From Acidimicrobiales bacterium (GTDB taxonomy: Bacteria > Actinomycetota > Acidimicrobiia > Acidimicrobiales > Aldehydirespiratoraceae), in the NCBI GenBank assembly GCA_963667505.2, contig OY763490.2:3312343-3376342 (forward strand): a stretch of 64,000 nt of DNA. Reading direction: 5' to 3'. Below are positions 1 through 64,000 of the stretch, one piece after another (positions within the stretch are counted from its first letter, which is position 1; the number at the start of each line of letters is the position of its first letter). Below the pieces are notes generated by a model. That model did not search any database and was not told the origin of the DNA. It was given only the letters and a program-made list of their open reading frames with translations. The translations under genes and the position numbers were made by a program.

Positions 1-1
1 C

Positions 2-1438
2 ATCAACAGCCTGGCGCTGGGCGCGGCCGCCATGCTGGAGGAGTACCCGGTGGAGTCGCTGGTGCCCGGCGACGTGCTGATCACCAACGACCCGTACAAG
101 ACCGCGGGCCAGCTCCTCGACGTGACCGTGCTGGTGCCGGCCTGGCGGGTGCCGGCCACCGGAGGCGAGGCCCGGCTGATCGCCCTGTTCGGCTCCACCA
201 TCCACCACACCGACGTCGGCGGCTACGGCATCGGCGCGGGCGGCCGGGACTGCTTCGAGGAGGGCCTGTGGATCCCGATCTGCCGGCTGATGCAGGGCGA
301 CGGTGCCGGGGGCTCGCAGCGCAATCCCGACGTGTGGAAGTTCATCCTCTCCAACGTCCGCCAGCCCGACCACATGGCCGGCGACCTGCACGCCCAGATG
401 GCCTCGGGCGAGGTCGGCGCCCAGCGGCTGGCCACCCTGTGCGACGCCCACGGCCTCGACGACATCGAGGACCTGGCCGACGAGATCATCGAGCGGTCCG
501 AGGCGGCCACCCGGTCCACCATCTCCGAGCTCGACGCGGGCAGCTACGACGCGTCGGCGGTGCTGGACCTGGCCGACGGCAGCCGGGTCGACATCGTCTG
601 CACGATGACCGTGGACCCCGACGCCGGCGAGATCCTGGTGGACTACGAGGGCTCCAGCGACGCCAGCCCGTGGGGCATCAACGTGGTCCGCAACTACACC
701 CACGCCTACACCACGTTCACGGTGCGGTCGGTGCTCAACCCCGACATCCCCAACAACCACGGCAGCCTGGCCCCCATCAGGATGCGGGCGCCGGAGGGGT
801 CGGTGGTGCACGCTGTGCCCCCGCAACCGGGCACGGCCCGCCATGTGGTGGGCATGTTCCTGCCCAACGCGCTGCTGAAGGCGCTGGCCCAGGTGAAGCC
901 CGACGGGGCCATGGCCGAGGGCGCCGGGGCGGTGTGGACCATGCAGGTGAACGGCCACCACGACGACGGCAGCCCGTTCATCACCGCCATGTTCACCTAC
1001 GCGGGCGGGGTGGGGGCCAGATCGGCCAAGCCCGGCCTCGACGCCTGCTCGTACCCCACCGGTGTGTCGGCGGTGCCCATCGAGGTGGTGGAGGCGTCGG
1101 CGCCGGTGCGTTTCATGCGCAAGGCGCTGCGCCCCGGCTCCGGCGGCGCGGGCGAGCAGCCCGGCGGCCTGGGACAGGTGATCGAGTTCGAGGTGGACAC
1201 GGCCCGGCCGTGGCAGCTCAACGCGGTGACCAGCCGTCTCACCGAGCCGCCCCAGGGGATCTTCGGGGGCGAGCCGGGCGCGGCCGGGTCGTTCCAGGTG
1301 AACGGCGAGCCGGTCACCACCCAGACCCGGATCACGCTCCAGCCGGGCGACACCGTGCGGCTGGAGCTGCCCGGCGGCGGCGGCTACGGCGAGCCGCAGC
1401 CCGACCCGTCGAACGGCTCGGATCGGCCCCAGCCGTAG
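2..1438 (+). CDS. hydantoinase B/oxoprolinase family protein (HyuB-like), 5' end outside window
   Basis: Frame of ORF 32..1438 stays open to the window edge. It has an ITNDPYKTAGQLLDVTVLVP region and a C-terminal LPGGGGYG, typical of the N-methylhydantoinase B / oxoprolinase family. Confidence 0.85.
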   Translation: MNSLALGAAAMLEEYPVESLVPGDVLITNDPYKTAGQLLDVTVLVPAWRVPATGGEARLIALFGSTIHHTDVGGYGIGAGGRDCFEEGLWIPICRLMQGDGAGGSQRNPDVWKFILSNVRQPDHMAGDLHAQMASGEVGAQRLATLCDAHGLDDIEDLADEIIERSEAATRSTISELDAGSYDASAVLDLADGSRVDIVCTMTVDPDAGEILVDYEGSSDASPWGINVVRNYTHAYTTFTVRSVLNPDIPNNHGSLAPIRMRAPEGSVVHAVPPQPGTARHVVGMFLPNALLKALAQVKPDGAMAEGAGAVWTMQVNGHHDDGSPFITAMFTYAGGVGARSAKPGLDACSYPTGVSAVPIEVVEASAPVRFMRKALRPGSGGAGEQPGGLGQVIEFEVDTARPWQLNAVTSRLTEPPQGIFGGEPGAAGSFQVNGEPVTTQTRITLQPGDTVRLELPGGGGYGEPQPDPSNGSDRPQP

Positions 1439-1457
1439 CGCCGTGCCTGGTCTCGGC

Positions 1458-1510
1458 CCGCTTTCTTCGCGTTCTTCGGTGCATATGACCGGTTTCTTCA
1501 AAGAAAGCGG
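1458..1510. promoter_or_regulatory. perfect 10-bp inverted repeat CCGCTTTCTT / AAGAAAGCGG with a 33-nt spacer, just upstream of the ligase start codon
   Basis: Read directly: 1458-1467 is the reverse complement of 1501-1510. The region is locally AT-richer than its surroundings. It could be an operator or a weak terminator of the upstream gene. Confidence 0.25.
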
Positions 1511-1513
1511 TCG

Positions 1514-3067
1514 ATGGCGATGAGCGACTGGACTGCGCCGATCATGTTCGCCTCGGTGTGGGACCGGGCTGTGGCTGACCGTCCCGACGACACGTTCTTG
1601 GTCTTCGAGACGCCCGCCGGCGATGTGGCGAGCTGGACGTACGGCACCTTCGACCAGGCGGTGGATCGGGTGGCTGGCACGCTGGCCGCGCTGGGCGCCG
1701 AGCCGGGCGCGGCGGTGCACCTCGCGTTGACCAATTCGCCGACGTTCGTGGCGGCGTGGCTGGCCGCGTCGCGTCTGGGCGCCTGGATCGTGCCGTCCGA
1801 CCCGATGGGCCGCACTCCCGAGCTGGCCGGGCACATCGAGCGCACCCGCCCGTCGGTCGGCCTGTGCGCCGGTGCCCGAGCCGGCATCTACCGGGCTGCG
1901 GTGGCGGAGGCGGGTCGGGCCGATCTGCCGGTGATCGAGATCGATGAGGCCGACACGACGCTGGCCCTCTTCGACGCCGCGCCCCTGGCCGCCTCGGAGC
2001 GACCCGAGCCGAGGCCGCGCGACCGGGCCGCGGTGATGTTCACCTCCGGCACCACCGGGCGGCCCAAGGGCGTGGAGATCACCCAGGCCAACTACGCCTT
2101 CGCGGGCAAGGTAATGGCCGAGGCGGCCGGCCTCGCCCCCGACGACCGCCAGTTCGTGGTGCTGCCGCTGTTCCACGCCAACGCCCAGTACTACTCGTTC
2201 GCCTCGGCTATCTGGACGGGCGCGAGCGTGGCTCTGATGTCCGCCTTCTCGGCGTCAGGGTTCCTGCCCGCCGCGGCCCGCCACGGCGCCACCTGCGCCA
2301 GCCTGTTCGCGGCGCCGATCCGCATGATCCTGGCCCGCGGCGGCCCGGCGGAAGGAGTGCGCCTGCGCCACTGCTGGTATGCGCAGAACATCGCAGCCGA
2401 CCAGTACTCCATGGTGGCTCAGTGGTTCGGCTGCCGGCCCCGCCAGCTCTACGGCATGACCGAGACCATCCCTGCGGTGCTCACCGACGAGGCCGCCGAC
2501 CCGCACCACGCCTCGATGGGCCGGGTGTCGCCGGGCTGCGCGGTGGACGTTCAGGACGGGGCTGGAGCCTCGGTGGAGCCCGGAGTGGTGGGCGAGGTGG
2601 TCGTGGGCGGCGAGCCTGGCACCACCCTGTTCGCCGGCTACCTCGACGCGCCCGACATAACCGCGGCCAGCTTCCGCGACGGCTGGTTCCGTACCGGCGA
2701 CCGGGCGGTGCGCGATGAGACTGGACGCCACTACTTCGACGGCCGGCGCTCGGACGTGCTCAAGGTCTCCGGCGAGAACGTGTCCATTGTCGAGGTCGAG
2801 TCCACCCTCTCAGAGCACCCGGCGGTGCTGGAGGCAGCTGTGGTGGGCCGACCCGACGACATCCGCGACGAGGTGCCGGTCGCCTTCGTGGTGTCCGCCG
2901 ACGCGGCGTCCCCGCCGTCGCTCGAAGATCTTCATGCCTGGTGCCAGCAGCGCCTCGCCAAAGCCAAGCGCCCCGCCAGCATCACCCTGATAGACGAACT
3001 GCCCCGGACCAGCGTCGGCAAGATCCGCAAGTTTCTGTTGGCCGAACAGGCCACTAACTTGCAGTGA
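1514..3067 (+). CDS. AMP-dependent synthetase/ligase (acyl-CoA ligase family)
   Basis: Carries the MFTSGTTGRPKGV AMP-binding motif, GYLD..TGD and a C-terminal SVGKIRK. ATG at 1514. Confidence 0.85.
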   Translation: MAMSDWTAPIMFASVWDRAVADRPDDTFLVFETPAGDVASWTYGTFDQAVDRVAGTLAALGAEPGAAVHLALTNSPTFVAAWLAASRLGAWIVPSDPMGRTPELAGHIERTRPSVGLCAGARAGIYRAAVAEAGRADLPVIEIDEADTTLALFDAAPLAASERPEPRPRDRAAVMFTSGTTGRPKGVEITQANYAFAGKVMAEAAGLAPDDRQFVVLPLFHANAQYYSFASAIWTGASVALMSAFSASGFLPAAARHGATCASLFAAPIRMILARGGPAEGVRLRHCWYAQNIAADQYSMVAQWFGCRPRQLYGMTETIPAVLTDEAADPHHASMGRVSPGCAVDVQDGAGASVEPGVVGEVVVGGEPGTTLFAGYLDAPDITAASFRDGWFRTGDRAVRDETGRHYFDGRRSDVLKVSGENVSIVEVESTLSEHPAVLEAAVVGRPDDIRDEVPVAFVVSADAASPPSLEDLHAWCQQRLAKAKRPASITLIDELPRTSVGKIRKFLLAEQATNLQ

Positions 3068-6000
3068 CGGCGTCAGCGATGCGGTGGAGGGCTCGGCGGA
3101 GCAGGCCGCAGGTTGCTTCTACCTTCCATACGTTGTCAGGCAGGGGGTTGGTGTCTCGTACCCAGGCCCAGGAGGCCTCCCGGAGCGCGTCACGGTCGTG
3201 GAGGCTGGCGCCGACCAGGCGCTTCTCGGCGGGCTCGGCCCGGTACGGCTTGGGTGCCACCGCGCCAAGGGAGACCCGGGCGTCGGCGATGGTGGTGCCG
3301 GCGTCGTCGAGCTCCAGCGACACCGCAGCCGAGCACACCGCGAAGTCGCCCGCGTAGAGCCTCAGCTTCTCGAAGGCGGCCGGGCGGCCCCGGGCGGCGG
3401 CGGGCACCTCCAGCATCGTGAGCAGCTCGCCGGAGCCCAGGTCGGGCTCGCCCGGGCCCGCGTAGAGTTCGTCGATAGCGCGGCGCCGCAGCGGCTTGGT
3501 GCCCGTCGGCAGGCTGCAGGCGACCGCGTCGAGGGCCAGCAGGCCGGTGGCGAGGTCCGACGGGGTTACGGCCTGGCAGCGGTGGGCGCCCATCACCGCG
3601 TGGTGGAACCGGTGGTCGCCCAGCACCGCGTAACATGGGGACCTCCAGCCGGCGCGCTTGTAGCAGTCGAAGCCGTTGCGGTAGAAGGCGCAGCGCTTGT
3701 CCTGCAGCAGGTTGCCGCCCACCGTGGCCAGCTCGCGGATCTGGCTGGTGGCCAACTCCTCCAGCAAGTCGGCCAGCATCGCGTCGCCGGGCGGGATCGG
3801 CGGCGCGGGCGCGGCGGTGCCGGGTGCTGCTAGGCGGCGGCGCAGATCCTCGAGGATCACGGCTGCGCCGATGCGCAGGTCGCCTTCGGGCGTCTCGTCC
3901 AGTCGGCCGAGCTCGCGGATCGAGGTGGTGTCGATCAGGCGAACCGGCGCGGCCAGCCCCTGCGCGCGGGCGACCAGCAGGTCGGTTCCGCCGCCGATGT
4001 AGCGGGTACCGCCCCCGCGGTCCGAACAGGCCGCGGTGGCCGCCTCGGGGCTGGCGGGCCGTTCGATCGACTCGATCGGCGGCGGGCCGTGCCCGGAGCC
4101 GCGCCGGCGGGCCAGGCGGTCGAGGAGCTTGAACAGGCCCTTGCCGTAGAGGCTGCGCACCAGCCCTATCCAGATGACCTCCAGCCCCAGCGCGCCGGTC
4201 GGCGACCTCCCCCGGGCCGTGCGGGCAGTGGACGTGTGAGGGTTCAGATGGGGCAGCAGCTTGTCGGGGGTGACCGGCACCTCGCGGACGCGCACGCCGG
4301 TGGCGTGGGCCACCGCATTGGCCACCGCGGCCGGCGCGGGCACCACGCCTATCTCGCCGATGCCCTTGGCGCCGTAGGGGCCGGCCGGGTCGTGACCGTC
4401 GAGCAGTACCGCCCGGATCGGCGGAAGGTCCGCGGCCCGGGGCGCCCGATAGTCCAGCAGGCTGGGATTGACGAGGCGGCCCTGCTCGTAGACGAGCTCC
4501 TCGCCGAGGGCCGCGCCCAGTCCCATGGCCATGGCGCCGACCGCCTGGCCCTCGGCCGCGGCCGGGTTGAGGGCCGTGCCCGAGTCGTGCACCGTGACCG
4601 CGTCGAGGACCGTCACCTGGCCGGTGGCGTAGTCGACGTCTACCTCCACCGCCTGCACGCAGAACGAGTAGGCGGGCGAGAAATGGCCCCGGCCGTGCTC
4701 CTTGTCCATCTTGTCGACGTCGGTGAGGTAGCTGCCCTCGGTCCGCAGGCGTCCGTCGGTCGAGCCCTCGGCGAGAGCCACTAGGTCTCCTATCGGCACG
4801 GCGTCGCCGTCGCAGCGGGCCTCGCCGTCGACCAGCTGCACCCGGTCGGGGTCGGCTGCGAACTTGGCCGCGGCGGCCTCCCGCAGGGCTCCGGCCGCGT
4901 TGCGGGCGGCGTCGGCGGTGGCGTGGCCGCTCCACATCGTGCCCCTCGACGACCATGCCCCCAGGTCCTGGGGGGCGTCGTGGCTGTCCATCATGGTCAC
5001 CGACACGTCGTCGAAGGCGACGCCCAGCTCCTCGGCCGCGATCTGGCGCAGCAGCGCGGCCTGGCCGGTGCCGGCGTCGGCGCCCGCGAAGCACACCCGC
5101 ACCGCTCCGTCGTCGCCGACCTCCACTGCGGCCTCGCTCAGCTCGGAGTGCTCGAAGGCGTTGGCGCCTGACACATGGATCGCGGCGGCTACGCCCACAC
5201 CCCGGCCGCGCCCGCCCTGCGCCCGCTTGGCGTCCCAGCCGATCTCGGCCCGGGCCCGCTGCAGGCACTCGGCCAGGCGGGTCGAGCCGAGCCGCCAGCC
5301 GGTGATAGTCACGTCTCCCGGCTCGGGAGCGTTGCGCAGCCGCAGGTCGATCGGGTCGATGTCGAGCTTGTCGGCCAGCTCGTCGATCTGGGACTCCGTC
5401 GCGAACGTCATCTGCGGGTTGCCGTAGCCCCGGAACGACGCTCCGGGCTGCTTGTTGGTGTAGACGAGCGACACGGCTGTCTCGCAGCCGCCCAGCCGGT
5501 ACGGCCCGGCGGCCAGCATGGTGGCGTAGATCGCCACCGACGGCCCGGCGTGGTTGTAGGCGCCGTTGTCCACTGTCACATAGCCGTCGCGGTGGGTGAG
5601 TGTGCCGTCACTGCGGCCGCCGGTGGAGAGATCGACACGGAAGGAGTGGCGCACGGCCGTTGCCGCGAACTCCTCGTCGCGGTCGAGCACCAGCCGCACC
5701 GGCCGCTTCGTCCGCATGGCCAGCGCGGCCGCGATCACCTCGTGGCATCCGGCCTTGGCCTTGGCCCCGAAGCCGCCGCCCACGGCCACCGGGTGGGTGC
5801 GGACCTGGTCCATCTCCAGGCCGAGCATGTGGGCGACCTCCTTGCGCACGAAGTAGGGGGCCTGGGTGGACACCCACAGATCGAGCCGCTGGTGGACCGG
5901 GTCCCAGCGGGCCAGCACCGAGTGCGGCTCGAGGCACACGTGGGCCGCGGGGCTGTAGGCGTAGTGGCCGCTGACCACGACGTCGGCGGCGGACCGGGCG

Positions 6001-6488
6001 GCGTCGGGGTCGCCGTAGGCGCGTACGGTCTGCAGGGCCAGGTTGCCCGGCGCGTCGTCGTGGACCGTGGCCACGCCACCGAGACGGGCGTACGAGGCCG
6101 TGACCGCGCTCGGGCGCGGCCGGTAGTCGACGTCGATCAGGCCGAGGGCCGCGTCGGCCTCGGACCGGGTTCGGGCGGCCACCGCGGCCACTTCCTCGCC
6201 CACGAAGCGGACCCGGTCCCAGGCCAGCGCCGACCGGTCGCTGAACGGCGCCCCCAGATGCAGGTAGGTGCGGTCGGGCAGATCGTCGGCGGTGATCACC
6301 GCGGCCACGCCGCTCGCGGCGGCGGCATGGGCGGTGTCGATGCTGCGGATGTCGGCATGGGGGTGAGGGCTGCGCAGGATCCGGGCCTCGAGCGTCCCGG
6401 TCAGCGAAACGTCGGTGGTGTAGACCGCGCCGCCCGAGGTCCGCTCGTCCCACCCGTCGGGCCGGATCCGCCGCCCGAGCACGGTCAA
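3054..6488 (-). CDS. xanthine dehydrogenase/aldehyde oxidase family molybdopterin-binding subunit fused in frame to a FAD-binding subunit
   Basis: Start reassigned from the track's 6662 to TTG 6488 (TTGA overlap with the stop of the 2Fe-2S gene) or GTG 6482. The N-terminal ~780 aa have the Moco large-subunit pattern (AVGGGFGAKAK). The frame continues without a stop through a ~60-aa linker into a CoxM/PaoB-like module. Confidence 0.8.
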   Translation of the reverse strand: MTVLGRRIRPDGWDERTSGGAVYTTDVSLTGTLEARILRSPHPHADIRSIDTAHAAAASGVAAVITADDLPDRTYLHLGAPFSDRSALAWDRVRFVGEEVAAVAARTRSEADAALGLIDVDYRPRPSAVTASYARLGGVATVHDDAPGNLALQTVRAYGDPDAARSAADVVVSGHYAYSPAAHVCLEPHSVLARWDPVHQRLDLWVSTQAPYFVRKEVAHMLGLEMDQVRTHPVAVGGGFGAKAKAGCHEVIAAALAMRTKRPVRLVLDRDEEFAATAVRHSFRVDLSTGGRSDGTLTHRDGYVTVDNGAYNHAGPSVAIYATMLAAGPYRLGGCETAVSLVYTNKQPGASFRGYGNPQMTFATESQIDELADKLDIDPIDLRLRNAPEPGDVTITGWRLGSTRLAECLQRARAEIGWDAKRAQGGRGRGVGVAAAIHVSGANAFEHSELSEAAVEVGDDGAVRVCFAGADAGTGQAALLRQIAAEELGVAFDDVSVTMMDSHDAPQDLGAWSSRGTMWSGHATADAARNAAGALREAAAAKFAADPDRVQLVDGEARCDGDAVPIGDLVALAEGSTDGRLRTEGSYLTDVDKMDKEHGRGHFSPAYSFCVQAVEVDVDYATGQVTVLDAVTVHDSGTALNPAAAEGQAVGAMAMGLGAALGEELVYEQGRLVNPSLLDYRAPRAADLPPIRAVLLDGHDPAGPYGAKGIGEIGVVPAPAAVANAVAHATGVRVREVPVTPDKLLPHLNPHTSTARTARGRSPTGALGLEVIWIGLVRSLYGKGLFKLLDRLARRRGSGHGPPPIESIERPASPEAATAACSDRGGGTRYIGGGTDLLVARAQGLAAPVRLIDTTSIRELGRLDETPEGDLRIGAAVILEDLRRRLAAPGTAAPAPPIPPGDAMLADLLEELATSQIRELATVGGNLLQDKRCAFYRNGFDCYKRAGWRSPCYAVLGDHRFHHAVMGAHRCQAVTPSDLATGLLALDAVACSLPTGTKPLRRRAIDELYAGPGEPDLGSGELLTMLEVPAAARGRPAAFEKLRLYAGDFAVCSAAVSLELDDAGTTIADARVSLGAVAPKPYRAEPAEKRLVGASLHDRDALREASWAWVRDTNPLPDNVWKVEATCGLLRRALHRIADAVTAS
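3057..4046 (-). other. FAD-binding (CoxM/PaoB-like) module of the fused hydroxylase, with a four-Cys block
   Basis: Last ~330 aa: RYIGGGTDLL FAD motif, then DKRCAFYRNGFDCYKRAGWRSPCYAV...HRCQAVTPSD (Cys codons between about 3579 and 3692). Confidence 0.7.
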
Positions 6489-6943
6489 GGACAGTTCCCC
6501 GCGCTGTCGGCGACCGCGGCGACGACGCCCTTGTAGCCGGTGCAGCGGCAGAAGTTCCCGGCCAGCGCCCGCCGCACCGCCTCGGAGTCGGACCCGTCGC
6601 ACTCGCCGGACGCGACGAGCTGGTAGGCCCGCACCACCAGTCCGGGCGTGCAGTAGCCGCACTGCAGCCCGCCGCAGTCGGCGAGCGCCTCCCTAAGCCG
6701 CGCCGCGTCCTCGGCCAGGCCCTCGACCGTGCGCACCGGCTCGTCCACCCGCGCGGCCAGCACGAGACACGACGGCACGGCCCGGTCGCCGACCAGCACG
6801 GTGCACGCCCCACAGTCGCCTCGTCCGCAAGCCTCCTTTGCGCCGGTCAGGCCCAGACGGTCGCGCAGCACGTCGATAAGCCGCGCCGCAGGAGAGACAT
6901 CGACCCGAACCGGCTCGCCGTTGAGCATGAGGCGGACCATCAC
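6485..6943 (-). CDS. (2Fe-2S)-binding small subunit of the molybdo-hydroxylase
   Basis: CGRGDCGACTV and CGYCTPG...CRCTGY cluster motifs, 152 aa. Its stop overlaps the large-subunit start. Confidence 0.9.
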   Translation of the reverse strand: MMVRLMLNGEPVRVDVSPAARLIDVLRDRLGLTGAKEACGRGDCGACTVLVGDRAVPSCLVLAARVDEPVRTVEGLAEDAARLREALADCGGLQCGYCTPGLVVRAYQLVASGECDGSDSEAVRRALAGNFCRCTGYKGVVAAVADSAGNCP

Positions 6944-6955
6944 GGTGGTGGCGGG

Positions 6956-8203
6956 TCAGCGTCCTTGTGCCGCGGCGACATTCTCGGCGGCCTGGTAGCG
7001 CTCCATCAGCCACTCGGCCAACTGCGAGCGGAAGAAGTCCTGGCCGCTGAGCGGACCTTGGGGCGCGAAGCGCGACGCCATGCCCCGCTGGCTGGCCACC
7101 GCCACCGGCATGTCCTGGTCGAAGAAGAGCTCCAAGCCCCGGACGTGCTGCTCGAAGAGCTGGTCGAACAGCTTCAGCTTGGTGGTGGACTCCGGGAACA
7201 GGAACCCTGAGGTCATCATCGACGAGTCCGCTCCGCCGGGCTGCACCGCGATCCAGTGGACCGAGTCGCTGTGGCAGCCGATCAGCAGAGTGGGGGCCAC
7301 GTAGAGGTACACGACGTTCCAGCGGTCGTCCTCGTCGAGCGTCGGGATGGGCGGGAACAGCGCCGACTGGGTGGGGTTCATGCCCCGGTCCTTGAAGCCG
7401 GTGCGGCCCCGGCCGCCGATGCCGACCGAGCCCGGCGCCAGCGGCGGGAACGTGCCCGCCAGCAGGGTCTCGTTGCCGGTGTCGGCCTCGGTGAAGTCGT
7501 ACAGCGAGGCGTGCAGCCGCAACGAGTGGTAGGCGTCCATGAAGTTCTCGGCGAAGACCTTCCAGTTGAACGGCAGCGGCAGCAGCTCGGGCTCGGTGGC
7601 GGCCATGTCTTCGAGGCAGTAGGGGGCCAGCATCTCGTCGAAGTCGGCCAGCCTCGGTCCCAGCGGCTCGGGGTCGGGGGCGAACGAGCAGAACACGAAG
7701 CCCTGCCACTCCTCCACCGCAAGCCGGGGCAGGGAGATCTCCGAGCGCACGAAGCCGGGGCGCTGGTGCATTTCGGGCGCGCCGACCAGGCGGCCGTCGA
7801 GGTCGTAGGTCCACCAGTGGTAGGGGCACCGGAAGTTGCGGGTGGATCCGCTGCACTCCGGCGGCGGATCGAACCACTCACTCTTGGGCCGCTCGTCCGG
7901 CGCGGTGATGCACATGGCCCGGTGCTGGCAGATCGAGGACATCACGTTGATCCGGCTGTCGCGGTTGCGCACCACGATCACCGGCTCGCTGCCCAGCAGG
8001 GTGGCCGTGAAGTAGTCGCCGGGCTCGGGCACCTGGCCGGACCGGCCCACGCACAGCCACTCGGTGTCGAACACGGCGGCCTTCTCGAACTCGTAGAAGT
8101 CGTCGTCGGTGTAGCAGGCGGGCGGAAGGCCCACGGCGACATCCACGGACCGGGCCGCGGGCTCGATGTCTTCTAGCGGTATGGGACTGCGGGTTGGAGC
8201 CAT
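6956..8203 (-). CDS. Rieske (2Fe-2S) non-heme iron oxygenase alpha subunit
   Basis: Start taken at ATG 8203 (MAPTRSP). The track's upstream extension to 8725 is Ser-rich antisense of the neighbouring acidic repeat. Rieske ligands CQH...CPYH are present, and the C-terminal catalytic domain pattern is present. Confidence 0.8.
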   Translation of the reverse strand: MAPTRSPIPLEDIEPAARSVDVAVGLPPACYTDDDFYEFEKAAVFDTEWLCVGRSGQVPEPGDYFTATLLGSEPVIVVRNRDSRINVMSSICQHRAMCITAPDERPKSEWFDPPPECSGSTRNFRCPYHWWTYDLDGRLVGAPEMHQRPGFVRSEISLPRLAVEEWQGFVFCSFAPDPEPLGPRLADFDEMLAPYCLEDMAATEPELLPLPFNWKVFAENFMDAYHSLRLHASLYDFTEADTGNETLLAGTFPPLAPGSVGIGGRGRTGFKDRGMNPTQSALFPPIPTLDEDDRWNVVYLYVAPTLLIGCHSDSVHWIAVQPGGADSSMMTSGFLFPESTTKLKLFDQLFEQHVRGLELFFDQDMPVAVASQRGMASRFAPQGPLSGQDFFRSQLAEWLMERYQAAENVAAAQGR

Positions 8204-8393
8204 GAACGCCCCCTGGCGGCGGTGAGGCCAAGCTAGCCGTTGCCGGGCGAGGCCTCGAAGCCGGGGAGGCGGCGCCCGCTCTCGGTCGCCTCCGGTGGGA
8301 CACAGGCTCCGAAGCGGTGCTACAGTCCGCGCCTGTATACAAGCCTCGGCGGCCCGACTGCCGGGGCACAGACGGTTCCACACTGGAGGGAAC

Positions 8394-9701
8394 ATGAGAC
8401 GACACTCCTTTCGATGGCTGGTAGCAGCGATCGCGGCCTTCTCGCTGGTCGCGGCGTCCTGCGGCGGCGATGACGACGACTCCACCGTCACCCCTGCGGC
8501 TTCCGAAGAAGAGCCGATGGCCGAGGACGAGCCGATGGCCGAAGAGGAGCCGGCGGCCGAAGAAGAGGCGGCGGCCGAAGAGGCCGAAGAGGAGCCGATG
8601 GCCGAAGAAGAGCCGATGGCCGAGGACGAGCCGATGACCGAGGAAGAGGAAATAACCGAGGCCATCGAGGAGTCCGACATAACCGACATCGCGACCCTCG
8701 ACATGGACACCAACGGCGACGGCAAGGTGATCCTCGGCGTGGCCGCGGCGGGTCCGCGTGACGACGGCGCCTACTACCAGGCCCTGGTGGACGCAGCCGA
8801 GGAGATCTCGGCGGCGCAGGGCTGGGAGCCGCCAGTCGTGGTCGACAACATAGAGCCGGCGGTGGCTGCCACGGAGCTTGAGAACCTCGTTGCTCAGGGT
8901 GTCGACATCATCGCCGTCGGAGCGGGCGAGATCTCTGATCCGCTGCCGGACCTGGTCGAGCAGTATCCCGACGTGTTCTGGTACTGCAATTGCGGCACCG
9001 GCTTCCCCCAGATGGACGGCGTGGCCCTAAGCACAAACGACGGCGCTGAGATCGAGTACGTCGTGGGCGTCGCCGCCGGCCTGATCCTCCAGGAGCGGGG
9101 TGGCGACACTGCGTACATGATCGGCTGCTGCGACCTCGGCTTCGAGGTCGAGACCGAGCTGGCAATGCGCCTGGGCCTCAAGGCGGTGGATCCCAGCTAC
9201 GACGTGGTCTACACGCCGACGGGCAACTTCCCGTTCGACTTCGACAACGTGGCCGGGGCAACCGAGGCGTTCAACGTCGCCCTCGACGCGGGCATGGATT
9301 TCGTCTACCCGTACCTGGGCGGCGCCCACGAGCCTCTGGTTCAGTTGGCCAACGAGAACGGCGTCCCGGTGACGAGCGCGGGCGCATCCGACGTGTGTTC
9401 GCGGACCGACCTGCACTGGGACATGGCCGCGCTGTTCGACGGCGGCGACTTCGCCCGGGCCGTGTTCCCGCTCATCGTGTCGGGGCAGTTCGAGGAGGGC
9501 AGCATCTACAAGTTCGCGGTCGGTCGGGATCCGGAGGTCGGCGCGCTGATCTGCAATCCCACGCCGGAGCAGAAGGAGCTGCTGGACCAGGCCCACGCCG
9601 ACGTCTGGAACGGCTACTGCCTGGCGGAGTTCGACATGATCAGGGCCATCGCCTACGGCGGCGTCGAGATGGAGGCCCCGCTGACCTGCTCGGACGCCTG
9701 A
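8394..9701 (+). CDS. BMP-family (PnrA-like) ABC transporter substrate-binding lipoprotein
   Basis: ATG 8394 is preceded by GGAGGG. Signal peptide plus lipobox LVAASC. Acidic repeat linker followed by a BMP/basic membrane protein-like body. Confidence 0.75.
   Translation: MRRHSFRWLVAAIAAFSLVAASCGGDDDDSTVTPAASEEEPMAEDEPMAEEEPAAEEEAAAEEAEEEPMAEEEPMAEDEPMTEEEEITEAIEESDITDIATLDMDTNGDGKVILGVAAAGPRDDGAYYQALVDAAEEISAAQGWEPPVVVDNIEPAVAATELENLVAQGVDIIAVGAGEISDPLPDLVEQYPDVFWYCNCGTGFPQMDGVALSTNDGAEIEYVVGVAAGLILQERGGDTAYMIGCCDLGFEVETELAMRLGLKAVDPSYDVVYTPTGNFPFDFDNVAGATEAFNVALDAGMDFVYPYLGGAHEPLVQLANENGVPVTSAGASDVCSRTDLHWDMAALFDGGDFARAVFPLIVSGQFEEGSIYKFAVGRDPEVGALICNPTPEQKELLDQAHADVWNGYCLAEFDMIRAIAYGGVEMEAPLTCSDA
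8506..8655 (+). repeat. in-frame tandem acidic repeat (EEPMAE-type) in the lipoprotein linker
   Basis: Repeated gaagagccgatggccgag-type units encode EEEPMAEDEPMAEEEPAAEEEAAAEEAEEEPMAEEEPMAEDEPMTEEEE. Confidence 0.8.
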
Positions 9702-9739
9702 GCGCTCCCTAGGGGCCACCGCACCCGAGAGACCGCCAT

Positions 9740-11356
9740 ATGGCTGATCAGCGGACGGCGGGAACGGAGGTTCCCGCCGTCCGTCTCTCCACGATCTCCA
9801 AGTCGTTCGGGGCCATCGTGGCCTGCGACCGCGTTGACCTGACGCTTCACCGCGGCCGGATCCACGGCATCCTCGGAGAGAACGGCGCGGGCAAGTCCAC
9901 GCTCATGAAGGTGCTTATAGGACTGGTGCTCCCAGACGGCGGCACCATCGAGGTGGACGGCGAGCGCTGCCAGATTCGGGATCCCCACGACGCCGCAGCC
10001 CGCGGGATCGGCATGGTCCACCAGCACTTCAGCCTGGTGGAGCCGCTCACGGTGTGGGAGAACGTGATGCTGGGCGACACCGGCCGGTTCGACGCGGCTG
10101 CCGCCCGCCGGCGAGTCGGCGAGATCAGCGAGCACTACGGCCTGGGAGTCGACCCGGACGCCAAGGTCGAGGAACTCTCGGCCGGGGTCCGCCAGCGCGT
10201 CGAGATCATCAAGTGCCTGCGCCGTGATCCCAGCATCCTGATCTTCGACGAGCCGACCTCCGTGCTGACCCCGGGCGAGTCGGAGCGGCTCTTCGATGTG
10301 CTGCGGCTGGCCGTGCGGGAGGAGAACCGGGCGGTGGCCCTAGTGAGTCACAAGCTCGACGAGATCCTCCACGCCACCGACGAGGTGACCATTATGCGGT
10401 CCGGTGCCGTGGTGAGGCGGATGGAGACCTCGGAGGCGGATGCGCCCATGCTGGCCAGGGCGATGGTCGGTCGGGAGGTCTCGCTCCGGTCGGAAGCGTC
10501 TGCGCTGGGCCTCATCGAGACGGTCGTGGCCGGCGTCGACGACGTCGACGACGCTCGACACCAGACGGCAGGCGACGCCGGGGCCGAATCCGAGGCGCGG
10601 GTGCCCGCGCTCCGCCTCCGAGACGTCGAGGCCCGCGGCCCCGACGGGCGGGTCGCCCTCGACGGTCTGAGCGTCGACGTTTTCGACTCCGAGATCGTGG
10701 GCGTGGCCGGCGTGGAGGGCAACGGCCAGGCCGCACTGACCGACTTGCTGTCGAGCCTGTTGAACGCGGAGGCGGGCACGGTCGAGGTCGACGGCCTCAG
10801 GGTGCAGCCGGGGCGGCCGGGCGCCATGTCCAGAGCGGGCGTGGCCGTCATCCCCGAGGACCGCCACACTTCCGGCTGCGTGCTCGACATGACCGTGGCC
10901 GAGAATCTGTTTTTGGTGGACATCGAGAAGATCGCCACCCGCGGGATCTACGACCCGGCCGTCATGCGACGGGACGCGGCCCGCCTCATCGACGACTTCG
11001 AGATCCAGACGGCTGGTCCGGACGCCCCGTTCTGGTCGCTCTCGGGCGGTAACCAGCAGCGAGTGGTGCTGGCCCGGGAGTTGAGCTACTCGCCCAAGGT
11101 GCTGGTGGCGGCCCAGCCCACCCGGGGGCTTGATGTGGGCGCCATCGAATGGATGACCGACCGTCTCCGCAAGGTGGCCGAGAGCGGCGTCGGGGTGCTG
11201 CTCATCTCGAGCGAACTGGAGGAGATCCTGCAGCTCTCGCACCGCGTCGTCGTGCTGTTCCGCGGTCGCATCATCGGCGAGATGGACAGAGCCGATGTGG
11301 ATCTCGAGGAGCTGGGCCTGCTGTTGGGCGGCGCCAGCGCCGAGGCAGCTGCCTAG
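9740..11356 (+). CDS. ABC transporter ATP-binding protein (duplicated ATPase, sugar/nucleoside type)
   Basis: GENGAGKST Walker A, LSAGVRQRVEI signature, and a second half with LSGGNQQRV. 538 aa. Confidence 0.9.
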   Translation: MADQRTAGTEVPAVRLSTISKSFGAIVACDRVDLTLHRGRIHGILGENGAGKSTLMKVLIGLVLPDGGTIEVDGERCQIRDPHDAAARGIGMVHQHFSLVEPLTVWENVMLGDTGRFDAAAARRRVGEISEHYGLGVDPDAKVEELSAGVRQRVEIIKCLRRDPSILIFDEPTSVLTPGESERLFDVLRLAVREENRAVALVSHKLDEILHATDEVTIMRSGAVVRRMETSEADAPMLARAMVGREVSLRSEASALGLIETVVAGVDDVDDARHQTAGDAGAESEARVPALRLRDVEARGPDGRVALDGLSVDVFDSEIVGVAGVEGNGQAALTDLLSSLLNAEAGTVEVDGLRVQPGRPGAMSRAGVAVIPEDRHTSGCVLDMTVAENLFLVDIEKIATRGIYDPAVMRRDAARLIDDFEIQTAGPDAPFWSLSGGNQQRVVLARELSYSPKVLVAAQPTRGLDVGAIEWMTDRLRKVAESGVGVLLISSELEEILQLSHRVVVLFRGRIIGEMDRADVDLEELGLLLGGASAEAAA

Positions 11357-11377
11357 ACCGGGGGACAGGGGGTCGAC

Positions 11378-12547
11378 ATGAGCGAGCAGCAGACGCCGCC
11401 GCTGGCCGCCGAAGGTCCCGACGTCGGGTCGGACGAGGCTGCCAAGGAGGCGCACGCGCCCTCGCGGCTGCGTGAGGCCGGGGTGGCTGCGGCCATGTAC
11501 CTGGGATGCATCGTCGTGGCCCTGCTCGCATCGGCGATCATCGTGTGGGCGACCGGAGGTTCGTGGCAGGCCGTCTTCTCCGCCCTGCTCGACGGCAGCC
11601 TGCGGGCCCCCGGACGGTGGGGAGAGACCATCGGCATCGCCATCCCGTTGGTGGTGGTGGCCCTGGGAACCGCCATCAACGGCCGGGCCGGAGTTGTCAA
11701 CATCGGCCAGGAGGGCCAGCTGATGATCGGCACGGCCTTCGCCACCTACGTGGGCGTGCGCCTGGGCGGTCCCGGACCGGTGGTAGTGATCTGCCTGCTC
11801 ATCGTGGGGGCCCTCGCGGGAGCAATGTGGGCGGGCATCGCCAGCTGGCTCCTCTATTGGCGGCGGGTGCCGGAGGTGCTCACCACGCTGCTGCTGATAA
11901 CGGTGGCCTCCCAGATCGGCGGCTACGCGTTGAAGGTCGACTGGCTGCTGCTGGCTCCGTTCCGCGAGGACCGCTCGGTTCGCAACCAAGTGAGCGACCA
12001 GCTCGCCAAGGACACCCGGCTGCCCCGCATCGACATCTGGGGCAACGATTTCCCGATCAGCTCCATCGCGGTGGTGCTGATGGCGGTGATCGTGTTCCTG
12101 CTGTTCAAGCGCAGCGTGTGGGGCTTCCGCATGGGCATGCTGGGCCGCAACGCCCGCACGGCGCAGCGGGCCGGCGTTTCGACGGTCAAGTACGGCACCA
12201 CCGCCATGCTCATCTCGGGCGCGTGCGCGGGCCTGGCCGGGGCCCTGATGCTCTCCGGCGGCGACTTCGGGAACTACCGGTTCACGCCCGGCTTCGCCAA
12301 CAACATCGGATGGGAAGGGCTGCTGGTGGCGCTGGTCGCCCGCTCGCACCCCGTCGGCATCGTGGTGGTGGCCTTCAGCTTCGCCGGACTGCGGGCCGGC
12401 TCCGGTTTCCTGGCCGCCACCGGGGTCGAGCGCGAGATCTCCCAAGTGGTCCTCGCCCTACTGGTGCTGGCGCTGCTGGTGCCACCGGCCATCCTGTTCA
12501 TCCGCGAGCGCCGCCGCGCGCTGTCGGCCACCAGAGACAGGACCTGA
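11378..12547 (+). CDS. ABC transporter permease (BPD_transp_2 type)
   Basis: Multi-TM hydrophobic protein directly downstream of the ATPase. ATG 11378. Confidence 0.8.
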   Translation: MSEQQTPPLAAEGPDVGSDEAAKEAHAPSRLREAGVAAAMYLGCIVVALLASAIIVWATGGSWQAVFSALLDGSLRAPGRWGETIGIAIPLVVVALGTAINGRAGVVNIGQEGQLMIGTAFATYVGVRLGGPGPVVVICLLIVGALAGAMWAGIASWLLYWRRVPEVLTTLLLITVASQIGGYALKVDWLLLAPFREDRSVRNQVSDQLAKDTRLPRIDIWGNDFPISSIAVVLMAVIVFLLFKRSVWGFRMGMLGRNARTAQRAGVSTVKYGTTAMLISGACAGLAGALMLSGGDFGNYRFTPGFANNIGWEGLLVALVARSHPVGIVVVAFSFAGLRAGSGFLAATGVEREISQVVLALLVLALLVPPAILFIRERRRALSATRDRT

Positions 12548-12550
12548 CCG

Positions 12551-13486
12551 ATGGGAGGCTTCTTCTCCGCCATAGCCGACGTGGTCGCCAACGACGTGAC
12601 CTATTCGGGCGCCATGCGCTTCGCCGCGCTGCTCGCATTCGCCGCCATCGGCGAGACCATCGCCGAGAAGGCCGGCACCCTCAACATCTCCCTGGAGGGG
12701 ATGATTCTGGGGGGCGCCTTCGCCGGGGCGCTGGGCATGCACCTCACGGAGTCGGTGACGGTCGGGCTGATCTTCGCCACCGTCGTCGGGGTCGTGGTGG
12801 CGTCGGTGCAGGCCAACATGAGCCATCGGCTCACCGCCAACCAGTTCGTGGTCGGGCTGGCTCTCAACACCCTGGTGCTGGGCATCGCCAGCTTCCTGAA
12901 CACCAGCATCCAGCCGGTGTCGAGGGCCGCGCACCGGTTCGAGATCCCCGGCGTGTCGGAGATCCCCCTGGTGGGCGACGCCTTCTTCAATCAGCCTTGG
13001 CCCCTGTACTTGGTGTACCCGATGATCCCGGCCGCGTGGTGGCTGCTGTACCGCACCCGGTGGGGCCTCGAGGTGCGGGCGGTGGGCGAGAACCCGCAGT
13101 CGGCCGACGTGTCGGGCATCGACGTCAACAAGCGCCGACGCCAGTCCATCTACATCGCGGGGTTCACGTCCGGACTGGGCGGCGGCTATCTGGTGCTGGG
13201 CCAGATCGGGCGGTTCGAGGACGCCATCGTCGGCGGCCAGGGGTTCATCGCCATCGCCGCGGTGATCTTCGGCGGATGGACCATGCGGGGCGTCATCGGC
13301 GGGTGTCTCCTGTTCGGCACGGTCAACTCGTTCCGGCTGACTCTGCCAACCGTGGGTCACGAGCTCAATTCCGAGCTCCTGTCGGCCGCGCCGTTCGTGG
13401 TGACCATCGTCACCGTTACCTTCTTCGCCCACCGCACCCGCGAGCCTCGGGCACTGGCCCAGCCCTTCGTACGCGGCCTCACCTAA
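12551..13486 (+). CDS. ABC transporter permease (second membrane subunit)
   Basis: Multi-TM protein of 311 aa, 3 nt after the previous permease. Confidence 0.8.
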   Translation: MGGFFSAIADVVANDVTYSGAMRFAALLAFAAIGETIAEKAGTLNISLEGMILGGAFAGALGMHLTESVTVGLIFATVVGVVVASVQANMSHRLTANQFVVGLALNTLVLGIASFLNTSIQPVSRAAHRFEIPGVSEIPLVGDAFFNQPWPLYLVYPMIPAAWWLLYRTRWGLEVRAVGENPQSADVSGIDVNKRRRQSIYIAGFTSGLGGGYLVLGQIGRFEDAIVGGQGFIAIAAVIFGGWTMRGVIGGCLLFGTVNSFRLTLPTVGHELNSELLSAAPFVVTIVTVTFFAHRTREPRALAQPFVRGLT

Positions 13487-13590
13487 GTTCCGGTGCTCAC
13501 CCAGGCTCGAGACCCAGGCTCGATCGGCCTCACCTAAGCTCCGGCTCCTCCCCCAGGCTCGAGCGGCCTCACCTAAGCTCCGGATTCTCA
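13474..13590. repeat. three tandem copies of the permease 3' end including its TAA stop context (CGGCCTCACCTAAGYTCCGG)
   Basis: Copies start at 13474, 13525 and 13564. CCCAGGCTCGAG is also reiterated between them. Confidence 0.85.
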
Positions 13591-13605
13591 CCGGGAAGGA
13601 GCGGC

Positions 13606-14601
13606 ATGAAGACGGTTCCCACTATCGACATCAGCGGCACTCGCAACGGCAACGGTTCATCGCCGGCCAGGGTGGAGGAGGTGGGGAGGGCCCTCGACGA
13701 GGCCTGCGCCACCAGCGGATTCTTCATCGTCACGGGCCATGGCGTGTCATCCGGGCTGATCGCGGAGGTGATGGAGGTGTCGCGGCGGTTCTTCAGTCTG
13801 CCGCCCGAGTCCAAGCAGAAGGTGGCACCGCCCGGCCCTCACCACTTCCGCGGCTGGCTGGGCCTCGACACCACGTCGCTGGCGGCCACTCTGGGTGATG
13901 ACGAGGCGCCGCCCGATCTCTGCGAGTCGTTCAACGTGAGCCGATTCGACGATCCGGAGATCTGGGCCCGGGCCCATGTCGAGGAGGCTGAGGCCACGTT
14001 CCTGCCCAACCTGTGGCCGGAGGAGCCGCCTGAGCTGCGGCCCGTGTTCGAGCGCTACTACGCGGTGATGGAGCAGTTGTGCATGGACATGCTGCCGTTG
14101 TTCGCCCGGGCGCTGGACCTGCCCGGCGACTGGTTCAACGACAAGGTCGTCGACCACACCGCCCTGCTGCTCATCAACTGGTACCCGCCCGCGGAGACCG
14201 TCCGCCCCGGACAGCTGCGCAGGGGTGCCCACACTGACTACGGCGCGTTCACCATGGTCGCGGCCGAGCAGATCCCGGGCCTGCAGATCTTGGTGGACGA
14301 CCAATGGACCGACGTGCCCATGGTGCCGGAGTCCTTCGTCGTCAACCTCGGTGATCTCATGGCCCGCTGGACCAATGACCGGTGGGTCTCGACCCTGCAC
14401 AGGGTGGTGATCCCCGACGGGGCCGACCAGCACCGGGACCGGGTGTCGGTGCCGTTCTTCTTCCAGCCCTCGTACCGGGCCCGGATCGAGACCATCCCCA
14501 CAACCATCACGCCCGACCGTCCCGCCAAGTACGGGCCGGTCCTCTCCGGGGAGTGGATCAGGGCCAAGAATCTGTCGATGCTCGAGGAGCGGGATTCCTA
14601 A
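13606..14601 (+). CDS. 2-oxoglutarate/Fe(II)-dependent oxygenase (isopenicillin N synthase family)
   Basis: ATG 13606 after GGAAGGAG. HTD...H iron triad (GAHTDYG, STLHRV) and RVSVPFF 2OG-binding motif. The upstream part of track ORF 11506..14601 is a shadow frame. Confidence 0.85.
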   Translation: MKTVPTIDISGTRNGNGSSPARVEEVGRALDEACATSGFFIVTGHGVSSGLIAEVMEVSRRFFSLPPESKQKVAPPGPHHFRGWLGLDTTSLAATLGDDEAPPDLCESFNVSRFDDPEIWARAHVEEAEATFLPNLWPEEPPELRPVFERYYAVMEQLCMDMLPLFARALDLPGDWFNDKVVDHTALLLINWYPPAETVRPGQLRRGAHTDYGAFTMVAAEQIPGLQILVDDQWTDVPMVPESFVVNLGDLMARWTNDRWVSTLHRVVIPDGADQHRDRVSVPFFFQPSYRARIETIPTTITPDRPAKYGPVLSGEWIRAKNLSMLEERDS

Positions 14602-14641
14602 GCATCAGCGTGGGCGCCGGCTAGTCCTGCTGCTGGCGGCG

Positions 14642-15259
14642 GTGGCGATGGCCGTCAGCGCGTTGGGAACGGTGGCGCTCGGCACAGCCGCCCTCCTCGA
14701 CCTGGGTCCGTTCGCCCCCACCGAGCCCCGGGGGCTCAAGGTGGTGGACCGACTGGACGACTGCCGCGACGCCGGCCTCGACAGGGGCGAGGGCTGCGAC
14801 GCCGGCGCCGACATCGAGGCGATCAGCCTCCAAGTGTCCGACGGGGACGTCCTGGCGGTGGAGCTGCGACTCACCGAAGCCCCGGACCTCGGCCCGTCGC
14901 TGGCTTGGACGGCCGAGTTCTACGTGGACGCCGCCAACGCCCACACCGACGGCGGCGTGATCTGCGTCCTGTCCAACGTCGCGCCCGACGCCGCCGGGGA
15001 TCAGGCGCCCGGGATCCAAACCGCCTCCTACGCCCTGGATCCGAACACCGTCCCTCGCCGGTCGCTGCCCGCCGGCGCCTGCAACGGCAGCCTCCAGGAC
15101 GCCTCTGCCAAGTTCTGGATCAATGTCGCCGGCCAGCCCGACGAGACGCAGTTCCGGGTGGTCGGACTGGTGCGGGTCGAGCACCCCGACGATCGTGGCC
15201 GCCTCGGCTCAGAGGACGACTTCCTGGCCCGCGCGTCGCTGGCTGACCTCCGGCGTTGA
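14642..15259 (+). CDS. hypothetical protein (possible secreted protein)
   Basis: GTG start with a hydrophobic N-terminus. Non-shadow amino-acid composition. No family recognised. Confidence 0.35.
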   Translation: MAMAVSALGTVALGTAALLDLGPFAPTEPRGLKVVDRLDDCRDAGLDRGEGCDAGADIEAISLQVSDGDVLAVELRLTEAPDLGPSLAWTAEFYVDAANAHTDGGVICVLSNVAPDAAGDQAPGIQTASYALDPNTVPRRSLPAGACNGSLQDASAKFWINVAGQPDETQFRVVGLVRVEHPDDRGRLGSEDDFLARASLADLRR

Positions 15260-15330
15260 CTGGCGGGGCGGTTCGCTGGATTCGGGCGTTGACTGGCGGG
15301 CCGGATTCCGGTCTCGGGCGTTGACCGCCT
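15250..15330. repeat. three tandem copies (~32-34 bp period) of the preceding gene's stop context GGGCGTTGACYGSC
   Basis: Copies at 15252-15268, 15284-15300 and 15316-15329. The first contains the TGA stop at 15257-15259. Each copy contains a TTGAC -35-like pentamer. Confidence 0.8.
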
Positions 15331-15348
15331 GAGTGGCCTGTCAGTAGC

Positions 15349-16272
15349 GTGGCGAAGATGTACGGCGCGGCGCCGGCCTCTCACCTGAGTGCGGAGGCCC
15401 GGGAGTTCTTGGCGAACTACCGGGCTGCCGGAGGGGACTTGGACTTGGCGGATCCGAAGGCGGTGGTCGGGGCCCGGCAGGGCTCCCTGGCCGGCTGGGT
15501 CGCCCACAACGAGGGGCTCGACGGACCGTGGGTCAGCCGGGCCGCCACGGTCGCCGACGTGCCGGTGGTGAGCTTCGCCGTGGACGAGCAGGCCTTGGCC
15601 GCCGATCAGGTGATCGTGCATATCCACGGCGGGGCGTTCATCCTGGGCTCGGCGGTGGCCAGCGCGGCGTTCGCAGTGGGTGTGGCCCAGCGTGCCGGAC
15701 TGCCGGTCGTGTCGGTCGACTACCGCCTGGCCCCCGAGCACCGCTGTCCGGCCGCGGTCGAGGACGTCGTCAGCGTCTGCCGAGGCCTGGCCGAGTCGCA
15801 GCGTGTGGCGGCGGTCTTCGGGGAGTCGGCCGGCGCGAACCTGACCCTGGCCGCCGCGGTAGCCCTGCGCGACCAGGGTGCGGCGCTCCCCGACCGTCTC
15901 GGCCTGCTGTCCCCGTGGGTCGATCTCACCTGCTCGGGCGACACGTACAGCACGCTGGCCGCGTCCGATGCGGTGCTGGGCCCCCTCGACAGTGCAGGCA
16001 CCGCCGCCGCCTACGCAGGCAACGGCACGGCCAGCCCGGAGGCCTCGCCGCTGTTCGCCGACCTGGCCGGGCTGCCGCCTGCGCTCATCCAGGTCGGCAG
16101 CCGCGAGCTCCTGCTGTCGGACTCGTTCCGGCTCGAGACAGCGCTCCGCCGTGCCGGTGTCGCCGTCGAGCTCAATGTATGGGACGGCCTCTGGCACGGC
16201 TGGCAGCGCCTGTACCAGATCCCCGAAGCCGGCCAGGCCCTAGACGACCTAGCCACCTTCCTCACGAACTGA
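15349..16272 (+). CDS. alpha/beta hydrolase, hormone-sensitive-lipase-type esterase
   Basis: HGGAF oxyanion motif, GESAGANL nucleophile elbow, C-terminal His region. Confidence 0.8.
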   Translation: MAKMYGAAPASHLSAEAREFLANYRAAGGDLDLADPKAVVGARQGSLAGWVAHNEGLDGPWVSRAATVADVPVVSFAVDEQALAADQVIVHIHGGAFILGSAVASAAFAVGVAQRAGLPVVSVDYRLAPEHRCPAAVEDVVSVCRGLAESQRVAAVFGESAGANLTLAAAVALRDQGAALPDRLGLLSPWVDLTCSGDTYSTLAASDAVLGPLDSAGTAAAYAGNGTASPEASPLFADLAGLPPALIQVGSRELLLSDSFRLETALRRAGVAVELNVWDGLWHGWQRLYQIPEAGQALDDLATFLTN

Positions 16273-16338
16273 CGCCCGGGTCGCGGTCAAATCCGATTGT
16301 CCCGACGATCCGGGCCATCCTGGATCGGGCATCGCCTC

Positions 16339-16620
16339 TCAAGACGGGGGGTCTTCGGGTTCGGGGAGGTCGGGTTCGGGTGGGTCGGGGAAGCCGATTC
16401 GCAGGTAGCCCTCGATGCGGGCCAGGCGCTGGCCGTTGTGGGACACCTCGGTGCACAGCTGGCCGATGGTCCTGCTGAACTCCGTGCGCAGTTCGGTGTT
16501 GGCCTGGTTGAAATCGTCGCGCAGTTTGTCGGTGCTGCGCTGTTGGTGCCAGATGATCGTCAGTACTGCCAGCGCCACGGTGGCCAGCTGAGCGAGGGTG
16601 ACGGCTGCTTCGGCGCTCAT
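16339..16620 (-). CDS. small membrane-anchored coiled-coil protein, paralogue 1 of 3
   Basis: N-terminal TM (LAQLATVALAVLTIIW), coiled-coil, and the C-terminal NGQRLARIEGYL motif shared with 18503..18841 and 18828..19133. Confidence 0.55.
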   Translation of the reverse strand: MSAEAAVTLAQLATVALAVLTIIWHQQRSTDKLRDDFNQANTELRTEFSRTIGQLCTEVSHNGQRLARIEGYLRIGFPDPPEPDLPEPEDPPS

Positions 16621-16697
16621 GGGATCACCCTACCTCCATTTGGACTGACAATAACTCAATATTATGAAAATTGCTCTAACTTGCGCGGTTGGAGCGG

Positions 16698-17702
16698 TTA
16701 GCTGGTGGCGATGTGGGCTACTTCGGTCAGGAGCTCGCGGTTGGCGGCCGGGCCGGGGGAGATGATGTTGACGAAGAAGGCGTGGAGGTCGTGGGCGCTG
16801 ATGAGGTGCTGGAGTTGGCTGCGGCACTGCTCGGGGGTGCCGGCGATCTGGTACTCCGACACCAGTTCGTCGGTCACGAGGCGGCCGACGGCCTCGGGGC
16901 CGCCCTGCTCGAAAGCGTGCTTGAGGCCGGCGATCTCCGTTTCGCTCAGGCCGAGGTTCTTGAGGATCCGGGGCGGGCTGTCCATGATGGCGTAGCCGTA
17001 GAGGTGCTTGGCCTCCTCGATCATCTCGGGCTTGTAGGCCAGCCGGTCGAGGTAGACCCGGGTGAGCGGAGCACTCGCTCCGGCGGTTCCGGCTCTCGCT
17101 CCGGCCGCGGCCTTGCGGGCCTCGTTGGCGATCTCGAAGGCGTCGGCTAGGTCGGACTTGACCATCAGCACCAGACCGTCGGCGCGGGCGCCGGCCAGAG
17201 CGAGCATCCTTTCGCCCCGGGCCGCGACCCAGACCGGGATCGAGTGCGTGCCGGTGGTTAGCTGGGCGCTGTCGAGTGTGAGTCGCCGACCCTGCCAGGT
17301 CACCGGCTCGCCCTGCCACAGCAGCCTGAGGGTCTCGATGGTGTCGGCCATCATCGCCAGCGGAGCGGCCCGCTCCAGGCCGATCGGGTGCAGCACCATG
17401 GTGCCGCCTGCAACCAGCGTGACGAAGGCCCGGCCTCCGCTCATCTCGTCGATGGTGGCGATCGCGGCCGCGGTGGCCGCCGGGTGACGGGTGTAGGGGT
17501 TGGTGACCGGGCCCAGCCGGATCGTGCTGGTGGTCTCGGCTGCGGCGCCCAGCACCGCGTACACGTCGAGCATCAGGCCCTCGTCGGCCACCATGCAGTA
17601 CGAGTATCCGAGCTCCTCGGCCAGCACGATGATGTCGATCAGCTCGGCCGAGCCCATAGTCGGCACGATCTGCAACCCCAGCGCGATGCCGTCGGCGCTC
17701 AT
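16698..17702 (-). CDS. LLM-class (luciferase-like) oxidoreductase resembling F420-dependent methylene-H4MPT reductase (Mer)
   Basis: The block LGPVTNPYTRHPAATAAAIATIDEMSGGRA closely follows the Mer/LLM-F420 pattern. 334 aa. Confidence 0.75.
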   Translation of the reverse strand: MSADGIALGLQIVPTMGSAELIDIIVLAEELGYSYCMVADEGLMLDVYAVLGAAAETTSTIRLGPVTNPYTRHPAATAAAIATIDEMSGGRAFVTLVAGGTMVLHPIGLERAAPLAMMADTIETLRLLWQGEPVTWQGRRLTLDSAQLTTGTHSIPVWVAARGERMLALAGARADGLVLMVKSDLADAFEIANEARKAAAGARAGTAGASAPLTRVYLDRLAYKPEMIEEAKHLYGYAIMDSPPRILKNLGLSETEIAGLKHAFEQGGPEAVGRLVTDELVSEYQIAGTPEQCRSQLQHLISAHDLHAFFVNIISPGPAANRELLTEVAHIATS

Positions 17703-17775
17703 GGCTGCGCTTCTGCGATGTTTCGGATGGCGTTGCTCATGGTGCCTCGGCCTGCCGGTTCGCGCATGGGACGGA

Positions 17776-18495
17776 TCATGGCTGCTCCTGCCAGGGGTCG
17801 TGGGGCGGTCGGATCACGACCGGGCCGATGTCGATGCGGCGGTCGGATCCGAGCAGGTCGGCCACCAGCTCGCCCACCCCGGCTGCGGGCATCATGCGGG
17901 CCCGCACCGACTCGGGAGCCTTGCCGTCCCACAGCTCGGTGTCGATCTGGGCGGGACACAGCGTGATCACCCTGATGCCGCAGTCTCGTCCCTCCAGCCG
18001 CAGCACCTCGCCCAGCGCGTTGAGGCCGCCCTTGGAGGCGGCGTAGGCGGCGTTCCCCTCGAACGCCTGCACCGCGGCGATGCTGCTGATCAGGACGATC
18101 TGACCCCCGGCCGCGGCCAGTGCCTCCCAAGCGGCCCGAGTCAGGGCCATGACCGCGCCCAGGTTGACGTCGAGGACGCGCTGCCAATGACCGGGGGTCG
18201 CCTCCGGCACGGCCGCCTTGTCGAACACGCCCGCGCTGTGGACGATCACATCAATGCGGCCCTGGGCTGCCAGCGTCTCGGTGATCGCCCGCTCAGGCTC
18301 GCCGGGTTCGGTCAGGTCGGCCGCCAAAGTCGTGGCCGTCGGGCCCAGTTCCTCGGCCACGGCCCGCAGCCGGTCCTCGCGTCGCCCCACCAGCACGCTG
18401 CGGACGCCCCGAGCCGACAGCGCAGCCGCGCAAGCCAAGCCGATGCCCGAGCCGCCGCCCGTCACGACCGCGACCGGAGCAGGCCGAGACGTCAT
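17776..18495 (-). CDS. short-chain dehydrogenase/reductase
   Basis: VVTGGGSGIG Rossmann motif and YAASKGG catalytic motif. Start at ATG 18495 (alternative 18516). Confidence 0.85.
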   Translation of the reverse strand: MTSRPAPVAVVTGGGSGIGLACAAALSARGVRSVLVGRREDRLRAVAEELGPTATTLAADLTEPGEPERAITETLAAQGRIDVIVHSAGVFDKAAVPEATPGHWQRVLDVNLGAVMALTRAAWEALAAAGGQIVLISSIAAVQAFEGNAAYAASKGGLNALGEVLRLEGRDCGIRVITLCPAQIDTELWDGKAPESVRARMMPAAGVGELVADLLGSDRRIDIGPVVIRPPHDPWQEQP

Positions 18496-19092
18496 CTGGG
18501 GATCACTCTGCGGCATCGTCCGGGACGCCGATCCCCAGGAAGCCCTCGATGCGGGCCAGCCGCTGCCCGTTCTCCGACACCTCGACCCGCAAGTCGCCGA
18601 TCTCGGTGCCCAGCTTGGTCTCAAGCTGGCTGATCTCGGCTCTCAGTTCGGTGCGCAGGCTGTCCGTGGTCTGCTGCTGATTCCAGATGATGGCCATCAC
18701 TCCCAGGACGACGGCGAGCAGTTGTGCGACAGGGATGAGCTGCGGCCAGCGCGGCGCCACGGTGCCTGCATCCGCCATGGCGGCTGCTTGGCGCACGACT
18801 GCGGGGTCGGCGACGGTCATCTGGGGATCACTCTGCGGCATCGTCCGGGGCGCCGATCCCGAGGAAGCCCTCGATGCGGGCCAGCCGCTGCCCGTTGTCC
18901 GATACCTCGTTGCGCAGTTCGCTGATCTCGGCTCTCAGTTCGGTGCGGAGGTTGTCGGTGGTCTGTTGCTGATTCCAGACGATGGCGAACACTCCGAGCA
19001 CGACGGCGAGCAGTTGTGCAACAGGGATGAGCTGCGGCCAGCGCGGCGCCGCGGCTGCTTCGGGCACCGCTGCGGGGTCGGCGGTGGTCGCC
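18491..19092 (-). repeat. tandem ~325-bp duplication carrying the small coiled-coil gene
   Basis: GTCATCTGGGGATCACTCTGCGGCATCGTCCGGG recurs at 18491 and 18816. The units are alignable throughout with one 33-bp indel. Confidence 0.85.
18503..18841 (-). CDS. small membrane-anchored coiled-coil protein, paralogue 2
   Basis: Has WPQLIPVAQLLAVVLGVMAIIWNQQQTTD and ENGQRLARIEGFLGIG. Alternative start at 18820. Confidence 0.55.
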   Translation of the reverse strand: MPQSDPQMTVADPAVVRQAAAMADAGTVAPRWPQLIPVAQLLAVVLGVMAIIWNQQQTTDSLRTELRAEISQLETKLGTEIGDLRVEVSENGQRLARIEGFLGIGVPDDAAE

Positions 19093-19133
19093 GAGCCTTC
19101 GCCCGGAACGTTGAACGCCTCTGACGCGGCCAT
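18828..19133 (-). CDS. small membrane-anchored coiled-coil protein, paralogue 3
   Basis: Start taken at ATG 19133 (MAASEAF). Near-identical TM and C-terminal motif to paralogue 2. Confidence 0.55.
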   Translation of the reverse strand: MAASEAFNVPGEGSATTADPAAVPEAAAAPRWPQLIPVAQLLAVVLGVFAIVWNQQQTTDNLRTELRAEISELRNEVSDNGQRLARIEGFLGIGAPDDAAE

Positions 19134-19212
19134 GCCGAAACCATAGCCTCTCAGGTGTTCAATGCAACACAATATCTTTAGATACATCTCCGAACATGGA
19201 AATCGAAGGTAC

Positions 19213-20178
19213 TCACGGCTGGCCGAAGAAGGAGGCGGCTAGCACGTCGTAGTTGATGCGGCCGGCGCTGTAGGTGCGTCCGCTGGCCAGGTTGGTGAGA
19301 TGGATCTCGGCCGGGGAGTGCAGCTCGATGGGGATCTCGTAGAAGTCCCGACCGGCGTCCTCGTAGATCTCGATGAACGGGCGCCCGTAGGCAGTGCTGG
19401 CCGCGGACACCACCCGGTCGACGATCTCGGCGCACTGGGCGTCGTCGGCCTCGACGGTCACGTTGGCGATCCCGCCGTAGAGCAGGCTGTCGTTGATGCG
19501 GCCCATCGAGACCAGGTCGTCGTCCACCAGCGGCGGCACCACCCCCAGCCCGTAGGCGTAGCGCAGGCCCCGCAGGTCCATGCCCTCCTCGGCCAGGCGG
19601 TGGATGGACTGCTCCACGATGCGGGCCGCCACCTGCACCGCGGTGACCAGGCTGCGGTTGGGGGCGAACAGCACGTACAGGTCGGCAGGGCCGACCCGGC
19701 AGGCCGAGGCGATCATGTCGGCCATCTCCACCGGCACCGGATCGGACGTCTGAATGGCCACCACCGACTCGTGGTGGTCGTCGCGGTAGTCGGTCCACTC
19801 GAAGTAGTGGTCGAGGCTGTCGCGGTTCAAGGCCCGACCCGGCCCGGCCAGGATGGCGGCGTGCTCGGTGCCGGGAGCCTGCAGGCGCCATCCGGCGATC
19901 TGCGAGGCCACGCAGGCCTCGATGGGATGGTCGATCATCACCCGCACCGCGGTGAGCATCCGCCCGGCCAGCTCGAACGGCTCGTAGCTCACGATCCCGA
20001 GCCCGCCCAGGCTGGCCAGCGTGTAGAGCTGAGCGGCCCGCCAGCCGCCCTTGGCCTCCAGGCCCATGTCGATGACGGTGGTGCCGTTGTCGAGCCGGTC
20101 CACGGCCACGCCCAGCGCGTCGGCCTCGTCCAGGATGAGCCGCACCGTCCTCATCGCCTCACGGTTGACGCTGATCAT
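19213..20178 (-). CDS. mch: methenyltetrahydromethanopterin cyclohydrolase homologue
   Basis: 321 aa. N-terminal SVNREA...LDNGTTVIDMG, then MGRINDSLLYGG, YGRPFIEIYE..DFYEIP, and the tail LASGRTYSAGRINYDVLAASF match the Mch pattern as I recall it. Confidence 0.7.
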   Translation of the reverse strand: MISVNREAMRTVRLILDEADALGVAVDRLDNGTTVIDMGLEAKGGWRAAQLYTLASLGGLGIVSYEPFELAGRMLTAVRVMIDHPIEACVASQIAGWRLQAPGTEHAAILAGPGRALNRDSLDHYFEWTDYRDDHHESVVAIQTSDPVPVEMADMIASACRVGPADLYVLFAPNRSLVTAVQVAARIVEQSIHRLAEEGMDLRGLRYAYGLGVVPPLVDDDLVSMGRINDSLLYGGIANVTVEADDAQCAEIVDRVVSAASTAYGRPFIEIYEDAGRDFYEIPIELHSPAEIHLTNLASGRTYSAGRINYDVLAASFFGQP

Positions 20179-20211
20179 GTCTGCCTCCTGACTCGCCTGC
20201 CCGGAGCTCCC

Positions 20212-20988
20212 TCAGGCGGGGGTGGACTCGCGGGCGCCGAGGGCCGCGTCCACCGGGATGATCGCGCCGTTGAGGTAGCTGGCCTCGGGCGAGGCCGCGA
20301 ACAGGATGGCCGCGGTGATCTCCTCGGGACGGCCGAAGCGGCCCTCGGGGATGTGGCGCTGCACCGCGGCCTGCACGTCGGGGTCGCGCATCCCGGCCAG
20401 CAGCGCCTCGGTGGCGATCAGCCCGGGGGCCACCGCGTTGACCCGCACGCCCTTGGGGCCGAGCTCCAGGGCCATCGCCCGGGTCAGGCCCTCGACTGCG
20501 CCCTTGGAGGCGATGTAGGCGCAGCGGTTGGCCACGCCTAGCCGGGCCAGGATCGAGCTGAGGTGGACGATGGCGCCCTGGCCCCGCTCGGCCATCCCGG
20601 CGGCCACCAACTGGCTCAGCTGGAACAGCCCTCTCACGTTGGCCAGCCATACGGTGTCGAAGGCCTCCAGAGAGAGGTCGAACATCGACGAGCGGTCGAT
20701 CAGCGCCGCGTTGTTGACCAGGATCGACACCGGCCCCAGCGCGGCCTCGACCTCCCTTGCGAGTCGGTCGACGTCGTCCTCGCGGCCGATGTCGGCTTGG
20801 AAGACCTCGGCCTCGCCTCCCGCATCGATGATGGCCTGCCGAGTGGAGATAGCGCCGTCGGCGTCGTTGCGGTAGTTGACCGCGACCAGCGCCCCCTCGG
20901 CTGCGAAGGCCTTGGCGGTGGCCGCGCCGATACCGCGCGAGGAGCCGGTGACCAGCACGGTGCCGCCGTCGAAGCGGTCAGGCCTCAT
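20212..20988 (-). CDS. short-chain dehydrogenase/reductase (FabG-like)
   Basis: VLVTGSSRGIG, NNAA, and YIASKGAVEGLTR motifs. Confidence 0.85.
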   Translation of the reverse strand: MRPDRFDGGTVLVTGSSRGIGAATAKAFAAEGALVAVNYRNDADGAISTRQAIIDAGGEAEVFQADIGREDDVDRLAREVEAALGPVSILVNNAALIDRSSMFDLSLEAFDTVWLANVRGLFQLSQLVAAGMAERGQGAIVHLSSILARLGVANRCAYIASKGAVEGLTRAMALELGPKGVRVNAVAPGLIATEALLAGMRDPDVQAAVQRHIPEGRFGRPEEITAAILFAASPEASYLNGAIIPVDAALGARESTPA

Positions 20989-21075
20989 GTTCGGCCTCCT
21001 CGCGCGGGGATGTGGTGACGTGCTCGCGGGCGTTGTCGCCGGACTCGAGGTGGGGCCTCATGTCCGGCCTCCTCG
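20981..21075. repeat. 22-bp duplication of the SDR ribosome-binding/start region (GGCCTCATGTYCGGCCTCCTCG) 73 bp apart
   Basis: Copy 1 at 20981-21002 contains the SDR ATG. Copy 2 at 21054-21075 contains the lipoyl-gene stop. Confidence 0.8.
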
Positions 21076-21333
21076 GATGGCGGCGGCCTCGGCCTCGTCG
21101 TCGGCGATCACGGCCAGCACCGTGCCCACGTCCACGGTCTCGTCCTCCTCCACCAAGATCCGGGCCACCACCCCGGCGCAGGGTGCCTCCAGTTCGTTCT
21201 CGACCTTCTCGGTCTCGACCTCGGCGATCATCTCGCCCTCCACCACATGGTCGCCCTCGTCCACGTACCAGGCCACCACGGTGCCGTCCTCCATGGTCAG
21301 CCCCCACTTGGGCAGGATCACGTCTGTGCTCAT
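21058..21333 (-). CDS. stand-alone lipoyl-attachment domain protein (E2 lipoyl domain only)
   Basis: 91 aa. ILPKWGLTMEDGTV..., and AEVETEKVENELEAP with the candidate lipoyl-Lys43. No peripheral-subunit-binding domain and no catalytic acyltransferase domain. Confidence 0.75.
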   Translation of the reverse strand: MSTDVILPKWGLTMEDGTVVAWYVDEGDHVVEGEMIAEVETEKVENELEAPCAGVVARILVEEDETVDVGTVLAVIADDEAEAAAIRGGRT

Positions 21334-21372
21334 CGGCGACTCCTCATCTTTGGGCCGTGGCGGTCCGCCGGG

Positions 21373-22502
21373 TCAGTACTCGGCGGCCTTGGCGATGGCC
21401 GCGGCTATGTCGTCGGTGTCGGGGAGGACTACTTCCTCTAAGGGCACCGAGAACGGAATGGGGGTGTCCAGGCCGTCCACCCGCACCACCGGGCCCCGCA
21501 GGTCGGCGAAGCACTCCTCGCTGATGCGGGCGCTGAGCTCGGCGCCGAGCCCGCCGATGCGGGGCGCCTCGTTGGCCACCACCGTCCGGCCGGTCTTGAC
21601 GGCCGAGGCCAGAACCGTCTCAGCGTCGTAGGGCCTGATGGTACGCAGGTCCACCACCTCGACGGACACGCCGTCGGCTGCGGCCCGCTCGGCCGCCTCC
21701 AGCGCCATCGGCACCATGCGCATGGCCGCCACCACCGTCACGTCGGTGCCCTCCCGGGCCACCGCGGCCTGCCCCAGCGGGACGGTGTAGTAGTCGGGGG
21801 GCACTTCGGCCCGGCTGCGGTACAGGGCCTTGTGTTCCAGGAAGAGCACCGGGTCGTCGCTGTCGATCGACGCCAACAGCAGGCCCTTGGCGTCCACCGG
21901 GTTGGACGGCGCCACGATCACGATGCCAGGCACGTTGAGGAACCAGCCCTCCACGCTTTGGGAGTGGTGCGGGCCGCCGCCGAACCCGCCCCCGCAGGCG
22001 GTGCGGATCACCAGCGGCGCGGTGAACTGGCCGTCGAACATGTAGTGGAGCTTGGCCACGTTGTTGACCACCTGGTCGTAGCACTCGGCGATGAAGTCGG
22101 CGAACATGATCTCGGCCACCGGGCGCATGCCGACCATGGCCGCGCCGGCGCAGGTGCCGATGATGGCCGCCTCCGACAGCGGCGTGTCGCGCACTCGCTC
22201 CGGCCCGTACTTGGCCAGCAGCCCCTTGGTGACGCCGAAGTCGCCGCCCATCTCGGCGATGTCCTCGCCGATGAGGAACATCTCGGCGTGCTTGTCCATG
22301 GCCAGGTCCAGGGCGTTGTTGAGGGCCTGGGTGAAGCTGGCCTTGCGCACCCGGTCGCGGCCCTTGCGCGGCTTGCGCCGGGCCCGGCGCTCCCGCGGCG
22401 CGCCCTCAGCGCCGGCAGGCGGGGCCTCGGCGGTTGCGGCCTGCGCGTCGGCGGAAGGGGTCTCGGCTGCTTCGGCGGTTGCGGTCGTGGTCTCGGCGGC
22501 GG

Positions 22503-22506
<4 letters not shown>
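21373..22506 (-). CDS. 2-oxo acid / acetoin dehydrogenase E1 component beta subunit, with an N-terminal Ala/Thr/Glu-then-Arg/Lys extension
   Basis: Start at ATG 22506 (ATGA overlap with the E1 alpha stop). The core from FTQALNNALD..FLIGEDI onward matches the transketolase-like pyrimidine-binding and C-terminal domains. Confidence 0.8.
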
Positions 22507-23480
<974 letters not shown>

Positions 23481-23548
23481 GACGGCTCCTCCTGTCTGGT
23501 CAGCTACAGGGACTGATCTGAGACGCTATCGAGCGGATACCCGCGCAT

Positions 23549-23600
23549 CGAAATTGGCGACGAAACCGCCCTCCCAGGGCGCAAATCGCCACCAATTTCG
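23549..23600. promoter_or_regulatory. imperfect palindrome (CGAAATTGG ... CCAATTTCG arms) between the flavin reductase stop and the E1 alpha start
   Basis: Read directly: 9-bp perfect arms at 23549-23557 and 23592-23600, with further partial complementarity inside. Confidence 0.25.
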
Positions 23601-23614
23601 TGCTGGTGGGGCTG

Positions 23615-24301
23615 CTAGCCGCCGTCAACCGCGGCGTCGGACGAGTCGGAGTACTCGTCCCACGGGATGCGGGGCAGGAAATAGGCGCCCTCGTCCACGG
23701 TGCGCAGGAAGGTCCGCAAGCCGAGCCGGGCGATGGCGCCGAGGCGCAGCGGGTCGATGCGGCCCCGCTCGTCGCATATCGACGAGTCGTAGGCCACCCA
23801 CACCACCTCGCCGATCACCAGGTGGACCTCGCCGAAGACCCGGCCCGGCGTTCCGAGGTCCACCACCTGGTGGACCACACACTCCAGGCGGGCCAGCGCC
23901 TCGCCGACGGCGGGGGAGCTGACCTTGGTAGCCGGCACCGGCGTCCATCCGGCCAGCTCGAACTCGTCGACCTCGCTGGGGGCCTCCATGGCCACCGTCT
24001 CGATGTCGTCGCGGAACGCCTCGCCGGTGACGTTGATCACGAAGTCGCCCGACGCCATGGCGTTGAGGTAGGTGTGCTTCAGGCTGCCGTCCTCCAGCAG
24101 CCCCATGGTGACCCCCACCAGCATCGGGTCGCCCGTGATGGGCAGGTAATAGCTCATCGGGGCGACGTTGTTCACGCCGTCGGGGCTGCGGGTGGACACC
24201 ATGGCGATGGGACGGGGCACGACCAGCTGCGAGAGCATGAACTGGCGGTCCATGGGCGGGTTCACAGCCGGGTCGAAAGTGACGGTGCGCTCGGGATCCA
24301 T
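23615..24301 (-). CDS. flavin reductase-like (FMN-binding split-barrel) protein
   Basis: PRPIAMVSTRSPDGVNNVAPMSYY pattern. Start at ATG 24301 (track alternative 24358). Confidence 0.75.
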   Translation of the reverse strand: MDPERTVTFDPAVNPPMDRQFMLSQLVVPRPIAMVSTRSPDGVNNVAPMSYYLPITGDPMLVGVTMGLLEDGSLKHTYLNAMASGDFVINVTGEAFRDDIETVAMEAPSEVDEFELAGWTPVPATKVSSPAVGEALARLECVVHQVVDLGTPGRVFGEVHLVIGEVVWVAYDSSICDERGRIDPLRLGAIARLGLRTFLRTVDEGAYFLPRIPWDEYSDSSDAAVDGG

Positions 24302-24395
24302 CGGTTCGGCGTCCTTCTCGGCCCTCTCTCCAGGCCGTCTCGGCGTCCGGTGTCTCAAGTGCCGTGCGGTTTGCGGGGTGCTGCCGCGGTCGGCT

Positions 24396-25565
24396 TCAGG
24401 CCCCGTTCGTAGGCCAATGACGGCGGTAGCGCCTCACCAGCCAGCGGTTGAACTGCACCAGGGTCTCCTCCTGCCACGAGTAGCGGCCCCGGGGGGCCAA
24501 GTGCGAGTTGAGGCCCTTCTGGGTCATGGTGTCGGCGTAGATGTCCTGCACGTTGAAGTTGTTGACCCCGGCCTCGGCTGCCTCGAACAGGTACTCGAAG
24601 AGCGGGTCCTCCAGCGCGGCGGGCTCCAGGCAGTAGCCGATGTGGATGGTGATGTGGCCGGTGTCCTGGGGGCTGATTATGAAGTAGGCCACCTCGTCGG
24701 GGACGATGGCCAATGCCAGCGTGGGCGGGATCAGCACGAAGCCGCCCCGCTTGCGCTGCTCGTCGGTGAGGTTGGAGAACACCGGCAGGATGCAGCGCTG
24801 GGTGGGGTTGAACGAGCTGTCGATGTCGGTGAAGTGCTGGATCCGGCCGATGGCGCCGTCGGTGTCGTCCCAGTCGAGGAAGTCGTTCATGTGGCTCGGT
24901 GCGAACGTCTGCAATGGTCCGTGCAGCCTGCTGGCGTGGTACGGGTCGTTGAAGTTCTCCATCATGACCTTCCAGTTCCACGGAAGATCCGGGATCGTCT
25001 TGCCTTCCAGGGTGGTGGTGGACTCCAGCCCGTAGTTGGCGAGCATGTCGTCGATCTTGGTCATGGTGGGGCCGAACGGGGGAGCGTCATGGTCGAAGTT
25101 GGCCATGATGAACCCGTGCCAGATCTCCACCTTGAGTTGGGGCAGCGGATGCTCGGACCGGTCGAAGCCGACGGCCCGGTCCATGGCCGGCGTGCCCAGC
25201 AGGGTGCCGTCGAGGCCGTAGCTCCAGTGGTGGTAGGGGCAGGTGAACCGACGGCAGTTGCCCGAACCCTCGGCGATCACCATGCCCCGATGGCGGCACA
25301 CCGCCGACATAACCCGCAGCTCGCCGTCAGAGTCCCGGGCCGCGATCAGGGGCTCGCCCGCGATGGCGATGCAGCGGAAGTCGCCCGGCTCGGGCAGTTG
25401 GTCGGTCCGGCCCACGCAGAGCCACTCCCGCTGGAAGATGGCCCGCCGCTCGAACTCGTAGAACTCCGGCGACGTGTAGAGCTCGGGCGGTAGCAGCCTG
25501 GCCTCGTCCACCGGCCCGATCGATTCCTCGAAGCTGGCCAGGAGTTCGTCGGTCAGCACCGTCAT
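24396..25565 (-). CDS. Rieske (2Fe-2S) non-heme iron oxygenase alpha subunit
   Basis: CRHRGMVIAEGSGNCRRFTCPYHHW Rieske motif. Start at ATG 25565 (track alternative 25604). Confidence 0.85.
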   Translation of the reverse strand: MTVLTDELLASFEESIGPVDEARLLPPELYTSPEFYEFERRAIFQREWLCVGRTDQLPEPGDFRCIAIAGEPLIAARDSDGELRVMSAVCRHRGMVIAEGSGNCRRFTCPYHHWSYGLDGTLLGTPAMDRAVGFDRSEHPLPQLKVEIWHGFIMANFDHDAPPFGPTMTKIDDMLANYGLESTTTLEGKTIPDLPWNWKVMMENFNDPYHASRLHGPLQTFAPSHMNDFLDWDDTDGAIGRIQHFTDIDSSFNPTQRCILPVFSNLTDEQRKRGGFVLIPPTLALAIVPDEVAYFIISPQDTGHITIHIGYCLEPAALEDPLFEYLFEAAEAGVNNFNVQDIYADTMTQKGLNSHLAPRGRYSWQEETLVQFNRWLVRRYRRHWPTNGA

Positions 25566-25604
25566 TGCTGGTGTTCTCCCTAGGTCTGCTCGCGTGCGGG
25601 CCAA

Positions 25605-25677
25605 GCCCCTTCGGCGCTGAACCTAGTCGGCCCGTGTTCGGGGGCGGGCCCCTTCGGCGCAGAACCTAGTCGGCCCG
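25605..25677. repeat. two ~30-bp direct repeats (GCCCCTTCGGCGCWGAACCTAGTCGGCCCG), period 43 bp
   Basis: Copies at 25605-25634 and 25648-25677, in the intergenic region upstream of the Rieske gene. Confidence 0.8.
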
Positions 25678-25717
25678 CCCGCACCGCCTCATATCGGAGC
25701 CGGGTCTGGCGGAGGCG

Positions 25718-26077
25718 CTAGAGCCGCAACGCGGGCAGCTGCTTCAGCTCCTGATTCCGCGGGTCCACCTCGATGCCGGCCGACTCCAGCGCGACGACGC
25801 CGAGCAGGGGCTCGACGTCGTCGTCGCCGAAGAGGACGGTTGTCGCGGCGTACTCGCCCATGAGCTCGATGTCCGCGCCGGCGACATCGAACTGGGCGGC
25901 GCTGCCGTCAGCCAGTACGTAGGCGCGCCTGCCTCGGGGTTCCAGGCCGATCTCCTCCAGATGCCGCCGTGGCACGAGGGTGTCGGTCGCGCCGGTGTCG
26001 ACCAGGAACAGGCCCTCCCACGATCGCTCCCGGTCGGCCGGGTTTCGGACGGTGACGGTGACATGGATCGCTCCCAT
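25718..26077 (-). CDS. retropepsin-like (clan AA) aspartyl protease domain protein
   Basis: 119 aa with LVDTGATDTLV (DTGA active-site motif) and a size typical of bacterial single-domain retropepsin-like proteins. Confidence 0.6.
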   Translation of the reverse strand: MGAIHVTVTVRNPADRERSWEGLFLVDTGATDTLVPRRHLEEIGLEPRGRRAYVLADGSAAQFDVAGADIELMGEYAATTVLFGDDDVEPLLGVVALESAGIEVDPRNQELKQLPALRL

Positions 26078-26116
26078 GGGTGTTCTCCTCTCGTTTGCGG
26101 ATCGTGCGTGCTCTGC

Positions 26117-26314
26117 TCACACGACGAGTGCGACGGTTACCAGCGCTCCCGTGAAGGCGGCCACCATCATCAGGGCGACCCTCATCATCGTCTTGGTCAG
26201 CTCCGCGATCTCCTTGTGGATCACGGCGATCAATCTGGACTCGAGCGCCTGCAAGTCCTTGGTGGTGGCCAGCGTGTCGGTAGGCACGGCTGGGTTGGGG
26301 GCATCTACGGCCAT
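26117..26314 (-). CDS. small tail-anchored coiled-coil protein (DUF1640-like pattern)
   Basis: 65 aa. TKDLQALESRL coiled segment followed by the C-terminal TM MMRVALMMVAAFTGALVTVALVV. Confidence 0.4.
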   Translation of the reverse strand: MAVDAPNPAVPTDTLATTKDLQALESRLIAVIHKEIAELTKTMMRVALMMVAAFTGALVTVALVV

Positions 26315-26433
26315 TGCATCAATCCTTCCATACCGGTTCCTTCACGGCCGATCGTAGCGTGGGATGATCGGGATGCAATGTAAAGAATGGAAATATCTTA
26401 GCCAGCAGTCAAACCAGCTGACACGGGCTGATC

Positions 26434-28164
26434 CTAGATGGTCGTCAGGGCTTGCTGAAGGGCGGTGCCGATCTTTAGGCATAGGGCGTCGGCGTGGGGT
26501 GGGGCGACGATCTGGATGGCGGCCGGGCGGGTCTCGTCGAGTGCGGTCGGCATCACGAGGGCGGGCTGGCCGGTGACGTTGAAGGGCAGGAGGGTGCGGG
26601 CCACCTTGTCGAGCCAGAGACGGTCGCCGTCGTCGAAGAAGGTGGCCGGGTCGGGTGCCGAGGTCGGCGTGGCTGCGGTGACGATCACGTCGGCCTGCTC
26701 GAAGGCCGCGTCGAGGTCCTGCTGGACGAGGCGGCGGACCCGCAAAGCCTTCAGGTAGTCCGCGGCGCCGGTGCGGGCGCCCGCGGCCAGCCGGCACGCC
26801 GCCGACGGCGTGAACTCGCCGATGCGGCCCAGGTTGCTCGCATGGTGGGCGGCGAACTCCACGACGGTGATCACCCAGGCGACGATGCCGGCCAGCTCCG
26901 CATGGGGGATCGACACCGTGATGACCTCGGCGCCTAGGCGCTCCAGCTCGCCGACGGCCGCCTCGACGGCTGCGGTCATGGCAGGACTGCACCCGTCAGC
27001 CAGCCAGCCGTCCACCACGCCCACTCGCAGTCCGTGCAGGCGGACCAGGCCATCGGGCGCCGGGGCGCGAGACTGCTTGGCACGGGCCGATCCCGCTCTG
27101 CTGGCCGCAGTCCCGGCGGCGCGGTAGTCGGGGACCGGTCGACTCGACGAATAGGGATCGGCGTCCGAGCGGCCCGCGATCACGCCCAGCACCAGGGCCA
27201 GGTCCTCGACGGTGCGAGCCATGGGCCCCACATGGTCGAGCGTCCAGGACACGCCGAAGACGCCGTCGCGGGGCACCCGGCCGAACGTTGGCTTGATCCC
27301 GCTCACGCCGCAGTACGACGACGGCACCCGGATCGACCCGCCGGTGTCGGTTCCCAGCGCCACCGGGAACAGCCCGGCGGCCAGGCCCGCAGCCGACCCC
27401 GACGAGCTTCCGCCCGCCCACCGGCCCGGCGCGGCCGGATTGACCACGCCGTCGCCGGTCTCGTCGCCGAAGGCGAACTCCGGGGTGGTGGTCTTGGCCA
27501 GGATCACCGCGCCCGCCTCCCGCAGCCGGGCCACCACGGCGGCGTCGGCGGACGGGACCCGGCCCGCGTGCAGCGGCGATCCGGCCTCGGTGGCCAGCCC
27601 CGCCGTGTCGATGATGTCCTTGATGCCGACGGGCACGCCCTCCAGCGGCCCCGCGTCACCGGCGCTCCACCGCCGGGCCGACCGGGCCGCCTGTTCTCGG
27701 GCCGTGCCATCGAGGCTCACAATCGCGCCGATCTCGCCGTCGAGTTCGTCGATCCGAGCCAGGCATGCATCCACCGCTTCGACCGGATCGAACCTCCCGG
27801 CCCGGTACCCGTCCAGCAGGGCCGCGGCGCTGAGAGCGGTGAGGTCGTCGTCGGCCCGCGCCGTCCTGCTCCCTGGCGAGAGATGGGACTCCTCGCTGGC
27901 CCCGACTGCGACCTCTGGTGCTCTACCGTCCGCGATCCAGCGGTAGCCAGCGGCCGGTCCGACGGTCTCGGGGAACGGCTCGTCCAGCGAGCGCAGCGCG
28001 GCCAGCTTGTTGCCTAGCGTGGCCTGCGCGGCCGCCGCGGCGGCCAGAATCCCTTCAGGGATCGCGACCGCTCCGTCGGTCACTGTCCAGTCGCTGGCCA
28101 CGGCCGAAACGTAACCGAGCCGCACTCGATGCGCCGCAAGGCGGCACTCCGCCGAGCGCGCCAC
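26434..28164 (-). CDS. amidase (amidase-signature family) with a possible ~100-aa N-terminal extension
   Basis: GGSSSGSAAGLAAG signature and GIKPTFGRV. The start is uncertain. The canonical amidase core begins near LTALSAAALLDGYRAG. Confidence 0.8.
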   Translation of the reverse strand: MARSAECRLAAHRVRLGYVSAVASDWTVTDGAVAIPEGILAAAAAAQATLGNKLAALRSLDEPFPETVGPAAGYRWIADGRAPEVAVGASEESHLSPGSRTARADDDLTALSAAALLDGYRAGRFDPVEAVDACLARIDELDGEIGAIVSLDGTAREQAARSARRWSAGDAGPLEGVPVGIKDIIDTAGLATEAGSPLHAGRVPSADAAVVARLREAGAVILAKTTTPEFAFGDETGDGVVNPAAPGRWAGGSSSGSAAGLAAGLFPVALGTDTGGSIRVPSSYCGVSGIKPTFGRVPRDGVFGVSWTLDHVGPMARTVEDLALVLGVIAGRSDADPYSSSRPVPDYRAAGTAASRAGSARAKQSRAPAPDGLVRLHGLRVGVVDGWLADGCSPAMTAAVEAAVGELERLGAEVITVSIPHAELAGIVAWVITVVEFAAHHASNLGRIGEFTPSAACRLAAGARTGAADYLKALRVRRLVQQDLDAAFEQADVIVTAATPTSAPDPATFFDDGDRLWLDKVARTLLPFNVTGQPALVMPTALDETRPAAIQIVAPPHADALCLKIGTALQQALTTI

Positions 28165-28184
28165 GTTGAGGACTGCCTTGTGAG

Positions 28185-28577
28185 TCAGTCCGGTAGTTCG
28201 ACTTCGCAGCGGATGCCGTCTGCCCGTGCCAGTCGCTGGTCATAGGTCAGCAGCGTGGCGCCTATCGTCTCAGCGAGGGCTACATAGGCCGCGTCGTACA
28301 CGGTGAGGTTGTCGCGCAGCTCCCAGCAGCGTGCCAGCAGCGGTTCATGAGGAACGCGAGTGACGGGCAGCACAGCCAGGTGCCGCAACCCGCTGCGAGC
28401 GAGCGGCTCCGCCAGTTCCCCCCGCCGAACGAGCCCCCTCAGTGCCGAAGTCACTTCGAGGTCGAGCACATGCGGCGCCAGCGCGGCCTCCTTCGTGATG
28501 CGGCGCAGCACCTTGAGGTTCCGCTCGCTCGATCCAGCCACCGCCTCCGTGGCCACGCTGGCGTCGACGACAATCAA
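28185..28577 (-). CDS. vapC: PIN-domain toxin VapC
   Basis: MIVVDASV N-terminus, 130 aa, with a 4-nt overlap with the upstream antitoxin gene. Confidence 0.8.
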   Translation of the reverse strand: MIVVDASVATEAVAGSSERNLKVLRRITKEAALAPHVLDLEVTSALRGLVRRGELAEPLARSGLRHLAVLPVTRVPHEPLLARCWELRDNLTVYDAAYVALAETIGATLLTYDQRLARADGIRCEVELPD

Positions 28578-28816
28578 TGCGACTCGCGATCGGCCCGAAT
28601 GATCTCCACGATCATGCTCGAATCCAAGTGCGTCTCACCATGAGAAAGAGCCTCTACCCGCTTGCGAGCGAGCATCTCCTCGGCGCTGGCGAGATCCGCC
28701 TGTCGACAGATCGCGTCAAGCATGTACTGTTGCAACGACTGGCTGGCCGCGGCAGCCCGGATCCTGAGCTTGCGATGGACGTCCTCGGGCACGTGTTTGA
28801 TCTGGATGGTGGCCAT
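28574..28816 (-). CDS. vapB: antitoxin VapB (FitA/Arc-like ribbon-helix-helix)
   Basis: MATIQIKHVPEDVHRKLRIRAA N-terminus typical of FitA-like antitoxins. 80 aa. Confidence 0.75.
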   Translation of the reverse strand: MATIQIKHVPEDVHRKLRIRAAAASQSLQQYMLDAICRQADLASAEEMLARKRVEALSHGETHLDSSMIVEIIRADRESH

Positions 28817-28891
28817 TCAAGCACTGTAGCGCCAAAGCAGCGCCAACAGCGCTAGATCAGAGCTAGTTCGGGTCACCTCAGGTGGTGGTGG

Positions 28892-29602
28892 TCATCGCCC
28901 CCCATCCTCGTAGGCGACCGCAGCGGCGAAGCGCTCTGTGCCGATGTTGTGGAGCCTCCAAGTGACATCGGGCACCTCAGCGAACCGGAAGGAGCCGCTC
29001 GCAGCGCCTTGGCGCATGGTCTGGGGGATCTCGAAGCTGGCGACGTCCATTGAGAGGCCTGTTCCTAGGGCCTTGCTGAGGGCTTCCTTCATCGTCCACA
29101 GGTCGAGGAACAGACGGAGCTTGCGGCTTCCGCCGGCCGCGGCCATGTCGGCTCGTTCATCAGGGCCGAAGACCGCCTCGACCAGCGTGTCGAGGTTGCG
29201 CTGCGGGACCCGCTCCTCGACATCGACGCCCACCCGGCCGCGGGAGGCCAGCGCGATCAGGCCGTGCTGGCCGCTGTGGCTGACGTTGAAGCCGATGGGT
29301 GCCCGGAGTCTGTTGACGGTGGCGAAGGGCTTCCCGTGCTCGGCCGTGTCGAATGCGAGCTTGCGGTTGGCGCAGCCCAGAGAATCACAGAGCAGCGAGC
29401 GCAGAGACGCCCGGCACAGGACGTACCGGCGTCTGGCACCAGTGTGCTGGAAGCGGTGCGCTCTACGCCGCTCCTCGGCGTCCAGCCATGCCCAAGCCGC
29501 CCTCTCGTTGGCTTCGTGGCGCACCAAGTCGACATGCACGACAGTGACGCCGTCGAACTGCGTGAACGGCTGCCACCAGTCGCCGACGAGGCCGAGCGCC
29601 AC
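28892..29602 (-). CDS. 4'-phosphopantetheinyl transferase (Sfp type)
   Basis: FNVSHSG, GVDVE and WTMKEALSKALGTG motifs. Confidence 0.8.
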   Translation of the reverse strand: MALGLVGDWWQPFTQFDGVTVVHVDLVRHEANERAAWAWLDAEERRRAHRFQHTGARRRYVLCRASLRSLLCDSLGCANRKLAFDTAEHGKPFATVNRLRAPIGFNVSHSGQHGLIALASRGRVGVDVEERVPQRNLDTLVEAVFGPDERADMAAAGGSRKLRLFLDLWTMKEALSKALGTGLSMDVASFEIPQTMRQGAASGSFRFAEVPDVTWRLHNIGTERFAAAVAYEDGGR

Positions 29603-29685
29603 GGCGGCGGGCCTCTATGGGGCTCCCGGGACTAGGCGACCCGGGGCGTTGCGACGGGATCCGCCCGATTGTCTCAGCCGGGCGG

Positions 29686-29928
29686 TCAGGTGCGGGCGTC
29701 GAGGTAAGCGACCAGATCGCTCGGCGTCAGCAACTCGCCGAACTCCTCGGCTGAGATGTCGATGCCGAACTCCTCGCACACGAGCTTCCAGAACGCCACG
29801 ACATCGGTGGAACTGACTCCCGAATCGACGATGCTGCGATCGTGGTTCAGCGGCTCACCCGGCTCCCTGCCCTCGATATGCAGGTTGTCGTCGATCAGAG
29901 TTCGAATGCGGTCCTCGGTGTTGGACAT
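29686..29928 (-). CDS. free-standing acyl/peptidyl carrier protein
   Basis: 80 aa with four-helix-type spacing. The candidate Ppant serine lies in VDSGVSSTDVV. Confidence 0.7.
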   Translation of the reverse strand: MSNTEDRIRTLIDDNLHIEGREPGEPLNHDRSIVDSGVSSTDVVAFWKLVCEEFGIDISAEEFGELLTPSDLVAYLDART

Positions 29929-30001
29929 ATGATGTAATATCCTTCCTTGTCATGCCTCTGTGAGCATGGCTAATGATGGTTATCACGTAGCCGGTGCAAC
30001 G

Positions 30002-30985
30002 TCAAGCTGCGAGCGTACTCCGTATCAGCCTTCGGTCGCGGTCGCTGAAGTAGGCACACTCCGCGAGGAGGTCGCCGTCCTTCGCTCCGGCTTCGGCGAT
30101 CTCGATGTGCTGGCGGGTGGCCGCCTTGTAGGGGAAGATTCCCTTGGCGTACTGCTTGGCGGGGAACTCCAGGGCCTGCGCCCGGTTCAGGTCGTAGCGC
30201 GAAGCCGCATCGATGAAACGCAGCACGTACGCGGCGCGATGCGAGAGCTCTCCCTCGCCGAGCATGACGCTCCGGTGGGCGACCGTCTTGTTGAACAGGA
30301 GCACATCGCCGGGATCGAAGTCGTCCTCCACCTGGTGCACCTCGAGAAGCTCATCCATCAAGGGGGAGTTCAGGATCCCCTCTCTGAGGCCGCTGTAGTC
30401 CACAAGACTCGTCCTGGTCCCGGACCGTTCTCTGGCCTTGAGCACCTCGACGACCGCCAAGTCCGCCGAGTAGACGAACTCGCCCGGCAGCACATGCTGA
30501 GGAACGTAGGCCATGCCGCCGCGCTGTCCGCTGGCATCTATGGGCTGCAGCGGCGCCCACAGCGTGCATCCGAAGTCCTCGGCGAACTGGAAGCCGAAGC
30601 TCTGCACGCCGACATGCCACGGAAACCCCTTGTTGACGTTCTTCTCGACCTCGAAGGACAACTCGAAGGTGAGAAAGAGGTCGTGGCCTGCCAAGCCGGT
30701 CAGAGCCTGCCGGAAATAGGGGCGCTCCAACAGCTCGAAAAGGTCGGTCTTGGCGGCCTCGAAGTCGTACTGCACCTTGCTGAACAGGGCGTTCTTGCCG
30801 CTGTAGGAGTTGGCGGCGCTGCGGTTCAACTCGATATCGGTGCGATTGAGCAGCATGCCGACCACGCTGGCATTCAGGAATCCCTCGAGCTTGACGAAAC
30901 CGTCGCGCTGGAATTGCTCCTTCTGCTCGTCGGTGACGACGAACTCGTTGTCGAAGGGATGGCCGGTCACGATGGGCTCAGGCAA
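30002..30985 (-). CDS. PhyH-family Fe(II)/2OG oxygenase with HxG at the first iron-ligand motif (candidate halogenase)
   Basis: N-terminal TDEQKEQFQRDGFV PhyH pattern. WHVG (His124, Gly126; nt 30608-30616) sits where PhyH hydroxylases have WHxD. Distal His in NKTVAHRS and Arg in RAAYVLRF. TTG 30985 or GTG 30970 start. Confidence 0.6.
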   Translation of the reverse strand: MPEPIVTGHPFDNEFVVTDEQKEQFQRDGFVKLEGFLNASVVGMLLNRTDIELNRSAANSYSGKNALFSKVQYDFEAAKTDLFELLERPYFRQALTGLAGHDLFLTFELSFEVEKNVNKGFPWHVGVQSFGFQFAEDFGCTLWAPLQPIDASGQRGGMAYVPQHVLPGEFVYSADLAVVEVLKARERSGTRTSLVDYSGLREGILNSPLMDELLEVHQVEDDFDPGDVLLFNKTVAHRSVMLGEGELSHRAAYVLRFIDAASRYDLNRAQALEFPAKQYAKGIFPYKAATRQHIEIAEAGAKDGDLLAECAYFSDRDRRLIRSTLAA

Positions 30986-31880
30986 GTCCGGCTGGCGCCA
31001 GGAAGCCGCGCATGGCCTCCACGCACTTGGCGGGCTGCTCCAACTGGAGGAAATGAGTGGCGTCGGGCAGGAAGTCGTAGTCCACGGTCAACATGTCGCT
31101 CAGGTCCAGAGTCGGCAGGTAGGAGTACGGCAGCGTCGGGTCGGCGCCGATCACCTTCGTGGGGCACTGCAGGGCCGAGAAGTCGACCAGCACCGCGAAG
31201 AGCCGCGCGTGGGCGATGATCTGCGCTTCATGCTCCCGCGGGCATCTCAGCTCGAAGCCGGAGCCGTCCTCGGACTCGCGCAAGGTCGTCGTCGCCATCA
31301 GGTCGATCACACCGGGCACGGTGTGCTTGAACGTGGGCATGAAGCCGAGCAGTTCCATGTAGTCCTCTCTGGTCTTGAAGCTCGGCGCTCGTCGGCTTGC
31401 CGCCTTGGCTGTCCGTTCGGCTGCCTCGTCGAACTCGTTCCTGGTCGCGCCCGGTTTGCGCAGGGGAGGATCGAACAGGATGAGGGCCGAGAGCCGGCTG
31501 CCGTTGGTGGGGGACAGCAGCGGCGCAAAGGACGAGACGGAGTGGAACACCCCGACCTGCGGCTTGGCGCCGTAGTGGCGGTCGATCTCGTCGAGGATGC
31601 GGTCGTGGTCGCTGACGAAGGTCGGCACGCTGTGGTTCGAGAGGGGACCGACGGCATTCCAGCCGTGGCTTCTCAGGTCGTAGACGACAAGGTCGAAGTC
31701 CTCGGTCAGCAGTGACCAGAACGGGTAGTAGAGATCAATCGACAGGCCGTTGCCGTGGCTGAGAATGAGCCGGGTGCCTTGGGGGTTGCCGTGGCGGCGC
31801 AGCACAATGGTCGTGTCCTCGTCCACCCGCACCTCGTGGGCGGACCGCGGCTCAGGGATGGCCCAGACAGGGTCTGACAT
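30978..31880 (-). CDS. alpha/beta hydrolase fold protein, paralogue A
   Basis: SHGNGLS oxyanion region, GVFHSVSS elbow, DATHFLQLE His region. Start at ATG 31880 chosen by alignment with paralogue B (track alternative 31976). Confidence 0.7.
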   Translation of the reverse strand: MSDPVWAIPEPRSAHEVRVDEDTTIVLRRHGNPQGTRLILSHGNGLSIDLYYPFWSLLTEDFDLVVYDLRSHGWNAVGPLSNHSVPTFVSDHDRILDEIDRHYGAKPQVGVFHSVSSFAPLLSPTNGSRLSALILFDPPLRKPGATRNEFDEAAERTAKAASRRAPSFKTREDYMELLGFMPTFKHTVPGVIDLMATTTLRESEDGSGFELRCPREHEAQIIAHARLFAVLVDFSALQCPTKVIGADPTLPYSYLPTLDLSDMLTVDYDFLPDATHFLQLEQPAKCVEAMRGFLAPAGLA

Positions 31881-32012
31881 GATGAGGCCGAAAGATTCGA
31901 TCCTGCGCCGAAGCCATGCTTGAGAGGCCCCTTCGTTGTCGGACGGTTCTTGGGGAGGCCGCGACCCTACTTCCAAGCCGTCCGAACTACTCGCACGGTT
32001 GCCTCAGCGCGT

Positions 32013-41774
<9,762 letters not shown>

Positions 41775-41841
41775 CGGTGAACCCCCCGCCTCGCGCGCAG
41801 ATGGTAGTGGCCGAGGGTCGAGCCGAATCAGGCGTCCCGGG

Positions 41842-43590
41842 CTAGCTCGTCGACCTGACTTGCACGGTGACGATGTCGAGCCCGTGGAACTTCTGATGGT
41901 GCACCGACGAGGCGTAGTGGCGCAGCAGCTGCAGGGAGATCTCGCCGCCCTCGACGCCCTGGGCGCCCTGGGCCTCCTCGCTCAGGTACGCCAGCCGGTC
42001 CTCGAGGTTCTCGTCGTCGAACACGGCCAGGAACTCCAGCTCGATCACTGGTCCGCTGGGGCGGGCCTCGATGATCAAGCGGGGCGCCTTGTCGGCTCGC
42101 CCGTCGCTGCTCTGCTGGAGGCTGATCAGCGTCTCCTCCGCGGCGGCGTGCAGCCGCTGTGCCGAGGCGTCGTCCCAGCCCGCGGCGGCGGCCACCGGAT
42201 CGAGGAACTCGACGATGTCGGGCACAGAAGCCAGGTCCAGCCCGACCTCGAGCCGCCTCCGGCCGCGCGGGCCGGTCAGGTTCAGGAACACCGTCATCGC
42301 CACCGCGGCGACCGCGCCGGCCAGCAGCCCGTTGTCCAGAAGCTTGCCCCAGGTGCCCCCCAGCGTGTCGGCGATGATGGTCTGCTGGTCGAGGCCGGCC
42401 CCGAACGCGAACGCCAGTCCGGCCACCAGCGCCTTCTGGCCGTCGAGCCCGTCCTGCACGACCGACCGCACCCCGCCCATGAAGATCAGCGCGATGGCGG
42501 TGAGCACGTAGGCCGCCATCACCGGGCTGGGAATGGTCAGCAGGACGGCGGTCGCCTTGGGGAGAAACGCCAGCGCGGCCAGGGCCCCGCCGATCACCCA
42601 CCCGGCGCGCCGGGACGCCACCCCGGTGAGGCTCGTGAGCGACACGCTCGTGGACGAGTAGACGGTGGTGGGCGGCGCCCCGGCGAGGCCGGAGAACAGG
42701 ATGCCGAGCCCGTTGGTGTTCAGGGAGCCCTGCACGACCCGGAAGTCGGTGGCCCTCGGCCTGCGCCGGCAGGCCTGCTGCACGGCCACGCAGTCGCCCA
42801 TGTTCTTGACGCCGCCCACCAGGGTGACCACCACGAAGGCGGGCAGCAGGGTCCAGAAGCCGATGCCAGGCGTCAGGTCGATCCCCGGAAATCCAGCGTC
42901 GGGAATTCCGGCCCAGGGGGCGTCGGCCACCGGTGAGGCGTCGTAGGTGCCGAGCGGGATCGAGACGGCGCAGCCCGCGGCCAGGCCGACCACCGGTGAC
43001 CAGAGGCGCCAGGCGCCGGTGGCTCGAAATGCCATCGCCGCGGTGACGGCCAGCGTGACCAGGGTGATGGCGGGGCCGGCCGCGTCGGGCGCGCCCTCGG
43101 GCACCTCCTGGACCCTGTCGAACGCGACCGGCAGGATCGTGACCGCGATCAGCATGAGGACCGTGCCCGACACCACCGGCGTGATCACCCTGCGCAGCAG
43201 CGGCAGCCACAGCGCCAGCGCCACGTAGAACAGCGCCGCCGCGGCGGTGAGGCTGGCCAGCAGGGGCGGCCCTCCCTCGTTGAGGGCCAGCACCGAGACG
43301 GCCACGAAGTTGGGGGTGGTGCCCATGATCAGGATGTGGCCCGCGCCGAACCGCCACCACCTGGTCGCCTGGAGCGCGGTCAGGGTTCCGGCGATCACCA
43401 GCGAGGCGAAGACGGCCCATTGGAGGTAGCGGTCGTCCTGGCCGCCGGCTCGTGCGGTGACGGCCACGATCAGCACCAGCGGCGCCAGCGCGAGGACCGC
43501 GCCCTGCAGGCCCACCGCGGCCAGCACCGGCGCCGGGCACGGCTCGTCGGGCTCGAAGCGGATCGAGTCGTTGGTGCCCGGAGCGCTCAC
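41842..43590 (-). CDS. NCS2-like (xanthine/uracil permease family) transporter with a C-terminal ~143-aa soluble domain, paralogue T1
   Basis: ITPVVSGTVLMLIAVTILP and TGVASRRAGWVIGGALAALAFLPK...IPSPVMAAY follow NCS2 signatures. Soluble tail at 41845-42273. Confidence 0.65.
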   Translation of the reverse strand: MSAPGTNDSIRFEPDEPCPAPVLAAVGLQGAVLALAPLVLIVAVTARAGGQDDRYLQWAVFASLVIAGTLTALQATRWWRFGAGHILIMGTTPNFVAVSVLALNEGGPPLLASLTAAAALFYVALALWLPLLRRVITPVVSGTVLMLIAVTILPVAFDRVQEVPEGAPDAAGPAITLVTLAVTAAMAFRATGAWRLWSPVVGLAAGCAVSIPLGTYDASPVADAPWAGIPDAGFPGIDLTPGIGFWTLLPAFVVVTLVGGVKNMGDCVAVQQACRRRPRATDFRVVQGSLNTNGLGILFSGLAGAPPTTVYSSTSVSLTSLTGVASRRAGWVIGGALAALAFLPKATAVLLTIPSPVMAAYVLTAIALIFMGGVRSVVQDGLDGQKALVAGLAFAFGAGLDQQTIIADTLGGTWGKLLDNGLLAGAVAAVAMTVFLNLTGPRGRRRLEVGLDLASVPDIVEFLDPVAAAAGWDDASAQRLHAAAEETLISLQQSSDGRADKAPRLIIEARPSGPVIELEFLAVFDDENLEDRLAYLSEEAQGAQGVEGGEISLQLLRHYASSVHHQKFHGLDIVTVQVRSTS

Positions 43591-43609
43591 AGCGGCACGG
43601 TCTCCGTGC

Positions 43610-44542
43610 TCAGGCCAGACCGACCGACGCCAGGAAGCCGCGCAGCGCGGCGGCGCAGTCCGCGGGCTTCTCGAGCTGGAGGAAGTGGGTGGTGTCGGGC
43701 AGGAAGTCGTAGTCCACGGTCACCATCTCTCGCAGGTCCAACGGCGGCAGGTACGTGTAGGGCATGACCGGGTCGCCTCCGATGACCTTGGTGGGGCAGC
43801 GGAGGGCCTCGAAGTCGACCAGCACTGCGAAGATGCGGGCGTAGGCGATGATCTGGGCCTCATGCTCGCGGGGGCACCGTAGTTCGTAGCCGTAGCCGTC
43901 GGCGCTCTCCCGCAGCGTGGTCCGGGCCATCAACTCGTACATGCCGGCGACGGCGTGCTCGAACTTCGCCAGCGAGCGGAGACGGTCGGCGAAGTGCTCC
44001 CTGGTGGCGAACCGGAAGGAGCGGCGCTGGGCGATCTTGGCGGCCCGGTCGGCGGCGTCGTCGAAGGGGGTGCGGTCCGCGCCGGGCTTGCGCATCAGCG
44101 GGTCGAACAGGACGAGCGCGTCGAACCGGCTGCCCTCGGTGGGCGACAGCAGCGGCGCCAGCGCCGAGACCGAGTGGAACACGCCCGCCTGGGGCTTGGG
44201 GCCGTAGCGGCGGTCGATGGCGTCGAGGATGCGCTCGTGGTCATTGACGAGGTCGGGCACGGTGTGGCCCGCCAGCGGGCCGACCGGGTTCCAGCCGTGG
44301 CTCCGCAGGTCGTAGACGACGATGTCGAAGGTGTCGGTCAGCCGCGCCCAGAACGGGTAGTACAGGTCGACCGACAGTCCCACCCCGTGCGACACCACCA
44401 GCCGGGTGCCCAGCGGGTTGCCGTGCCGGCGCAGGACGATGGAGGCGCCCCCGTCCGCCTCGACCCTGCAGATCGACAGCGGCTCAGGAACAGGCCACGC
44501 CACCCCCGATCCCACCGGCCCAACCGTACCGGGCGCCGACAC
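43610..44542 (-). CDS. alpha/beta hydrolase fold protein, paralogue B
   Basis: Alignable end to end with 30978..31880. Shared blocks: IVLRRHGNP.GTRL, DLRSHGWN, GVFHSVS, LRCPREHEAQIIA, CPTKVIG, VDYDFLPD.THFLQLE. Confidence 0.7.
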   Translation of the reverse strand: MSAPGTVGPVGSGVAWPVPEPLSICRVEADGGASIVLRRHGNPLGTRLVVSHGVGLSVDLYYPFWARLTDTFDIVVYDLRSHGWNPVGPLAGHTVPDLVNDHERILDAIDRRYGPKPQAGVFHSVSALAPLLSPTEGSRFDALVLFDPLMRKPGADRTPFDDAADRAAKIAQRRSFRFATREHFADRLRSLAKFEHAVAGMYELMARTTLRESADGYGYELRCPREHEAQIIAYARIFAVLVDFEALRCPTKVIGGDPVMPYTYLPPLDLREMVTVDYDFLPDTTHFLQLEKPADCAAALRGFLASVGLA

Positions 44543-44560
44543 GGCTCCCGAGAGGGCCGG

Positions 44561-46309
44561 CTAGCCGCCCGCCCCGACGTGCACGGTCACGACGTCGAGG
44601 CCGTGGAACTTCTGGTGATGCACCGCCGACGCGTAGTGCCGCAGCAGCCTGAGCGAGATCTCTCCCTCCTCCAAGCCGTCGGTGCCCTGGGACTCCTCGC
44701 TCAGGTAGGCCAGCCGGTCCTCGAGGTTCTGCTCGTCGAACACGGCCAGGAACTCCATCTCCACCGCGTCTTCGCCGAGGCGCGCCTTCACTATCAGCCG
44801 GGGCGCGTCGTCGCTCGGGGCGTCGTCCTGCTCCAGCAGGCTCATCAGGGCCTCCTCGCCCGCGGAGCGGAGCCGTTGCGCGGCCGCTTCCTTCCAGCCG
44901 ACTCTGGACGCGAAGCGGGCGAGGAACTCGTCGATCTCTGTGAGCGCCGACATGTGGAGCCTGGACTCGAGCCGCCCGCTTCCCTTCCGGTCGGCGATGT
45001 TCAGCAGGCGTGTGATGAGGATCACGACCAGCGCGCCGACCAGCATGCCGTTGTCGATGAGCAGCCCCCATGGGTCGCCCAGCGTGTCGGTGCCGATGGT
45101 CTGGTTGTCGAGGCCCACGCCCAACGCGAACGCCACCCCTACCGCCAGCGTCTTTCCGGCGGAGAGGCCGTCGCGGATCACAGTCTGGATGCCGCTCACG
45201 AACACCAGGCCGATGGCGGTCAGCACGTAGGCCGCCAGGACCGGGCTGGGGATGGACAACAGCACTGCGGCCACCTTGGGCAGCAGCGCCACCGTCGCTA
45301 GCAGCGCGCCGATCCAGAAGCCGACGGCGCGTGCCGCCACTCCGGTGAATTGCACCAGCGACGAGCTGAACGACGAGTAGACGGTCGTTGGCGGGGTGCC
45401 CGCGAGGCCCGAGAGCACAATGCCGAGCCCGTTGGTGGCGAGTGATCCCTGCACCAGCCGGAAGTCGGTCGCCCGGCGCCGGCGCCGGGAGACTTGCTGA
45501 ATGGCGACGCAGTCCCCGATGTTCTTCATGCCGACCACGAGGGCCACCACCACGAATCCCGGCAGCAGCGCCAGGAACTCGGGGCCGGGAGTCAAGTCGA
45601 GTCCAGGGAGGCCGCCGTCGGGCAGGCCCGCCCATGCCGAGTCCAGGATCGGCCCGAGCTCGTATGCCCCGAAGGCGGCGGCCACGACGCAGCCGGTCGC
45701 CAGGGCCAACAGCGGCGACCAGACCCGCCACAAGCCGGTGAGCCGCGTCGTCAGCAGGAGCATGGCGATGAGCGTCACCAGCGCCACCACCGGGCCAGCG
45801 GCGGCGGGCGTGTCCTCGGGGATGTCCTGCAGCAGGTCGATCGCTATGGGCAGGATGGATGCCGCGATCAGCATGAGCACCGTGCCCGAGACTGTGGGCG
45901 TGACGATCCGGCGTAGCAGCGGAAGGCGCGAGGCCAGAGCGAGGTAGCACAGCGATGTCGCCACGGTGAGGCTGGCCAGCAGGCCCGGGCCGCCGACGGT
46001 GAGGGCCAGCACCGAGACAGCCACATAGTTGGGGGTGGGTCCCATGATCAGGATGTGGCCCGCGCCGAACCGCCACCACCGGGTGGCCTGCAGCGCGGTG
46101 AGGACTGCGGACACAATCAAGGAGGCGAAGATGGCCCAGGCCAGGTAGCCGTCGTCCTGATCGCTGGCCCGGACGGTGATGGCCACGACCACCACGATCG
46201 ACACCAGAACCATGGTCAGCCCCTGAGCGCCGACGCCGAGAGCCAGCCGCGGCGGGCAGGGCTCGTCCGGCTCGTAGCGAATGGCGTCGTCGGCGTTCTG
46301 GGCGGTCAT
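44561..46309 (-). CDS. NCS2-like transporter with C-terminal soluble domain, paralogue T2
   Basis: Shares IRYEPDEPCP, LQATRWWRFGAGHILIMG, FLAVFDEQNLEDRLAYLSEE and LLRHYAS.VHHQKFHGLD with T1 and T3. Tail at 44564-44992. Confidence 0.65.
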   Translation of the reverse strand: MTAQNADDAIRYEPDEPCPPRLALGVGAQGLTMVLVSIVVVVAITVRASDQDDGYLAWAIFASLIVSAVLTALQATRWWRFGAGHILIMGPTPNYVAVSVLALTVGGPGLLASLTVATSLCYLALASRLPLLRRIVTPTVSGTVLMLIAASILPIAIDLLQDIPEDTPAAAGPVVALVTLIAMLLLTTRLTGLWRVWSPLLALATGCVVAAAFGAYELGPILDSAWAGLPDGGLPGLDLTPGPEFLALLPGFVVVALVVGMKNIGDCVAIQQVSRRRRRATDFRLVQGSLATNGLGIVLSGLAGTPPTTVYSSFSSSLVQFTGVAARAVGFWIGALLATVALLPKVAAVLLSIPSPVLAAYVLTAIGLVFVSGIQTVIRDGLSAGKTLAVGVAFALGVGLDNQTIGTDTLGDPWGLLIDNGMLVGALVVILITRLLNIADRKGSGRLESRLHMSALTEIDEFLARFASRVGWKEAAAQRLRSAGEEALMSLLEQDDAPSDDAPRLIVKARLGEDAVEMEFLAVFDEQNLEDRLAYLSEESQGTDGLEEGEISLRLLRHYASAVHHQKFHGLDVVTVHVGAGG

Positions 46310-46313
46310 CGGG

Positions 46314-48122
46314 CTAGCCCGCGGCGTTGACCTGCACGGTCACCACGTCCAGTCCGTGGAACTTCTGGTGATGCACCGATGAGGCGTAATGCCTCAGCAG
46401 CCTGAGCGAGATCTCGCCGTTCTCCGTGTCGGAGACGCTCTGTGACTCCTCGCTCAGATGGGCGAGGCGGTCTTCTATGTTCTGCTCGTCGAACACCGCC
46501 AGGTACTCCATCTCCACGGTCGCCCCGCTGTTGCGGGCGACCACGATCAGACTGGGAGAATCGTCGGCCGAGTCGGCGACCGGGTGTTCGTCGTGTTGCC
46601 GGGCTGGGCCTGGCGGCGCCTCCTCGTTCGGGCGGTCGCCCTGGTCCAGCAGGCTCATCAGCGTCTCCTCGCCGGCGGCACGAAGCCGCTGCGCGGCGGC
46701 GTTGTTCCACCCGATGTCGGCCGCGAAGCCGCGGAGGAACTCGTCGATCTCGTTCACGGACGAGGGATGCAGGTCGACCTCGAGGCGCGCCCGCCGGCCT
46801 CGGCTGGACAGCTCCGCGAGCCGGGTCAGCACCACCGCGGCCACCGTGCCGGCCAGCAGGCCGTTGTCGAGCAGCGGCGCCCATGTCTCGCCCAGCACTT
46901 CGGCGCCGACGGTCTGGTTGTCCAAGCCCACGCCCAAGGAGAACGCGAGCCCTACCGTGATGGCCTTGCCCCGGTCGAGGCCGTCGGCCACCATTGCCTG
47001 GACGCCGCGCCCGAACAGCACTCCGATGGCAGTGACCAGATAGGCGCCCATCACCGGGCTGGGGATGGCCAGCAGCACCGCGGTCACCTTGGGCATCAGC
47101 GCCAGCATCACCATGATCAGCCCGATGGCGTAGCCGACGCGGCGGGCGGCCACGCCGGTGAGGCTGATCAGCGAAGGGCTCGACGACTCGTAGACGCTGG
47201 TGGGCGGCGTGCCGGCGATGCCCGACATCAGTATTCCGAGTCCGTTGGTGTTGAGCGATGCCTGCACCAGCCGGAAGTCGGTCACCCGGGGCTTGCGCCA
47301 CGACAGCTGCTGGATGGTCACGCAGTCGCCGATGCTCTTGACGCAGCCCACTAGGGAGACCACCACGAACCCCGGCAGCAGGGCCCAGAACTCGACGCCC
47401 GGGGTCAGATCCAGTCCCGGGAATTCGGCTGCGGGGAGCCCGACCCATGCGGCGTGACGAATGTGCTCGACGTCGTAGGCACCGAACGGCACCGCCGCCA
47501 GGCACCCGGAAGCGATGGCCATGAACGGCGACCAGATACGCCAGGAACCTGAGACCCGCACGGACAGCACCACCACCGCGGCCAGGGTCACCAGAGCCAC
47601 CACCGGGCCGGCCGCGGCGGGCGCGTTCTCGGGCACCTCGTCCACCCGGTCGAGCGCGACCGGCAGGATCGTGGCCGCGATCAGCATGCACACCGTGCCC
47701 GACACCACTGGCGTGATGACCCGGCGCAGCAGCGGGAGCCAGAGGGACAGCACGGTGTAGAAGATCCCGGCAGCGATGGTGAGGCTGGCCAGCAGGGTCG
47801 GACCGCCCGCGGTCAGCGCCAGCACCGCGAGCGCCACGTAGCTGGGCGTCGGCCCCATGATCAGGATGTGGCCGGCGCCGAGTCGCCCGAAGCGCCCCGC
47901 CTGCATCGCAGTCAGCAGTCCGCCGATGATCAGCGAGGCGGCCACCGCCCACGTGAGGTAGCTCTCGCCCTGGTTGCCCGCCCGGGCGGTGATGGCCACG
48001 ACCAGCACCATCGTCGTCAGCGCGAGCATCACTCCCTGGGCCCCGACGACCAGCGCTATCAGGGGCGGGCAGGGCTCGTCCGGCTCGTAGCGGATGGCGT
48101 CCTCAGACTGCGGAGCGCTCAT
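46314..48122 (-). CDS. NCS2-like transporter with C-terminal soluble domain, paralogue T3 (20-aa insertion in the tail)
   Basis: Same conserved blocks as T1 and T2. Tail at 46317-46805. Confidence 0.65.
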   Translation of the reverse strand: MSAPQSEDAIRYEPDEPCPPLIALVVGAQGVMLALTTMVLVVAITARAGNQGESYLTWAVAASLIIGGLLTAMQAGRFGRLGAGHILIMGPTPSYVALAVLALTAGGPTLLASLTIAAGIFYTVLSLWLPLLRRVITPVVSGTVCMLIAATILPVALDRVDEVPENAPAAAGPVVALVTLAAVVVLSVRVSGSWRIWSPFMAIASGCLAAVPFGAYDVEHIRHAAWVGLPAAEFPGLDLTPGVEFWALLPGFVVVSLVGCVKSIGDCVTIQQLSWRKPRVTDFRLVQASLNTNGLGILMSGIAGTPPTSVYESSSPSLISLTGVAARRVGYAIGLIMVMLALMPKVTAVLLAIPSPVMGAYLVTAIGVLFGRGVQAMVADGLDRGKAITVGLAFSLGVGLDNQTVGAEVLGETWAPLLDNGLLAGTVAAVVLTRLAELSSRGRRARLEVDLHPSSVNEIDEFLRGFAADIGWNNAAAQRLRAAGEETLMSLLDQGDRPNEEAPPGPARQHDEHPVADSADDSPSLIVVARNSGATVEMEYLAVFDEQNIEDRLAHLSEESQSVSDTENGEISLRLLRHYASSVHHQKFHGLDVVTVQVNAAG

Positions 48123-48344
48123 CGCTCTGTAAGTAGTTGAACATTTCTCGCATAGATATGTAGATGTGTAGCACGCGCGCCGACGGTTGCTCAGGAAGCT
48201 CTCGGGACCTCAGCCCAGAGGCGCCGGACGGCCATCGTCGCGATCCCGGCAGCCGGCCCGGACGACTCAGGCAGCCCGCCGCGCGGACCTCCTCGGCTGG
48301 GACGGGCTTGGACTCGGGTTCGGGGGCTCCGGTAGGGTCGGGGC
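48123..48344. promoter_or_regulatory. divergent intergenic region with an AT-rich island and a tandem 8-mer TAGATRTG
   Basis: The AT-rich stretch 48127-48172 contrasts with the flanks. tagatatg is at 48153-48160 and tagatgtg at 48161-48168. It lies between the minus-strand permease/PKS array and a plus-strand Rieske gene. Confidence 0.35.
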
Positions 48345-49526
48345 GTGATCGCGGACTTGGAGCACGAGCCGATCGTGGAGCGGCTGCGGCGCACGGCGGG
48401 CGAGACGGCCGGGCTGGTGGACGCCCCGCTGGCGAGCCCGATGCTGCAGCCCTACGAGGTGTACGACCAGGAGCTGTTCGACCTGGAGATGGTGCGGGTG
48501 TTCGCCCGGTCGTGGGTATGGCTGGGCGACACCGAGGACCTGGCCGAGCCCGGCGACTACATCACCGGCACCATCGGCTACCAGCCGGTGATGGTGATCC
48601 GCCAGGAGGACGGCTCGGTGCGGGGCTTCCTCAACAACTGCCGCCACCGGGCGTCGGGGCTGTTGTTCGAGCCGGCCGGCAACTGCGGCAAGACCATGAC
48701 CTGCCCGTACCACAACTGGGCCTACGCCATCGACGGCCGCCTTGTCGGCATCCCCGACCGGGCCCGCATGTACCCCGACGGGATGCCCGCCGAGGACTAC
48801 GGGCTGGCCCCGATCCGCATCGAGGTGGCCTGGGACAAGCTTGTGTTCGGCTGCCTGTCGCGGCGGGCGCCGTCGTTCCGCGAGTGGATCGCCCCGCTGG
48901 CCGAGCGCTACGACCTCTACAAGTTCGGCAGTTTCACCCGCTACTACCGCGAGCTCGACGAGACCTACCCGATCAACTGGAAGGCCTTCGCCGAGAACTC
49001 CAACGACGACTACCACGTCCGCTTCGTGCACCGGCGCCTCAACAAGCTGCGCAAGCAGATGGACACCATCGTCCGTTTCGAGGGCCGCACCTGCAGCGGG
49101 TTCAAGCCCCACGCCGACGATGACGACGCCGCCGGCGGGCGCACCGACCTGACCTCCGAGCAGCTCCTAGGGCACTACGCCGACTTCATCTACCCCAACC
49201 TCACCCCGCTGCCGTACCCGACGCAGCTCATCCTGGTGCGGGCCGACCCCGTGGCGCCCGACCGCACCCGGCTGTTCAGCCGCATCTACGGGATCGACAA
49301 GTCCATCGAGGAGCAGGACTTCGAACTCGACCGTCTTGCCGTCACCAACCTCGAGGACACCAACATGGTGACCGAGCTGATGAAGAACCTGCGGTCGCCG
49401 TTCTACCGGGTGGGGCCCGCCTCCAGCTGGGAGGGCCGTGCCGCCCATGTCATGAAGCTGGTGCGGACCGACGTGGCCACGCCGCTGGCCGACGACGAGT
49501 TCACAGCCCCGCGGTCGACGGCATGA
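48345..49526 (+). CDS. Rieske (2Fe-2S) non-heme iron oxygenase alpha subunit
   Basis: CRHRASGLLFEPAGNCGKTMTCPYHNW. GTG start at 48345. Confidence 0.85.
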   Translation: MIADLEHEPIVERLRRTAGETAGLVDAPLASPMLQPYEVYDQELFDLEMVRVFARSWVWLGDTEDLAEPGDYITGTIGYQPVMVIRQEDGSVRGFLNNCRHRASGLLFEPAGNCGKTMTCPYHNWAYAIDGRLVGIPDRARMYPDGMPAEDYGLAPIRIEVAWDKLVFGCLSRRAPSFREWIAPLAERYDLYKFGSFTRYYRELDETYPINWKAFAENSNDDYHVRFVHRRLNKLRKQMDTIVRFEGRTCSGFKPHADDDDAAGGRTDLTSEQLLGHYADFIYPNLTPLPYPTQLILVRADPVAPDRTRLFSRIYGIDKSIEEQDFELDRLAVTNLEDTNMVTELMKNLRSPFYRVGPASSWEGRAAHVMKLVRTDVATPLADDEFTAPRSTA

Positions 49527-49583
49527 GCGGCGCCGCGTGACCGACACGACATGAGCTGGCGCCGCGTGACCGGCACGACATGA
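49523..49583 (+). repeat. 29-bp tandem duplication of the stop/start junction (ATGAGC.GGCGCCGCGTGACCGRCACGAC)
   Basis: Units at 49523-49551 and 49551-49579, then the aldolase ATGAGT at 49580. Creates two mini-ORFs (MSGAA*, MSWRRVTGTT*). Confidence 0.85.
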
Positions 49584-50365
49584 GTGCTCCGTTCTCGGCC
49601 GTGTCGGCCGGCAAGCGTCGTCGCTTCCGTCACATCTTCGGCGACGACGGCAGGGCCGTGTTCGTGGCTATGGACCACCCCGCCTACATGGGCATGGGCG
49701 TGGTGCCCGAGGCGGCGGCCGCGATCGCCGAAGGCGGCCCCGACGCGATCCTGGCCACTTGGCAGCTGGCTCGGGCCCGCCCGGAAGCATTCGCAGGCTC
49801 GGGACTGGTGCTGCGGGTGGACGGCGGCATCTCCGACCTAGGCGAACCTCCTGGCTCCGACACCACGTCGCTGCTGTACTCGGCCGAACAGGCCATGGTG
49901 CTGGGCGCGGACGCGGTGGTGCTCATGGTGTTCCCCGGCACGCCCGACGAAGACCGCTCACTCGCCCGCCTCGCCCGCCTCGCCGCCGAGTGCGAACTGC
50001 TCGGGCTGCCGGTGATGGCCGAGTCGATACCGGGCGGCTGGCCCCGCACCGTGCCCTGGACTGCGGAGAACGTCGGCCGCGGCGCCCGCCTCGCCGTCGA
50101 GCTCGGCGCCGACATCGTCAAGACCATGTGTCCCGGCGCCCCCGAGGAGTTCGCCGCGGTGGCCGACGCCTGTCCCGCTCCGGTGGTGGCGCTGGGCGGT
50201 CCCAAGGTGGACGACGAGGACCAGGTGGTCGCGCTGGCCCGGGGGGTGGTGGAGGCCGGTGGCGCAGGCGTGGCCTTCGGCCGCAACGTCTGGGGGTCCG
50301 ACGACCCGGCCGCACTGGTGGGCCGCCTGCTGGAGGCCGTCCACGTCGCCGACGGCGCTAGCTGA
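49580..50365 (+). CDS. class I aldolase family protein (DhnA/FbaB/LsrF type)
   Basis: FGDDGRAVFVAMDHPAYMG and GADIVKT (candidate Schiff-base Lys) pattern. Confidence 0.7.
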   Translation: MSAPFSAVSAGKRRRFRHIFGDDGRAVFVAMDHPAYMGMGVVPEAAAAIAEGGPDAILATWQLARARPEAFAGSGLVLRVDGGISDLGEPPGSDTTSLLYSAEQAMVLGADAVVLMVFPGTPDEDRSLARLARLAAECELLGLPVMAESIPGGWPRTVPWTAENVGRGARLAVELGADIVKTMCPGAPEEFAAVADACPAPVVALGGPKVDDEDQVVALARGVVEAGGAGVAFGRNVWGSDDPAALVGRLLEAVHVADGAS

Positions 50366-50458
50366 CGGGAGGCTGGGTGCCGCCGATGGTTGCGCAGCCG
50401 GTGTCGGAGTCCGCCGCGGCGGCGACGGCCGCGGCGTGAGGCTCGCAGAGTCCCGCTG

Positions 50459-51025
50459 ATGGCCCAGCAGACGGCGTCGGCAGTGGACGATGATCTCTAT
50501 AGGCGCCTCGCGGGCTTGGCTTCGGCCGAGGCGGCCGACCGGGGGCCTGGGCACCCCGAACTGCGTCCTGCGGTCGAGCAGGCCCTCTACCACGAGGCCA
50601 GGCTGCTCGACGAGCGCCGCTACCGCGACTGGCTGGAACGGTTCACCGACGACTGCGTCTACTGGGTGCCCCTCGACCCCGACGCAGACCCCCGCACCCA
50701 GGTGTCGTACCTGCTCGACGACCGGCGCCGGATGCAGGACCGGATCGGGCTGCTGGAAACAGGATGGGCCCACGCCCAGGAGCCGCCGTCGCGCACCTGC
50801 CGCATCGTGTCCAACGTGGAGGCGTGGCCGCTCGACCCCGGCGGCGAGACCCTGGCCCGTTGCTCGACGGTCGTGTGGGAGCACCGCAAGGACCGGCTGA
50901 CCCCGTTCGCCAGCCGCAACGACTACGTGCTGGCCTCGCTGGGCGACGAATGGGCCGTCAGATACAAGATCGTGCGGCTGGTGGACTGCTCCGGCGACGT
51001 GCGCAAGTTCTCGTTCGTGCTATAG
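50459..51025 (+). CDS. aromatic-ring-hydroxylating oxygenase beta subunit (NTF2-like)
   Basis: ALYHEARLLDERRYRDWLERFTDDCVYWVP pattern. ATG 50459. Confidence 0.8.
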   Translation: MAQQTASAVDDDLYRRLAGLASAEAADRGPGHPELRPAVEQALYHEARLLDERRYRDWLERFTDDCVYWVPLDPDADPRTQVSYLLDDRRRMQDRIGLLETGWAHAQEPPSRTCRIVSNVEAWPLDPGGETLARCSTVVWEHRKDRLTPFASRNDYVLASLGDEWAVRYKIVRLVDCSGDVRKFSFVL

Positions 51026-51057
51026 ATGCGGCCAGAACACCGAAGCGAGGTGCCGAC

Positions 51058-52371
51058 ATGACCGCTCTCGACACCCTGGTCCAGCCTCACCGGGTCCATC
51101 GCTCGATCTACACCGACGCCGAGGTCTTCGGCGCCGAGATGTCCAAGGTCTTCGGTGGAGCCTGGGTCTACCTGGCTCACGAGAGCCAGGTGCCCGAGCC
51201 CAACGACTTCATGGTGTCGCGCCTGGGGCTGCGCCCGCTCATCGTCACCCGCGACGATGACGGCGGCCTGCACGCCCTGTTCAACCGGTGCGCCCACCGG
51301 GCCTCCACCGTGTGTCAGTCCGATTGCGGGTCGGCTCGGCGCTTCCAGTGCTCCTACCACGGCTGGACCTACTCCAACCGCGGCGACCTGGTCAACGTGC
51401 CGTTCGGCGACGGCTACCCGGCCGACTTCCACAAGGAGGACCACGGCCTGGCCCAGGTGCCCCGCCTCGGCACGTATCGGGGTCTGATCTTCGGCACCCT
51501 CAACCTCGACGCTCCGAGCCTGGCGGCGTGGCTCGGCCCGGCCGGTCCTCTGATCGACGGATTCGTCGACCGGTCGCCGTCGGGACGCATCGAGGTGCGC
51601 AACTGCCAGCGCATGATCTACCAAGGCAACTGGAAGCTGGCCTGGGACAACGCCGGTGACGGCCTGCACCCCACCTTCGCCCACCGCAGCTTCCTGATCC
51701 TCAACGAGCGCCAGCACGGCGGCGCCCGTTCGCTGTCTCAGTTCAAGGCCAGCCCCGACGACACCGACATGTACGGCGCCGACCTCGGCAACGGGCACAT
51801 GTTCGTCGACCAGCGGCCCGGCCTCAGCAAGTCCTTCTGGGAGACGCAGCGGCCGGTGCCGGGCCGGGAGTGGTACGCCGAGCGCATCGCCGAGCGCCAT
51901 GGCGACGACGCGCCCGAGGTGCTGGAGACGGCGCCGGGCTCGATGATCAACCTGTCGATCTTCCCCAACCTGCTAATCAAGGGCAACCATCTCGAGACGG
52001 TCGATCCCGTCGGCGTGGGCGAGACCCGGCTGCACACCTGGGTGGTCGCGGCGGAGGGCGCGCCCGAAGAGGTGAACGTGCTGCGAATGCGGATCGCGGA
52101 GGACTTTCCCAGCCTCGGGAATCCCGACGACCTGGAGATCTTCGAGCGCTGCCAAGAAGGCCTGGCCATCGCCGAGGTCGAGTGGGTGGACATGAGCAAG
52201 GGGCTCGGCCACGAGGCCGAGGAGGTCGCCGCCGACGGCTTGAGGAGGGCGCCGGTCACCCATGAGGGGCCGATGCGCGGCTACCTGCGGGCCTGGCTGG
52301 CGCTGATGTCGGCCGACGTGAAGCTCACGACCGCGGGCCCGGGCGAGGTCACCTGCGAAGTGGCCGCATGA
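51058..52371 (+). CDS. Rieske ring-hydroxylating oxygenase alpha subunit
   Basis: CAHRASTVCQSDCGSARRFQCSYHGW. ATG 51058. The track's upstream extension to 50764 was discarded. Confidence 0.85.
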   Translation: MTALDTLVQPHRVHRSIYTDAEVFGAEMSKVFGGAWVYLAHESQVPEPNDFMVSRLGLRPLIVTRDDDGGLHALFNRCAHRASTVCQSDCGSARRFQCSYHGWTYSNRGDLVNVPFGDGYPADFHKEDHGLAQVPRLGTYRGLIFGTLNLDAPSLAAWLGPAGPLIDGFVDRSPSGRIEVRNCQRMIYQGNWKLAWDNAGDGLHPTFAHRSFLILNERQHGGARSLSQFKASPDDTDMYGADLGNGHMFVDQRPGLSKSFWETQRPVPGREWYAERIAERHGDDAPEVLETAPGSMINLSIFPNLLIKGNHLETVDPVGVGETRLHTWVVAAEGAPEEVNVLRMRIAEDFPSLGNPDDLEIFERCQEGLAIAEVEWVDMSKGLGHEAEEVAADGLRRAPVTHEGPMRGYLRAWLALMSADVKLTTAGPGEVTCEVAA

Positions 52372-53078
52372 CGCCGCCCGGTGCGGGCGGAGGGCCCCGC
52401 GGGCGCCTTGTGCGGGAGATGGTCGTGCCGCGCTGTGGGGGACGGGCGGTGGAGGTGCGGGCCGGGCAGGTGCTCAGGATTGTGGCGCTGGACGGCCCCC
52501 AGGTGGCCGACACCGCCTTCCTGGCCCTCGACAACCCGCGCGAGGGCTACCACGCTGGCCAGACGGTGGCCCTCAACATGCTGGCCGGCACCGGGACCAT
52601 GCGGCGCGTCACCACCCTGTGGTCTCGCCCGCCCTACGAGCGGCTGATGCTGACCGTCGTCGATGATCCGGTCGGGGTGCACTTCGCCTGGAACGGCGGC
52701 CGATGCTCGCAGGGCGTGTACGCGGTGCGCGACGGCATCGAGTCCGGCCACCGCACCTGCCAGGGCAACCTTGAGGAGGCGGTCCGGCCCTGGGGAGTGG
52801 ACCCCGACCTGATCCCTGACGTGTTCAATGTGTTCATGCGCACCGATGTGGAGGACGAGGCGAGGCTGGTGTTCCGGCAGTCGCCCGCGGCCGCAGGCGA
52901 TTACATCGATCTGCGGGCGGAGATCGACGTGCTGGCCGCGGTGTCGGCCTGCCCCAGCGAGACATCGGCCTCCAACGGGGGCGAGCCCAAGCGCATCGGC
53001 CTCGAAGTGTGGGCCGAGGACTGGGATGGCCCGGTGGCTGGCGTATCGTCCGGCCCGGCGTCCGGAGAAGGGAAGTGA
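52368..53078 (+). CDS. DUF1989 (urea-carboxylase-associated family) protein
   Basis: VPRCGGRAVEVRAGQVLRIVALDGPQVADTAFL pattern. ATGA overlap with the oxygenase stop. Confidence 0.6.
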   Translation: MTPPGAGGGPRGRLVREMVVPRCGGRAVEVRAGQVLRIVALDGPQVADTAFLALDNPREGYHAGQTVALNMLAGTGTMRRVTTLWSRPPYERLMLTVVDDPVGVHFAWNGGRCSQGVYAVRDGIESGHRTCQGNLEEAVRPWGVDPDLIPDVFNVFMRTDVEDEARLVFRQSPAAAGDYIDLRAEIDVLAAVSACPSETSASNGGEPKRIGLEVWAEDWDGPVAGVSSGPASGEGK

Positions 53079-53083
53079 CAGCC

Positions 53084-53389
53084 ATGGTGAGAATGGTCCG
53101 CAAGGCTCAGGTCGACTCCAGCGACGTGGCCCGGGTGCGCGAGTGGATCCAGCGGTACACCGGCTATATGGCCGCGGCCGACCCCGACCGGGTGACGGTC
53201 ACGTCCTGGATGGAGGCCTACGGCGCCTACGGCAAGGTGTATTGGATGATCGACGCTCCCGACCTGGGCACTCTCGACGAGTTCTTGGAGGGGCTGCCCG
53301 CCGAGGAGGGATACCGGGACATCCTCAAGGCGGGCAGCGAGTTGTTCGTCTCGGGCCAGACCAGCGACATGCTGCTCAAAGAGGTCTGA
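53084..53389 (+). CDS. hypothetical small protein
   Basis: 101-aa ORF with non-shadow composition, tightly packed between its neighbours. No family recognised. Confidence 0.4.
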   Translation: MVRMVRKAQVDSSDVARVREWIQRYTGYMAAADPDRVTVTSWMEAYGAYGKVYWMIDAPDLGTLDEFLEGLPAEEGYRDILKAGSELFVSGQTSDMLLKEV

Positions 53390-53452
53390 GTCCTAGGCTT
53401 GCCTCCCTGTCGGGGCGGGTCCGCGATCCTGCCCCGTCCAGGCGGAGCAGCC

Positions 53453-54679
53453 ATGGCTGACAGTGAGACTTCCCGACGCGGTGCGCCGCGCCGGCGCCGG
53501 GGCGCCGACCGCGGCCTGCTGCCGTTCCAGGTGCTGATGGGGGTGACCGCGGCGGGCATCGGCGGGATCGTGACGGTGCTCGGCGAGCTGCGCGACGAGC
53601 TCGAGTTCAGCGGGACCGGAGTGGGCGTGATGGTGGCCAGTGGCTTCGTGGCCGCCTTCGTGTCGCAGATGACCCTGGCCCGACTCGCAGACGTGGGCCA
53701 CGCGCGGCTGATGGCGGCTGCGGGGATCGGGCTCAGCGCGGGATCCATGCTGGCGATGGTCTTCGCCGTGGATCTCACCTCCTGGGTCGTCAGCAGGGCT
53801 GCTCTCGGGTTCGCGGGCGGCCTGATCCTGCCGGGAGTGCGCAGGGCCGCCTCGGTGCACGATCCGGCCCGGGCGGGCGAGAACCTGGGCCGGATGGTGG
53901 TGGCCGAGACCACCGGTTTCATCTTCGGCCCGGTGATGACGGCCTTGCTGGTGTGGATCGGCGGGATCCGGGCGCCGTTCGCGGTGTTCGCCGGAGCCAT
54001 GCTGCTGTTCCTGCCGGTCGCGTTGCGCCTGCCCCCCGACCGCGGCCTCCTGGACGTGGCCCGGCGCACCGCGTTCGACCTTCTGACGCTGCGGCGCCTG
54101 CAAGGCGCGCTGATCATGGTCGGCGGCTACTTCATGATCATTGGCGCCTGGGAGGCGGTGCTGCCCGTGATGTTCGCCGACCGGGGCGCCGGCGCGGTCA
54201 TGACCGGCATCGCCTTCACCATGGTGGCCCTGCCGATCATGCTCGTGGGCACTCGGGCGGGACGCCTGGCCGACCGGGTGGGACCGGTGCGGGTGGCGAT
54301 GGCGGGCCTCGTGGTGGTGAGCCTGGTCACCATGACCTACGGCGTCATTCCGGGAGTGGTCCCGGTCACGGCCGCCATGGTGCTGGTCGGCTTCGGCGAC
54401 GGCTACGGCTTCACCGCCGCCCATGTGGTGGTGGCCCGGGCCGTACCCGAGCAGCGCCAGGCGGCTGCGCTCGGCCTGATGGGCGCGGCCGAGGTGGCCG
54501 GGGCGGCCGTCGCCGCGCTCCCGGCCGCCTGGCTGTACGACAGCTTCGGGTCCGGCCCCACTTGGGCCACAGTCGGCCTGACTGTGCTGGCGCTGGTGGC
54601 CGTGGGCTGGCTGCGGATGCGGGGCACGGTGCCCGAATCAGGCCCCGACGCCCCTGACTCGGGCCGGTGCGACGGCTGA
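53453..54679 (+). CDS. MFS transporter
   Basis: About 12 hydrophobic segments and the LARLADVGHARL loop 2-3 motif region. Confidence 0.75.
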   Translation: MADSETSRRGAPRRRRGADRGLLPFQVLMGVTAAGIGGIVTVLGELRDELEFSGTGVGVMVASGFVAAFVSQMTLARLADVGHARLMAAAGIGLSAGSMLAMVFAVDLTSWVVSRAALGFAGGLILPGVRRAASVHDPARAGENLGRMVVAETTGFIFGPVMTALLVWIGGIRAPFAVFAGAMLLFLPVALRLPPDRGLLDVARRTAFDLLTLRRLQGALIMVGGYFMIIGAWEAVLPVMFADRGAGAVMTGIAFTMVALPIMLVGTRAGRLADRVGPVRVAMAGLVVVSLVTMTYGVIPGVVPVTAAMVLVGFGDGYGFTAAHVVVARAVPEQRQAAALGLMGAAEVAGAAVAALPAAWLYDSFGSGPTWATVGLTVLALVAVGWLRMRGTVPESGPDAPDSGRCDG

Positions 54680-54700
54680 AGTACGCTTCGACGCAGGCTC

Positions 54701-55306
54701 ATGGGGACACGGGACGCTTCGAGTCCCGAAGCCCTGATCGCCTTGCGGAAGCGGGGAGCAGCGATGGACGTCGACGAACTGGTCCGGCGGATTGTGGACG
54801 CTTCGGCCGATGGGGGCATCCCGGCGGTCCGGGAGGAGGTGGACCGCCTGATTGCGGACCCGGCCGGCCTGCGCCAGGCGATCCCTGAGCCTGACCTTCC
54901 GGTACTGGCGCCGCTCTATGAGTCCGAGGACATCACCATCATGAACGTCGTGTGGGGTCCGCGGATGTACATCGGTCCCCACGACCATCGGATGTGGGCC
55001 TGCATCGGCATCTACGGAGGCCGGGAGGACAACCAGCTCTACCGGCGCGAGGGCGGGTCGATCGCGTCGAGCGGCGGGCGCAGCGTCGAGGCGGGCCAAT
55101 CGATCTCGCTCGGCGACGCGACCGTGCACTCGGTCCACAACCCGCTCGACCGGCTGACCGGCGCGATCCACGTCTACGGCGGCCCGTTCCTCACCCAGCC
55201 GAGGAGCGAGTGGGACCTGGAGACGCTGACGGAGCGGCCGTCGGACGCCGCGCGGTCGAGGCGATACTTCGAGGAGGCGGCGAAAGCGATGACGTCGGAG
55301 GCCTGA
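54701..55306 (+). CDS. cupin / cysteine-dioxygenase-like double-stranded beta-helix protein
   Basis: GPHDHRMWACIGIYGGRE ... ATVHSVHNP metal-ligand-like pattern. The start is uncertain (an alternative ATG lies near 54764). Confidence 0.5.
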   Translation: MGTRDASSPEALIALRKRGAAMDVDELVRRIVDASADGGIPAVREEVDRLIADPAGLRQAIPEPDLPVLAPLYESEDITIMNVVWGPRMYIGPHDHRMWACIGIYGGREDNQLYRREGGSIASSGGRSVEAGQSISLGDATVHSVHNPLDRLTGAIHVYGGPFLTQPRSEWDLETLTERPSDAARSRRYFEEAAKAMTSEA

Positions 55307-55311
55307 GCGTA

Positions 55312-56484
55312 GTGCCCGGCCCCCAGACGCCTCCGTTGGCCGGGCTGCGGGTGGTGGAGCTCGCCCATGTGGCCTCCGGTCCGTTCGCCGGGATGCTGCT
55401 GGCCGACCTCGGCGCAGACGTGGTCAAGATCGAGTCCCCGGCAGGCGACATGATGCGCGGCTGGCCGCCGGTGGAGACCGGGGCCGACGGCACGCCCTAC
55501 AGCCACAACTTCGCATCCCTCAACCGCAACAAGCGCAGCGTCTCTCTCGACCTCAAGGACGAGGGCGACCTGGCGCTGGCGAAATCGCTGATCGCGAGGG
55601 CCGACGTGGTCGTTGAGAACTTCCGGCCCGGGGCGCTCGACAAGCTCGGCCTCGGATATCGGGACGTCTCCGCCCTCAACGACACGGTCATCTACTGCTC
55701 GGTGTCGGGCTACGGCCAGCAGGGGCCGTTAGCGGCCCGGGCCGCCTTCGACGTCGCCATCCAGGCCGCGTCAGGCCTGATGAGCGTGACCGGCGACGAG
55801 GACGGCGGCCCCGTCAAGTGCGGTGTGCCGGTGGCCGACTTCGTGGCCGGGCTGTACGCGGTGGTGTCGGTGCTGGCCGCGGTGCAGGCCCGCGACCGCG
55901 ACGGCGTCTCCGTCCATATCGACTGCTCGATGCTGGGCGCGCTGCTGGGCGTGTCCGCGCTCCAGACCAGCGAGTACTTCGGCACCGGGCGGGCCCCGGC
56001 CCGGCTCGGCACCGCCCATCCCCGCAACGCCCCGTACCAGGCCTTCCAGGGTGCCGACCGGCCGTTCGTCATGGCGGCCGGCAACGACCGGATGTGGGCC
56101 GACCTCTGCGCGCTGCTGGGCCTCGAGGATCTCGTCGAAGACGAGCGGTTCGCGACGCAGGCGGCGAGGGCCGCCAACCACCGGGAGCTGGCGGAGATCC
56201 TCAACGAGGCCATGAGGACCCGGACGGCCGCGGAGTGGATCGAGGTCCTCGACGATGCCGGTATCGCGTGCGCTCCGGTCAACGACTTCGCCGAGGCCCT
56301 AGACGATCCGGCCACTCTGGCGCTCGACCTCGTGCGGGAGCTAGAGCTGCCCAACGGGATCATCACCCAGACGATCGCCTATCCCGTCGCCATGTCGACG
56401 CACCGCTCCGAGGTCGTCGTCGGGCCGCCCGCGCTGGGAGCGCATCGCGACGAAGTGATCGCCGACTGGCTCGACGACGGCTGA
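55312..56484 (+). CDS. CoA-transferase family III (CaiB/BaiF) protein
   Basis: LAGLRVVELAHVASGPFAGMLLADLGADVVKIESP. GTG 55312, in frame with track ORF 54952..56484. Confidence 0.85.
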   Translation: MPGPQTPPLAGLRVVELAHVASGPFAGMLLADLGADVVKIESPAGDMMRGWPPVETGADGTPYSHNFASLNRNKRSVSLDLKDEGDLALAKSLIARADVVVENFRPGALDKLGLGYRDVSALNDTVIYCSVSGYGQQGPLAARAAFDVAIQAASGLMSVTGDEDGGPVKCGVPVADFVAGLYAVVSVLAAVQARDRDGVSVHIDCSMLGALLGVSALQTSEYFGTGRAPARLGTAHPRNAPYQAFQGADRPFVMAAGNDRMWADLCALLGLEDLVEDERFATQAARAANHRELAEILNEAMRTRTAAEWIEVLDDAGIACAPVNDFAEALDDPATLALDLVRELELPNGIITQTIAYPVAMSTHRSEVVVGPPALGAHRDEVIADWLDDG

Positions 56485-56522
56485 CCGCGCTCTGCTTCGT
56501 CGCCGGGAAGCCCCCTGGATCG

Positions 56523-57626
56523 TCAGAGGCCGGGGAAGTCTCGCTTGGCGATCAGGCAGTGGACGCCCTTGACGTCGTTCACCACCTGGCTGACCTCGAA
56601 GTCGGCGGCGCAGCTCAGGTATGCGTAGGCGACGTAGCGGGGCAGGCCGAGGCGGGTCTCGCAGAAGCGCAGAGCCTCGCGCACCGCGTTTCTCATCGCT
56701 TCGTCCAAGTCGGAGTGCAGGCCGACGGGTATCCAATGGCTTTCGGTCTCGGCCAGCGGGTTCTCGACCAGGCCGCAGGCCCGGCGGGCCTCGGCGCCGC
56801 GCAGCACCGACAGTCGCATATCGGCCCTCAGCGAGCCCTCCAACGCGGTGAGGGCCACTTCGCCGTTGCCCTGCGCGAAATGCGGGTCGCCCACCGCGAA
56901 ACCGGCGCCGGGAACCTGCACCGGCAGGTAGAGGGTGGTGCCGCTCACCAGGTGCTTGATGTCCAGGTTGCCGCCGTGGCCGCCCGGTGGGCGGGTGGCG
57001 ACCGGCTCGGACGTGTCCGGCGCCACTCCCATCATCCCCAGGAACGGCGCCACCGGGTAGCGCACCGCCCGGTCCTGGCCGTAGCGCAGCACGGCCGTGC
57101 CGCTGACCGCGTCTCCCTCCACTTCGGTGAACACCGACACCGTGCCCTGCGGCGCGCTGGGCGTGAGCGTGTCGGCAGGCTCGCTGCCGTCGGGCATCTC
57201 GCCGGGCAGCGCACCCAGCCCGTGGCGGTTGGACGTGACGCCGTAGGGCACCCGCAGTGCGAAGCCGAGCAGGTCCACCCGCAGCAGGTCGCCGGGCTCG
57301 GTGCCCTGCACTTCGACGGGGCCGGTCACGACGTGGGGTCCGTCCACGCCGAAGGTGTGGTGCACGTTCCAGGCGACCTCGACGGCGTCGTGTAGCACCT
57401 CAAGCCGCGGCACGCCCCGGGCCGCGAAGAAGGCGACGGGATCGCGGCCCTGATCTTCGAGGATCCCCTCATGTGAGAGCGTGTCGACCGTGATGACCGT
57501 CCCGTCGTTGACCGACAGCACCGGTGGCGTGTCGACGTTGGGCCACCAGCCCCAGCTGATCGTCTCGGGCGTTGCGGGGAGGTAGTGCTCGCCGCAGATA
57601 CGGCCCTCGCCCGGATTCAGGATCAA
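56523..57626 (-). CDS. acetamidase/formamidase family protein
   Basis: The N-terminal PATPETISWGWWP..., the TVDTLSHEG region, and the C-terminal DFEVSQVVNDVKGVH pattern. Confidence 0.75.
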   Translation of the reverse strand: MILNPGEGRICGEHYLPATPETISWGWWPNVDTPPVLSVNDGTVITVDTLSHEGILEDQGRDPVAFFAARGVPRLEVLHDAVEVAWNVHHTFGVDGPHVVTGPVEVQGTEPGDLLRVDLLGFALRVPYGVTSNRHGLGALPGEMPDGSEPADTLTPSAPQGTVSVFTEVEGDAVSGTAVLRYGQDRAVRYPVAPFLGMMGVAPDTSEPVATRPPGGHGGNLDIKHLVSGTTLYLPVQVPGAGFAVGDPHFAQGNGEVALTALEGSLRADMRLSVLRGAEARRACGLVENPLAETESHWIPVGLHSDLDEAMRNAVREALRFCETRLGLPRYVAYAYLSCAADFEVSQVVNDVKGVHCLIAKRDFPGL

Positions 57627-57709
57627 GGCTCCACGCTCCGAGTGGATGGCCTGTGACTCATCAGCACCGGCTGATTCTCGCGCGCGCTGCGCGGCCTAGG
57701 CTCGGTCGC

Positions 57710-59131
57710 GTGACGGCCCAGACTTCGGCGCCCACAACGCCGCCCCTTGCCGGACGGGCGACATTGCTGGTGACCGGGGGCGATGTGGTGACCATGAACG
57801 CGGCCCGCGAGGTGCTGCTCGGGGGCGCGGTCGCCGTGACCGGCGACGTGATCGCCGCGGTCGGGTCGAGCACGGAACTGGCCGGGCGATACCCCGAGGC
57901 CGAGGTGATCGACGCCACCGGCTGCGTGGTCACGCCGGGCATGGTCAACGCCCACCAGCACCTCACCGGCGATCCCCTCATCCGCAGCTGCATCCCCGAC
58001 CTGCTTCCTCCCGGCGCCTCCATCTTCGAGTGGTCGGTGCCCGCCCACGGCGCCCACACCGGCGACGACGACGAGCTTTCTGCGGTGCTGTCCTCGGTCG
58101 AGAACCTCGCCAACGGGGTGACCACGGTGGTGGAGGCGGGCACGGTGGCCAATCCCCACCGGGCCGCGGCCGGAATGCGCCGGGCCGGCATCCGCGGCAC
58201 CATGGGCGCCTGGGGCTGGGACATCGAGGAGGGCCCGTTCACCGGGCCGGCGGACGAGATCCTCGACCGTCAGCAGGCGGTGGTGGAGGCGTTCCCGGCG
58301 GGCGGACTGGTCGAGGGCTGGGTGACCCTTGTGGGCCACGACCTCGCCTCCGACGAGCTGCTGGCCGGGGCCGCCGACCTGGCCCGCGAGCTGGGCACCG
58401 GCCTCACCATGCACATGTCGCCCACCTCGTCCGATCCCGAGCGCTACTTGGCCCGCACAGGCCGTCGGCCCCTGGCCCACCTCCACGCGCTGGGCGTGCT
58501 GGGGCCGCACCTGCTGGTGGGCCACGGCGTCTGGCTCGACAACGCCGAGGTGGAACTGGTGCTGGAGACCTCCACCGCCATCGCCTACTGCCCGTGGGCC
58601 TACCTGCGCCTCGGTCAGGGGGTGGCCGGGCAGGGCCGCCACGCCGAGATCGTGGAACGGGGCGGCCGGGTGGCGCTGGGCTGCGACGCCTCCAACGCGG
58701 GCGACACCTGCGACATCCTGCGGACCGCGGCGCTGGCCGCCGGCCTGGCCCGCGACACCCGGGTCGATCCGGAGCGCTTCGGGGCCCACACCGCCTTCGA
58801 GCTGGCCACCATCGCCGGGGCGGCCGCCATCGGCATGGACGACCGGATCGGCAGCCTGGAGCCCGGCAAGCAGGCCGACATCGTGGTGCACGACACGTCG
58901 TCGCCAGCGTGGATGCCGCGGGGCGAGACCGTCCTGCAGCTCGTGTGGGGCACCGACGGACGCTCGGTGCGCGACGTGCTCGTGGCCGGCCGTCCCGTCG
59001 TTCGCCACCGCGAGTGCGTGAGCGTGGACGTCGCCGGGCTGCGGGCTGAGGCCGTCGCCGCCCAGCGCTCGCTGCTGGAGCGGGCCGGTCTGGAGATCCC
59101 CCATCAGTGGCCCCACATCGACAGTCACTAG
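57710..59131 (+). CDS. amidohydrolase (cytosine/guanine deaminase-chlorohydrolase type)
   Basis: VTPGMVNAHQHL metal-binding motif and GCDASN late motif. GTG 57710. Confidence 0.8.
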   Translation: MTAQTSAPTTPPLAGRATLLVTGGDVVTMNAAREVLLGGAVAVTGDVIAAVGSSTELAGRYPEAEVIDATGCVVTPGMVNAHQHLTGDPLIRSCIPDLLPPGASIFEWSVPAHGAHTGDDDELSAVLSSVENLANGVTTVVEAGTVANPHRAAAGMRRAGIRGTMGAWGWDIEEGPFTGPADEILDRQQAVVEAFPAGGLVEGWVTLVGHDLASDELLAGAADLARELGTGLTMHMSPTSSDPERYLARTGRRPLAHLHALGVLGPHLLVGHGVWLDNAEVELVLETSTAIAYCPWAYLRLGQGVAGQGRHAEIVERGGRVALGCDASNAGDTCDILRTAALAAGLARDTRVDPERFGAHTAFELATIAGAAAIGMDDRIGSLEPGKQADIVVHDTSSPAWMPRGETVLQLVWGTDGRSVRDVLVAGRPVVRHRECVSVDVAGLRAEAVAAQRSLLERAGLEIPHQWPHIDSH

Positions 59132-59152
59132 AGGCCGACAGCGAGGAGCGTC

Positions 59153-60169
59153 ATGCACGTAGCAGTGGTAACCGGACCAGGCGAGGTCGAACTCCGGAAC
59201 GAGCCCCGGCCTCGGCCTGGTCCCGAGGATGTGCTAGTGGAGGTGGGCACCTGCGGGCTGTGCACCATGGAGCGCCGCCTGTTCGCTGGCACCAAGCCCA
59301 TCTATCCCGTCGCTCCGGGGCACGAGGCCGCGGGCCGGGTGATCGAGGCGGGCGAGGCGGTGGCGTCGCTGCCGGGGGCGCCGCGGGTCGGCGACCTGGT
59401 CACCATGGACCTGCTGACGCGTTGCGGAACCTGCCACATGTGCCGCCGGGGCCGCAGCGCCCTGTGCAAGCGGCCCCAGGGCGGGCAGCTCAGCGACGGC
59501 ACCATCTCGATGGGGGCGGGTCTGGCCGAGGTCGTGCGGGTGGCCGCGGCCCAGACCTACTGCGTCGGCGAGATCCCCGTGGAGCACGCCGCCATGGGCG
59601 AGCCGCTGGCCTGCGTGGTGCACTCGGTGAGGCTGAGCGGCTTCCGGGCCGGCGACCGGGTGGCTGTGATCGGGGCGGGCTACATGGGCCGGCTGCACCT
59701 GGCTCTGTGCCGGGCGTGGGGTGCGAGTTCCGTGGGCCTGATCGACGTGAGCGACGAGCGCCGGGCCGAGGCGGCCGAGGCCGGAGCCGCCAGGGTGGCT
59801 GGCCCTGACGACGTAGCCGGGTGGCTGGGCCAGCACGACGTGGTGTTCGTGACCGCGGGTGTGCCGGGCGCGGTGGAACTCGCCCTCGACCTGTGCGACG
59901 ACGCCGGCGCGGCGGTCCTTTACGGGGCCTTCCCCAAAGACATCATGGCGTCGGTGGGAGCGGACCGCATCCACCATCACGAGCTCTCGATCATCGGCGT
60001 GTTCAGCCAGGAGCCCGAGGACTGGCGCACGGCCGCGGGCCTATTGCGGTCCGGCGCGCTGGCTGCCGACCTCGACCGTCTGGTGACCGCCCGCTACCGC
60101 CTGGACGAGGTCGCCGACGCCATGGCCCTGGCCGCGTCGCAGCCCGTCTACCGGGTCATGGTCGGCTGA
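59153..60169 (+). CDS. zinc-dependent alcohol dehydrogenase (MDR family)
   Basis: GLCTMERR, GHEAAGRV, and the structural-Zn Cys cluster CGTCHMCRRGRSALC. Confidence 0.85.
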   Translation: MHVAVVTGPGEVELRNEPRPRPGPEDVLVEVGTCGLCTMERRLFAGTKPIYPVAPGHEAAGRVIEAGEAVASLPGAPRVGDLVTMDLLTRCGTCHMCRRGRSALCKRPQGGQLSDGTISMGAGLAEVVRVAAAQTYCVGEIPVEHAAMGEPLACVVHSVRLSGFRAGDRVAVIGAGYMGRLHLALCRAWGASSVGLIDVSDERRAEAAEAGAARVAGPDDVAGWLGQHDVVFVTAGVPGAVELALDLCDDAGAAVLYGAFPKDIMASVGADRIHHHELSIIGVFSQEPEDWRTAAGLLRSGALAADLDRLVTARYRLDEVADAMALAASQPVYRVMVG

Positions 60170-60332
60170 CCCGGCGGTGGGCACGGGACTTGGAGCGGTG
60201 CGCCCGGTTGACATCGGTGTCGGCTCCGCGCGGCGAGCCGGCGGGACGGGGACGTGAAGCAGTGAGTGCGGTCGTTGTCGGTGTCGGCATGCGGTTACGG
60301 CCCGGCCCGGCGTTGGCGGGGGGAGAGTCGCG

Positions 60333-61661
60333 GTGAGCCCCGTCGTGGTCGGCGTCGATCTGGGCACTGGGGGAGCGCGGGCCGTGGCGCTGGCGCCCGA
60401 CGGGGACGTGAAGCTGTGGATGTACGAGCCCTTCGAGGGGGTCGCGTCGTGGCCCGCGGGACGGGCATACCCCGCGGCCTGGCTCGACGGCCTGGGCCGG
60501 CTGCTGGCCGGGGTCGACGACTCAGGCTTGGACGTCGCGGCCGTGGGAGTCGGCGGGCAGAGCCCCACTACCGTTCCGCTGGCGGCCGACGCCCACGGTT
60601 CCGACGCGGTCGGGCTGGCCGCCACATGCCGCCATCCGGCCGGCAACGGCCTGGGCCGCACCGAGCACCATCTCGCCCAGCTTGACTTCCTCAGCCACGA
60701 GCTGGGCCGCCCCCTGGCCGGAGCGCAGATCTGGGACTGGGCACTGCGCTGCCTCGGCGCGGGCGACGTCCAAGGGCTCTGGCCCGGCGAGGAGACCATC
60801 CCCGGGTACGGGGAGCGGGTGGAGGTCGGCACCGTCATCGGGCACTGCGACGGATCGCTGGGCCTGGCCGCGGGTACGCCGCTGGTGAGCGCCTCCAACG
60901 ACGCCTATATGAGCTTCTGGGCGGGCGGCCTGTTCACTCCTCGGCGGGGCCACGATCCTGGTGGCCGCACCGGCGGTCTGGGCGTGGCCGTGGACGCCGC
61001 GCAGCGGCCCCCGGAGATGCTCGGGTTCTTCAGCCCGGTGGCCGGGGTGGAGGTGGTCGGCGGGGCCACCAACGGCCACGGCCAACTCCTTGAGTGGTGG
61101 TCGGCCGTCTCGGGCCGGCCCCTAGACGAGCTGCTGTCGCTGGCGGCGGGCGTGGCCCCAGGCGCGGGCGGGATCGTGGTGCTGCCCTACCACGACGGCG
61201 AGAGGTCGCCCCGGTGGGAGCCCCGCCTGCGAGGGGAGATCCACGGGTTGACCTTCAACGCCGGGGTAGCCGAAATTGCCCGGGCCGTGCTGGAGGCCGC
61301 CGGCTACGGCCTGCGGCACATCCATGAGGACCTGCGGGCTTCCGGCGTGGAGATGGACGTCATGTGCTGCGGCGGGTCGCCCGCGCTGAGCCGTCTGTGG
61401 TGCTCGATCAAGGCGTCGATCCTGGAGGTGGCCGTGGACGTGCCCGACCGGCCCGAGCAGCTCTCGGCCCACGGCTGCGCCCTGACCGCGGGCGCGGCGC
61501 TGGACTGGTGGGACACGGTCGGTGCTGACACCCCGGACTCCTGGCCGTTGGCGACCATGACCCGCATCGAGCCGTCGCCCGAGCCGGCCTACCGCGGCGG
61601 CTACCAGCGATTCGTGGCCCTCGGCGACGCCGCTGCTGCCCGCCTGGGCGGCACGGTCTAG
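60333..61661 (+). CDS. FGGY-family carbohydrate kinase
   Basis: VVGVDLGTGGARAV N-terminal ATPase motif and the C-terminal GGSPALSRLWCSIKA region. Confidence 0.7.
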   Translation: MSPVVVGVDLGTGGARAVALAPDGDVKLWMYEPFEGVASWPAGRAYPAAWLDGLGRLLAGVDDSGLDVAAVGVGGQSPTTVPLAADAHGSDAVGLAATCRHPAGNGLGRTEHHLAQLDFLSHELGRPLAGAQIWDWALRCLGAGDVQGLWPGEETIPGYGERVEVGTVIGHCDGSLGLAAGTPLVSASNDAYMSFWAGGLFTPRRGHDPGGRTGGLGVAVDAAQRPPEMLGFFSPVAGVEVVGGATNGHGQLLEWWSAVSGRPLDELLSLAAGVAPGAGGIVVLPYHDGERSPRWEPRLRGEIHGLTFNAGVAEIARAVLEAAGYGLRHIHEDLRASGVEMDVMCCGGSPALSRLWCSIKASILEVAVDVPDRPEQLSAHGCALTAGAALDWWDTVGADTPDSWPLATMTRIEPSPEPAYRGGYQRFVALGDAAAARLGGTV

Positions 61662-61769
61662 CGTGGCCCGAGACGGAACCGGGCCCCGCTTGTCGCCCAT
61701 GACAGGACAGGTGGCTCCACACAGACAACGCCACGTCAACAGCTCGACTACTACGAAGGAGCGACCAGC

Positions 61770-62162
61770 ATGGTGAACCCCCTCATATTCGTGGACCTGC
61801 CCACCCCCGACCCGGAGGCCACCTCGCAGTTCTACGAGAAGCTGTTCGACTGGAAGTACAAGCGCCGCCCCGCCGGGGAGTTCCACGAGGTGCTGCCGGG
61901 CGTCAAGCCCAATCTCGGCATCCACCTGGAGACCACCCCCGTCAGCGGGCCGGTGCCCCGGATCTATGTGATGGTGGCCGACCCGCCCGACCGGCTCGCC
62001 CTCGCCATGGAGATGGGCGCCACCAAGATGTGGGACGAGGTGTACTGGGAGGAGTTCGACGCCCGCCACGCCGCCTTCCGCGACCCGTGGGGCAACGAGG
62101 TGGTGCTGTGGCGCAACAAGGGCACCTACGTGCCCGGCTCCGCCTCCGAGAAGAACGCCTGA
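61770..62162 (+). CDS. VOC (glyoxalase/bleomycin-resistance fold) family protein
   Basis: 130 aa with FYEKLFDWKY and a C-terminal DPWGNEVVLW pattern. Confidence 0.7.
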   Translation: MVNPLIFVDLPTPDPEATSQFYEKLFDWKYKRRPAGEFHEVLPGVKPNLGIHLETTPVSGPVPRIYVMVADPPDRLALAMEMGATKMWDEVYWEEFDARHAAFRDPWGNEVVLWRNKGTYVPGSASEKNA

Positions 62163-62188
62163 CCGCTCCCGGCTCAACCTAGCCGCCA

Positions 62189-62235
62189 AATTGACTTAGT
62201 TTTCTACACTATTTGGCGAAAACTAAGTCGATTTC
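62189..62235. terminator. AT-rich 17-bp-stem hairpin between convergent genes (candidate bidirectional terminator), nested inside a second GC inverted repeat
   Basis: GACTTAGTTTTC (62194-62205) pairs with GAAAACTAAGTC (62219-62230) across a 13-nt loop. The stem is extendable with flanking A/T. The outer pair CCCGGCTC / GAGCCGGG is at 62169-62176 / 62242-62249. Confidence 0.4.
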
Positions 62236-62249
62236 GGCTGGAGCCGGGT

Positions 62250-62792
62250 TCAGCCCAGGACCTGCTCCACCGAGAACTCGACATTGTTGCCGTCGGGGTC
62301 CTTGATCAGACAGATGTAGCCCACGTCGGGGTTGCGGTACATCGGGCCGAGCACCAGGCAGCCGTCCTCGGCGGCCAAGCGGGCCACCTCGTCCACCTCG
62401 TCCCGGCTGTCGAGGGAGATGCCCAAGTGGGCGATGGACGTGAGGAACCCGTACTCCTCGATGATGTCGCCGGTGATCTGCTTGGGCAGAGCCCCCTCCA
62501 TCAGCACGATCACGAAGCGGGCCGCTCCCGGCTTGGTGATGTCGCGCTCGTTGGCCAGCCAGGCGGTGCGCATCCTGGTCTCGGGGTCGTGGCGCTCGGA
62601 GACCTTCACCAAGGTGGTGAACTTCTCATAGAACGCCAGCGTGTCGTCGAGGCTGCGCACCGGCAGCGCGATGTGGGTGAGCAGCGACGGTGGCGGCTCG
62701 GGCCCTGAGGTCACGGCCCGGGCGGCGGATGAGACGGTTTCGGTCATTTCGCGACCACCCTTGGCTTCGCCGTCCCTTGACGGTTCAGACAT
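62250..62792 (-). CDS. VOC family protein
   Basis: THIALPVRSLDDTLAFYEKFT and DPDGNNVEFS. The start is uncertain. Confidence 0.65.
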   Translation of the reverse strand: MSEPSRDGEAKGGREMTETVSSAARAVTSGPEPPPSLLTHIALPVRSLDDTLAFYEKFTTLVKVSERHDPETRMRTAWLANERDITKPGAARFVIVLMEGALPKQITGDIIEEYGFLTSIAHLGISLDSRDEVDEVARLAAEDGCLVLGPMYRNPDVGYICLIKDPDGNNVEFSVEQVLG

Positions 62793-63936
62793 TACCGGCG
62801 AAACGGGCCGAGGGGCCTGTCCGAGGCGCAGGCGCCCGGTAGGGGCGGGACTTCAGGGCCTCGTCGTCGATCTCGATCCCGAGGCCCGGCTCATCCGGCG
62901 GGGTCAACGCTCCGTCGGCCACCCGGTCCGGGACCAATGGGCATCCAGGGGCGACCGCGGCCCAGCACTCAGCCAGTGGGTAGGGATACTCGAGCAGGTC
63001 GATCGAGGGGGACGCCGAGGCCAGGTGCAGGTTGGCCGCCAGCGCGACCGGGCCCGAGGCAGTGTGGGGCACCACCCGAACGCCGGCTCGCCCGCCTGCG
63101 GCCGCGATGCGCATGGCCTCGGACAGCCCCCCGCATGTTGAGGCGTCGGGCTGCAGGACGCCGGCCCGATTCCTGCGTATCGCCTCCTCGAACTCGGCGA
63201 GGCCGAACATGTGCTCCCCGCAGGCGACCGGCACCGCCGACCGGGCCGCCACCGCATCCATCGCCGGGGGCGACTCCTGCAGCACTGGCTCCTCGAACCA
63301 CTCGATGCCCAGATCGGCCAGTTGCTCAGAGACGGACAGCGCGGTGTCCACCGTGAAGTTCTCGTTGCCGTCGATCATCAAGGCCACCGATGGGTCGAGC
63401 CGCTCGCGCAGACCCGCCAGGATCTCCAGATCGCTCTCCCAGTCGACTCCTATGCGCATCTTCACACCCCTCACCCCTGCCCTCAGCAGTGGGTCGAGCA
63501 GTTCGAGGTGCCAGTCCGGATCCCCCTCCTCCAAGAACACGCTCGACGCGTAGAGCGGCACCGGGTCCAACGATCCGCCCAGCATCACTGCCACCGGCTC
63601 GCCCCGGGCCTTTCCGAGCGCGTCCTGCAACGCCAACTCCAGGCCGCTGAGGGCTTGGGCGGCCACCCAGGTGTGACCGAGCCGGCGCCGTGTCCAGCTC
63701 CGGAGCTTGTGCATGAGCCGGTCGATGGCGTCCAGTTCCTCGCCAACCAGCAGTGGGGCGAAGGCGTCGGCCACGGCCGCCTCGATGACCGACGCATAGG
63801 TCAGGCCGAAGCTGTCGCAGGCCTCGCCCCATCCCACGATCCCGCTGTCGGTGGTCACCCGCATCAGGCAGTACGAGAGCGGCTCGCGGTCGTGGTCGAA
63901 GGTGAAGCCGAGAGCCTCGGCGCTGGCGATCCTCAT
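62785..63936 (-). CDS. enolase-superfamily enzyme (mandelate racemase/muconate lactonizing family)
   Basis: N-terminal capping-domain pattern (VGWGEA) and barrel motifs (MIDGNENF, WFEEP). 383 aa. Confidence 0.8.
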   Translation of the reverse strand: MRIASAEALGFTFDHDREPLSYCLMRVTTDSGIVGWGEACDSFGLTYASVIEAAVADAFAPLLVGEELDAIDRLMHKLRSWTRRRLGHTWVAAQALSGLELALQDALGKARGEPVAVMLGGSLDPVPLYASSVFLEEGDPDWHLELLDPLLRAGVRGVKMRIGVDWESDLEILAGLRERLDPSVALMIDGNENFTVDTALSVSEQLADLGIEWFEEPVLQESPPAMDAVAARSAVPVACGEHMFGLAEFEEAIRRNRAGVLQPDASTCGGLSEAMRIAAAGGRAGVRVVPHTASGPVALAANLHLASASPSIDLLEYPYPLAECWAAVAPGCPLVPDRVADGALTPPDEPGLGIEIDDEALKSRPYRAPAPRTGPSARFAGNV

Positions 63937-64000
63937 CCTCTCATCCTTTCACGTCGCAGGGACCGGCTCCGGTCCGGCCGAGACCGTCGTGGTGAGCTTC

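Follow-up and report, generated by a model that had tools for sequence, protein, structure and literature searches.

A putative operon built on a conserved E1–lipoyl–SDR–Mch cassette in a sponge-associated acidimicrobial symbiont and its possible role in the breakdown of a purine-type N-heterocycle

The methenyl-H4MPT cyclohydrolase Mch (EC 3.5.4.27; PF02289, TIGR03120; PDB 1QLM, 4GVQ-4GVS, 4FIO) has a full-length homologue in the locus described here. The family motifs, the Arg-x-x-Glu catalytic helix among them, are retained in this 'clade A' protein, and its chemistry is likely to be the same, the addition of water to a five-membered cyclic amidinium. Unlike Mch in its known context, it is linked to E1 and lipoyl genes rather than to C1 genes, in a genus lacking Ftr and a gene of H4MPT synthesis. 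The acetoin system (AcoA/AcoB/AcoC(/AcoL) with butanediol dehydrogenase) and, more generally, 2-oxoacid dehydrogenase complexes resemble the locus in their heterotetramer-type E1 alpha/beta with a TPP motif, lipoyl domain with a conserved lysine and adjacent SDR. The present array differs in that its lipoyl domain is a protein on its own and that it has neither an E2 catalytic domain nor an E3 gene; an Mch-fold gene, moreover, always stands alongside.

A third relative is the reductive uric acid or 2,8-dioxopurine cluster, with XdhD, YgfK or UacX, SsnA, HyuA, YgeW, YgeY and YgeX (PMC12507026; bioRxiv 10.1101/2025.04.24.650524). PMC12507026 notes LLM genes in the Chloroflexota clusters, where the putative yanthine reductase is a luciferase-family F420 enzyme; Li et al. 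2025 proposed for the luciferase-family enzyme of Chloroflexota SsnA clusters the role of reducing and dearomatising the ring. Relatives of the present cassette are likewise flanked by a fused XdhA-like Mo hydroxylase with its FAD subunit, TRZ/ATZ- and SsnA-like amidohydrolases, an OTCase-like gene, XdhC, YqeC, Bmp or ECF importers and an HTH-cupin regulator, together with YgeY and the diaminopropionate ammonia-lyase YgeX, both over their NCBIfam cut-offs. However, the cassette's Mch, SDR and E1/lipoyl proteins have no counterpart in the published 2,8-dioxopurine pathway, YgfK and HyuA were not found in the relatives' cassette loci, and YgeX and YgeY are absent from the present genome. Finally, haloarchaeal Mch and Mer homologues have been proposed to be tetrahydrofolate enzymes (Pfeiffer and Dyall-Smith 2021, PMC8305020), in hosts which, like the present one, make no methanopterin. 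There the enzymes would belong to housekeeping C1 metabolism on folate, whereas the genes considered here are accessory and clustered with a TPP/lipoyl enzyme in a genome that has FolD.

The locus belongs to a sponge-associated symbiont of the genus Ca. Aldehydirespirator (Acidimicrobiia; genome completeness 96%) and lies in a 64-kb stretch of DNA, here called the window. Twelve genes, all on the minus strand, occupy positions 16339-25604 (Table 1). Pfam and NCBIfam searches found every gene named in a preliminary description of this DNA, with the domains stated there, and the spacers are indeed short (-14 to 77 nt), with a single exception of 134 nt. The view that the combination matches no described pathway was borne out too, as the literature yielded no publication describing the cassette or a matching pathway.

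Table 1. Features of the array and its surroundings (positions in the window)
Feature	Coordinates	Strand	Role	Basis
Bmp/PnrA-type ABC importer (binding protein, ATPase, two permeases)	8295..13486	+		Pfam Bmp (weak), ABC_tran, BPD_transp_2 x2
Small membrane-anchored coiled-coil protein, paralogue 3	16339..16620	-	accessory	translation
Mer-like luciferase-family (LLM) oxidoreductase	16698..17702	-	core in Acidimicrobiia	Pfam Bac_luciferase
SDR2, between Mch and LLM	17776..~18516	-	lineage-specific insertion	Pfam adh_short from residue 51, longest ORF
Small membrane-anchored coiled-coil protein, paralogue 2 (tandem duplicate)	18503..18841	-	accessory	direct repeats
Small membrane-anchored coiled-coil protein, paralogue 1	18828..19187	-	accessory	translation; repeat families D1-D4
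Mch-fold cyclohydrolase, non-C1 'clade A'	19213..20178	-	core	PF02289 full length, E 3e-101
SDR1, classical SDR oxidoreductase	20212..20988	-	core	Pfam adh_short_C2, 204 bits
Stand-alone lipoyl domain protein, 91 aa	21058..21333	-	core	Pfam Biotin_lipoyl
E1 beta	21373..22506	-	core	Pfam Transket_pyr + Transketolase_C
E1 alpha, TPP-binding, acetoin/pyruvate-dehydrogenase-type	22503..23480	-	core	Pfam E1_dh, 197 bits
Spacer ahead of conserved core	23481..23614	-		134 nt; imperfect 15-nt inverted repeat (sequence read)
Flavin-reductase-like split-barrel protein	23615..24358	-	addition	Pfam Flavin_Reduct
Rieske non-haem iron oxygenase alpha subunit	24396..25604	-	addition	Pfam Rieske + Ring_hydroxyl_A
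Amidase-signature enzyme, AtzE-like, upstream of array	26434..28164	-		Pfam Amidase

The array is probably a true operon. Among 64 loci from Acidimicrobiia and Chloroflexota with sufficient upstream DNA, 62 keep E1 alpha, E1 beta, the lipoyl domain, (the E2 catalytic gene), SDR and Mch in one order and on one strand, at Mch identities down to 54%, and the Mch–E1 linkage recurs in contigs of distant anaerobes. Since core order and strand are kept in other phyla, the arrangement is not due to chance, and the conservation argues that the combination is a functional unit; the lack of conservation that the preliminary description had named as its possible refutation was not what was found. Its treatment of the interval as a unit holds for the core only. 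The Rieske, flavin reductase, SDR2 and small-protein genes occur in only part of the sponge-symbiont family, so the interval is not one ancient unit. Within the phylum the cassette is patchy, Mch being present in only two of 400 other sampled genomes. The palindrome reported for the 134-nt spacer exists as the imperfect repeat in Table 1; in most relatives the corresponding spacer showed no exact inverted repeat, and a search of the spacer for sigma-70-like or terminator-like sites gave none. That it is a promoter or operator is only a guess.

The E1 subunits resemble those of pyruvate and acetoin dehydrogenases at or below the limits of the family models. E1 alpha scores 256 bits against PDH_E1_alph_y (NCBIfam cut-off 394), carries a GDG...NN TPP motif in its translation and, upstream of Mch in the 62 loci, is conserved at 70-90% identity. 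E1 beta scores 322 bits against PRK09212 (cut-off 321); its start codon, the ATG at 22506, overlaps the stop of E1 alpha and lengthens the N-terminus by ~45 aa. The lipoyl protein matches best the N-terminus of the acetoin dehydrogenase E2, AcoC, in NCBIfam, and its lysine K43 is invariant in seven homologues. In relatives the E2 catalytic domain has a gene of its own, which the sponge-symbiont family has lost, and some Chloroflexota loci have neither lipoyl nor E2 genes. SDR1, directly upstream of Mch in 62 of the 64 loci, has only generic SDR matches in NCBIfam and the PDB, with BudC among the former.

The single Mch of the genome exceeds both HMM cut-offs (278 bits against TIGR03120, cut-off 229), scores 244 bits against the M. 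kandleri structure 1QLM and is 42-48% identical to methanogen enzymes. Given this identity and the passing of an equivalog cut-off, a pterin-type substrate is possible by sequence. In a tree rooted on a Methanosphaera Mch, however, clade A (support 1.0) branches apart from the C1 enzymes. Its signatures are R-x-x-E-Q and G-R-I-N-D: the catalytic Arg and Glu are retained, whilst adjoining residues are substituted clade-wide (E-T to E-Q, GRTND to GRIND, AQKAGW to SQIAGW, FAPA to HSPA). The preliminary description had suggested, by analogy with glycine cleavage, that a cleaved fragment enters a pterin-bound C1 pool. This idea fares poorly: beta-RFAP synthase and formyltransferase (FTR) occur in none of 39 genomes of the genus, neither they nor Fae were found in the present genome, the genome encodes FolD, which covers folate C1 metabolism, and a MetF-like protein, the Mch clade is separate and the relatives' flanks are of purine type. 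The cassette most likely has no part in methanopterin- or folate-bound C1 metabolism.

The LLM has Mer models as its best NCBIfam matches (181 and 170 bits; cut-offs 276 and 349), the next family reaching 80 bits, and six Mer structures as its best PDB matches. It lies downstream of Mch in all 31 sponge-family loci, 11 of 16 from other Acidimicrobiia and 2 of 16 from Chloroflexota; many Chloroflexota and anaerobe loci retain SDR, Mch and E1 without it, and in an anaerobe locus a DHO_dh-Fer4 reductase takes the place that it holds in F420 phyla. The enzyme is probably F420-dependent. FbiA and FbiB were found in the genome, but the F420 supply is uncertain because FO synthase (CofG/CofH) was not found at 96% completeness. 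With a flavin reductase next door, its closest solved structure being NTA monooxygenase component B (NtaB; 85.6 bits), the LLM could instead use reduced flavin.

On balance we lean towards an operon founded on an old, widespread cassette (E1 alpha, E1 beta, lipoyl, SDR, Mch-fold, LLM) that degrades an imported purine-type N-heterocycle; a pteridine or flavin is a less likely substrate. Purine-type ring breakdown is suggested by the XdhA-like, SsnA-like, YgeY and YgeX genes beside the cassette in relatives. The route is biochemically unstudied, and we infer its individual steps. The ring would be hydroxylated here by the Rieske oxygenase and/or the Mo hydroxylases of the window and of a block 435 kb away, and in Chloroflexota by the XdhA-like Mo enzyme, then reduced and dearomatised by the LLM with F420H2, after which amidohydrolases would open the six-membered ring. 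The five-membered ring left over, a cyclic amidine (imidazoline), would be hydrated at its N-CH=N carbon by the Mch-like enzyme to an N-formyl diamine, through the same chemistry as on methenyl-H4MPT. In the weakest step, SDR1 would oxidise the carbon skeleton and E1 (TPP) would cleave or decarboxylate it onto the lipoyl carrier; we know of no precedent for coupling ring opening to a TPP/lipoyl enzyme.

Candidate partners lie nearby and farther off. The window also holds a Mo hydroxylase and hydantoinase B, and a block 435 kb away (C1:3766-3775 kb) encodes an FAD subunit, a fused Mo hydroxylase, an SsnA-like protein, XdhC and an LLM. The Bmp/PnrA-type importer, which flanks the cassette in Chloroflexota and in 15 of 30 sponge-family loci, may supply the substrate. 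In the sponge-symbiont lineage the amidase (292 bits against the AtzE family of NCBIfam, under its cut-off; with the cassette in 21 of 30 loci) may belong to the pathway. The substrate may vary by lineage, as YgeX and YgeY are absent here and sponge-family flanks are unlike those of Chloroflexota.

Other readings account for parts of this evidence. Mch, SDR1 and the LLM could act as methenyl-THF cyclohydrolase, methylene-THF dehydrogenase and F420-dependent methylene-THF reductase, E1/lipoyl delivering a C1 unit such as a formyl group from glyoxylate, a product of oxidative purine catabolism. This is near the earlier pterin idea and the haloarchaeal proposal, and it gains from the equivalog-level Mch score with all family motifs kept, the Mer affinity of the LLM, an SDR–Mch–LLM order that parallels the methylene, methenyl and methyl steps, and one Halanaerobiales locus with corrinoid/pterin methyltransferase genes (Pterin_bind) just upstream. 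We nevertheless judge it unlikely: FolD and the MetF-like gene already cover these steps, clade A stands apart with changed residues beside the catalytic Glu, and a patchy cassette in the company of importers, regulators and amidohydrolases is what catabolic genes typically look like. None of the cassette loci examined showed a formimino- or formyl-transferase and, to our knowledge, no E2 transfers to a pterin. The same trio could also follow the methyl, methylene, methenyl, formyl series free of any carrier, starting from an N-methyl group of a vicinal diamine or a methylated purine. Here the LLM would turn N-CH3 through an iminium into an aminal ring, SDR1 would form the amidinium and Mch the N-formyl product, the demethylated skeleton (e.g. 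diaminopropionate, then pyruvate) passing to E1/E2. N-demethylase-type oxygenases (GbcA, CntA) as best matches of the Rieske protein and diaminopropionate ammonia-lyase in some relatives' flanks agree with this, but it is drawn purely from chemical reasoning, many Chloroflexota and anaerobe loci have no LLM and the present genome has no YgeX; we regard it as more doubtful still.

If this were simply a dehydrogenase operon for acetoin/2,3-butanediol (or pyruvate) that happens to adjoin unrelated genes, it would explain the AcoC-like lipoyl protein, the PDH/acetoin-like E1 subunits and the BudC match. Unrelated neighbours are improbable, however, because Mch and E1 are linked in 62 of 64 loci and across phyla; the missing E2, with lipoyl and E2 both missing in some Chloroflexota, and E1 scores at or under every family cut-off make this reading very improbable. 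Least credible of all is a sub-cluster that serves the neighbouring 'sup' polyketide synthase (28.9-48 kb) by tailoring or by supplying precursors. Closeness to it and to a phosphopantetheinyl transferase is its only support, whereas the amidase, a PIN-domain gene and others intervene, many cassette genomes show no PKS in the flanks, and the cassette's conserved company is mostly importers and hydrolases.

The sponge-symbiont family has gained the Rieske, flavin reductase, SDR2 and small membrane proteins and has lost the E2 catalytic gene. The Rieske gene is upstream of the cassette in 21 of 30 sponge-family loci and in none outside the family; the flavin reductase is in 23 of 30, including two that lack the Rieske gene, and SDR2 in 25 of 30. 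The Rieske ORF extends to a TTG at 25604 with a likely ATG start at 25565 (389 aa), and its best matches, GbcA in NCBIfam and CntA in the PDB, are both far under cut-off. SDR2 could start at 18516, 18495 or 18465. The three small proteins are paralogues, each with one TM helix and a coiled coil; paralogue 1, in 16 of 30 sponge-family loci, has a weak, sub-threshold DUF2570 match. Two of their genes form a tandem duplication of ~292-325 bp, with direct repeats of 88-91% identity spaced by 292-325 nt, and paralogue 3 shares 66-71% identity with the repeat copies.

The GC content of the window is approximately 70%, and from 16.3 to 25.6 kb third-position GC cleanly delineates a run of genes on the minus strand. 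The gene calls made for this array in the preliminary description are all borne out by Pfam and NCBIfam models. In order, the array encodes a Rieske oxygenase alpha subunit, a flavin reductase (Flavin_Reduct), E1 alpha, E1 beta, a 91-aa lipoyl domain, an SDR (SDR1) and a full-length Mch homologue, followed by two small proteins, a second SDR (SDR2), a Mer-like luciferase-family enzyme (LLM) and a third small protein. If the likeliest start codons are taken, the intergenic distances range from a 14-nt overlap to 77 nt, the sole long gap being the 134 nt which separate the flavin reductase and E1 alpha genes. The palindrome noted earlier in this gap is real, taking the form of an inverted repeat, imperfect and 15 nt long; searches of relatives by pattern and by exact arms did not recover it, and no operator is claimed. 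A promoter scan of this 70% GC DNA returned no promoter-like sites, and a terminator scan returned a single terminator-like site, inside E1 alpha, fewer than in shuffled sequences. E1 beta overlaps the stop codon of E1 alpha, and a start at the ATG lying there would give it an N-terminal extension of about 45 aa over its 329–343-aa relatives. The three small proteins are paralogues, each with one membrane helix and a coiled coil, and two of their genes form a recent, near-identical tandem duplicate.

It had been proposed that the value of this gene combination could be judged from its conservation in related genomes, using Mch as the query. The neighbourhood proves to be conserved far beyond the genus, which named relatives identify as Candidatus Aldehydirespirator (UBA11606), sponge-associated Acidimicrobiia of the family Aldehydirespiratoraceae. 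Of 36 species genomes in the genus, 35 carry Mch, with 86–94% protein identity. It was not found in the 24 other sampled families of the order, and a sample of 400 genomes from the whole phylum contained only 2 with the gene. Homologues sharing 64–80% identity are encoded in Chloroflexota (Caldilineaceae, Anaerolineales) and in other Acidimicrobiia, Ilumatobacteraceae among them. Seven annotated contigs from such relatives share the order E1 alpha, E1 beta, lipoyl domain (~88 aa), an E2 catalytic domain in a gene of its own (230 aa), SDR and Mch, the last followed directly by an LLM gene in six contigs and by an SDR in one.

A survey of 80 genome loci, scored with the proteins of the window, separates what is fixed from what is variable. 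Among the 64 loci with at least 4.5 kb of upstream sequence, E1 alpha lies upstream of Mch on the same strand in 62, as does SDR1. An LLM with at least 45% identity follows Mch in all 31 sponge-family loci, in 11 of 16 from other Acidimicrobiia and in 2 of 16 from Chloroflexota. The E2 catalytic gene is present in 12 of 13 other Acidimicrobiia loci and 15 of 21 Chloroflexota loci, and in none of the 30 sponge-family loci. The latter carry a variable set of genes: Rieske oxygenase (21/30), flavin reductase (23/30), amidase (21/30), SDR2 (25/30) and the small membrane/coiled-coil proteins (16/30), the patchy presence of which between species of the genus suggests rapid turnover. None of these five was found beside the cassette in the loci surveyed outside the sponge family. 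From these counts the interval resolves into a conserved core with lineage-specific additions. The feature is real and the core a conserved unit, and in its sponge-symbiont form the E2 catalytic gene has been lost whilst the Rieske oxygenase, flavin reductase, SDR2 and small membrane proteins have been gained. The literature searched yielded no description of the cassette, nor any link of Mch to purine breakdown, to acetoin-type dehydrogenases or to Acidimicrobiia; the paper in which the family of this genus was named does not discuss the cassette genes.

The Mch homologue is a convincing member of its family, scoring 339 bits over its full length against PF02289 (cut-off 25), 278 bits against the equivalog model TIGR03120 (cut-off 229) and 244 bits against the M. 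kandleri enzyme (1QLM). In a 2012 structure paper on A. fulgidus Mch, the catalytic residues Arg183 and Glu186 were reportedly placed on an active-site helix. R186 and E189 of the window's protein line up with R-V-V-E in 1QLM and do not vary among 12 cassette homologues, and the R-x-x-E catalytic helix and other family motifs are intact. The family is small (1073 representatives in an exhaustive search), and 122 of these, all full-length, fall into two groups in a tree that takes a Methanosphaera enzyme as its root. One branch, clade A (32 representatives, support 1.0), holds the window's Mch, every cassette Mch and further distant sequences; the other holds the methanogen enzyme, so that the window's protein does not group with characterised methanogen or methylotroph enzymes. 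Clade A is marked by E-Q for E-T beside the catalytic Glu and by GRIND for the GRTND loop (T to I), and the window's protein additionally reads SQIAGW for AQKAGW and HSPA for FAPA when compared with two solved archaeal sequences. As judged from alignment and tree, the cassette enzymes belong to a distinct branch in which the catalytic pair is retained.

In H4MPT pathways Mch operates alongside Fae, Mtd and Ftr/Fhc. Fae, formyltransferase and beta-RFAP synthase were not found in this 96%-complete genome, and neither the formyltransferase FTR nor beta-RFAP synthase (TIGR00144, a marker of H4MPT synthesis) was detected in any of 39 genomes from the genus, many of which are single-contig. With none of the other components searched for present, an H4MPT C1 pathway is rejected, and the core stands outside any such pathway. 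The LLM falls below the cut-offs of both Mer equivalog models (181.5 bits against 276, and 169.6 against 348.7), yet Mer is by far its nearest family, the next LLM family scoring 80 bits, and the best six of seven PDB matches are Mer structures. CofD/FbiA and CofE/FbiB are encoded side by side elsewhere in the genome. The best scores for the FO synthase proteins CofG and CofH in this 96%-complete genome were 33 and 25 bits, far below cut-off. Use of F420 is hence plausible only with imported FO or with a gene lying in an assembly gap, and the symbiont may depend on imported FO.

As for the TPP/lipoyl enzyme, the array supplies E1 alpha with its TPP motif and E1 beta, as expected of a 2-oxoacid or acetoin dehydrogenase. 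The lipoyl-lysine, K43, is invariant, within a local motif E-T-E-K-V here and E-T-D-K-I in Chloroflexota, and the best match of the lipoyl protein is AcoC. A 69-nt spacer occupies the position where relatives carry the E2 catalytic gene, the only three matches to which elsewhere in the genome fall among four full-length housekeeping E2s. No Pyr_redox domain, which would mark an E3, was found among the subset of window ORFs scanned. In some Chloroflexota loci E1 is kept and the lipoyl and E2 genes are absent. The flavin reductase has NTA monooxygenase component B as its nearest match, and in the sponge family its partner might be the Rieske enzyme or, alternatively, the LLM. For SDR1 and the Rieske enzyme, PDB and NCBIfam returned nothing beyond generic matches, with no hint of substrate.

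Indications of function come from the genes that accompany the core. In Chloroflexota the cassette flanks are very regular, comprising an HTH-cupin regulator, a TRZ/ATZ-type amidohydrolase, a Bmp ABC importer, an OTCase-like carbamoyltransferase, further SDR and LLM genes, an SsnA-like hydrolase, a YgeY-family hydrolase (372 bits, cut-off 321), and an FAD subunit with a fused Mo hydroxylase of XdhA-like type (XdhA model, 688 bits). Also present, in an Ilumatobacteraceae locus, are diaminopropionate ammonia-lyase (320 bits, cut-off 276), XdhC and YqeC. The conserved company of the core consists of importers, regulators, hydroxylases, ring hydrolases and a ring reductase. These gene types are hallmarks of the reductive uric acid/2,8-dioxopurine pathway, going by the available portions of two 2025 reports (PMC12507026; bioRxiv 10.1101/2025.04.24.650524); those portions make no mention of Mch, SDR or E1/lipoyl genes. 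Cyclohydrolase and E1 genes are likewise unmentioned in the main text of a preprint on E. bolteae urate RNA-seq. Li et al. describe Chloroflexota SsnA clusters which lack YgfK and UacX and carry instead a putative F420-dependent luciferase-family enzyme, proposed as a yanthine reductase (PMC12507026).

The reductive uric acid cluster brings together SsnA, a ring reductase, HyuA, YgeW/YgeY and YgeX. The Chloroflexota relatives resemble it in having SsnA-like, YgeY and OTCase-like genes beside the cassette, while none of the cluster is present in this window, and YgeX and YgeY were not found in this genome. The genome does contain, 435 kb from the cassette and beside an rve-type transposase, a partner block encoding an FAD subunit, a fused XdhA-like Mo hydroxylase, an SsnA-like amidohydrolase, XdhC, an unknown 268-aa protein and an LLM. 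The Mo hydroxylase is 57% identical to its Chloroflexota counterpart, and the SsnA-like hydrolase shows 54% identity. Since SsnA-like, XdhC and LLM genes directly adjoin the cassette in the Ilumatobacteraceae locus, and the Mo hydroxylase and FAD subunit genes do so in Chloroflexota, the pathway seems to be split in this genome. The LLM–amidohydrolase and LLM–DeoC pairs which stand beside the cassette in other Acidimicrobiia are also found elsewhere in it.

Three distant contigs with clade-A Mch genes keep company of the same types as the cassette loci. A Halanaerobiales contig encodes SDR, Mch, E1 alpha, E1 beta, a full E2, a lipoate ligase (LplA), GntR, E3, a second Mch, SDR and an amidohydrolase. 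Another encodes an ECF importer, an amidohydrolase, an HTH-cupin regulator, Mch, a PLP enzyme, an amidohydrolase and E2. The third carries amidohydrolases, tungsten aldehyde oxidoreductases, a DHO_dh–Fer4 reductase, an HTH-cupin regulator, Mch, a sarcosine-oxidase-like set, E1 alpha and E1 beta. Directly upstream of SDR–Mch–E1 in the Halanaerobiales locus are genes for a corrinoid protein, a URO-D-type methyltransferase, a Pterin_bind methyltransferase and a radical SAM protein; among the loci examined, only this one hints at a link to folate methyl transfer.

We infer a function at the level of pathway type, the breakdown of a purine-type N-heterocycle, and put forward the individual steps as hypotheses. 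A Mo enzyme or Rieske oxygenase would prepare the heterocycle by hydroxylation, after which the ring would be reduced by the LLM in F420 phyla, or by a DHO_dh-type enzyme in an anaerobe. SsnA/TRZ-type hydrolases would then open the six-membered ring, leaving a five-membered cyclic amidine to be hydrolysed by the Mch-like enzyme. In methenyl-H4MPT, too, what Mch attacks is an N-CH=N ring bridging a vicinal diamine. The cassette clusters lack the hydantoinase HyuA, which in E. coli performs the equivalent job on an 8-oxo ring. Finally, and least securely, SDR1 and E1/lipoyl would oxidise and cleave the carbon skeleton. The lipoyl- and E2-less Chloroflexota loci, the aldehyde oxidoreductases of the anaerobe loci and the AcoC match make an acetoin-type C–C cleavage, releasing an aldehyde, at least as likely here as 2-oxoacid decarboxylation. 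A bolder reading has LLM, SDR and clade-A Mch running methyl/methylene/methenyl/formyl chemistry on the imidazoline (vicinal-diamine) ring of the substrate itself, with no pterin carrier, and passing the opened skeleton to the lipoate-dependent TPP enzyme; this reading is offered tentatively, as a possibility against which the odds still lie.

Other explanations rival the breakdown of a purine-type heterocycle. A folate-linked C1 module draws on the similarity between the cassette Mch and archaeal enzymes, which equals that among true orthologues, on the methyltransferase genes of the Halanaerobiales locus, and on the assignment of haloarchaeal Mch/Mer homologues to folate (PMC8305020). The genome, however, encodes FolD and a weak MetF-type match, such that the folate route needs no substitute, and we regard such a module as improbable. 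Oxidation of N-methyl groups without a carrier is chemically attractive, but appears more doubtful still. Plain acetoin catabolism, to which the E1 pair and AcoC match would lend themselves, is also unlikely. A tailoring role for the neighbouring PKS is unlikely too and was rejected, as the cassette occurs elsewhere without any PKS.

Were purine-type breakdown the correct reading, the cassette would fill gaps in the 2025 purine route of F420-using phyla, where clusters lack HyuA and YgfK, and would, in an unprecedented coupling to a lipoate enzyme, give a new job to two enzyme folds so far associated with methanopterin. Were the carrier-free imidazoline chemistry also true, it would represent a previously unknown, largely oxygen-independent dismantling of the five-membered ring in purines or their methylated forms, with a distribution across Actinomycetota, Chloroflexota and anaerobic Firmicutes-type bacteria, the version in sponge symbionts being fitted with a Rieske oxygenase for host-derived compounds. 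The near-universal retention of the operon in the genus suggests that a nitrogen compound supplied by the host or the community is an important nutrient of these symbionts. There is also a consequence for annotation. The mch gene is in use as a marker of methanopterin-linked C1 metabolism. Clade-A proteins pass the equivalog cut-off and are named "methenyltetrahydromethanopterin cyclohydrolase" in many Acidimicrobiia and Chloroflexota MAGs; methylotrophy or methanogen-type C1 cycling would thereby be wrongly read into marine, sponge and wastewater communities.

Locations of features in the window and of related loci
Feature	Location	Strand	Remark
Rieske oxygenase alpha subunit	window 6956-8725	-	
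Small membrane/coiled-coil protein genes	window 16339-19187	-	three copies, two of them in tandem
E1 beta	window 21373-22506	-	
Rieske oxygenase alpha subunit	window 24396-25565	-	
Retropepsin-like ORF	window 25718-26077	-	119 aa; PF13650 above Pfam cut-off, PF13975 just above
PIN-domain gene	window 28185-28577	-	
Small ORF	window 28574-28816	-	overlaps start of PIN-domain gene
Rieske oxygenase alpha subunit	window 48336-49526	+	
Rieske oxygenase beta subunit	window 50366-51025		
Rieske oxygenase alpha subunit	window 50764-52371	+	
DUF1989	window 52368-53078	+	
Family III CoA-transferase	window 54952-56484	+	
Formamidase/acetamidase family	window 56523-57626	-	
Amidohydrolase	window 57560-59131	+	imidazolonepropionase-type composite domain
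CofD/FbiA and CofE/FbiB	G000:C1:987392-989058		this genome, outside window
Partner block	G000:C1:3766000-3775000		this genome; locus L105 4284-12784
Halanaerobiales methyltransferase-type genes	locus L102 2085-8231		distant clade-A contig

The surroundings of the array differ between its two sides. One flank is catabolic: besides a Bmp/PnrA-type ABC importer it has oxidative enzymes (a Mo hydroxylase with Fe-S and FAD parts, a further Rieske oxygenase and a 2OG oxygenase), together with hydantoinase B, an esterase and an acyl-CoA-type ligase. The opposite flank holds an amidase, the retropepsin-like ORF, a PIN-domain gene, a phosphopantetheinyl transferase and a "sup"-type PKS. The presence of four Rieske alpha subunits within 64 kb, only one of which has a beta subunit nearby, suggests a large oxygenase repertoire for small nitrogenous or aromatic compounds. 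The PIN-domain gene and the small ORF, which stand between the catabolic array and the PKS region, look like a VapBC-type toxin–antitoxin pair. The retropepsin-like aspartyl protease ORF, between the amidase and Rieske genes, is an odd neighbour for a catabolic operon. Downstream of the PKS, the genes from DUF1989 to the amidohydrolase are of types consistent with further amide or urea-type catabolism.

Follow-up and report, generated by a model that had tools for sequence, protein, structure and literature searches.

An open reading frame in a 64-kb stretch of DNA from an Acidimicrobiales bacterium (the whole stretch is called the window below) encodes a protein of the methenyl-tetrahydromethanopterin (H4MPT) cyclohydrolase (Mch) family, which was found to belong to a discrete, uncharacterised branch of that family, named type B here. 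Type B proteins occur with an E1/lipoyl dehydrogenase and an SDR in putative operons of N-heterocycle breakdown; a role in methanopterin C1 metabolism is therefore improbable, and type B Mch probably acts outside it. The operon and the genes around it are the following.

8226..13486, plus strand: Bmp/PnrA-type ABC transporter, divergent from the operon
16339-16620: third copy of the small membrane/coiled-coil paralogue
16698..17702, minus strand: Mer-like LLM oxidoreductase, probably F420-dependent, 334 aa (profile and structure matches)
17776..18624, minus strand: second SDR; Pfam match from residue 51, so that the real start is probably at about 18495
18503..19187, minus strand: two small paralogous proteins in tandem (single-pass membrane/coiled-coil), separating Mch from the second SDR
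19213..20178, minus strand: putative type B Mch-like cyclohydrolase, 321 aa (Pfam/NCBIfam profiles, structure matches, alignments)
20212..20988, minus strand: classical SDR, 258 aa, directly upstream of Mch (Pfam/NCBIfam profiles, synteny)
21058..21333, minus strand: free-standing lipoyl-domain carrier, 91 aa, lipoylation motif ETEK, without E3-binding or E2 catalytic domain
21373..22593, minus strand: E1 beta, TPP enzyme of the PDH/acetoin-dehydrogenase type (NF006667 322.3 bits, cut-off 321); true start probably at about 22506, with an Ala/Glu/Arg-rich N-terminal stretch ahead of the Pfam match
22503..23480, minus strand: E1 alpha, 325 aa, E1_dh (closest solved structures are PDH E1 alpha)
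23615..24358, minus strand: flavin-reductase-like protein, lineage-specific accessory at the head of the operon (Pfam, synteny)
24396..25604, minus strand: alpha-only Rieske oxygenase of the CntA/GbcA/Stc2 type, lineage-specific accessory
26434..28239, minus strand: AtzE-family-like amidase, encoded upstream of the operon (21 of 30 close relatives have it)

Family membership and signature of the type B protein

The Mch-like open reading frame (19213-20178, minus strand) starts with ATG and has a GC3 of 0.95. All four motifs that the sequence-only reading had taken as typical of Mch are present in its translation (SVNREA..LDNGTTVIDMG, GRINDSLLYGG, YGRPFIEIYE..DFYEIP and GRTYSAGRINYDVLAASF), and the claimed homology over the whole length was confirmed by profile searches. 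Pfam MCH (PF02289, cut-off 25 bits) gave a significant end-to-end match of 339.3 bits (E 2.8e-101), in which residues 3-317 correspond to positions 1-311 of the 311 in the profile. The NCBIfam model TIGR03120 (one_C_mch) was passed with 278.3 bits against a cut-off of 228.8, so that the full-length match lies above the curated cut-offs of both Mch models.

The nearest solved structures are Mch of M. kandleri (1qlm, 244 bits, 42% identity in the alignment), 4fio and that of A. fulgidus (4gvq), and the identity to the solved archaeal enzymes is 35-42%. Residues R186 and E189 are unchanged across 118 clade members. They correspond to Arg183 and Glu186 in A. fulgidus Mch numbering, the catalytic Arg and Glu that Upadhyay and co-workers reportedly described in 2012. 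Given that this pair and most residues invariant in the whole family are retained, the chemistry of the window protein is probably the hydrolysis of a cyclic amidinium carbon. The likeness to known Mch (PF02289, TIGR03120; 1qlm, 4gvq/4gvr/4gvs, 4fio) thus comprises the full-length fold family and the catalytic Arg/Glu. The differences are the type B signature and the partners, which are E1/E2/lipoyl proteins and an SDR instead of Fae, Mtd, Fhc/Ftr or H4MPT biosynthesis.

The clade of the window protein shows at least 60% identity inside it and at most 42% to every other Mch representative. Its signature residues in the window protein are M38, W46, I94, R132, Q143, Q190, I228, P283 and H287. 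In comparison with canonical Mch, type B carries E143Q, F287H, D283P, S111A, T190Q (adjoining the catalytic Glu) and T228I, plus a two-residue insertion. Q143, Q190, I228 and H/D287 of type B stand against E143 (91%), T190, T228 and F287 (92%) in 89 canonical (type A) representatives, and the latter four residues are also found in all three solved archaeal structures; E143 and F287 are replaced throughout type B. The positions E143, F287, D283, S111, G179, P148 and P213 (window numbering) are 90-98% conserved in the same 89 representatives and are present in 1qlm, 4gvq and 4fio, whereas the window protein has Q143, H287, P283, A111, T179, V148 and V213; most clade members have C at residue 179. 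Residue 94 was discarded as a diagnostic position: the archaeal enzymes have QKA at residues 93-95 where the window protein has QIA, but canonical Mch vary at residue 94 (Y, L, M, K, A).

Whether the protein would cluster inside Mch had been raised with the original reading. It is a true family member, but it groups apart, in a subfamily that carries a signature of its own. Type B was also found in Halanaerobiales (L086), in a second Acidimicrobiia clade (L088) and in Spirochaetales (L093), in proteins 38-44% identical to that of the window. In fusion proteins, the partner of type A Mch is either an FhcC-like GXGXG domain or an ATP-grasp domain; no fusion with E1/E2 parts was seen.

The conserved module and its Mer-like partner

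Related loci were compared (85 loci, 10 kb visible per side; scans covered the recurrent neighbour clusters), and a fixed gene module was observed, E1alpha-E1beta-lipoyl carrier-(E2 core)-SDR-Mch-LLM. Many loci being truncated, E1 alpha accompanied the window-type Mch in 67 of the 85, E1 beta in 70, the lipoyl protein in 67 and the LLM in 69. The SDR was the most constant neighbour (81 loci); in L002 and L005 its gene and the start of Mch share 4 nt. The free lipoyl carrier has 88-91 aa. The E2 core is present in most other lineages and was lost in the lineage of the window, while the distant type B clades L086, L088 and L093 keep SDR-E1-E2-Mch and hold complete E1/E2/E3 sets.

In the window, E1 alpha, E1 beta and the lipoyl domain are of the type known from acetoin and pyruvate dehydrogenase complexes (AcoABC, PDH E1alpha-beta/E2/E3), and the lipoyl protein best matches the N-terminus of acetoin dehydrogenase E2. 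Unlike in those complexes, the lipoyl domain is a separate 91-aa protein, and no E2 catalytic domain, E3-binding domain or E3 was found in the 64 kb. Of the components of a 2-oxo acid or acetoin dehydrogenase (E1alpha, E1beta, full E2 and E3), the window supplies only the two E1 subunits and a lipoyl domain that retains its Lys. The solved structures nearest to the SDR and to E1alpha were inspected for a clue to the substrate and proved generic and uninformative.

The closest MAGs to the window lineage are those of 'Ca. Aldehydirespirator', Acidimicrobiia from sponge metagenomes. Relatives of the whole module were present in sponge metatranscriptome contigs (one dataset, related strains), and the module is probably expressed in sponge symbionts. 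Transporters of the Bmp/PnrA type accompany type B Mch elsewhere too, namely in Chloroflexota and at L087 and L091. Alpha-only Rieske oxygenases had been pointed out near the Mch gene, and this proved right: they are of the CntA/GbcA type. Rieske genes accompany Mch in 23 of 30 sponge-symbiont loci and in none of the other Acidimicrobiia or the Chloroflexota. A function of the oxygenase as purine N-demethylase was considered and rejected, its closest relatives being instead carnitine monooxygenase CntA and GbcA.

The claim of a Mer-like LLM protein 1.5 kb from Mch was upheld. The quoted Mer-like block is present in the translation of 16698-17702 (minus strand), and Mer (TIGR03555; 8qpl, 1z69, 1f07) is far closer than any other family or structure: every one of the top-scoring solved structures is a Mer (140-100 bits, next family 45 bits), and other F420 LLM families reach about 80 bits at best. 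On the other hand, the protein scores below both Mer cut-offs (NF002619 181.5 bits, cut-off 276; TIGR03555 169.6 bits, cut-off 348.7). At the four Mer substrate positions it has Q11, G100, M182 and Y237. In the numbering of M. jannaschii Mer (Gehl et al. 2024), Glu6 is replaced by Gln, Asp96 by Gly and Phe233 by Tyr, and residue 178 is Met, in 44 of 52 LLM orthologues; the catalytic Glu6 and the pterin-contacting Asp96 of Mer are both missing. In the M. jannaschii enzyme (jMer), the E6Q exchange leaves 0.4% of kcat (PMC11094777). The LLM probably binds F420. The analysis establishes to which families the proteins belong, the type B signature, the conserved gene order and that the catalytic residues of Mer were lost.

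The pairing of an Mch with a Mer-like protein in an actinobacterial genome had thus been assigned to the correct families. The function built on it, an H4MPT C1-carrier module detoxifying formaldehyde released by the Rieske oxygenases, found no support, because the conserved partners are E1alpha/beta, the lipoyl carrier, SDR and LLM, with Rieske genes only in the sponge-symbiont group; because no H4MPT or methanofuran C1 gene was found among the recurrent neighbour clusters of the 85 loci (10 kb per side); because the LLM has Gln for Glu6 and Gly for Asp96 in most orthologues; and because this Mch belongs to a separate subfamily with its own signature at near-invariant canonical positions. When the likely genes of the window (64 kb) were scanned against Pfam, none of the fae, mtd, fhc/ftr and H4MPT-biosynthesis families was detected, as the sequence-only reading had stated for fae, mtdA/B, fhcABCD and H4MPT biosynthesis. 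A canonical methenyl-H4MPT cyclohydrolase and Mer acting in H4MPT-linked formaldehyde oxidation or assimilation, with the other genes elsewhere in the genome, would agree with the Mch matches above curated cut-offs, with Mer as the nearest relative of the LLM and with the nearby Rieske oxygenases of formaldehyde-releasing types. Such a pathway is nevertheless highly improbable in view of the missing pathway genes in the window and among the recurrent neighbours, the lost Mer residues, a signature unlike every characterised Mch, the occurrence of type B with the same E1/E2 partners in Halanaerobiales and Spirochaetales, and the confinement to type A of fusions with H4MPT/MFR-pathway domains. 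Neither Halanaerobiales nor Spirochaetales are known to make H4MPT or F420.

Candidate reactions of the module

In Chloroflexota loci the module is flanked on one side by the gene for an XdhD-like Mo enzyme and on the other by genes for HyuA, an SsnA-like amidohydrolase, YgeY and OTCase-like proteins. The HyuA-type dihydropyrimidinase (514 bits, cut-off 393) and YgeY (372 bits, cut-off 321) exceed their cut-offs, YgeX (317 bits, cut-off 276) was found only in L005, and the XdhD-like, SsnA-like and OTCase-like proteins are under the curated cut-offs. These neighbours resemble the reductive uric-acid/2,8-dioxopurine pathway, which consists of XdhD, YgfK, SsnA, HyuA, YgeW, YgeY and YgeX (PMC12507026; bioRxiv 10.1101/2025.04.24.650524). 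Its reduction step requires coupling to an amidine hydrolase and its end product is pyruvate; in Chloroflexota clusters a luciferase-family F420 enzyme (LLM) is the putative 2,8-dioxopurine (yanthine) reductase (Li et al. 2025). The reductase and amidine hydrolase YgfK and SsnA parallel the pair of LLM and Mch, and the final pyruvate would suit the E1/E2 system of the module. However, an Mch homologue, an SDR and E1/E2 are not mentioned in PMC12507026 and bioRxiv 10.1101/2025.04.24.650524. Since the SsnA-like and XdhD-like proteins are under their cut-offs, equating these loci with the clusters of Li et al. stays tentative. Several Chloroflexota loci hold an SsnA-like gene together with Mch, so that Mch is no simple substitute for SsnA.

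In the lineage of the window, YgeY, YgeX, HyuA and OTCase were found neither within 10 kb of the module nor in the 64 kb, and the purine link therefore leans mainly on the Chloroflexota relatives. Of the reductive uric-acid genes the window itself has only an XDH-family enzyme and a cog0402 amidohydrolase; three NCS2 permeases are encoded there as well. YgeY, YgeX, HyuA and YgeW are missing, and a Rieske oxygenase and an AtzE-like amidase are present instead. The locus was not classed as a member of the reductive uric-acid (2,8-dioxopurine) clusters. The literature searched gave no specific description of an Mch homologue from Acidimicrobiia, from sponge symbionts or Chloroflexi, or from purine catabolism. 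Ectoine, thiamine, dimethyl-ribityl-lumazine, imidazolium betaines, 7-methylguanine and creatinine were considered as substrates, and none was backed beyond chemical plausibility.

As a tentative reading, preferred here, type B Mch may open a cyclic amidine in a reduced purine- or pteridine-type catabolite inside a catabolic module. The window protein would then be a predicted, catalytically competent enzyme of that module and not of tetrahydromethanopterin C1 metabolism, and the module would consist of E1alpha/beta (TPP), the lipoyl carrier, the SDR and the Mch-like enzyme, together with an E2 core that most other lineages have and, in F420-producing phyla, the Mer-derived LLM. We infer the substrate class, the order of the steps and every enzymatic activity in the following scheme. 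First, the SDR and/or the F420H2-dependent LLM would reduce a C=N bond in an N-heterocycle of the purine or pteridine type that the cell has taken up. With water activated by its conserved Arg/Glu, the Mch-like enzyme would then hydrolyse the cyclic amidine (or amidinium) so formed, giving a formamide or amide, comparable to the action of Mch on methenyl-H4MPT+, and this hydrolysis would drive the unfavourable reduction, as SsnA does for YgfK in E. coli. Ureido and formyl groups would be removed by amidohydrolases or amidases, and the dedicated E1/lipoyl system would oxidatively decarboxylate the 2-oxo acid left over, pyruvate or a closely related compound.

The XDH-family enzyme, the Bmp/PnrA transporter, the AtzE-like amidase, the NCS2 permeases and the cog0402 amidohydrolase of the window were counted in favour of amidine opening. 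Against it, pyruvate oxidation alone would not obviously call for a dedicated E1/lipoyl system, and the reading does not account for the E2 core having been lost in the window lineage. The retention of most family invariants and the passing of the equivalog cut-off fit a substrate near methenyl-tetrahydropterin, and pterin-related genes lie near two distant type B members (Pterin_bind in L086, FolB in L087).

A pterin substrate is assumed by a second explanation, in which the window protein is a pterin-bound C1 enzyme whose carrier is tetrahydrofolate (H4F) or some other tetrahydropterin in place of H4MPT. Together, SDR and Mch would form a FolD-like pair of methylene dehydrogenase and methenyl cyclohydrolase, C1 units would come from demethylases or heterocycle breakdown, and E1/E2 would catalyse a separate step of the same catabolic route. 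Passing TIGR03120 with the catalytic Arg/Glu and most family invariants kept is in line with it; so are the tight SDR-Mch pairing, which recalls MtdA-Mch and FolD, the genes for a Pterin_bind protein, a corrinoid protein and URO-D methyltransferases directly upstream of SDR-MCH in L086, the FolB genes near Mch in L087 and the Rieske demethylase-type oxygenases in the window operon. A precedent is given by haloarchaea, which use tetrahydrofolate. Their Mch and Mer homologues (HVO_2573, HVO_1937) share 45% and 38% identity with the methanogen counterparts, and a function with H4F has been proposed for them (PMC8305020). These homologues likewise represent an Mch and Mer-like pair outside methanogens and methylotrophs, to which automatic annotation routinely gives wrong names. 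By the published description the C1-carrier function is kept there, whereas here the LLM is without Glu/Asp and Mch is tied to E1/lipoyl. The LLM in fact lacks the glutamate essential in all three known methylene-tetrahydropterin reductase families, and neither formiminotransferase, formyltransferase, Fhs, MetF nor SHMT recurs near the module. E143 and F287 are replaced throughout type B although H4F and H4MPT have one pterin head, the Rieske association is confined to one genus-level group, and the universal E1/lipoyl linkage is left unexplained. A function on H4F or a similar carrier is thus unlikely.

The E1/lipoyl linkage is central to a third explanation, a 'glyoxylate cleavage system' for lipoyl-coupled C1 loading, on the plan of the glycine cleavage system. 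Glyoxylate or a similarly small 2-oxo acid would be decarboxylated by E1, with the product passed to the free lipoyl carrier; from the lipoyl arm, the formyl group would be moved by the Mch-like enzyme to a vicinal-diamine acceptor (e.g. a tetrahydropterin) and cyclised to the methenyl form, and the SDR and LLM would reduce it further. No other scheme fits all six conserved genes into a single linear route, and its steps run roughly in the order of the genes. The free 88-91 aa carrier is like H-protein and was kept while the E2 core was lost in the window lineage, and recurring neighbours of the module include glyoxylate-metabolism genes, for malate synthase G (4 loci), for glyoxylate/hydroxypyruvate reductase-like and for hydroxypyruvate-isomerase-like proteins. 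No known enzyme, however, sets a precedent for passing a formyl group from lipoate to a pterin, and the LLM is without the reductase glutamate. The distant type B clades have a complete E2, therefore Mch was not originally the unloading enzyme. One Lip-E3BD-Mch fusion protein (P0179) would speak for the scheme, but it is a singleton without the catalytic Glu and the GSGPAR loop. It arose most simply where E2 and Mch genes lay side by side, as they do in L093, and the E2 core between them was deleted; as a Rosetta-stone proof of physical coupling it was given little weight. Cleavage of glyoxylate by the module is accordingly a quite improbable function.

Meaning for annotation and for the family

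In public pipelines the whole type B branch is automatically labelled 'methenyltetrahydromethanopterin cyclohydrolase'. With this name, metagenome studies can credit sponge symbionts, Chloroflexota and Spirochaetes with H4MPT-linked C1 metabolism, which may thus be scored from a gene that probably has another function. The Q143, Q190, I228 and H/D287 signature together with E1/lipoyl synteny offers a simple rule to tell the two kinds of Mch apart, and it delimits a set of proteins worth expressing and assaying.

In the widest sense, type B might represent an unrecognised enzyme class in which a TPP/lipoyl decarboxylase is coupled to C-N chemistry at the formate oxidation level. This would be either the glyoxylate cleavage system (formyl transfer from a free lipoyl carrier to a tetrahydropterin) or ring opening in an undescribed F420-linked breakdown of methylated purines or pteridines common to Acidimicrobiia, Chloroflexota, Halanaerobiales and Spirochaetales; we consider so general a proposal rather doubtful. 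If the preferred reading, the opening of a cyclic amidine, is true, Mch and Mer, two hallmarks of methanogenesis, would have been recruited as a pair into N-heterocycle catabolism, and type B Mch and the LLM would account for the additional, so far unexplained genes in the F420 variant of the recently described reductive uric-acid pathway.

Type B branch of the Mch family

The methenyl-H4MPT cyclohydrolase (Mch) homologue at 19213-20178 (-) is encoded by an ORF of 321 aa with an ATG start and a GC3 of 0.95, in a region of 69% GC. The source is a sponge-associated Acidimicrobiia bacterium, whose nearest MAGs are labelled 'Candidatus Aldehydirespirator'. The sequence-only reading had described the protein as an Mch along its full length, and this was borne out. 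In the HMM search which that reading had proposed, the whole Pfam MCH profile was covered (339 bits), the NCBIfam TIGR03120 score was 278 bits against a curated cut-off of 229, and solved structures of Mch (1qlm, 4fio and 4gvq) aligned end to end. All the quoted motifs were found in the protein.

A protein search yielded 416 homologues. The best 120 of the 416 showed 63-93% identity; the named ones among these 120 belonged to Acidimicrobiia and Caldilineaceae, and all carried the automatic name Mch. A scan of species-representative genomes gave 80 loci, with identities of 68-95% in Acidimicrobiales/Ilumatobacteraceae and 62-66% in Chloroflexota. In a search space of 1.84 billion representative proteins the clade was found to be discrete: one representative shared 60% identity, and no further full-length relative exceeded 42%.

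Residues were compared between 118 clade members and 112 other full-length Mch representatives. The clade retained both catalytic residues (Arg and Glu) and most of the invariants of the family. The 112 others split into two groups, 89 canonical (type A) and 21 resembling the window protein (type B). The canonical group shared E143, T190, T228, D283 and F287 with three solved archaeal enzymes. Q143 was nearly universal in type B (20 of the 21 representatives and 118/118 clade members), while Q190, I/V228 and H/D287, with M38, W46 and R132, were common in both the representatives and the clade. The window gene falls in a new variant of the Mch family that is consistently mis-annotated; its closest other type B clades were those of Halanaerobiales and Spirochaetales and of a further group within Acidimicrobiia.

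Domain fusions also tell the two types apart. Type A domains were fused to FhcC-like GXGXG or ATP-grasp domains, which we take to be H4MPT/methanofuran partners. In type B, one protein (L092, 6478-7848) joined a lipoyl and an E3-binding domain to Mch and replaced E2; as a singleton that has lost the catalytic Glu, it was read only as a trace of E2-Mch adjacency.

Operon and synteny of the module

The Mch gene belongs to an operon with short gaps, all on the minus strand.

Genes of the operon, in order
25604-24396 (-), Rieske oxygenase
(-), flavin reductase
(-), E1alpha
21373-22593 (-), E1beta (reading frame)
between E1beta and SDR (-), lipoyl protein, 91 aa
(-), SDR
19213-20178 (-), Mch
(-), two small membrane proteins
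(-), second SDR
16698-17702 (-), Mer-like LLM oxidoreductase

An E2 catalytic domain, an E3 and a lipoate ligase were all missing from the 64-kb window. Neighbours were counted by tblastn and neighbour clustering over 85 loci, many of them truncated. An SDR lay near Mch in 81/85, E1beta in 70, the LLM in 69, E1alpha and the lipoyl carrier in 67 each, and the E2 catalytic domain as a separate gene in 34; the latter was present in every lineage but the window's own. The alternative that the module is a lipoyl-coupled formyl-loading system is considered improbable. In the sponge group, a Rieske oxygenase (23/30 loci), an AtzE-like amidase (21/30) and a Bmp/PnrA ABC transporter (18/30) accompanied the module. 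Among the clustered neighbours of the 85 loci, no cluster matched fae, mtd, fhc/ftr or H4MPT biosynthesis, and a canonical H4MPT role for Mch is regarded as very improbable.

Distant type B genes were again found in such company, and the synteny spans four phyla. The orders were SDR-MCH-E1a-E1b-E2-LplA-E3-MCH-SDR-amidohydrolase in L086, where two SDR-Mch pairs flank one E1-E2-LplA-E3 set, MCH-E1a-E1b-E2-OTCase-M20 in L088, and amidohydrolase-E3-SDR-E1a-E1b-E2-MCH followed by XDH in L093. In L087 and L091, MCH adjoined a Bmp ABC transporter, and the L089 contig carried three Mch paralogues beside an E1beta gene. Corrinoid-dependent methyltransferase parts (a B12-binding protein, URO-D family proteins and a Pterin_bind protein) flanked the module in two anaerobe loci (L086 3085-9231; L093 660-1823), in the position held by the Rieske oxygenases in sponge symbionts. 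The substrates may be methylated compounds that are demethylated first.

Sponge metatranscriptome contigs with 90-99% identity to the module spanned it from ~16.6 to 25.4 kb, which fits in situ expression, though the contigs are from related strains and DNA carry-over is possible.

Several other features were observed. In the E1beta reading frame, which overlaps E1alpha at the end of that gene and whose true start is probably near 22506, ~50-80 residues rich first in Ala/Thr/Glu and then in Arg/Lys precede the transketolase-like domain and may form a linker or docking segment. Three small paralogous proteins of 93-119 aa (16339-16620, 18503-18841 and 18828-19187, all (-)) lie on direct DNA repeats of 82-139 nt; they combine a single hydrophobic helix with a coiled-coil-like repeat and share an invariant C-terminal motif, NGQRLARIEGFLGIG. 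Similar genes were located downstream of Mch in ~15-21 related loci (139 aa in L001). A 132-codon ORF (25718-26116, (-)), flanked by the genes for the AtzE-like amidase and the Rieske oxygenase, gave a weak retropepsin-like aspartyl-protease match (PF13650/PF13975, ~30 bits). A DhnA/LsrF-type class I aldolase, an FGGY kinase and a hydroxypyruvate-isomerase-like TIM-barrel protein (clusters c32/c33/c75) recurred near the module in several lineages (L050, L055, L057, L059, L081, L084, L085), a hint that the pathway includes a sugar-like or polyol fragment; the window aldolase (49541-50365) was 82% identical to the L030 copy. A type I PKS of 3322 aa (32013-41981, (-)), accompanied by a PPTase (28892-29614), was kept upstream of the module in many close MAGs. 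Its domains, KS-AT-DH-cMT-ER-KR-ACP and a second KS, resemble the layout of sponge-symbiont 'Sup' methyl-branched fatty-acid synthases.

The Mer-like LLM protein

The LLM protein scored 181 and 170 bits on two Mer models, against ~80 for any other F420 LLM family, and 100-140 bits against solved Mer structures, with the next family at 45 bits. Mer is by far its nearest family, but it fell short of both Mer cut-offs. In the M. jannaschii enzyme four positions surround the pterin; Glu6 is the catalytic residue common to all three methylene-tetrahydropterin reductase families, E6Q retains 0.4% of kcat, and Asp96 touches the pyrimidine ring (Gehl et al. 2024, PMC11094777). Glu6, Asp96, residue 178 and Phe233 are replaced by Gln, Gly, Met and Tyr in the window protein and in 44/52 orthologues. 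Judged by these residues, the protein is not a Mer. Both family assignments of the sequence-only reading were right, but the C1-carrier pathway built on them is probably wrong.

Possible link to heterocycle catabolism

The main Chloroflexota order was XDH, E1a, E1b, Lip, E2c, SDR, MCH, LLM, preceded on the opposite strand by genes for a cog0402 amidohydrolase and for an HTH-cupin regulator. XDH (an FAD and an Fe-S/Mo subunit; top match the XdhD family) was present in 7/11 loci, a YgeY-like M20 hydrolase in 8/11, cog0402 amidohydrolases in 7/11 and the regulator in 8/11. What followed the LLM gene varied by genome and comprised a dihydropyrimidinase of the HyuA type (514 bits, cut-off 393), an SsnA-like amidohydrolase (top match SsnA, under cut-off), YgeY (372 bits against a cut-off of 321), an OTCase-like gene and a transporter of the PnrA type. 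In one locus from Acidimicrobiia (L005) the diaminopropionate ammonia-lyase YgeX was present (317 bits, cut-off 276). These neighbours, YgeX included, resemble the enzyme set of a reductive uric-acid pathway published in 2025 (PMC12507026; bioRxiv 10.1101/2025.04.24.650524), in which reduction was seen only with coupling to the amidine hydrolase SsnA and pyruvate is the end (Li et al.). Li et al. also singled out a luciferase-family F420 enzyme of Chloroflexota clusters as a putative 2,8-dioxopurine (yanthine) reductase. An Mch homologue, SDR or E1/E2 system is unmentioned in both papers.

The window's own neighbourhood contained none of the reductive uric-acid marker genes; it holds an XDH-family enzyme, a PnrA-type transporter, an AtzE-like amidase, three NCS2 permeases and a cog0402 amidohydrolase. 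The XDH-family molybdoenzyme (3054-6955, (-)) has a 1212-aa Mo subunit with a FAD-binding domain fused at its C-terminus and a separate 2Fe-2S subunit; its top matches were 4-hydroxybenzoyl-CoA reductase and XdhA, all under cut-off. The next ORF (6956-8770), a Rieske oxygenase, has 604 codons stop to stop, with ~230 residues ahead of the Rieske domain. The three xanthine/uracil (NCS2) permease paralogues (~590-630 aa; 41842-48209, (-)) lie close together, the first two separated by an alpha/beta hydrolase (43610-44560), and are an unusual redundancy in nucleobase uptake.

A scheme with predicted activities and a predicted substrate is proposed tentatively. The SDR and/or the F420H2-dependent LLM would reduce a C=N bond in a purine- or pteridine-type substrate, type B Mch would hydrolyse the resulting cyclic amidine, amidases would remove ureido and formyl groups, and the dedicated E1/lipoyl system would oxidize the leftover 2-oxo acid. 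The scheme does not explain why the window's lineage has lost the E2 core, why some loci carry SsnA-like genes plus Mch, or why L086 and L087 have pterin-related neighbours. A FolD-like role of Mch in folate- or pterin-bound C1 chemistry has a parallel in a proposal for haloarchaeal Mch/Mer homologues (PMC8305020), and is considered unlikely. For type B Mch, the link with an E1/lipoyl system and with F420-dependent breakdown of heterocycles was unexpected and is testable.

Follow-up and report, generated by a model that had tools for sequence, protein, structure and literature searches.

An expanded sup-type gene cluster with a probable BtnX-type halogenase in an Acidimicrobiia sponge symbiont

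The sup (sponge symbiont ubiquitous PKS) cluster type was reportedly named by Fieseler et al. in 2007, with its components designated SupA-SupE, and Hochmuth et al. are said to have returned to sup in 2010. It is organized around a small mono-modular PKS that dominates sponge metagenomes (PMC4245539, PMC3908369, PMC9426513), SupA itself having been described as an 'unusual, small monomodular' enzyme (PMC4245539), and sup clusters are found in sponge-associated bacteria of many phyla (PMC9426513). In high-microbial-abundance sponges, sup genes are the most abundant PKS genes and accounted for more than 99% of KS amplicons in one survey (PMC4245539). The products proposed for these clusters are mid-chain methyl-branched fatty acids (PMC4245539, PMC3908369, PMC9426513), and SupE (ABE03914) has been tabulated as a permease homolog (PMC3908369). 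A second widespread family of mono-modular PKS/FAS enzymes in sponge symbionts is swf (SwfA-C), and on a swf fosmid a SupE-like permease is flanked by STAS (anti-anti-sigma) ORFs (PMC3908369).

The other described system that bears on the present locus is BtnX, the 'biotin halogenase' of a Dinoroseobacter shibae plasmid (PDB 9PV1/9Q04; Kipouros & Chang, Nature 2026; PMC13489965). This enzyme 2R-chlorinates free acids that bear a propionate head group, among them fatty acids, and can transfer bromine and azide as well; linkage of its gene to a BioY/ECF importer is the basis for regarding biotin as the native substrate (PMC13489965). This article describes a gene array in which relatives of both systems occur together. 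The window, that is, the whole stretch of 64,000 nucleotides that was analysed, carries the following features, given in the order of transcription.

48127 to 48172, minus strand: AT-rich island, 37% GC, directly 5' of the T3 start codon
46314 to 48122, minus strand: T3, SupE-like NCS2-family permease, 602 aa (Xan_ur_permease, 116 bits), with a predicted C-terminal RsbW-like domain at 46317-46805
44561 to 46309, minus strand: T2, SupE-like permease, 582 aa (Xan_ur_permease), with its C-terminal domain at 44564-44992
43610 to 44542, minus strand: HydB, alpha/beta hydrolase, 310 aa (Abhydrolase_6), with an FHSVS nucleophile elbow and a C-terminal THF..LE.P His motif
41842 to 43590, minus strand: T1, SupE-like permease, 582 aa (Xan_ur_permease), with its C-terminal domain at 41845-42273
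32013 to 41774, minus strand: SupA-type PKS, 3253 aa, with domains KS1-AT-DH-cMT-ER-KR-ACP-KS2 and then an AT-less KS-AT linker
about 32016 to 33845, minus strand: KS2 and linker of the PKS, the linker ending in YPFQRQHYW
30978 to 31976, minus strand: HydA, alpha/beta hydrolase (Pfam), its likely true start being ATG 31880 (301 aa)
30966 to 30989, minus strand: HydA/halogenase junction, GGACTTGCCTGAGCCCATCG followed by TGACC, which keeps the conserved hydrolase-stop/PKS-start overlap
30002 to 30970, minus strand: candidate BtnX-type Fe(II)/alpha-ketoglutarate radical halogenase, 322 aa from GTG 30970, matching BtnX
29686 to 29928, minus strand: free ACP, 80 aa (PP-binding in Pfam), with a VDSG serine motif
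28892 to 29602, minus strand: Sfp/HetI-type phosphopantetheinyl transferase (PPTase), 236 aa (ACPS and AASDHPPT_N), with GVDVE and WTMKEALSKA motifs

The nine genes between 28892 and 48122 had been called from the sequence alone on the minus strand, and all proved to be intact ORFs of high GC3 (0.83-0.95) whose Pfam assignments agree with that sequence-only reading. They comprise three paralogous NCS2-like permeases, two paralogous alpha/beta hydrolases, the PKS, an HxG oxygenase, a free ACP, and an Sfp-type PPTase, the last with HetI as its top NCBIfam match at a score under the HetI cut-off. With the likeliest start codons, the intergenic gaps are 4, 18, 19, 67, 132, 7, 73, and 83 nt. Of the range given previously (-8 to about 130 nt), the lower end is obtained only if the oxygenase starts at TTG 30985 (327 aa); homologs and a 322-aa database protein favour GTG 30970. 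The co-directional run does not stop at 28892, as had been supposed, since minus-strand genes continue to 19213 and encode a VapBC-like pair, an amidase, a Rieske oxygenase, a flavin reductase, E1 alpha/beta, a lipoyl protein, an SDR, and MCH. The flanks of the array in the window are catabolic in character (Rieske oxygenases, amidases), and GC content falls from 0.70-0.73 in the T3-to-PKS part to 0.60-0.68 in the part running from HydA to the PIN gene. At the upstream end, the AT-rich island is as first described (37% GC in a genome of about 70%); it lies within a 222-nt divergent intergenic region common to T3 and a Rieske oxygenase gene and is likely to be the promoter region of the array. 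A promoter/terminator scan gave no sigma-70 consensus match in 48127-48172; overall, it returned one weak plus-strand match and no terminators. A shared strand and tight spacing are nothing unusual in bacteria; the array stands above chance because its genes are co-conserved across phyla.

A hydrolase-anchored search of reference genomes placed relatives at 573 positions. The best 80 of these all lie in MAGs, of which many bear sponge-derived names or bin labels; they span about eight phyla and include Acidimicrobiia, Latescibacterota, Gemmatimonadota, Dehalococcoidia, Acidobacteriota, Binatia, Thermodesulfobacteriota, and other groups. Within 10 kb of the hydrolase, these best 80 of 573 loci carry a PKS of the same architecture in 60 cases, a free ACP in 62, a permease in 56, and a PPTase in 54. 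The earlier proposal of a single biosynthetic unit is supported by this co-conservation across phyla; the halogenase is in none of the 80. The closest loci belong to Acidimicrobiia sponge-symbiont MAGs (Ca. Aldehydirespirator), in which the flanking Rieske gene is about 90% identical. On this ground, a Streptomyces-type actinomycete source, to which the 70% GC had pointed, was rejected, and the window is taken to come from a Ca. Aldehydirespirator-like symbiont. A near-identical second strain keeps the order Rieske gene, T3, T2, HydB, T1, PKS at 94-100% identity.

The gene combination, which had gone unrecognised, is that of the sup cluster type, and what had seemed an atypical supporting cast (permease, hydrolase, ACP, PPTase) is the normal cast of the sup family. 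We make this assignment on architecture, gene cast, and distribution as described for SupA: like sup, the array has a single-module type I PKS with a C-methyltransferase and full reducing loop, accompanied by an ACP, a PPTase, a hydrolase, and an NCS2-like permease, the likeness of the latter to SupE being one of description as a permease. From the commonest gene order, we infer that SupB-D correspond to ACP, PPTase, and hydrolase. The array had also been said to correspond to no characterised polyketide pathway, which remains correct, as sup clusters have no demonstrated product. Its unusual features are a BtnX-type halogenase, present in only some sup clusters, and the number of permeases (three) and hydrolases (two); it also appears to have lost a second PKS. 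Our preferred reading, to which we assign a probability of roughly 0.6, is that the array is an expanded, halogenase-bearing sup cluster of an Acidimicrobiia sponge symbiont that operates by the pathway set out further below.

The domain search of the PKS found no AT after the KS-AT-type linker of KS2 and no TE. The earlier statement that thioesterase and discrete AT are missing is therefore correct for the thioesterase of the PKS, but an AT domain does sit inside the protein; HydA and HydB are plausible stand-ins for the thioesterase. The Cys-His-His triad is kept in both KS1 and KS2, that of KS2 being conserved across the PKS family, and the free ACP is the likely partner of the AT-less KS2. 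Recognizable motifs include GHSLGE in the AT, HxxxGxxxxP in the DH, LEVGAGTG in the MT, and GQTNHGAANAF in the KR, where His takes the place of the catalytic Tyr, as it does in every homolog examined. KS1 carries DPQQR and EAHGTGT; DPQQR and HGTGT are motifs targeted by the PKS primers that recover supA from sponges (PMC4245539, PMC3908369). The array PKS shares with swf a sponge-symbiont distribution and a single-module PKS/FAS organization; in contrast to it, SwfA has neither an MT domain nor a second KS and is partnered by a reductase/sulfotransferase and a radical SAM enzyme.

The HxG oxygenase, a weak PhyH match in Pfam, aligns with crystallised BtnX (PDB 9pv1) at E 9e-119 and 58.6% identity and keeps every active-site residue in the alignment (Y64, H115, G117, Q119, S120, and R248 of BtnX, with the WHVGVQ motif aligned to H115/G117). 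On this basis, it is very probably a halogenase. The carboxylate-binding residues Y64, Q119, S120, and R248 are each retained in 115-120 of 121 family homologs. The array enzyme thus resembles BtnX in its 2-His-1-Gly iron site, where HxG and a distal His stand instead of the HxD/E of hydroxylases, and in its carboxylate-binding set, and its expected chemistry would likewise be C-2 halogenation of free carboxylic acids; given this match, the earlier idea of searching for Cl/Br isotope patterns in the product is a sound one. The genomic settings differ. D. shibae BtnX is encoded on a plasmid beside a BioY/ECF importer with no PKS nearby, whereas the array enzyme is chromosomal and placed between a hydrolase and a free ACP; no BioY or ECF genes were found within the 64-kb window, and biotin was rejected as substrate on that ground. 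A fatty acid is more likely than biotin as the native substrate, because the gene lies between hydrolase and free ACP in a chromosomal PKS cluster.

The enzyme also resembles CurA Hal, SyrB2, CmaB, and BarB1 in its cupin fold, HxG/A iron site, PKS setting, and nearby carrier protein gene, but these enzymes use thioester-tethered substrates, while the array enzyme keeps the free-carboxylate residues of BtnX. Identity to CurA Hal is about 30% (E 7e-28), and a carrier-dependent halogenase of the CurA/SyrB2 type was ranked below the BtnX type on identity and carboxylate-binding residues. An ACP-bound substrate, as for CurA Hal, may nevertheless be used, since the halogenase gene adjoins that of the free ACP. 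Among halogenase homologs of at least 60% identity, seven of nine distinct contexts adjoin sup genes, so that the enzyme is met again in some sup clusters of different phyla. Its absence from all 80 of the hydrolase-anchored loci (best 80 of 573) places halogenation outside the core sup pathway, and a literature search found no paper that relevantly links supA to a halogenase.

CurA Hal acts cryptically, in that the chloride is later lost, and on one unlikely reading, the array enzyme would do the same, or would serve an unrelated substrate, in an otherwise plain sup lipid pathway to mid-chain methyl-branched fatty acids for membrane lipids. This reading accommodates the 80 hydrolase-anchored loci without a halogenase and the rank of CurA Hal as nearest ACP-dependent relative, as well as the position of the halogenase gene directly 5' of the free ACP gene, here and in loci L081-L085. 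However, no downstream enzyme that would eliminate chloride is evident in the array, and retention of the four free-carboxylate residues, both here and in 115-120 of 121 homologs, argues for a free acid over a thioester. Methyl-branched fatty acids as such are already the published proposal (PMC4245539).

That the array encodes three NCS2-like permeases, each with an extra soluble domain, is upheld by the domain searches. T1-T3, which are mutually 60-62% identical, match Xan_ur_permease over residues 25-400 or so (116-132 bits against a cut-off of 27), and about 150-200 further residues make up a transmembrane tail and the soluble domain. Scores against NCBIfam TIGR00801 (NCS2) are 151-156 bits, under the cut-off of 291.8; UraA gives a partial-length match (E 1e-12 to 1e-13), and a regular expression for the NAT signature (N.G....[ST][GRK]) found no match in T1. 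We treat the three proteins, on these similarities, as a divergent NCS2 subfamily. T1 has at least 1269 homologs, those listed being mostly about 575-600 aa long with 98-100% query coverage, and most therefore keep the C-terminal domain.

Pfam at normal thresholds did not recognise this C-terminal domain, that of T2 giving a weak HATPase_c_2 match (E 0.009). An AlphaFold model of the T1 domain (pLDDT 77) retrieved UsfX, RsbW, and SpoIIAB as its top 19 Foldseek matches (E 1e-7 to 3e-4, TM 0.56-0.83), the best of these anti-sigma factors at E 1e-7 and TM 0.66-0.82, and on this model, the domain has a predicted RsbW/SpoIIAB anti-sigma-factor (Bergerat/GHKL) fold. The ATP-binding N-box Asn and the G1 (DxGxG) box are absent from the alignment as read by eye, the equivalent segments being AAEETL.SL and AVFD(D/E)(E/Q)N.EDRL, with no Asn and no Gly, and the domain accordingly appears to lack both elements. 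In combining an NCS2-related 7+7 'elevator' core with a cytoplasmic domain of the partner-switching toolkit, the permeases are comparable to SulP/SLC26 transporters with a C-terminal STAS domain; the latter, however, fuse the antagonist side (STAS) and the array permeases the anti-sigma factor/kinase side fold (RsbW/SpoIIAB). Both the fusion seen in the array permeases and the family-wide Tyr-to-His exchange in the KR are oddities amenable to testing.

NCS2 transporters are typically cation-coupled importers and therefore fit poorly with product export. It is accordingly conceivable, though improbable, that permeases, hydrolases, and halogenase form an uptake-and-modification module, only loosely coupled to the PKS, that would import a carboxylate, ester, or vitamin from the host or a neighbour, hydrolyse it, and halogenate it in the manner of BtnX and biotin. 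Loci L017-L022, L037, and L076, which read permease-hydrolase-PPTase or ACP-PPTase-hydrolase-permease and lack a PKS within 10 kb, point in this direction, as do the catabolic genes flanking the array and the BioY/ECF importer adjoining BtnX in D. shibae (PMC13489965). Against it, a PKS lies within 10 kb in 60 of the 80 loci and an ACP or PPTase is still linked where the PKS is absent, the window contains no BioY or ECF gene, and the stop of the hydrolase overlaps the start of the PKS in 16 relatives.

This overlap, seen in 16 related Acidimicrobiia loci where the PKS start reads TTGCCTGA...(S)PIAVVGMA, implies translational coupling and also bears on the history of the array. HydA and HydB are 66% identical; homologs of HydA align only from residue 32 or thereabouts, which favours ATG 31880 as its start, and the 132-nt spacer separating it from the PKS is of lower GC. 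The order in relatives is Hyd-PKS-Hal-ACP-PPT, tandem sup units are present in one relative, and an ACP lies directly 3' of the orthologous PKS in a relative, with no such ACP here. We read the junction between HydA and the halogenase as the apparent scar left by deletion of a second supA gene; the arrangement seen today would then derive from two adjacent sup units that merged with loss of the second PKS gene. That the array is a decaying mosaic, no longer one pathway after deletion of the second PKS and loss of the ACP following the first, is very improbable, for although the junction scar, the composition break with its 132-nt spacer, the missing ACP, and the His in the KR could be so interpreted, the nine ORFs are intact with GC3 of 0.83-0.95, the second strain keeps the order at 94-100% identity, the KR exchange is family-wide and hence no sign of decay, and one ACP and one PPTase are still present.

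For an expanded, halogenase-bearing sup cluster, we infer the chemical steps as follows, starting from the cluster identity and domain content observed above. The PPTase would convert the ACP domain of the PKS and the free ACP to their holo forms. The SupA module would then extend an acyl primer with malonate and, by SAM-dependent alpha-C-methylation and full reduction, install one methyl branch, although full reduction is not assured because the KR has His for the catalytic Tyr. KS2, with its triad intact and no AT or ACP of its own, could take the chain, condense it with malonyl on the trans-loaded free ACP, and hand it on for further elongation or release. An alpha/beta hydrolase would release the free acid, and the BtnX-type enzyme would chlorinate or brominate its C-2. 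The SupE-like permeases would carry product or precursor across the membrane, their RsbW-like C-terminal domains exerting regulatory control.

A wider proposal, which we put forward tentatively and regard as possible but doubtful, is that the final step of the sup pathway in some sponge symbionts is BtnX-type C-2 halogenation (or, where natural HxD/E variants are present, C-2 hydroxylation) of a methyl-branched fatty acid, that most of the 'biotin halogenase' family serves in lipid tailoring, and that the product passes through NCS2-like permeases whose gate is a fused anti-sigma-factor domain blind to ATP. If true, the Cl/Br isotope signature of a halogenated end product would offer a first chemical way into the question of what sup clusters make, which is nearly 20 years old, and the permeases would represent a previously unrecognised NCS2-like class. 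That a BtnX relative occurs in sup clusters belonging to several phyla restricts the expected product to a free carboxylic acid whose C-2 is an unsubstituted methylene, and it supplies a mass-spectrometric signature for which lipid extracts of sponges can be screened. It further points to lipid tailoring, and not to the modification of vitamins, as what a large part of the BtnX family may natively do.

The nine-gene array is the sup (sponge symbiont ubiquitous PKS) system in a new form, with a predicted halogenase, multiplied permeases and hydrolases, and an apparently lost PKS. Judged by gene content, it matches the cluster described as a mono-modular PKS of unusually small size, dominant in sponge metagenomes, with mid-chain methyl-branched fatty acids as its proposed product (PMC4245539, PMC3908369); SupE is given as a permease in a table of PMC3908369, and metagenome-assembled genomes (MAGs) of many phyla carry sup (PMC9426513). 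The combination, which the sequence-only reading had not recognised, is thus a named family. Pfam agrees with the gene labels of that reading, and all nine genes were recovered as intact minus-strand ORFs (ORF listing with a GC3 filter):

46314-48122, minus strand, permease T3
44561-46309, minus strand, permease T2
43610-44542, minus strand, hydrolase HydB
41842-43590, minus strand, permease T1
32013-41774, minus strand, PKS
30978-31976 (likely start 31880), minus strand, hydrolase HydA
30002-30985 (likely start 30970), minus strand, oxygenase
29686-29928, minus strand, ACP
28892-29602, minus strand, PPTase

Neighbouring genes of the array are separated by 4 to 132 nt; the paralogs share 60-62% (permeases) and 66% (hydrolases) identity. 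The proposed AT-rich island is borne out (48127-48172, 37% GC vs approximately 70% for the genome); the co-directional run, taken earlier to end at 28892, extends as far as 19213, taking in a VapBC-like pair and catabolic genes. The flanks (19213-28164 and 48345-52371) are rich in catabolic genes, including four Rieske oxygenase alpha subunits, and further encode an amidase, a flavin reductase, E1 alpha/beta, a lipoyl carrier, an SDR, a methenyl-H4MPT cyclohydrolase, and a DeoC aldolase; the downstream amidase-to-SDR block is syntenic with loci L081-L083 of other genomes. The VapBC-like toxin-antitoxin pair (FitA-like RHH and PIN, 28185-28816) lies between PPTase and amidase. Six close relatives carry an orthologous pair (73-92% identical) on the opposite side of the cluster and in inverted orientation, with the Rieske gene and the permease as its two neighbours, and in other relatives the amidase directly follows the PPTase with no intervening pair.

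A search of one genome per species, with the HydA and HydB alignment as query, returned 573 hydrolase relatives. The best 80 are all in MAGs, whose names or bin labels are in many cases sponge-derived, and include Acidimicrobiia (Ca. Aldehydirespirator), Latescibacterota, Gemmatimonadota, Dehalococcoidia/Chloroflexota, Acidobacteriota, Binatia, Thermodesulfobacteriota, Ca. Poriferisocius, and Spongiisociaceae. At these 80 loci, tblastn with the window proteins detected, no more than 10 kb from the hydrolase, the same PKS architecture at 60, a free ACP at 62, a permease at 56, and a PPTase at 54, most frequently in the order PKS-ACP-PPTase-hydrolase with the permease on the other strand. The gene set is clearly co-conserved across related genomes, so an objection on grounds of missing co-conservation fails. 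In the closest genomes the cluster occupies the same chromosomal site, adjoining a Rieske gene approximately 90% identical, and the gene order (Rieske, then T3, T2, HydB, T1, and PKS) recurs in a near-identical strain. Loci L017-L022, L037, L042, and L076 carry either permease-hydrolase-PPTase sets or an ACP-PPTase-hydrolase group, which in some cases includes a permease, and lack a SupA-type PKS over a distance of 10 kb; the accessory genes are therefore separable from the PKS.

The oxygenase aligns far more strongly with BtnX of Dinoroseobacter shibae (PDB 9PV1, E 9e-119) than with the CurA halogenase (E 7e-28). The Fe(II)/alpha-ketoglutarate radical halogenase BtnX (Kipouros & Chang, Nature 2026, PMC13489965) 2R-chlorinates biotin and many other free acids with a propionate head group, including fatty acids, and bromine and azide transfer have likewise been demonstrated for it; Y64, Q119, S120, and R248 bind the carboxylate, and halide space comes from G117 (PMC13489965). 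The window enzyme is 58.6% identical to BtnX and keeps every one of these residues. At E <= 1e-20 the family numbers at least 263 proteins; the few with source names come from MAGs in the phyla to which the sponge-symbiont loci belong. Position 117 is Gly in 111 of 121 aligned family sequences, Asp/Glu in 7 (P0018, P0041, P0052, P0060, P0088, P0114, and P0117), and Cys in 3 (P0047, P0084, and P0098); the HxD/E variants are natural counterparts of the hydroxylases engineered from BtnX by G117D/E. A gene for an HxE form (locus L088, 10001-11002) lies divergently next to a permease-hydrolase-PKS unit. In D. shibae, btnX (L092, pDSHI01 89186-90118), labelled just 'hypothetical protein' in the plasmid record, adjoins BioY/ECF genes and is also flanked by recombinase and transposase genes, with no PKS in the gene neighbourhood examined. 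Sup clusters account for seven of the nine distinct contexts of halogenase homologs at least 60% identical, as in the acidimicrobial order Hyd-PKS-Hal-ACP-PPTase-amidase; others come from Gemmatimonadales, Nitrospinae, and a 6.7-Mb genome. The halogenase is absent from all 80 hydrolase-anchored loci. It is an accessory of some sup clusters, outside their core.

The PKS has the domain order KS-AT-DH-cMT-ER-KR-ACP-KS. The sequence-only reading saw no discrete AT; one sits within the PKS itself, with an intact active site (GHSLGE) and the specificity motif QGYHS, not HAFH or YASH. The active-site Ser is missing from approximately 17 SupA homologs (L001-L091; GQG, GHG, or GSG for GHS), which have probably lost acyltransferase activity. 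At the C-terminus, a KS-AT-type linker is followed by the post-AT motif YPFQRQHYW, with no AT. Cys-His-His is kept in both KS domains, family-wide in the second; as the second module is AT-less with these residues retained, the free ACP is its likely natural partner. The canonical KR motif is GQxNYAAANAFLD; here the catalytic Tyr is His (GQTNHGAANAF, residues 2371-2381, nt 34632-34664, within the KR domain at 34554-35082), as in all approximately 63 SupA homologs extracted (L001-L091; GQANHAAANAF and variants). We know of no precedent for this replacement, and it puts in question whether and how the reducing loop operates. The NADPH, DH, and ER motifs are intact.

Relatives have the order Hyd-PKS-Hal-ACP-PPTase, and in one relative two sup units lie in tandem. 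In 16 related loci the PKS start, TTGCCTGA..., is overlapped by the hydrolase stop and encodes LP(D/E)...SPIAVVGMA; the window likewise has this TTGCCTGAGCCCATCG, but there it leads directly into the halogenase start. GC falls from 0.70-0.73 (T3 to PKS) to 0.60-0.68 (HydA to PIN). From such sequence features we infer that two neighbouring sup units merged via deletion of the second PKS gene. A related Aldehydirespirator genome (OZ241894.1, L014/L091) has tandem sup units (permease-PKS-ACP-hydrolase-PKS-ACP), and the first of its PKSs is, among those found in reference genomes, the one most closely related to the window PKS (KS 88-91% identical).

The permease family comprises at least 1269 proteins; those listed are mostly approximately 575-600 aa with 98-100% query coverage, so most keep the C-terminal extension. 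T1-T3 score above the Pfam Xan_ur_permease threshold and well under the NCBIfam NCS2 cut-offs. The last 143 residues, modelled with AlphaFold (pLDDT 77), have anti-sigma factors (UsfX, RsbW, SpoIIAB) as their top 19 Foldseek matches (E 1e-7 to 3e-4, TM up to 0.83); the ATP-binding Asn and G1 box were not found in this domain on inspection. STAS (anti-anti-sigma) ORFs flank a SupE-like permease in the study of swf, a second sponge-symbiont PKS/FAS family (PMC3908369), which hints at partner-switching control; no STAS gene was seen beside the permeases in the contexts examined.

The genes probably act as follows. The PPTase would activate both carrier proteins, the PKS module would add one malonate with C-methylation and reduction, and KS2 would transfer the chain to the malonyl group that the free ACP carries. 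Release of the free acid would fall to a hydrolase (no thioesterase had been recognised, and the hydrolases could serve in that role), the BtnX-type enzyme would halogenate it at C-2, and the permeases would move product or precursor. Less probably, the array would simply make methyl-branched fatty acids, with halogenation either cryptic or unrelated; an ACP-bound halogenase substrate is disfavoured by the conserved carboxylate-binding residues. An import-and-modify module loosely tied to the PKS is a further rival, of which a purely catabolic form is disfavoured by the conserved linkage to PKS, ACP, and PPTase. A decaying mosaic is disfavoured by the intact ORFs and by the second strain with the same gene order.

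A sup array is nothing out of the ordinary for a sponge-symbiont genome. This one is still useful because it joins a recently characterised halogenase family to a gene cluster that is abundant and has long eluded assignment of a product.

Follow-up and report, generated by a model that had tools for sequence, protein, structure and literature searches.

The gene at positions 30002 to 30985 (minus strand) of the window, by which we mean the whole 64,000-nucleotide stretch analysed here, encodes a BtnX-family Fe(II)/2-oxoglutarate (2OG) radical halogenase (Hal) and lies in a polyketide synthase (PKS) cluster that is conserved across phyla. We are inclined to think that this enzyme, assigned from its sequence to the 2-His/1-Gly halogenases of the BtnX subfamily, acts on the acid product of the cluster, probably after that product has been released by hydrolysis.

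Hal matches BtnX (PDB 9PV1) over its full length (E 9.4e-119; residues 6–326 of 327; ~58% identity), and when a profile of the Hal family was compared with the whole PDB only BtnX (1e-148) and CurA Hal (1e-35) were matched. BtnX is Dshi_3684 of Dinoroseobacter shibae (UniProt A8LT50; PDB 9PV1 and 9Q04). This radical halogenase has a 2His-1Gly site; it forms 2R-chlorobiotin from biotin and chlorinates many free acids at the alpha carbon (Kipouros & Chang, Nature 2026, PMC13489965). An earlier note on this DNA had proposed a carboxylate-less (HxG) Fe(II)/2OG halogenase, and this is borne out, the closest solved protein being BtnX (E 9e-119) and the second closest CurA Hal. Hal is thereby a member of the BtnX subfamily of alpha-carboxylic-acid halogenases, an already-known enzyme type, and is no longer an orphan.

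The open reading frame is real and its motifs lie where the earlier note had placed them when the 327 aa translation from TTG 30985 is read. Its GC3 (0.85) and GC2 (0.43) are in line with those of the other genes in the window (70.5% GC). The PhyH-type N-terminus TDEQKEQFQRDGFV described previously is present in Hal; the match to Pfam PhyH is weak (E 6e-4), its 20.5 bits falling short of the curated threshold of 22, and a search with the Hal protein matched no NCBIfam model. There is an in-frame GTG at 30970, which gives a protein of 322 aa, was chosen by the public gene call and lies at the position where the N-termini of the homologues start in the alignment. We regard this as the likelier start. 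An 8 nt overlap between Hal and the neighbouring alpha/beta-hydrolase gene (hydrolase A) had been reported; it exists for the TTG start and disappears with the GTG start, from which Hal begins 7 nt past the stop codon of hydrolase A.

The reported WHVG motif is present as W123-H124-V125-G126, with H124-V125-G126 at 30608–30616 (minus strand, as are all of the coordinates given here). H124 corresponds to BtnX H115 and is the proximal Fe ligand, and G126 corresponds to BtnX G117 and replaces the carboxylate of the facial triad. The distal histidine noted in NKTVAHRS is H237 (30275–30277), the counterpart of BtnX H229, and lies within an invariant H-R-S motif common to both proteins. The arginine noted in RAAYVLRF is R256 (30218–30220) and corresponds to BtnX R248. 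Additionally, Q128-S129 (30599–30604) correspond to BtnX Q119 and S120, and Y73 (30767–30769) to BtnX Y64. In a set of 121 sequences, made up of BtnX and the 120 closest homologues of Hal, both iron-binding histidines are invariant (H237, 121/121) and the other positions are nearly so (R256, 120/121; Y73, 119/121; S129, 117/121; Q128, 115/121). The G126 column contains Gly in 111 sequences, Asp in five, Cys in three and Glu in two. Hal thus retains the BtnX metal site together with all four of the residues that anchor the carboxylate, as observed directly in the alignment, and these are also found in every aligned Gly-type homologue that is linked to a Sup-like PKS (see below).

In BtnX, the substrate carboxylate is held by Y64, Q119, S120 and R248; Q119 and S120 make hydrogen bonds to it, R248 contacts both the carboxylate and 2OG, and Y64 belongs to a hydrogen-bond network that is required for reactivity and chemoselectivity (PMC13489965). 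Mutation of G117 to Asp or Glu abolishes halogenation and turns the enzyme into a hydroxylase, and selectivity is lost in S120 and Y64 mutants (PMC13489965). No iron-ligating carboxylate is supplied from another position in BtnX. It had been proposed that Gly126 of Hal occupies the carboxylate position, and the alignment does pair it with G117. Because the G117D and G117E mutants become hydroxylases, we take Gly126 to be no chance feature of the sequence. The same data bear on whether Hal is a halogenase in vivo at all, or whether, despite the HxG motif, it is a hydroxylase, a desaturase or another 2OG oxygenase, or an inactive relic. Variants with HxD, HxE and HxC occur inside the same tight family, the PhyH score is under threshold and chemoselectivity hinges on substrate positioning, as the unselective S120 and Y64 mutants of BtnX demonstrate (PMC13489965); however, the glycine of Hal sits exactly where mutation switches BtnX between chlorination and hydroxylation, the chemoselectivity residues Y73 and S129 are kept, neither histidine has been lost, nor has the arginine or the HRS motif, and codon usage is unremarkable. 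A role other than halogenation is therefore very improbable.

CurA Hal (PDB 3NNF) is the second-best sequence match to Hal (E 7.2e-28; about 25% identity). When an AF2 model of Hal (pLDDT 76.8; pTM 0.81) was searched with Foldseek against a structure library that does not contain 9PV1, CurA Hal chains were the top matches (TM 0.63–0.73; probability 1.0), the best of them at TM 0.68–0.73, and the model predicts that Hal has the double-stranded beta-helix fold of the CurA Hal/BtnX type. CurA Hal had been listed among the HxA enzymes, but the alignment shows that it in fact has WHVG, a motif that it shares with Hal together with the Ser that comes after it and the Arg. Chlorination by CurA Hal likewise takes place at the carbon alpha to a free carboxylate. 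There are differences, however. CurA Hal has Gly at the position of Q128 and Gln at that of R238, and it is a PKS-module domain acting on ACP-tethered (S)-HMG from an HMG cassette, whereas Hal is free-standing and has no HMG cassette. The resemblance to SyrB2, CmaB and CytC3 is in the class of Fe/2OG chemistry, with loss of the carboxylate ligand; these enzymes have HxA and require an A-T loading protein, in contrast with Hal, which has HxG and no such protein nearby. The SyrB1/SyrB2-like genomic logic suggested in the earlier note was not upheld, as there is no adenylation domain or loader nearby, the adjacent ACP is AcpP-like and no SyrB2-type protein was found among the PDB matches to Hal at E <= 10.

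The genes surrounding Hal appear to form a string on the minus strand. The largest (32013–41774) encodes a 3253 aa single-module type I PKS/FAS-like synthase with the Pfam domain order KS-AT-DH-cMT-ER-KR-ACP-KS and a KS-AT linker. A BioC/BioH-like dicarboxylate route was considered for the cluster and dropped because the methyltransferase is a C-MT-type domain within this module. Hydrolase A (30978–31976; Abhydrolase_6, E 1e-10) is a candidate thioesterase or esterase with weak matches to esterases and with the motifs HGNG, FHSVS and DATHF in its translation. Its annotation is generic, and it is a candidate for the enzyme that releases the free acid. A role as a haloacid dehalogenase was rejected: alpha/beta-fold dehalogenases have Asp at the nucleophile elbow, and hydrolase A has Ser (FHSVS). 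On the other, downstream side of Hal, separated from it by the 73 nt gap that had been described, is a gene (29686–29928) for a free-standing ACP of 80 aa with a DSG motif at Ser36 (PP-binding, E 3e-7). It has its own strong ribosome-binding site (AAGGAAGGA), and the protein is AcpP-like, having FAS-II ACPs as its best PDB matches and weak matches to AcpP models. Next is a gene (28892–29602) for an Sfp/HetI-type 4'-phosphopantetheinyl transferase (PPTase; ACPS, E 2e-18; HetI-like, E 3e-28). No terminator- or promoter-like site was found on the minus strand between hydrolase A, Hal, the ACP gene and the PPTase gene. Upstream of the synthase there are three NCS2 (xanthine/uracil-type) permease paralogues (41842–43590, 44561–46309 and 46314–48122), in the C-terminal ~200 aa of which no Pfam domain was found, and a second alpha/beta-hydrolase gene (43610–44542) lies between the paralogues.

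The cluster is conserved: besides the window with its Hal gene, at least nine further lineages, belonging to several phyla, have it. Its core consists of a single-module synthase resembling the Sup ('sponge symbiont ubiquitous PKS') type, an alpha/beta-hydrolase and an NCS2 permease, usually accompanied by a free ACP and a PPTase. In Acidimicrobiia, Gemmatimonadales, Nitrospinae, Acidobacteria and further genomes, homologues that are 62–80% identical to Hal (80% for those in Acidimicrobiaceae MAGs) have the same PKS, hydrolase and permease as neighbours. Orthologues of hydrolase A that are 54–80% identical occur within the Sup-like clusters of other phyla, where the PPTase also recurs, and one permease and one hydrolase are a constant member of the cluster elsewhere. 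The recurrence of the pairing of Hal with a Sup-like PKS across phyla supports the earlier suggestion that Hal belongs with the PKS. Among 1.84 billion cluster representatives, 167 match Hal at E <= 1e-3 and 37 at E <= 1e-30, and the Hal group at >=50% identity falls into one representative cluster.

The arrangement of these clusters also allows the proposal of the earlier note, that Hal is a carrier-protein-dependent halogenase which chlorinates a thioester on the adjacent free ACP, to be weighed; the chloride could then be cryptic and serve later chemistry. The ACP gene directly follows Hal in the window (Acidimicrobiia), in Gemmatimonadales L006 and in Acidobacteria L031, and most Sup-like clusters have a free ACP (after Hal or after the PKS) and a PPTase. 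However, this adjacency appears not to be conserved, as it is seen in only 3/8 of the Gly-type Sup-linked lineages; the ACP of L010 and that of L030 come after the PKS instead, and in L027, L028 and L029 there is no ACP near Hal. The ACP-dependent CurA Hal is the second sequence match and the best fold match and retains HVG, the Ser after it and the Arg, and a phosphopantetheine-tethered substrate is physically conceivable because the open channel of BtnX tolerates very large substrate tails. Against this, an ordinary fatty acyl-S-ACP would offer no free carboxylate to Y73, Q128, S129 and R256. Because the pocket anchors a free carboxylate, only a dicarboxylate attached by its distal end could serve as a tethered substrate, in the manner of (S)-HMG-ACP with CurA Hal, and no loader for a dicarboxylate (A domain, HMG-CoA-synthase cassette or ECH) is present in the Pfam-scanned genes at 19.2–51.0 kb, among which no AMP-binding, HMG-CoA synthase or ECH gene was found. 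A simpler explanation for the AcpP-like ACP is that it works with the terminal KS, which lacks an ACP of its own. Carrier-protein dependence is therefore a minority possibility, and we think it rather unlikely, because the characterized relative uses free acids, the anchoring residues are kept and the ACP is adjacent in so few lineages.

We also considered whether Hal is a true functional orthologue of BtnX, that is, a biotin 2-chlorinase for vitamin warfare that is unconnected with the PKS. It is 58% identical to BtnX with an identical set of active-site residues, and it may well chlorinate biotin in vitro because BtnX is promiscuous. The genomic contexts, however, are different. Members of the BtnX clade are encoded on mobile elements as fusions with bioY/ECF transporter genes; all of the clade's halogenase genes that were examined, among them those of L014, L016 and L017, overlap bioY. 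Hal, in contrast, is inside a string of PKS, hydrolase, Hal, ACP and PPTase genes whose conservation extends across phyla and which is accompanied by permeases, and tblastn revealed no bioY/ECF gene in the window (best E 0.95). Additionally, in an unbootstrapped neighbour-joining tree the BtnX clade is a derived subclade, and it is marked by three loop deletions that are not found in Hal. Its loop architecture has a short 50–57 loop and lacks the KGxFP and AEA insertions. Hal has longer loops at 57–66 and 282–286, which coincide with or adjoin the flexible loops 50–57 and 275–276 of BtnX, and three extra residues at 297–299; all of the Sup-linked homologues are longer in the same way. Close to the active site, the Sup-type proteins have an extended loop of highly conserved sequence (YGKGLFPYKPxTRQHIEIAEAGA), which may act as a lid or as a docking element. 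Since both the context and the loops differ from those of BtnX, the native substrate of Hal is probably not biotin, and a function as a dedicated biotin chlorinase is highly unlikely.

Taken together, the data favour a halogenase that acts on a free acid. By homology with the BtnX crystal structure, Fe(II) would be bound by H124 and H237 and chelated by 2OG, and the site vacated by G126 would be taken by chloride (or bromide). Activation of O2 and decarboxylation of 2OG would give a Cl-Fe(IV)=O species, which would abstract a hydrogen alpha to the substrate carboxylate gripped by Y73, Q128, S129 and R256; rebound of the carbon radical onto chloride would then yield a 2-halo acid. We infer the identity of the substrate, its free rather than tethered state and the halide used. 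The native substrate would be the carboxylic-acid product of the Sup-like synthase, presumably a methyl-branched fatty acid, most likely freed from its carrier protein by the adjacent alpha/beta-hydrolase ahead of halogenation. The free ACP and PPTase would work for the synthase, at its split terminal KS module, and not for Hal. As Hal lies within a PKS cluster, the lipid product of the cluster may be halogenated beside its acid group. Natural variants occur in the same cluster, with HxE in L027 and HxD in L028, and an interchangeable chlorination/hydroxylation tailoring step on one product would be expected to look like this.

Sup-type PKSs are the most abundant PKSs of high-microbial-abundance sponge microbiomes. 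The Sup PKS was reportedly described by Fieseler et al. in 2007 as one KS-AT-DH-MT-ER-KR-ACP module with a second KS after it. The domain search shows that the synthase in the window matches this architecture, and it is by architecture that the two are likened: both are small single-module PKSs with a FAS-like reducing loop, a C-methyltransferase and a terminal KS. The nearest relatives of KS1, at 60–74% identity, are PKSs of Acidimicrobiaceae, Dehalococcoidia, Chloroflexota, Gammaproteobacteria, Acidobacteriota and Gemmatimonadota MAGs. The spread of these clusters (Acidobacteria, Chloroflexota, Gemmatimonadota, Nitrospinae and Acidimicrobiia MAGs) is independent of taxonomy, as is that of the SUP cluster families across symbiont phyla (PMC9426513). 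Methyl-branched fatty acids have been proposed as the products of Sup clusters (discussed in PMC4245539, PMC3908369 and PMC9426513), and none of these three papers names a halogenase, a hydroxylase, a permease or a hydrolase among the cluster genes. We found no link in the literature between sup or sponge PKSs and a halogenase or phytanoyl-CoA dioxygenase, a comparison that did not extend to the original descriptions of the sup cluster, and a search for 2-chloro or 2-methoxy fatty acids of sponges returned nothing usable. To our knowledge, sponges have not been reported to contain 2-chloro methyl-branched fatty acids.

Hal gives the BtnX type a second, apparently older home in a PKS/FAS-like cluster that spans many bacterial phyla. 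This leads to a concrete prediction for the product of the Sup-type synthase, namely alpha-halogenated or alpha-hydroxylated acids. More tentatively, Sup-type PKSs may regularly carry a BtnX-type alpha-carboxylate halogenase, with a natural HxD/HxE hydroxylase twin in some lineages, although we regard this wider reading as doubtful at present. If it is true, Sup synthases would give rise to methyl-branched fatty acids with a halogen (or a hydroxyl group) at C2; such reactive alpha-halo acids could serve as alkylating defence lipids or could be converted to the 2-hydroxy and 2-methoxy acids that occur in sponges. On this view BtnX itself would have branched off recently from this lipid-tailoring enzyme and been captured by a biotin-transporter operon. 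Radical halogenases that act on unactivated C–H bonds are rare and are sought as biocatalysts. The natural Gly/Asp/Glu/Cys variants at the switch position provide material for studies of halogenation versus hydroxylation, and the homologues of BtnX with a different loop architecture provide a set for enzyme engineering.

The open reading frame at 30002-30985 (minus strand) is a genuine gene. Its codon bias is like that of the other genes in the window (GC3 0.85; window GC 70.5%), and its translation contains all the motifs listed in the earlier note, namely TDEQKEQFQRDGFV, W123-H124-V125-G126 (nt 30608-30616), NKTVAH237RS and RAAYVLR256F. It matches Pfam PhyH only weakly, at 20.5 bits (E 6e-4) where the cut-off is 22 bits, and no NCBIfam model matches the protein. 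A search of all PDB sequences gave 9pv1_A, 'Biotin halogenase BtnX', as the top match over approximately the full length (E 9.4e-119), followed by the CurA halogenase domain, 3nnf (E 7.2e-28), with no further significant match; a profile built from 39 homologues likewise matches only these two in the PDB. The fold closest to the AlphaFold2 model (39-sequence alignment as input; pLDDT 76.8, pTM 0.81) is that of CurA Hal (TM 0.68-0.73), in a structure library older than the BtnX entries. Of 1.84 billion cluster representatives searched, just 167 match the protein at E <= 1e-3 and 37 do so at E <= 1e-30; the group with at least 50% identity is one single representative there, and the family is therefore small and tight.

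BtnX, described in July 2026 by Kipouros and Chang in Nature, is a 2His-1Gly Fe(II)/2OG radical halogenase, encoded on a plasmid of Dinoroseobacter shibae, that converts biotin to 2R-chlorobiotin and carries out alpha-chlorination, bromination or azidation of very many free carboxylic acids with a propionate head group (PMC13489965). In its 1.2 Å structure Y64, Q119, S120 and R248 hold the substrate carboxylate and the remainder of the substrate occupies a channel open to solvent; the G117D and G117E variants lose halogenation and become hydroxylases (PMC13489965). H124, G126 and H237 of the window protein align with BtnX H115, G117 and H229, which places G126 at the carboxylate-ligand position of the HxG motif, as the earlier note had expected, and the carboxylate-holding set is kept as Y73, Q128, S129 and R256. 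Among the 120 closest homologues (at least 62% identity) and BtnX, both His residues are invariant and the column of G126 holds G in 111, D in five, E in two and C in three. Judged from these sequences, Gly in this column is a meaningful state and not a universal one. The HxD (P0041, P0052, P0060, P0088, P0117) and HxE (P0018, P0114) homologues would therefore be natural versions of the BtnX G117D/E switch, with the window protein on the halogenase side. The three HxC homologues (P0047, P0084, P0098) all carry Gly in place of S129.

CurA Hal, which had been cited as an HxA enzyme, in fact reads WHVG (PDB 3nnf), that is, HxG. It shares with BtnX the Ser after the motif and an Arg equivalent to R256. 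It is only a distant relative of the window protein, and SyrB2-type enzymes are unrelated to the window protein in sequence. The original call of a carboxylate-less Fe/2OG halogenase agrees with the homology to BtnX and the 2His-1Gly residues, and we regard halogenase chemistry as highly probable. As this enzyme type was published in 2026, the window enzyme would add a member to an already known type.

As far as sequence and predicted structure can indicate, the protein has every feature of the BtnX subfamily. It lacks two features of the biotin halogenase proper: there is no bioY in the 64-kb window by tblastn, and the loops are not those of the BtnX clade. The protein therefore belongs to the BtnX family without being an orthologue of BtnX, as judged by context or loop architecture. 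A midpoint-rooted neighbour-joining tree drawn without bootstrap places the bioY clade as a single derived branch within the PKS-linked sequences. This clade differs from all others by three deletions: the 57-66 loop is shorter, and both KGxFP (282-286) and AEA (297-299) are missing. The corresponding insertions in the window protein lie at about nt 30788-30817, 30128-30142 and 30089-30097 (minus strand). The deletion at 57-66 is within BtnX loop 50-57 and the KGxFP deletion adjoins BtnX 275-276, and both of these BtnX loops are flexible and near the 2OG site (PMC13489965). In all non-bioY members the stretch YGKGLFPYKPxTRQHIEIAEAGA hardly varies; it overlaps low-confidence AlphaFold2 regions, adjoins a flexible BtnX loop and could be a lid or partner-docking element.

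The halogenase gene is followed 73 nt downstream, as originally claimed, by a gene for a free ACP (29686-29928, an 80 aa PP-binding protein) and then by a Sfp/HetI-type PPTase gene (28892-29602), and directly upstream is an alpha/beta-hydrolase (30978-31976), all on the minus strand. The 8-nt overlap reported between halogenase and hydrolase holds with a TTG start. With the in-frame GTG at 30970 there is a 7-nt gap instead; this start gives a 322-aa product, is the one used by public gene calls (P0001) and agrees with the N-termini of homologues. A scan of the minus strand found nothing resembling a terminator or promoter between the hydrolase, halogenase, ACP and PPTase genes.

Upstream, on the same strand, is a single-module type I synthase of 3253 aa with the order KS-AT-DH-cMT-ER-KR-ACP-KS plus a KS-AT linker. 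The terminal KS (32013-33900, at the PKS C-terminus) keeps its Cys and both His residues in the translation and is followed only by the linker, without AT or ACP. PKS orthologues of other phyla are approximately 110-210 aa longer, and at least two loci (L006, L010) have a partial AT-like remnant after the terminal KS. The C-terminus thus has the appearance of a split module that the free ACP would complete. Further upstream (41842-48122, minus strand) are three NCS2 (xanthine/uracil-type) permease paralogues of 582, 582 and 602 aa, each with a C-terminal extension of about 200 aa in which no Pfam domain was found, and a second alpha/beta-hydrolase. The proximity of an NCS2 permease to the PKS parallels the linkage of BtnX to the transporter gene bioY.

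Downstream of the PPTase, a VapBC-type pair (PIN and FitA-like RHH; 28185-28816, minus strand) is inserted before an amidase; genes for a Rieske oxygenase, a flavin reductase and E1 alpha/beta are also located on this side. In L029 a pair of the same kind adjoins the halogenase homologue on its downstream side, and such pairs are also close to the homologue in L008 and L028. The flanks (19213-25604, minus strand; 48345-54679, plus strand) encode methenyl-H4MPT cyclohydrolase (MCH), SDR, E1 alpha/beta, flavin reductase, Rieske oxygenases, DeoC aldolase, DUF1989 and an MFS transporter, and there is a stand-alone lipoyl/biotinyl-domain protein at 21058-21372 (minus strand). Rieske, DeoC, Ring_hydroxyl_B, DUF1989 and MFS genes also flank the homologue in L029; these common genes may represent lineage synteny or a wider catabolic island.

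We recovered 31 related loci, annotated with precomputed Pfam calls and tblastn searches with the window proteins, and these fall into three context classes: PKS-linked, bioY-linked and neither. In the PKS-linked class only a few kb separate the halogenase homologue from the same KS...KR-ACP-KS synthase; the exception is L019, a short 3.4-kb contig with nothing beyond the halogenase and an ACP-PPTase pair. In most PKS-linked lineages there are further an alpha/beta-hydrolase orthologue (54-80% identity), a single NCS2 permease, and a free ACP accompanied by a PPTase. The order is PKS-Hal-ACP-PPTase-amidase in the window lineage and Acidimicrobiaceae MAGs with 80% identity (L001-L005, L012). 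In the Gemmatimonadales locus L006 it is SDR-Hal-ACP-hydrolase, convergent with permease-PKS, and in Nitrospinae (L010) the halogenase is convergent with PKS-ACP-PPTase-hydrolase-permease. The Acidobacteria locus L031 has Hal-ACP with PKS, hydrolase, PPTase and permease nearby; it also has a second divergent copy (8519-9448) in which the proximal His is replaced by Gln (PWQVG), probably inactive. L018, L019, L029 and L030 are further PKS-linked loci, and an HxE form (P0018, L027) and an HxD form (P0117, L028) occupy the same PKS/permease cluster as the Gly forms. In the bioY-linked class the halogenase gene overlaps bioY in L014, L016 (nearly identical to BtnX) and L017, reproducing the published BtnX context; ECF A/T components are present in L016 and L017, and Tn3 or conjugation genes in L014 and L016. 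Two loci belong to neither class: L008, an acidobacterial copy close to the end of its contig, and L032 from Chloroflexota. The latter has tandem Gly-type and Asp-type paralogues (10010-12138), a possible halogenase and hydroxylase pair.

The earlier note had proposed that the enzyme acts on a substrate tethered to the ACP, which we consider unlikely. According to the BtnX paper, ACP genes are co-clustered with some members of the wider family (PMC13489965). Of the eight Gly-type PKS-linked lineages, three (window, L006, L031) have halogenase and ACP adjacent on the same strand; the ACP is convergent with the halogenase in L019 and directly follows the PKS in L010 and L030, and none was found near the oxygenase in L029, L027 (HxE) or L028 (HxD). 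Across the PKS-linked lineages sampled, the hydrolase, permease and PKS are more constant partners of the oxygenase than the ACP. The free ACP is weakly similar to FAS-II AcpP, and there is no adenylation domain, HMG-synthase cassette or ECH gene among the Pfam-scanned genes from 19.2 to 51.0 kb. An ordinary acyl-S-ACP has no free carboxylate for the conserved Y/Q/S/R pocket, so a tethered substrate would have to be a dicarboxylate held by its far end. This is exactly the situation of HMG-ACP in CurA, and in the curacin pathway the carbon chlorinated by CurA Hal is likewise alpha to a free carboxylate. Such a substrate could be accommodated, since the BtnX channel tolerates very large tails. 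Neither BtnX, the closest characterised relative, nor synteny supports carrier-protein dependence, which is the less likely reading. The ACP and PPTase are most simply explained as completing the terminal KS, a domain that has no ACP of its own.

By homology, the enzyme would have a 2His Fe(II) site with chloride at the position vacated by G126, form a 2OG- and O2-dependent haloferryl species, abstract hydrogen from C2 of a carboxylate-anchored substrate and complete the reaction by chlorine rebound. The context suggests that the enzyme may act on the acid product of the co-clustered synthase, with the adjacent hydrolase probably freeing that acid, and that the HxD/HxE variants may make the 2-hydroxy analogue in other lineages. 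We regard the complete statement, alpha-halogenation of the released acid product, as slightly more likely than not.

The architecture of the synthase is, we believe, that of SupA, the 'sponge symbiont ubiquitous PKS'. In KS sequence the nearest relatives are proteins of MAGs from phyla typical of sponge symbionts, and the study codes ENGE20 and ROBB21 on several contigs presumably denote sponge MAG surveys. The PKS is likely to be a Sup member. SUP cluster families are reportedly independent of taxonomy (PMC9426513), and the cross-phylum spread of the PKS-linked loci fits this. Methyl-branched fatty acids have been proposed as the Sup product (PMC4245539, PMC3908369). Our literature search found no paper linking sup clusters to a halogenase, and the BtnX paper mentions neither sponges nor polyketides (PMC13489965). 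What is new is the context: a BtnX-type enzyme that appears to serve regularly in product tailoring within a widespread Sup-like PKS cluster and to be interchangeable there with hydroxylase variants. This context leads to a prediction that can be tested for the Sup-type product, a puzzle of approximately twenty years' standing.
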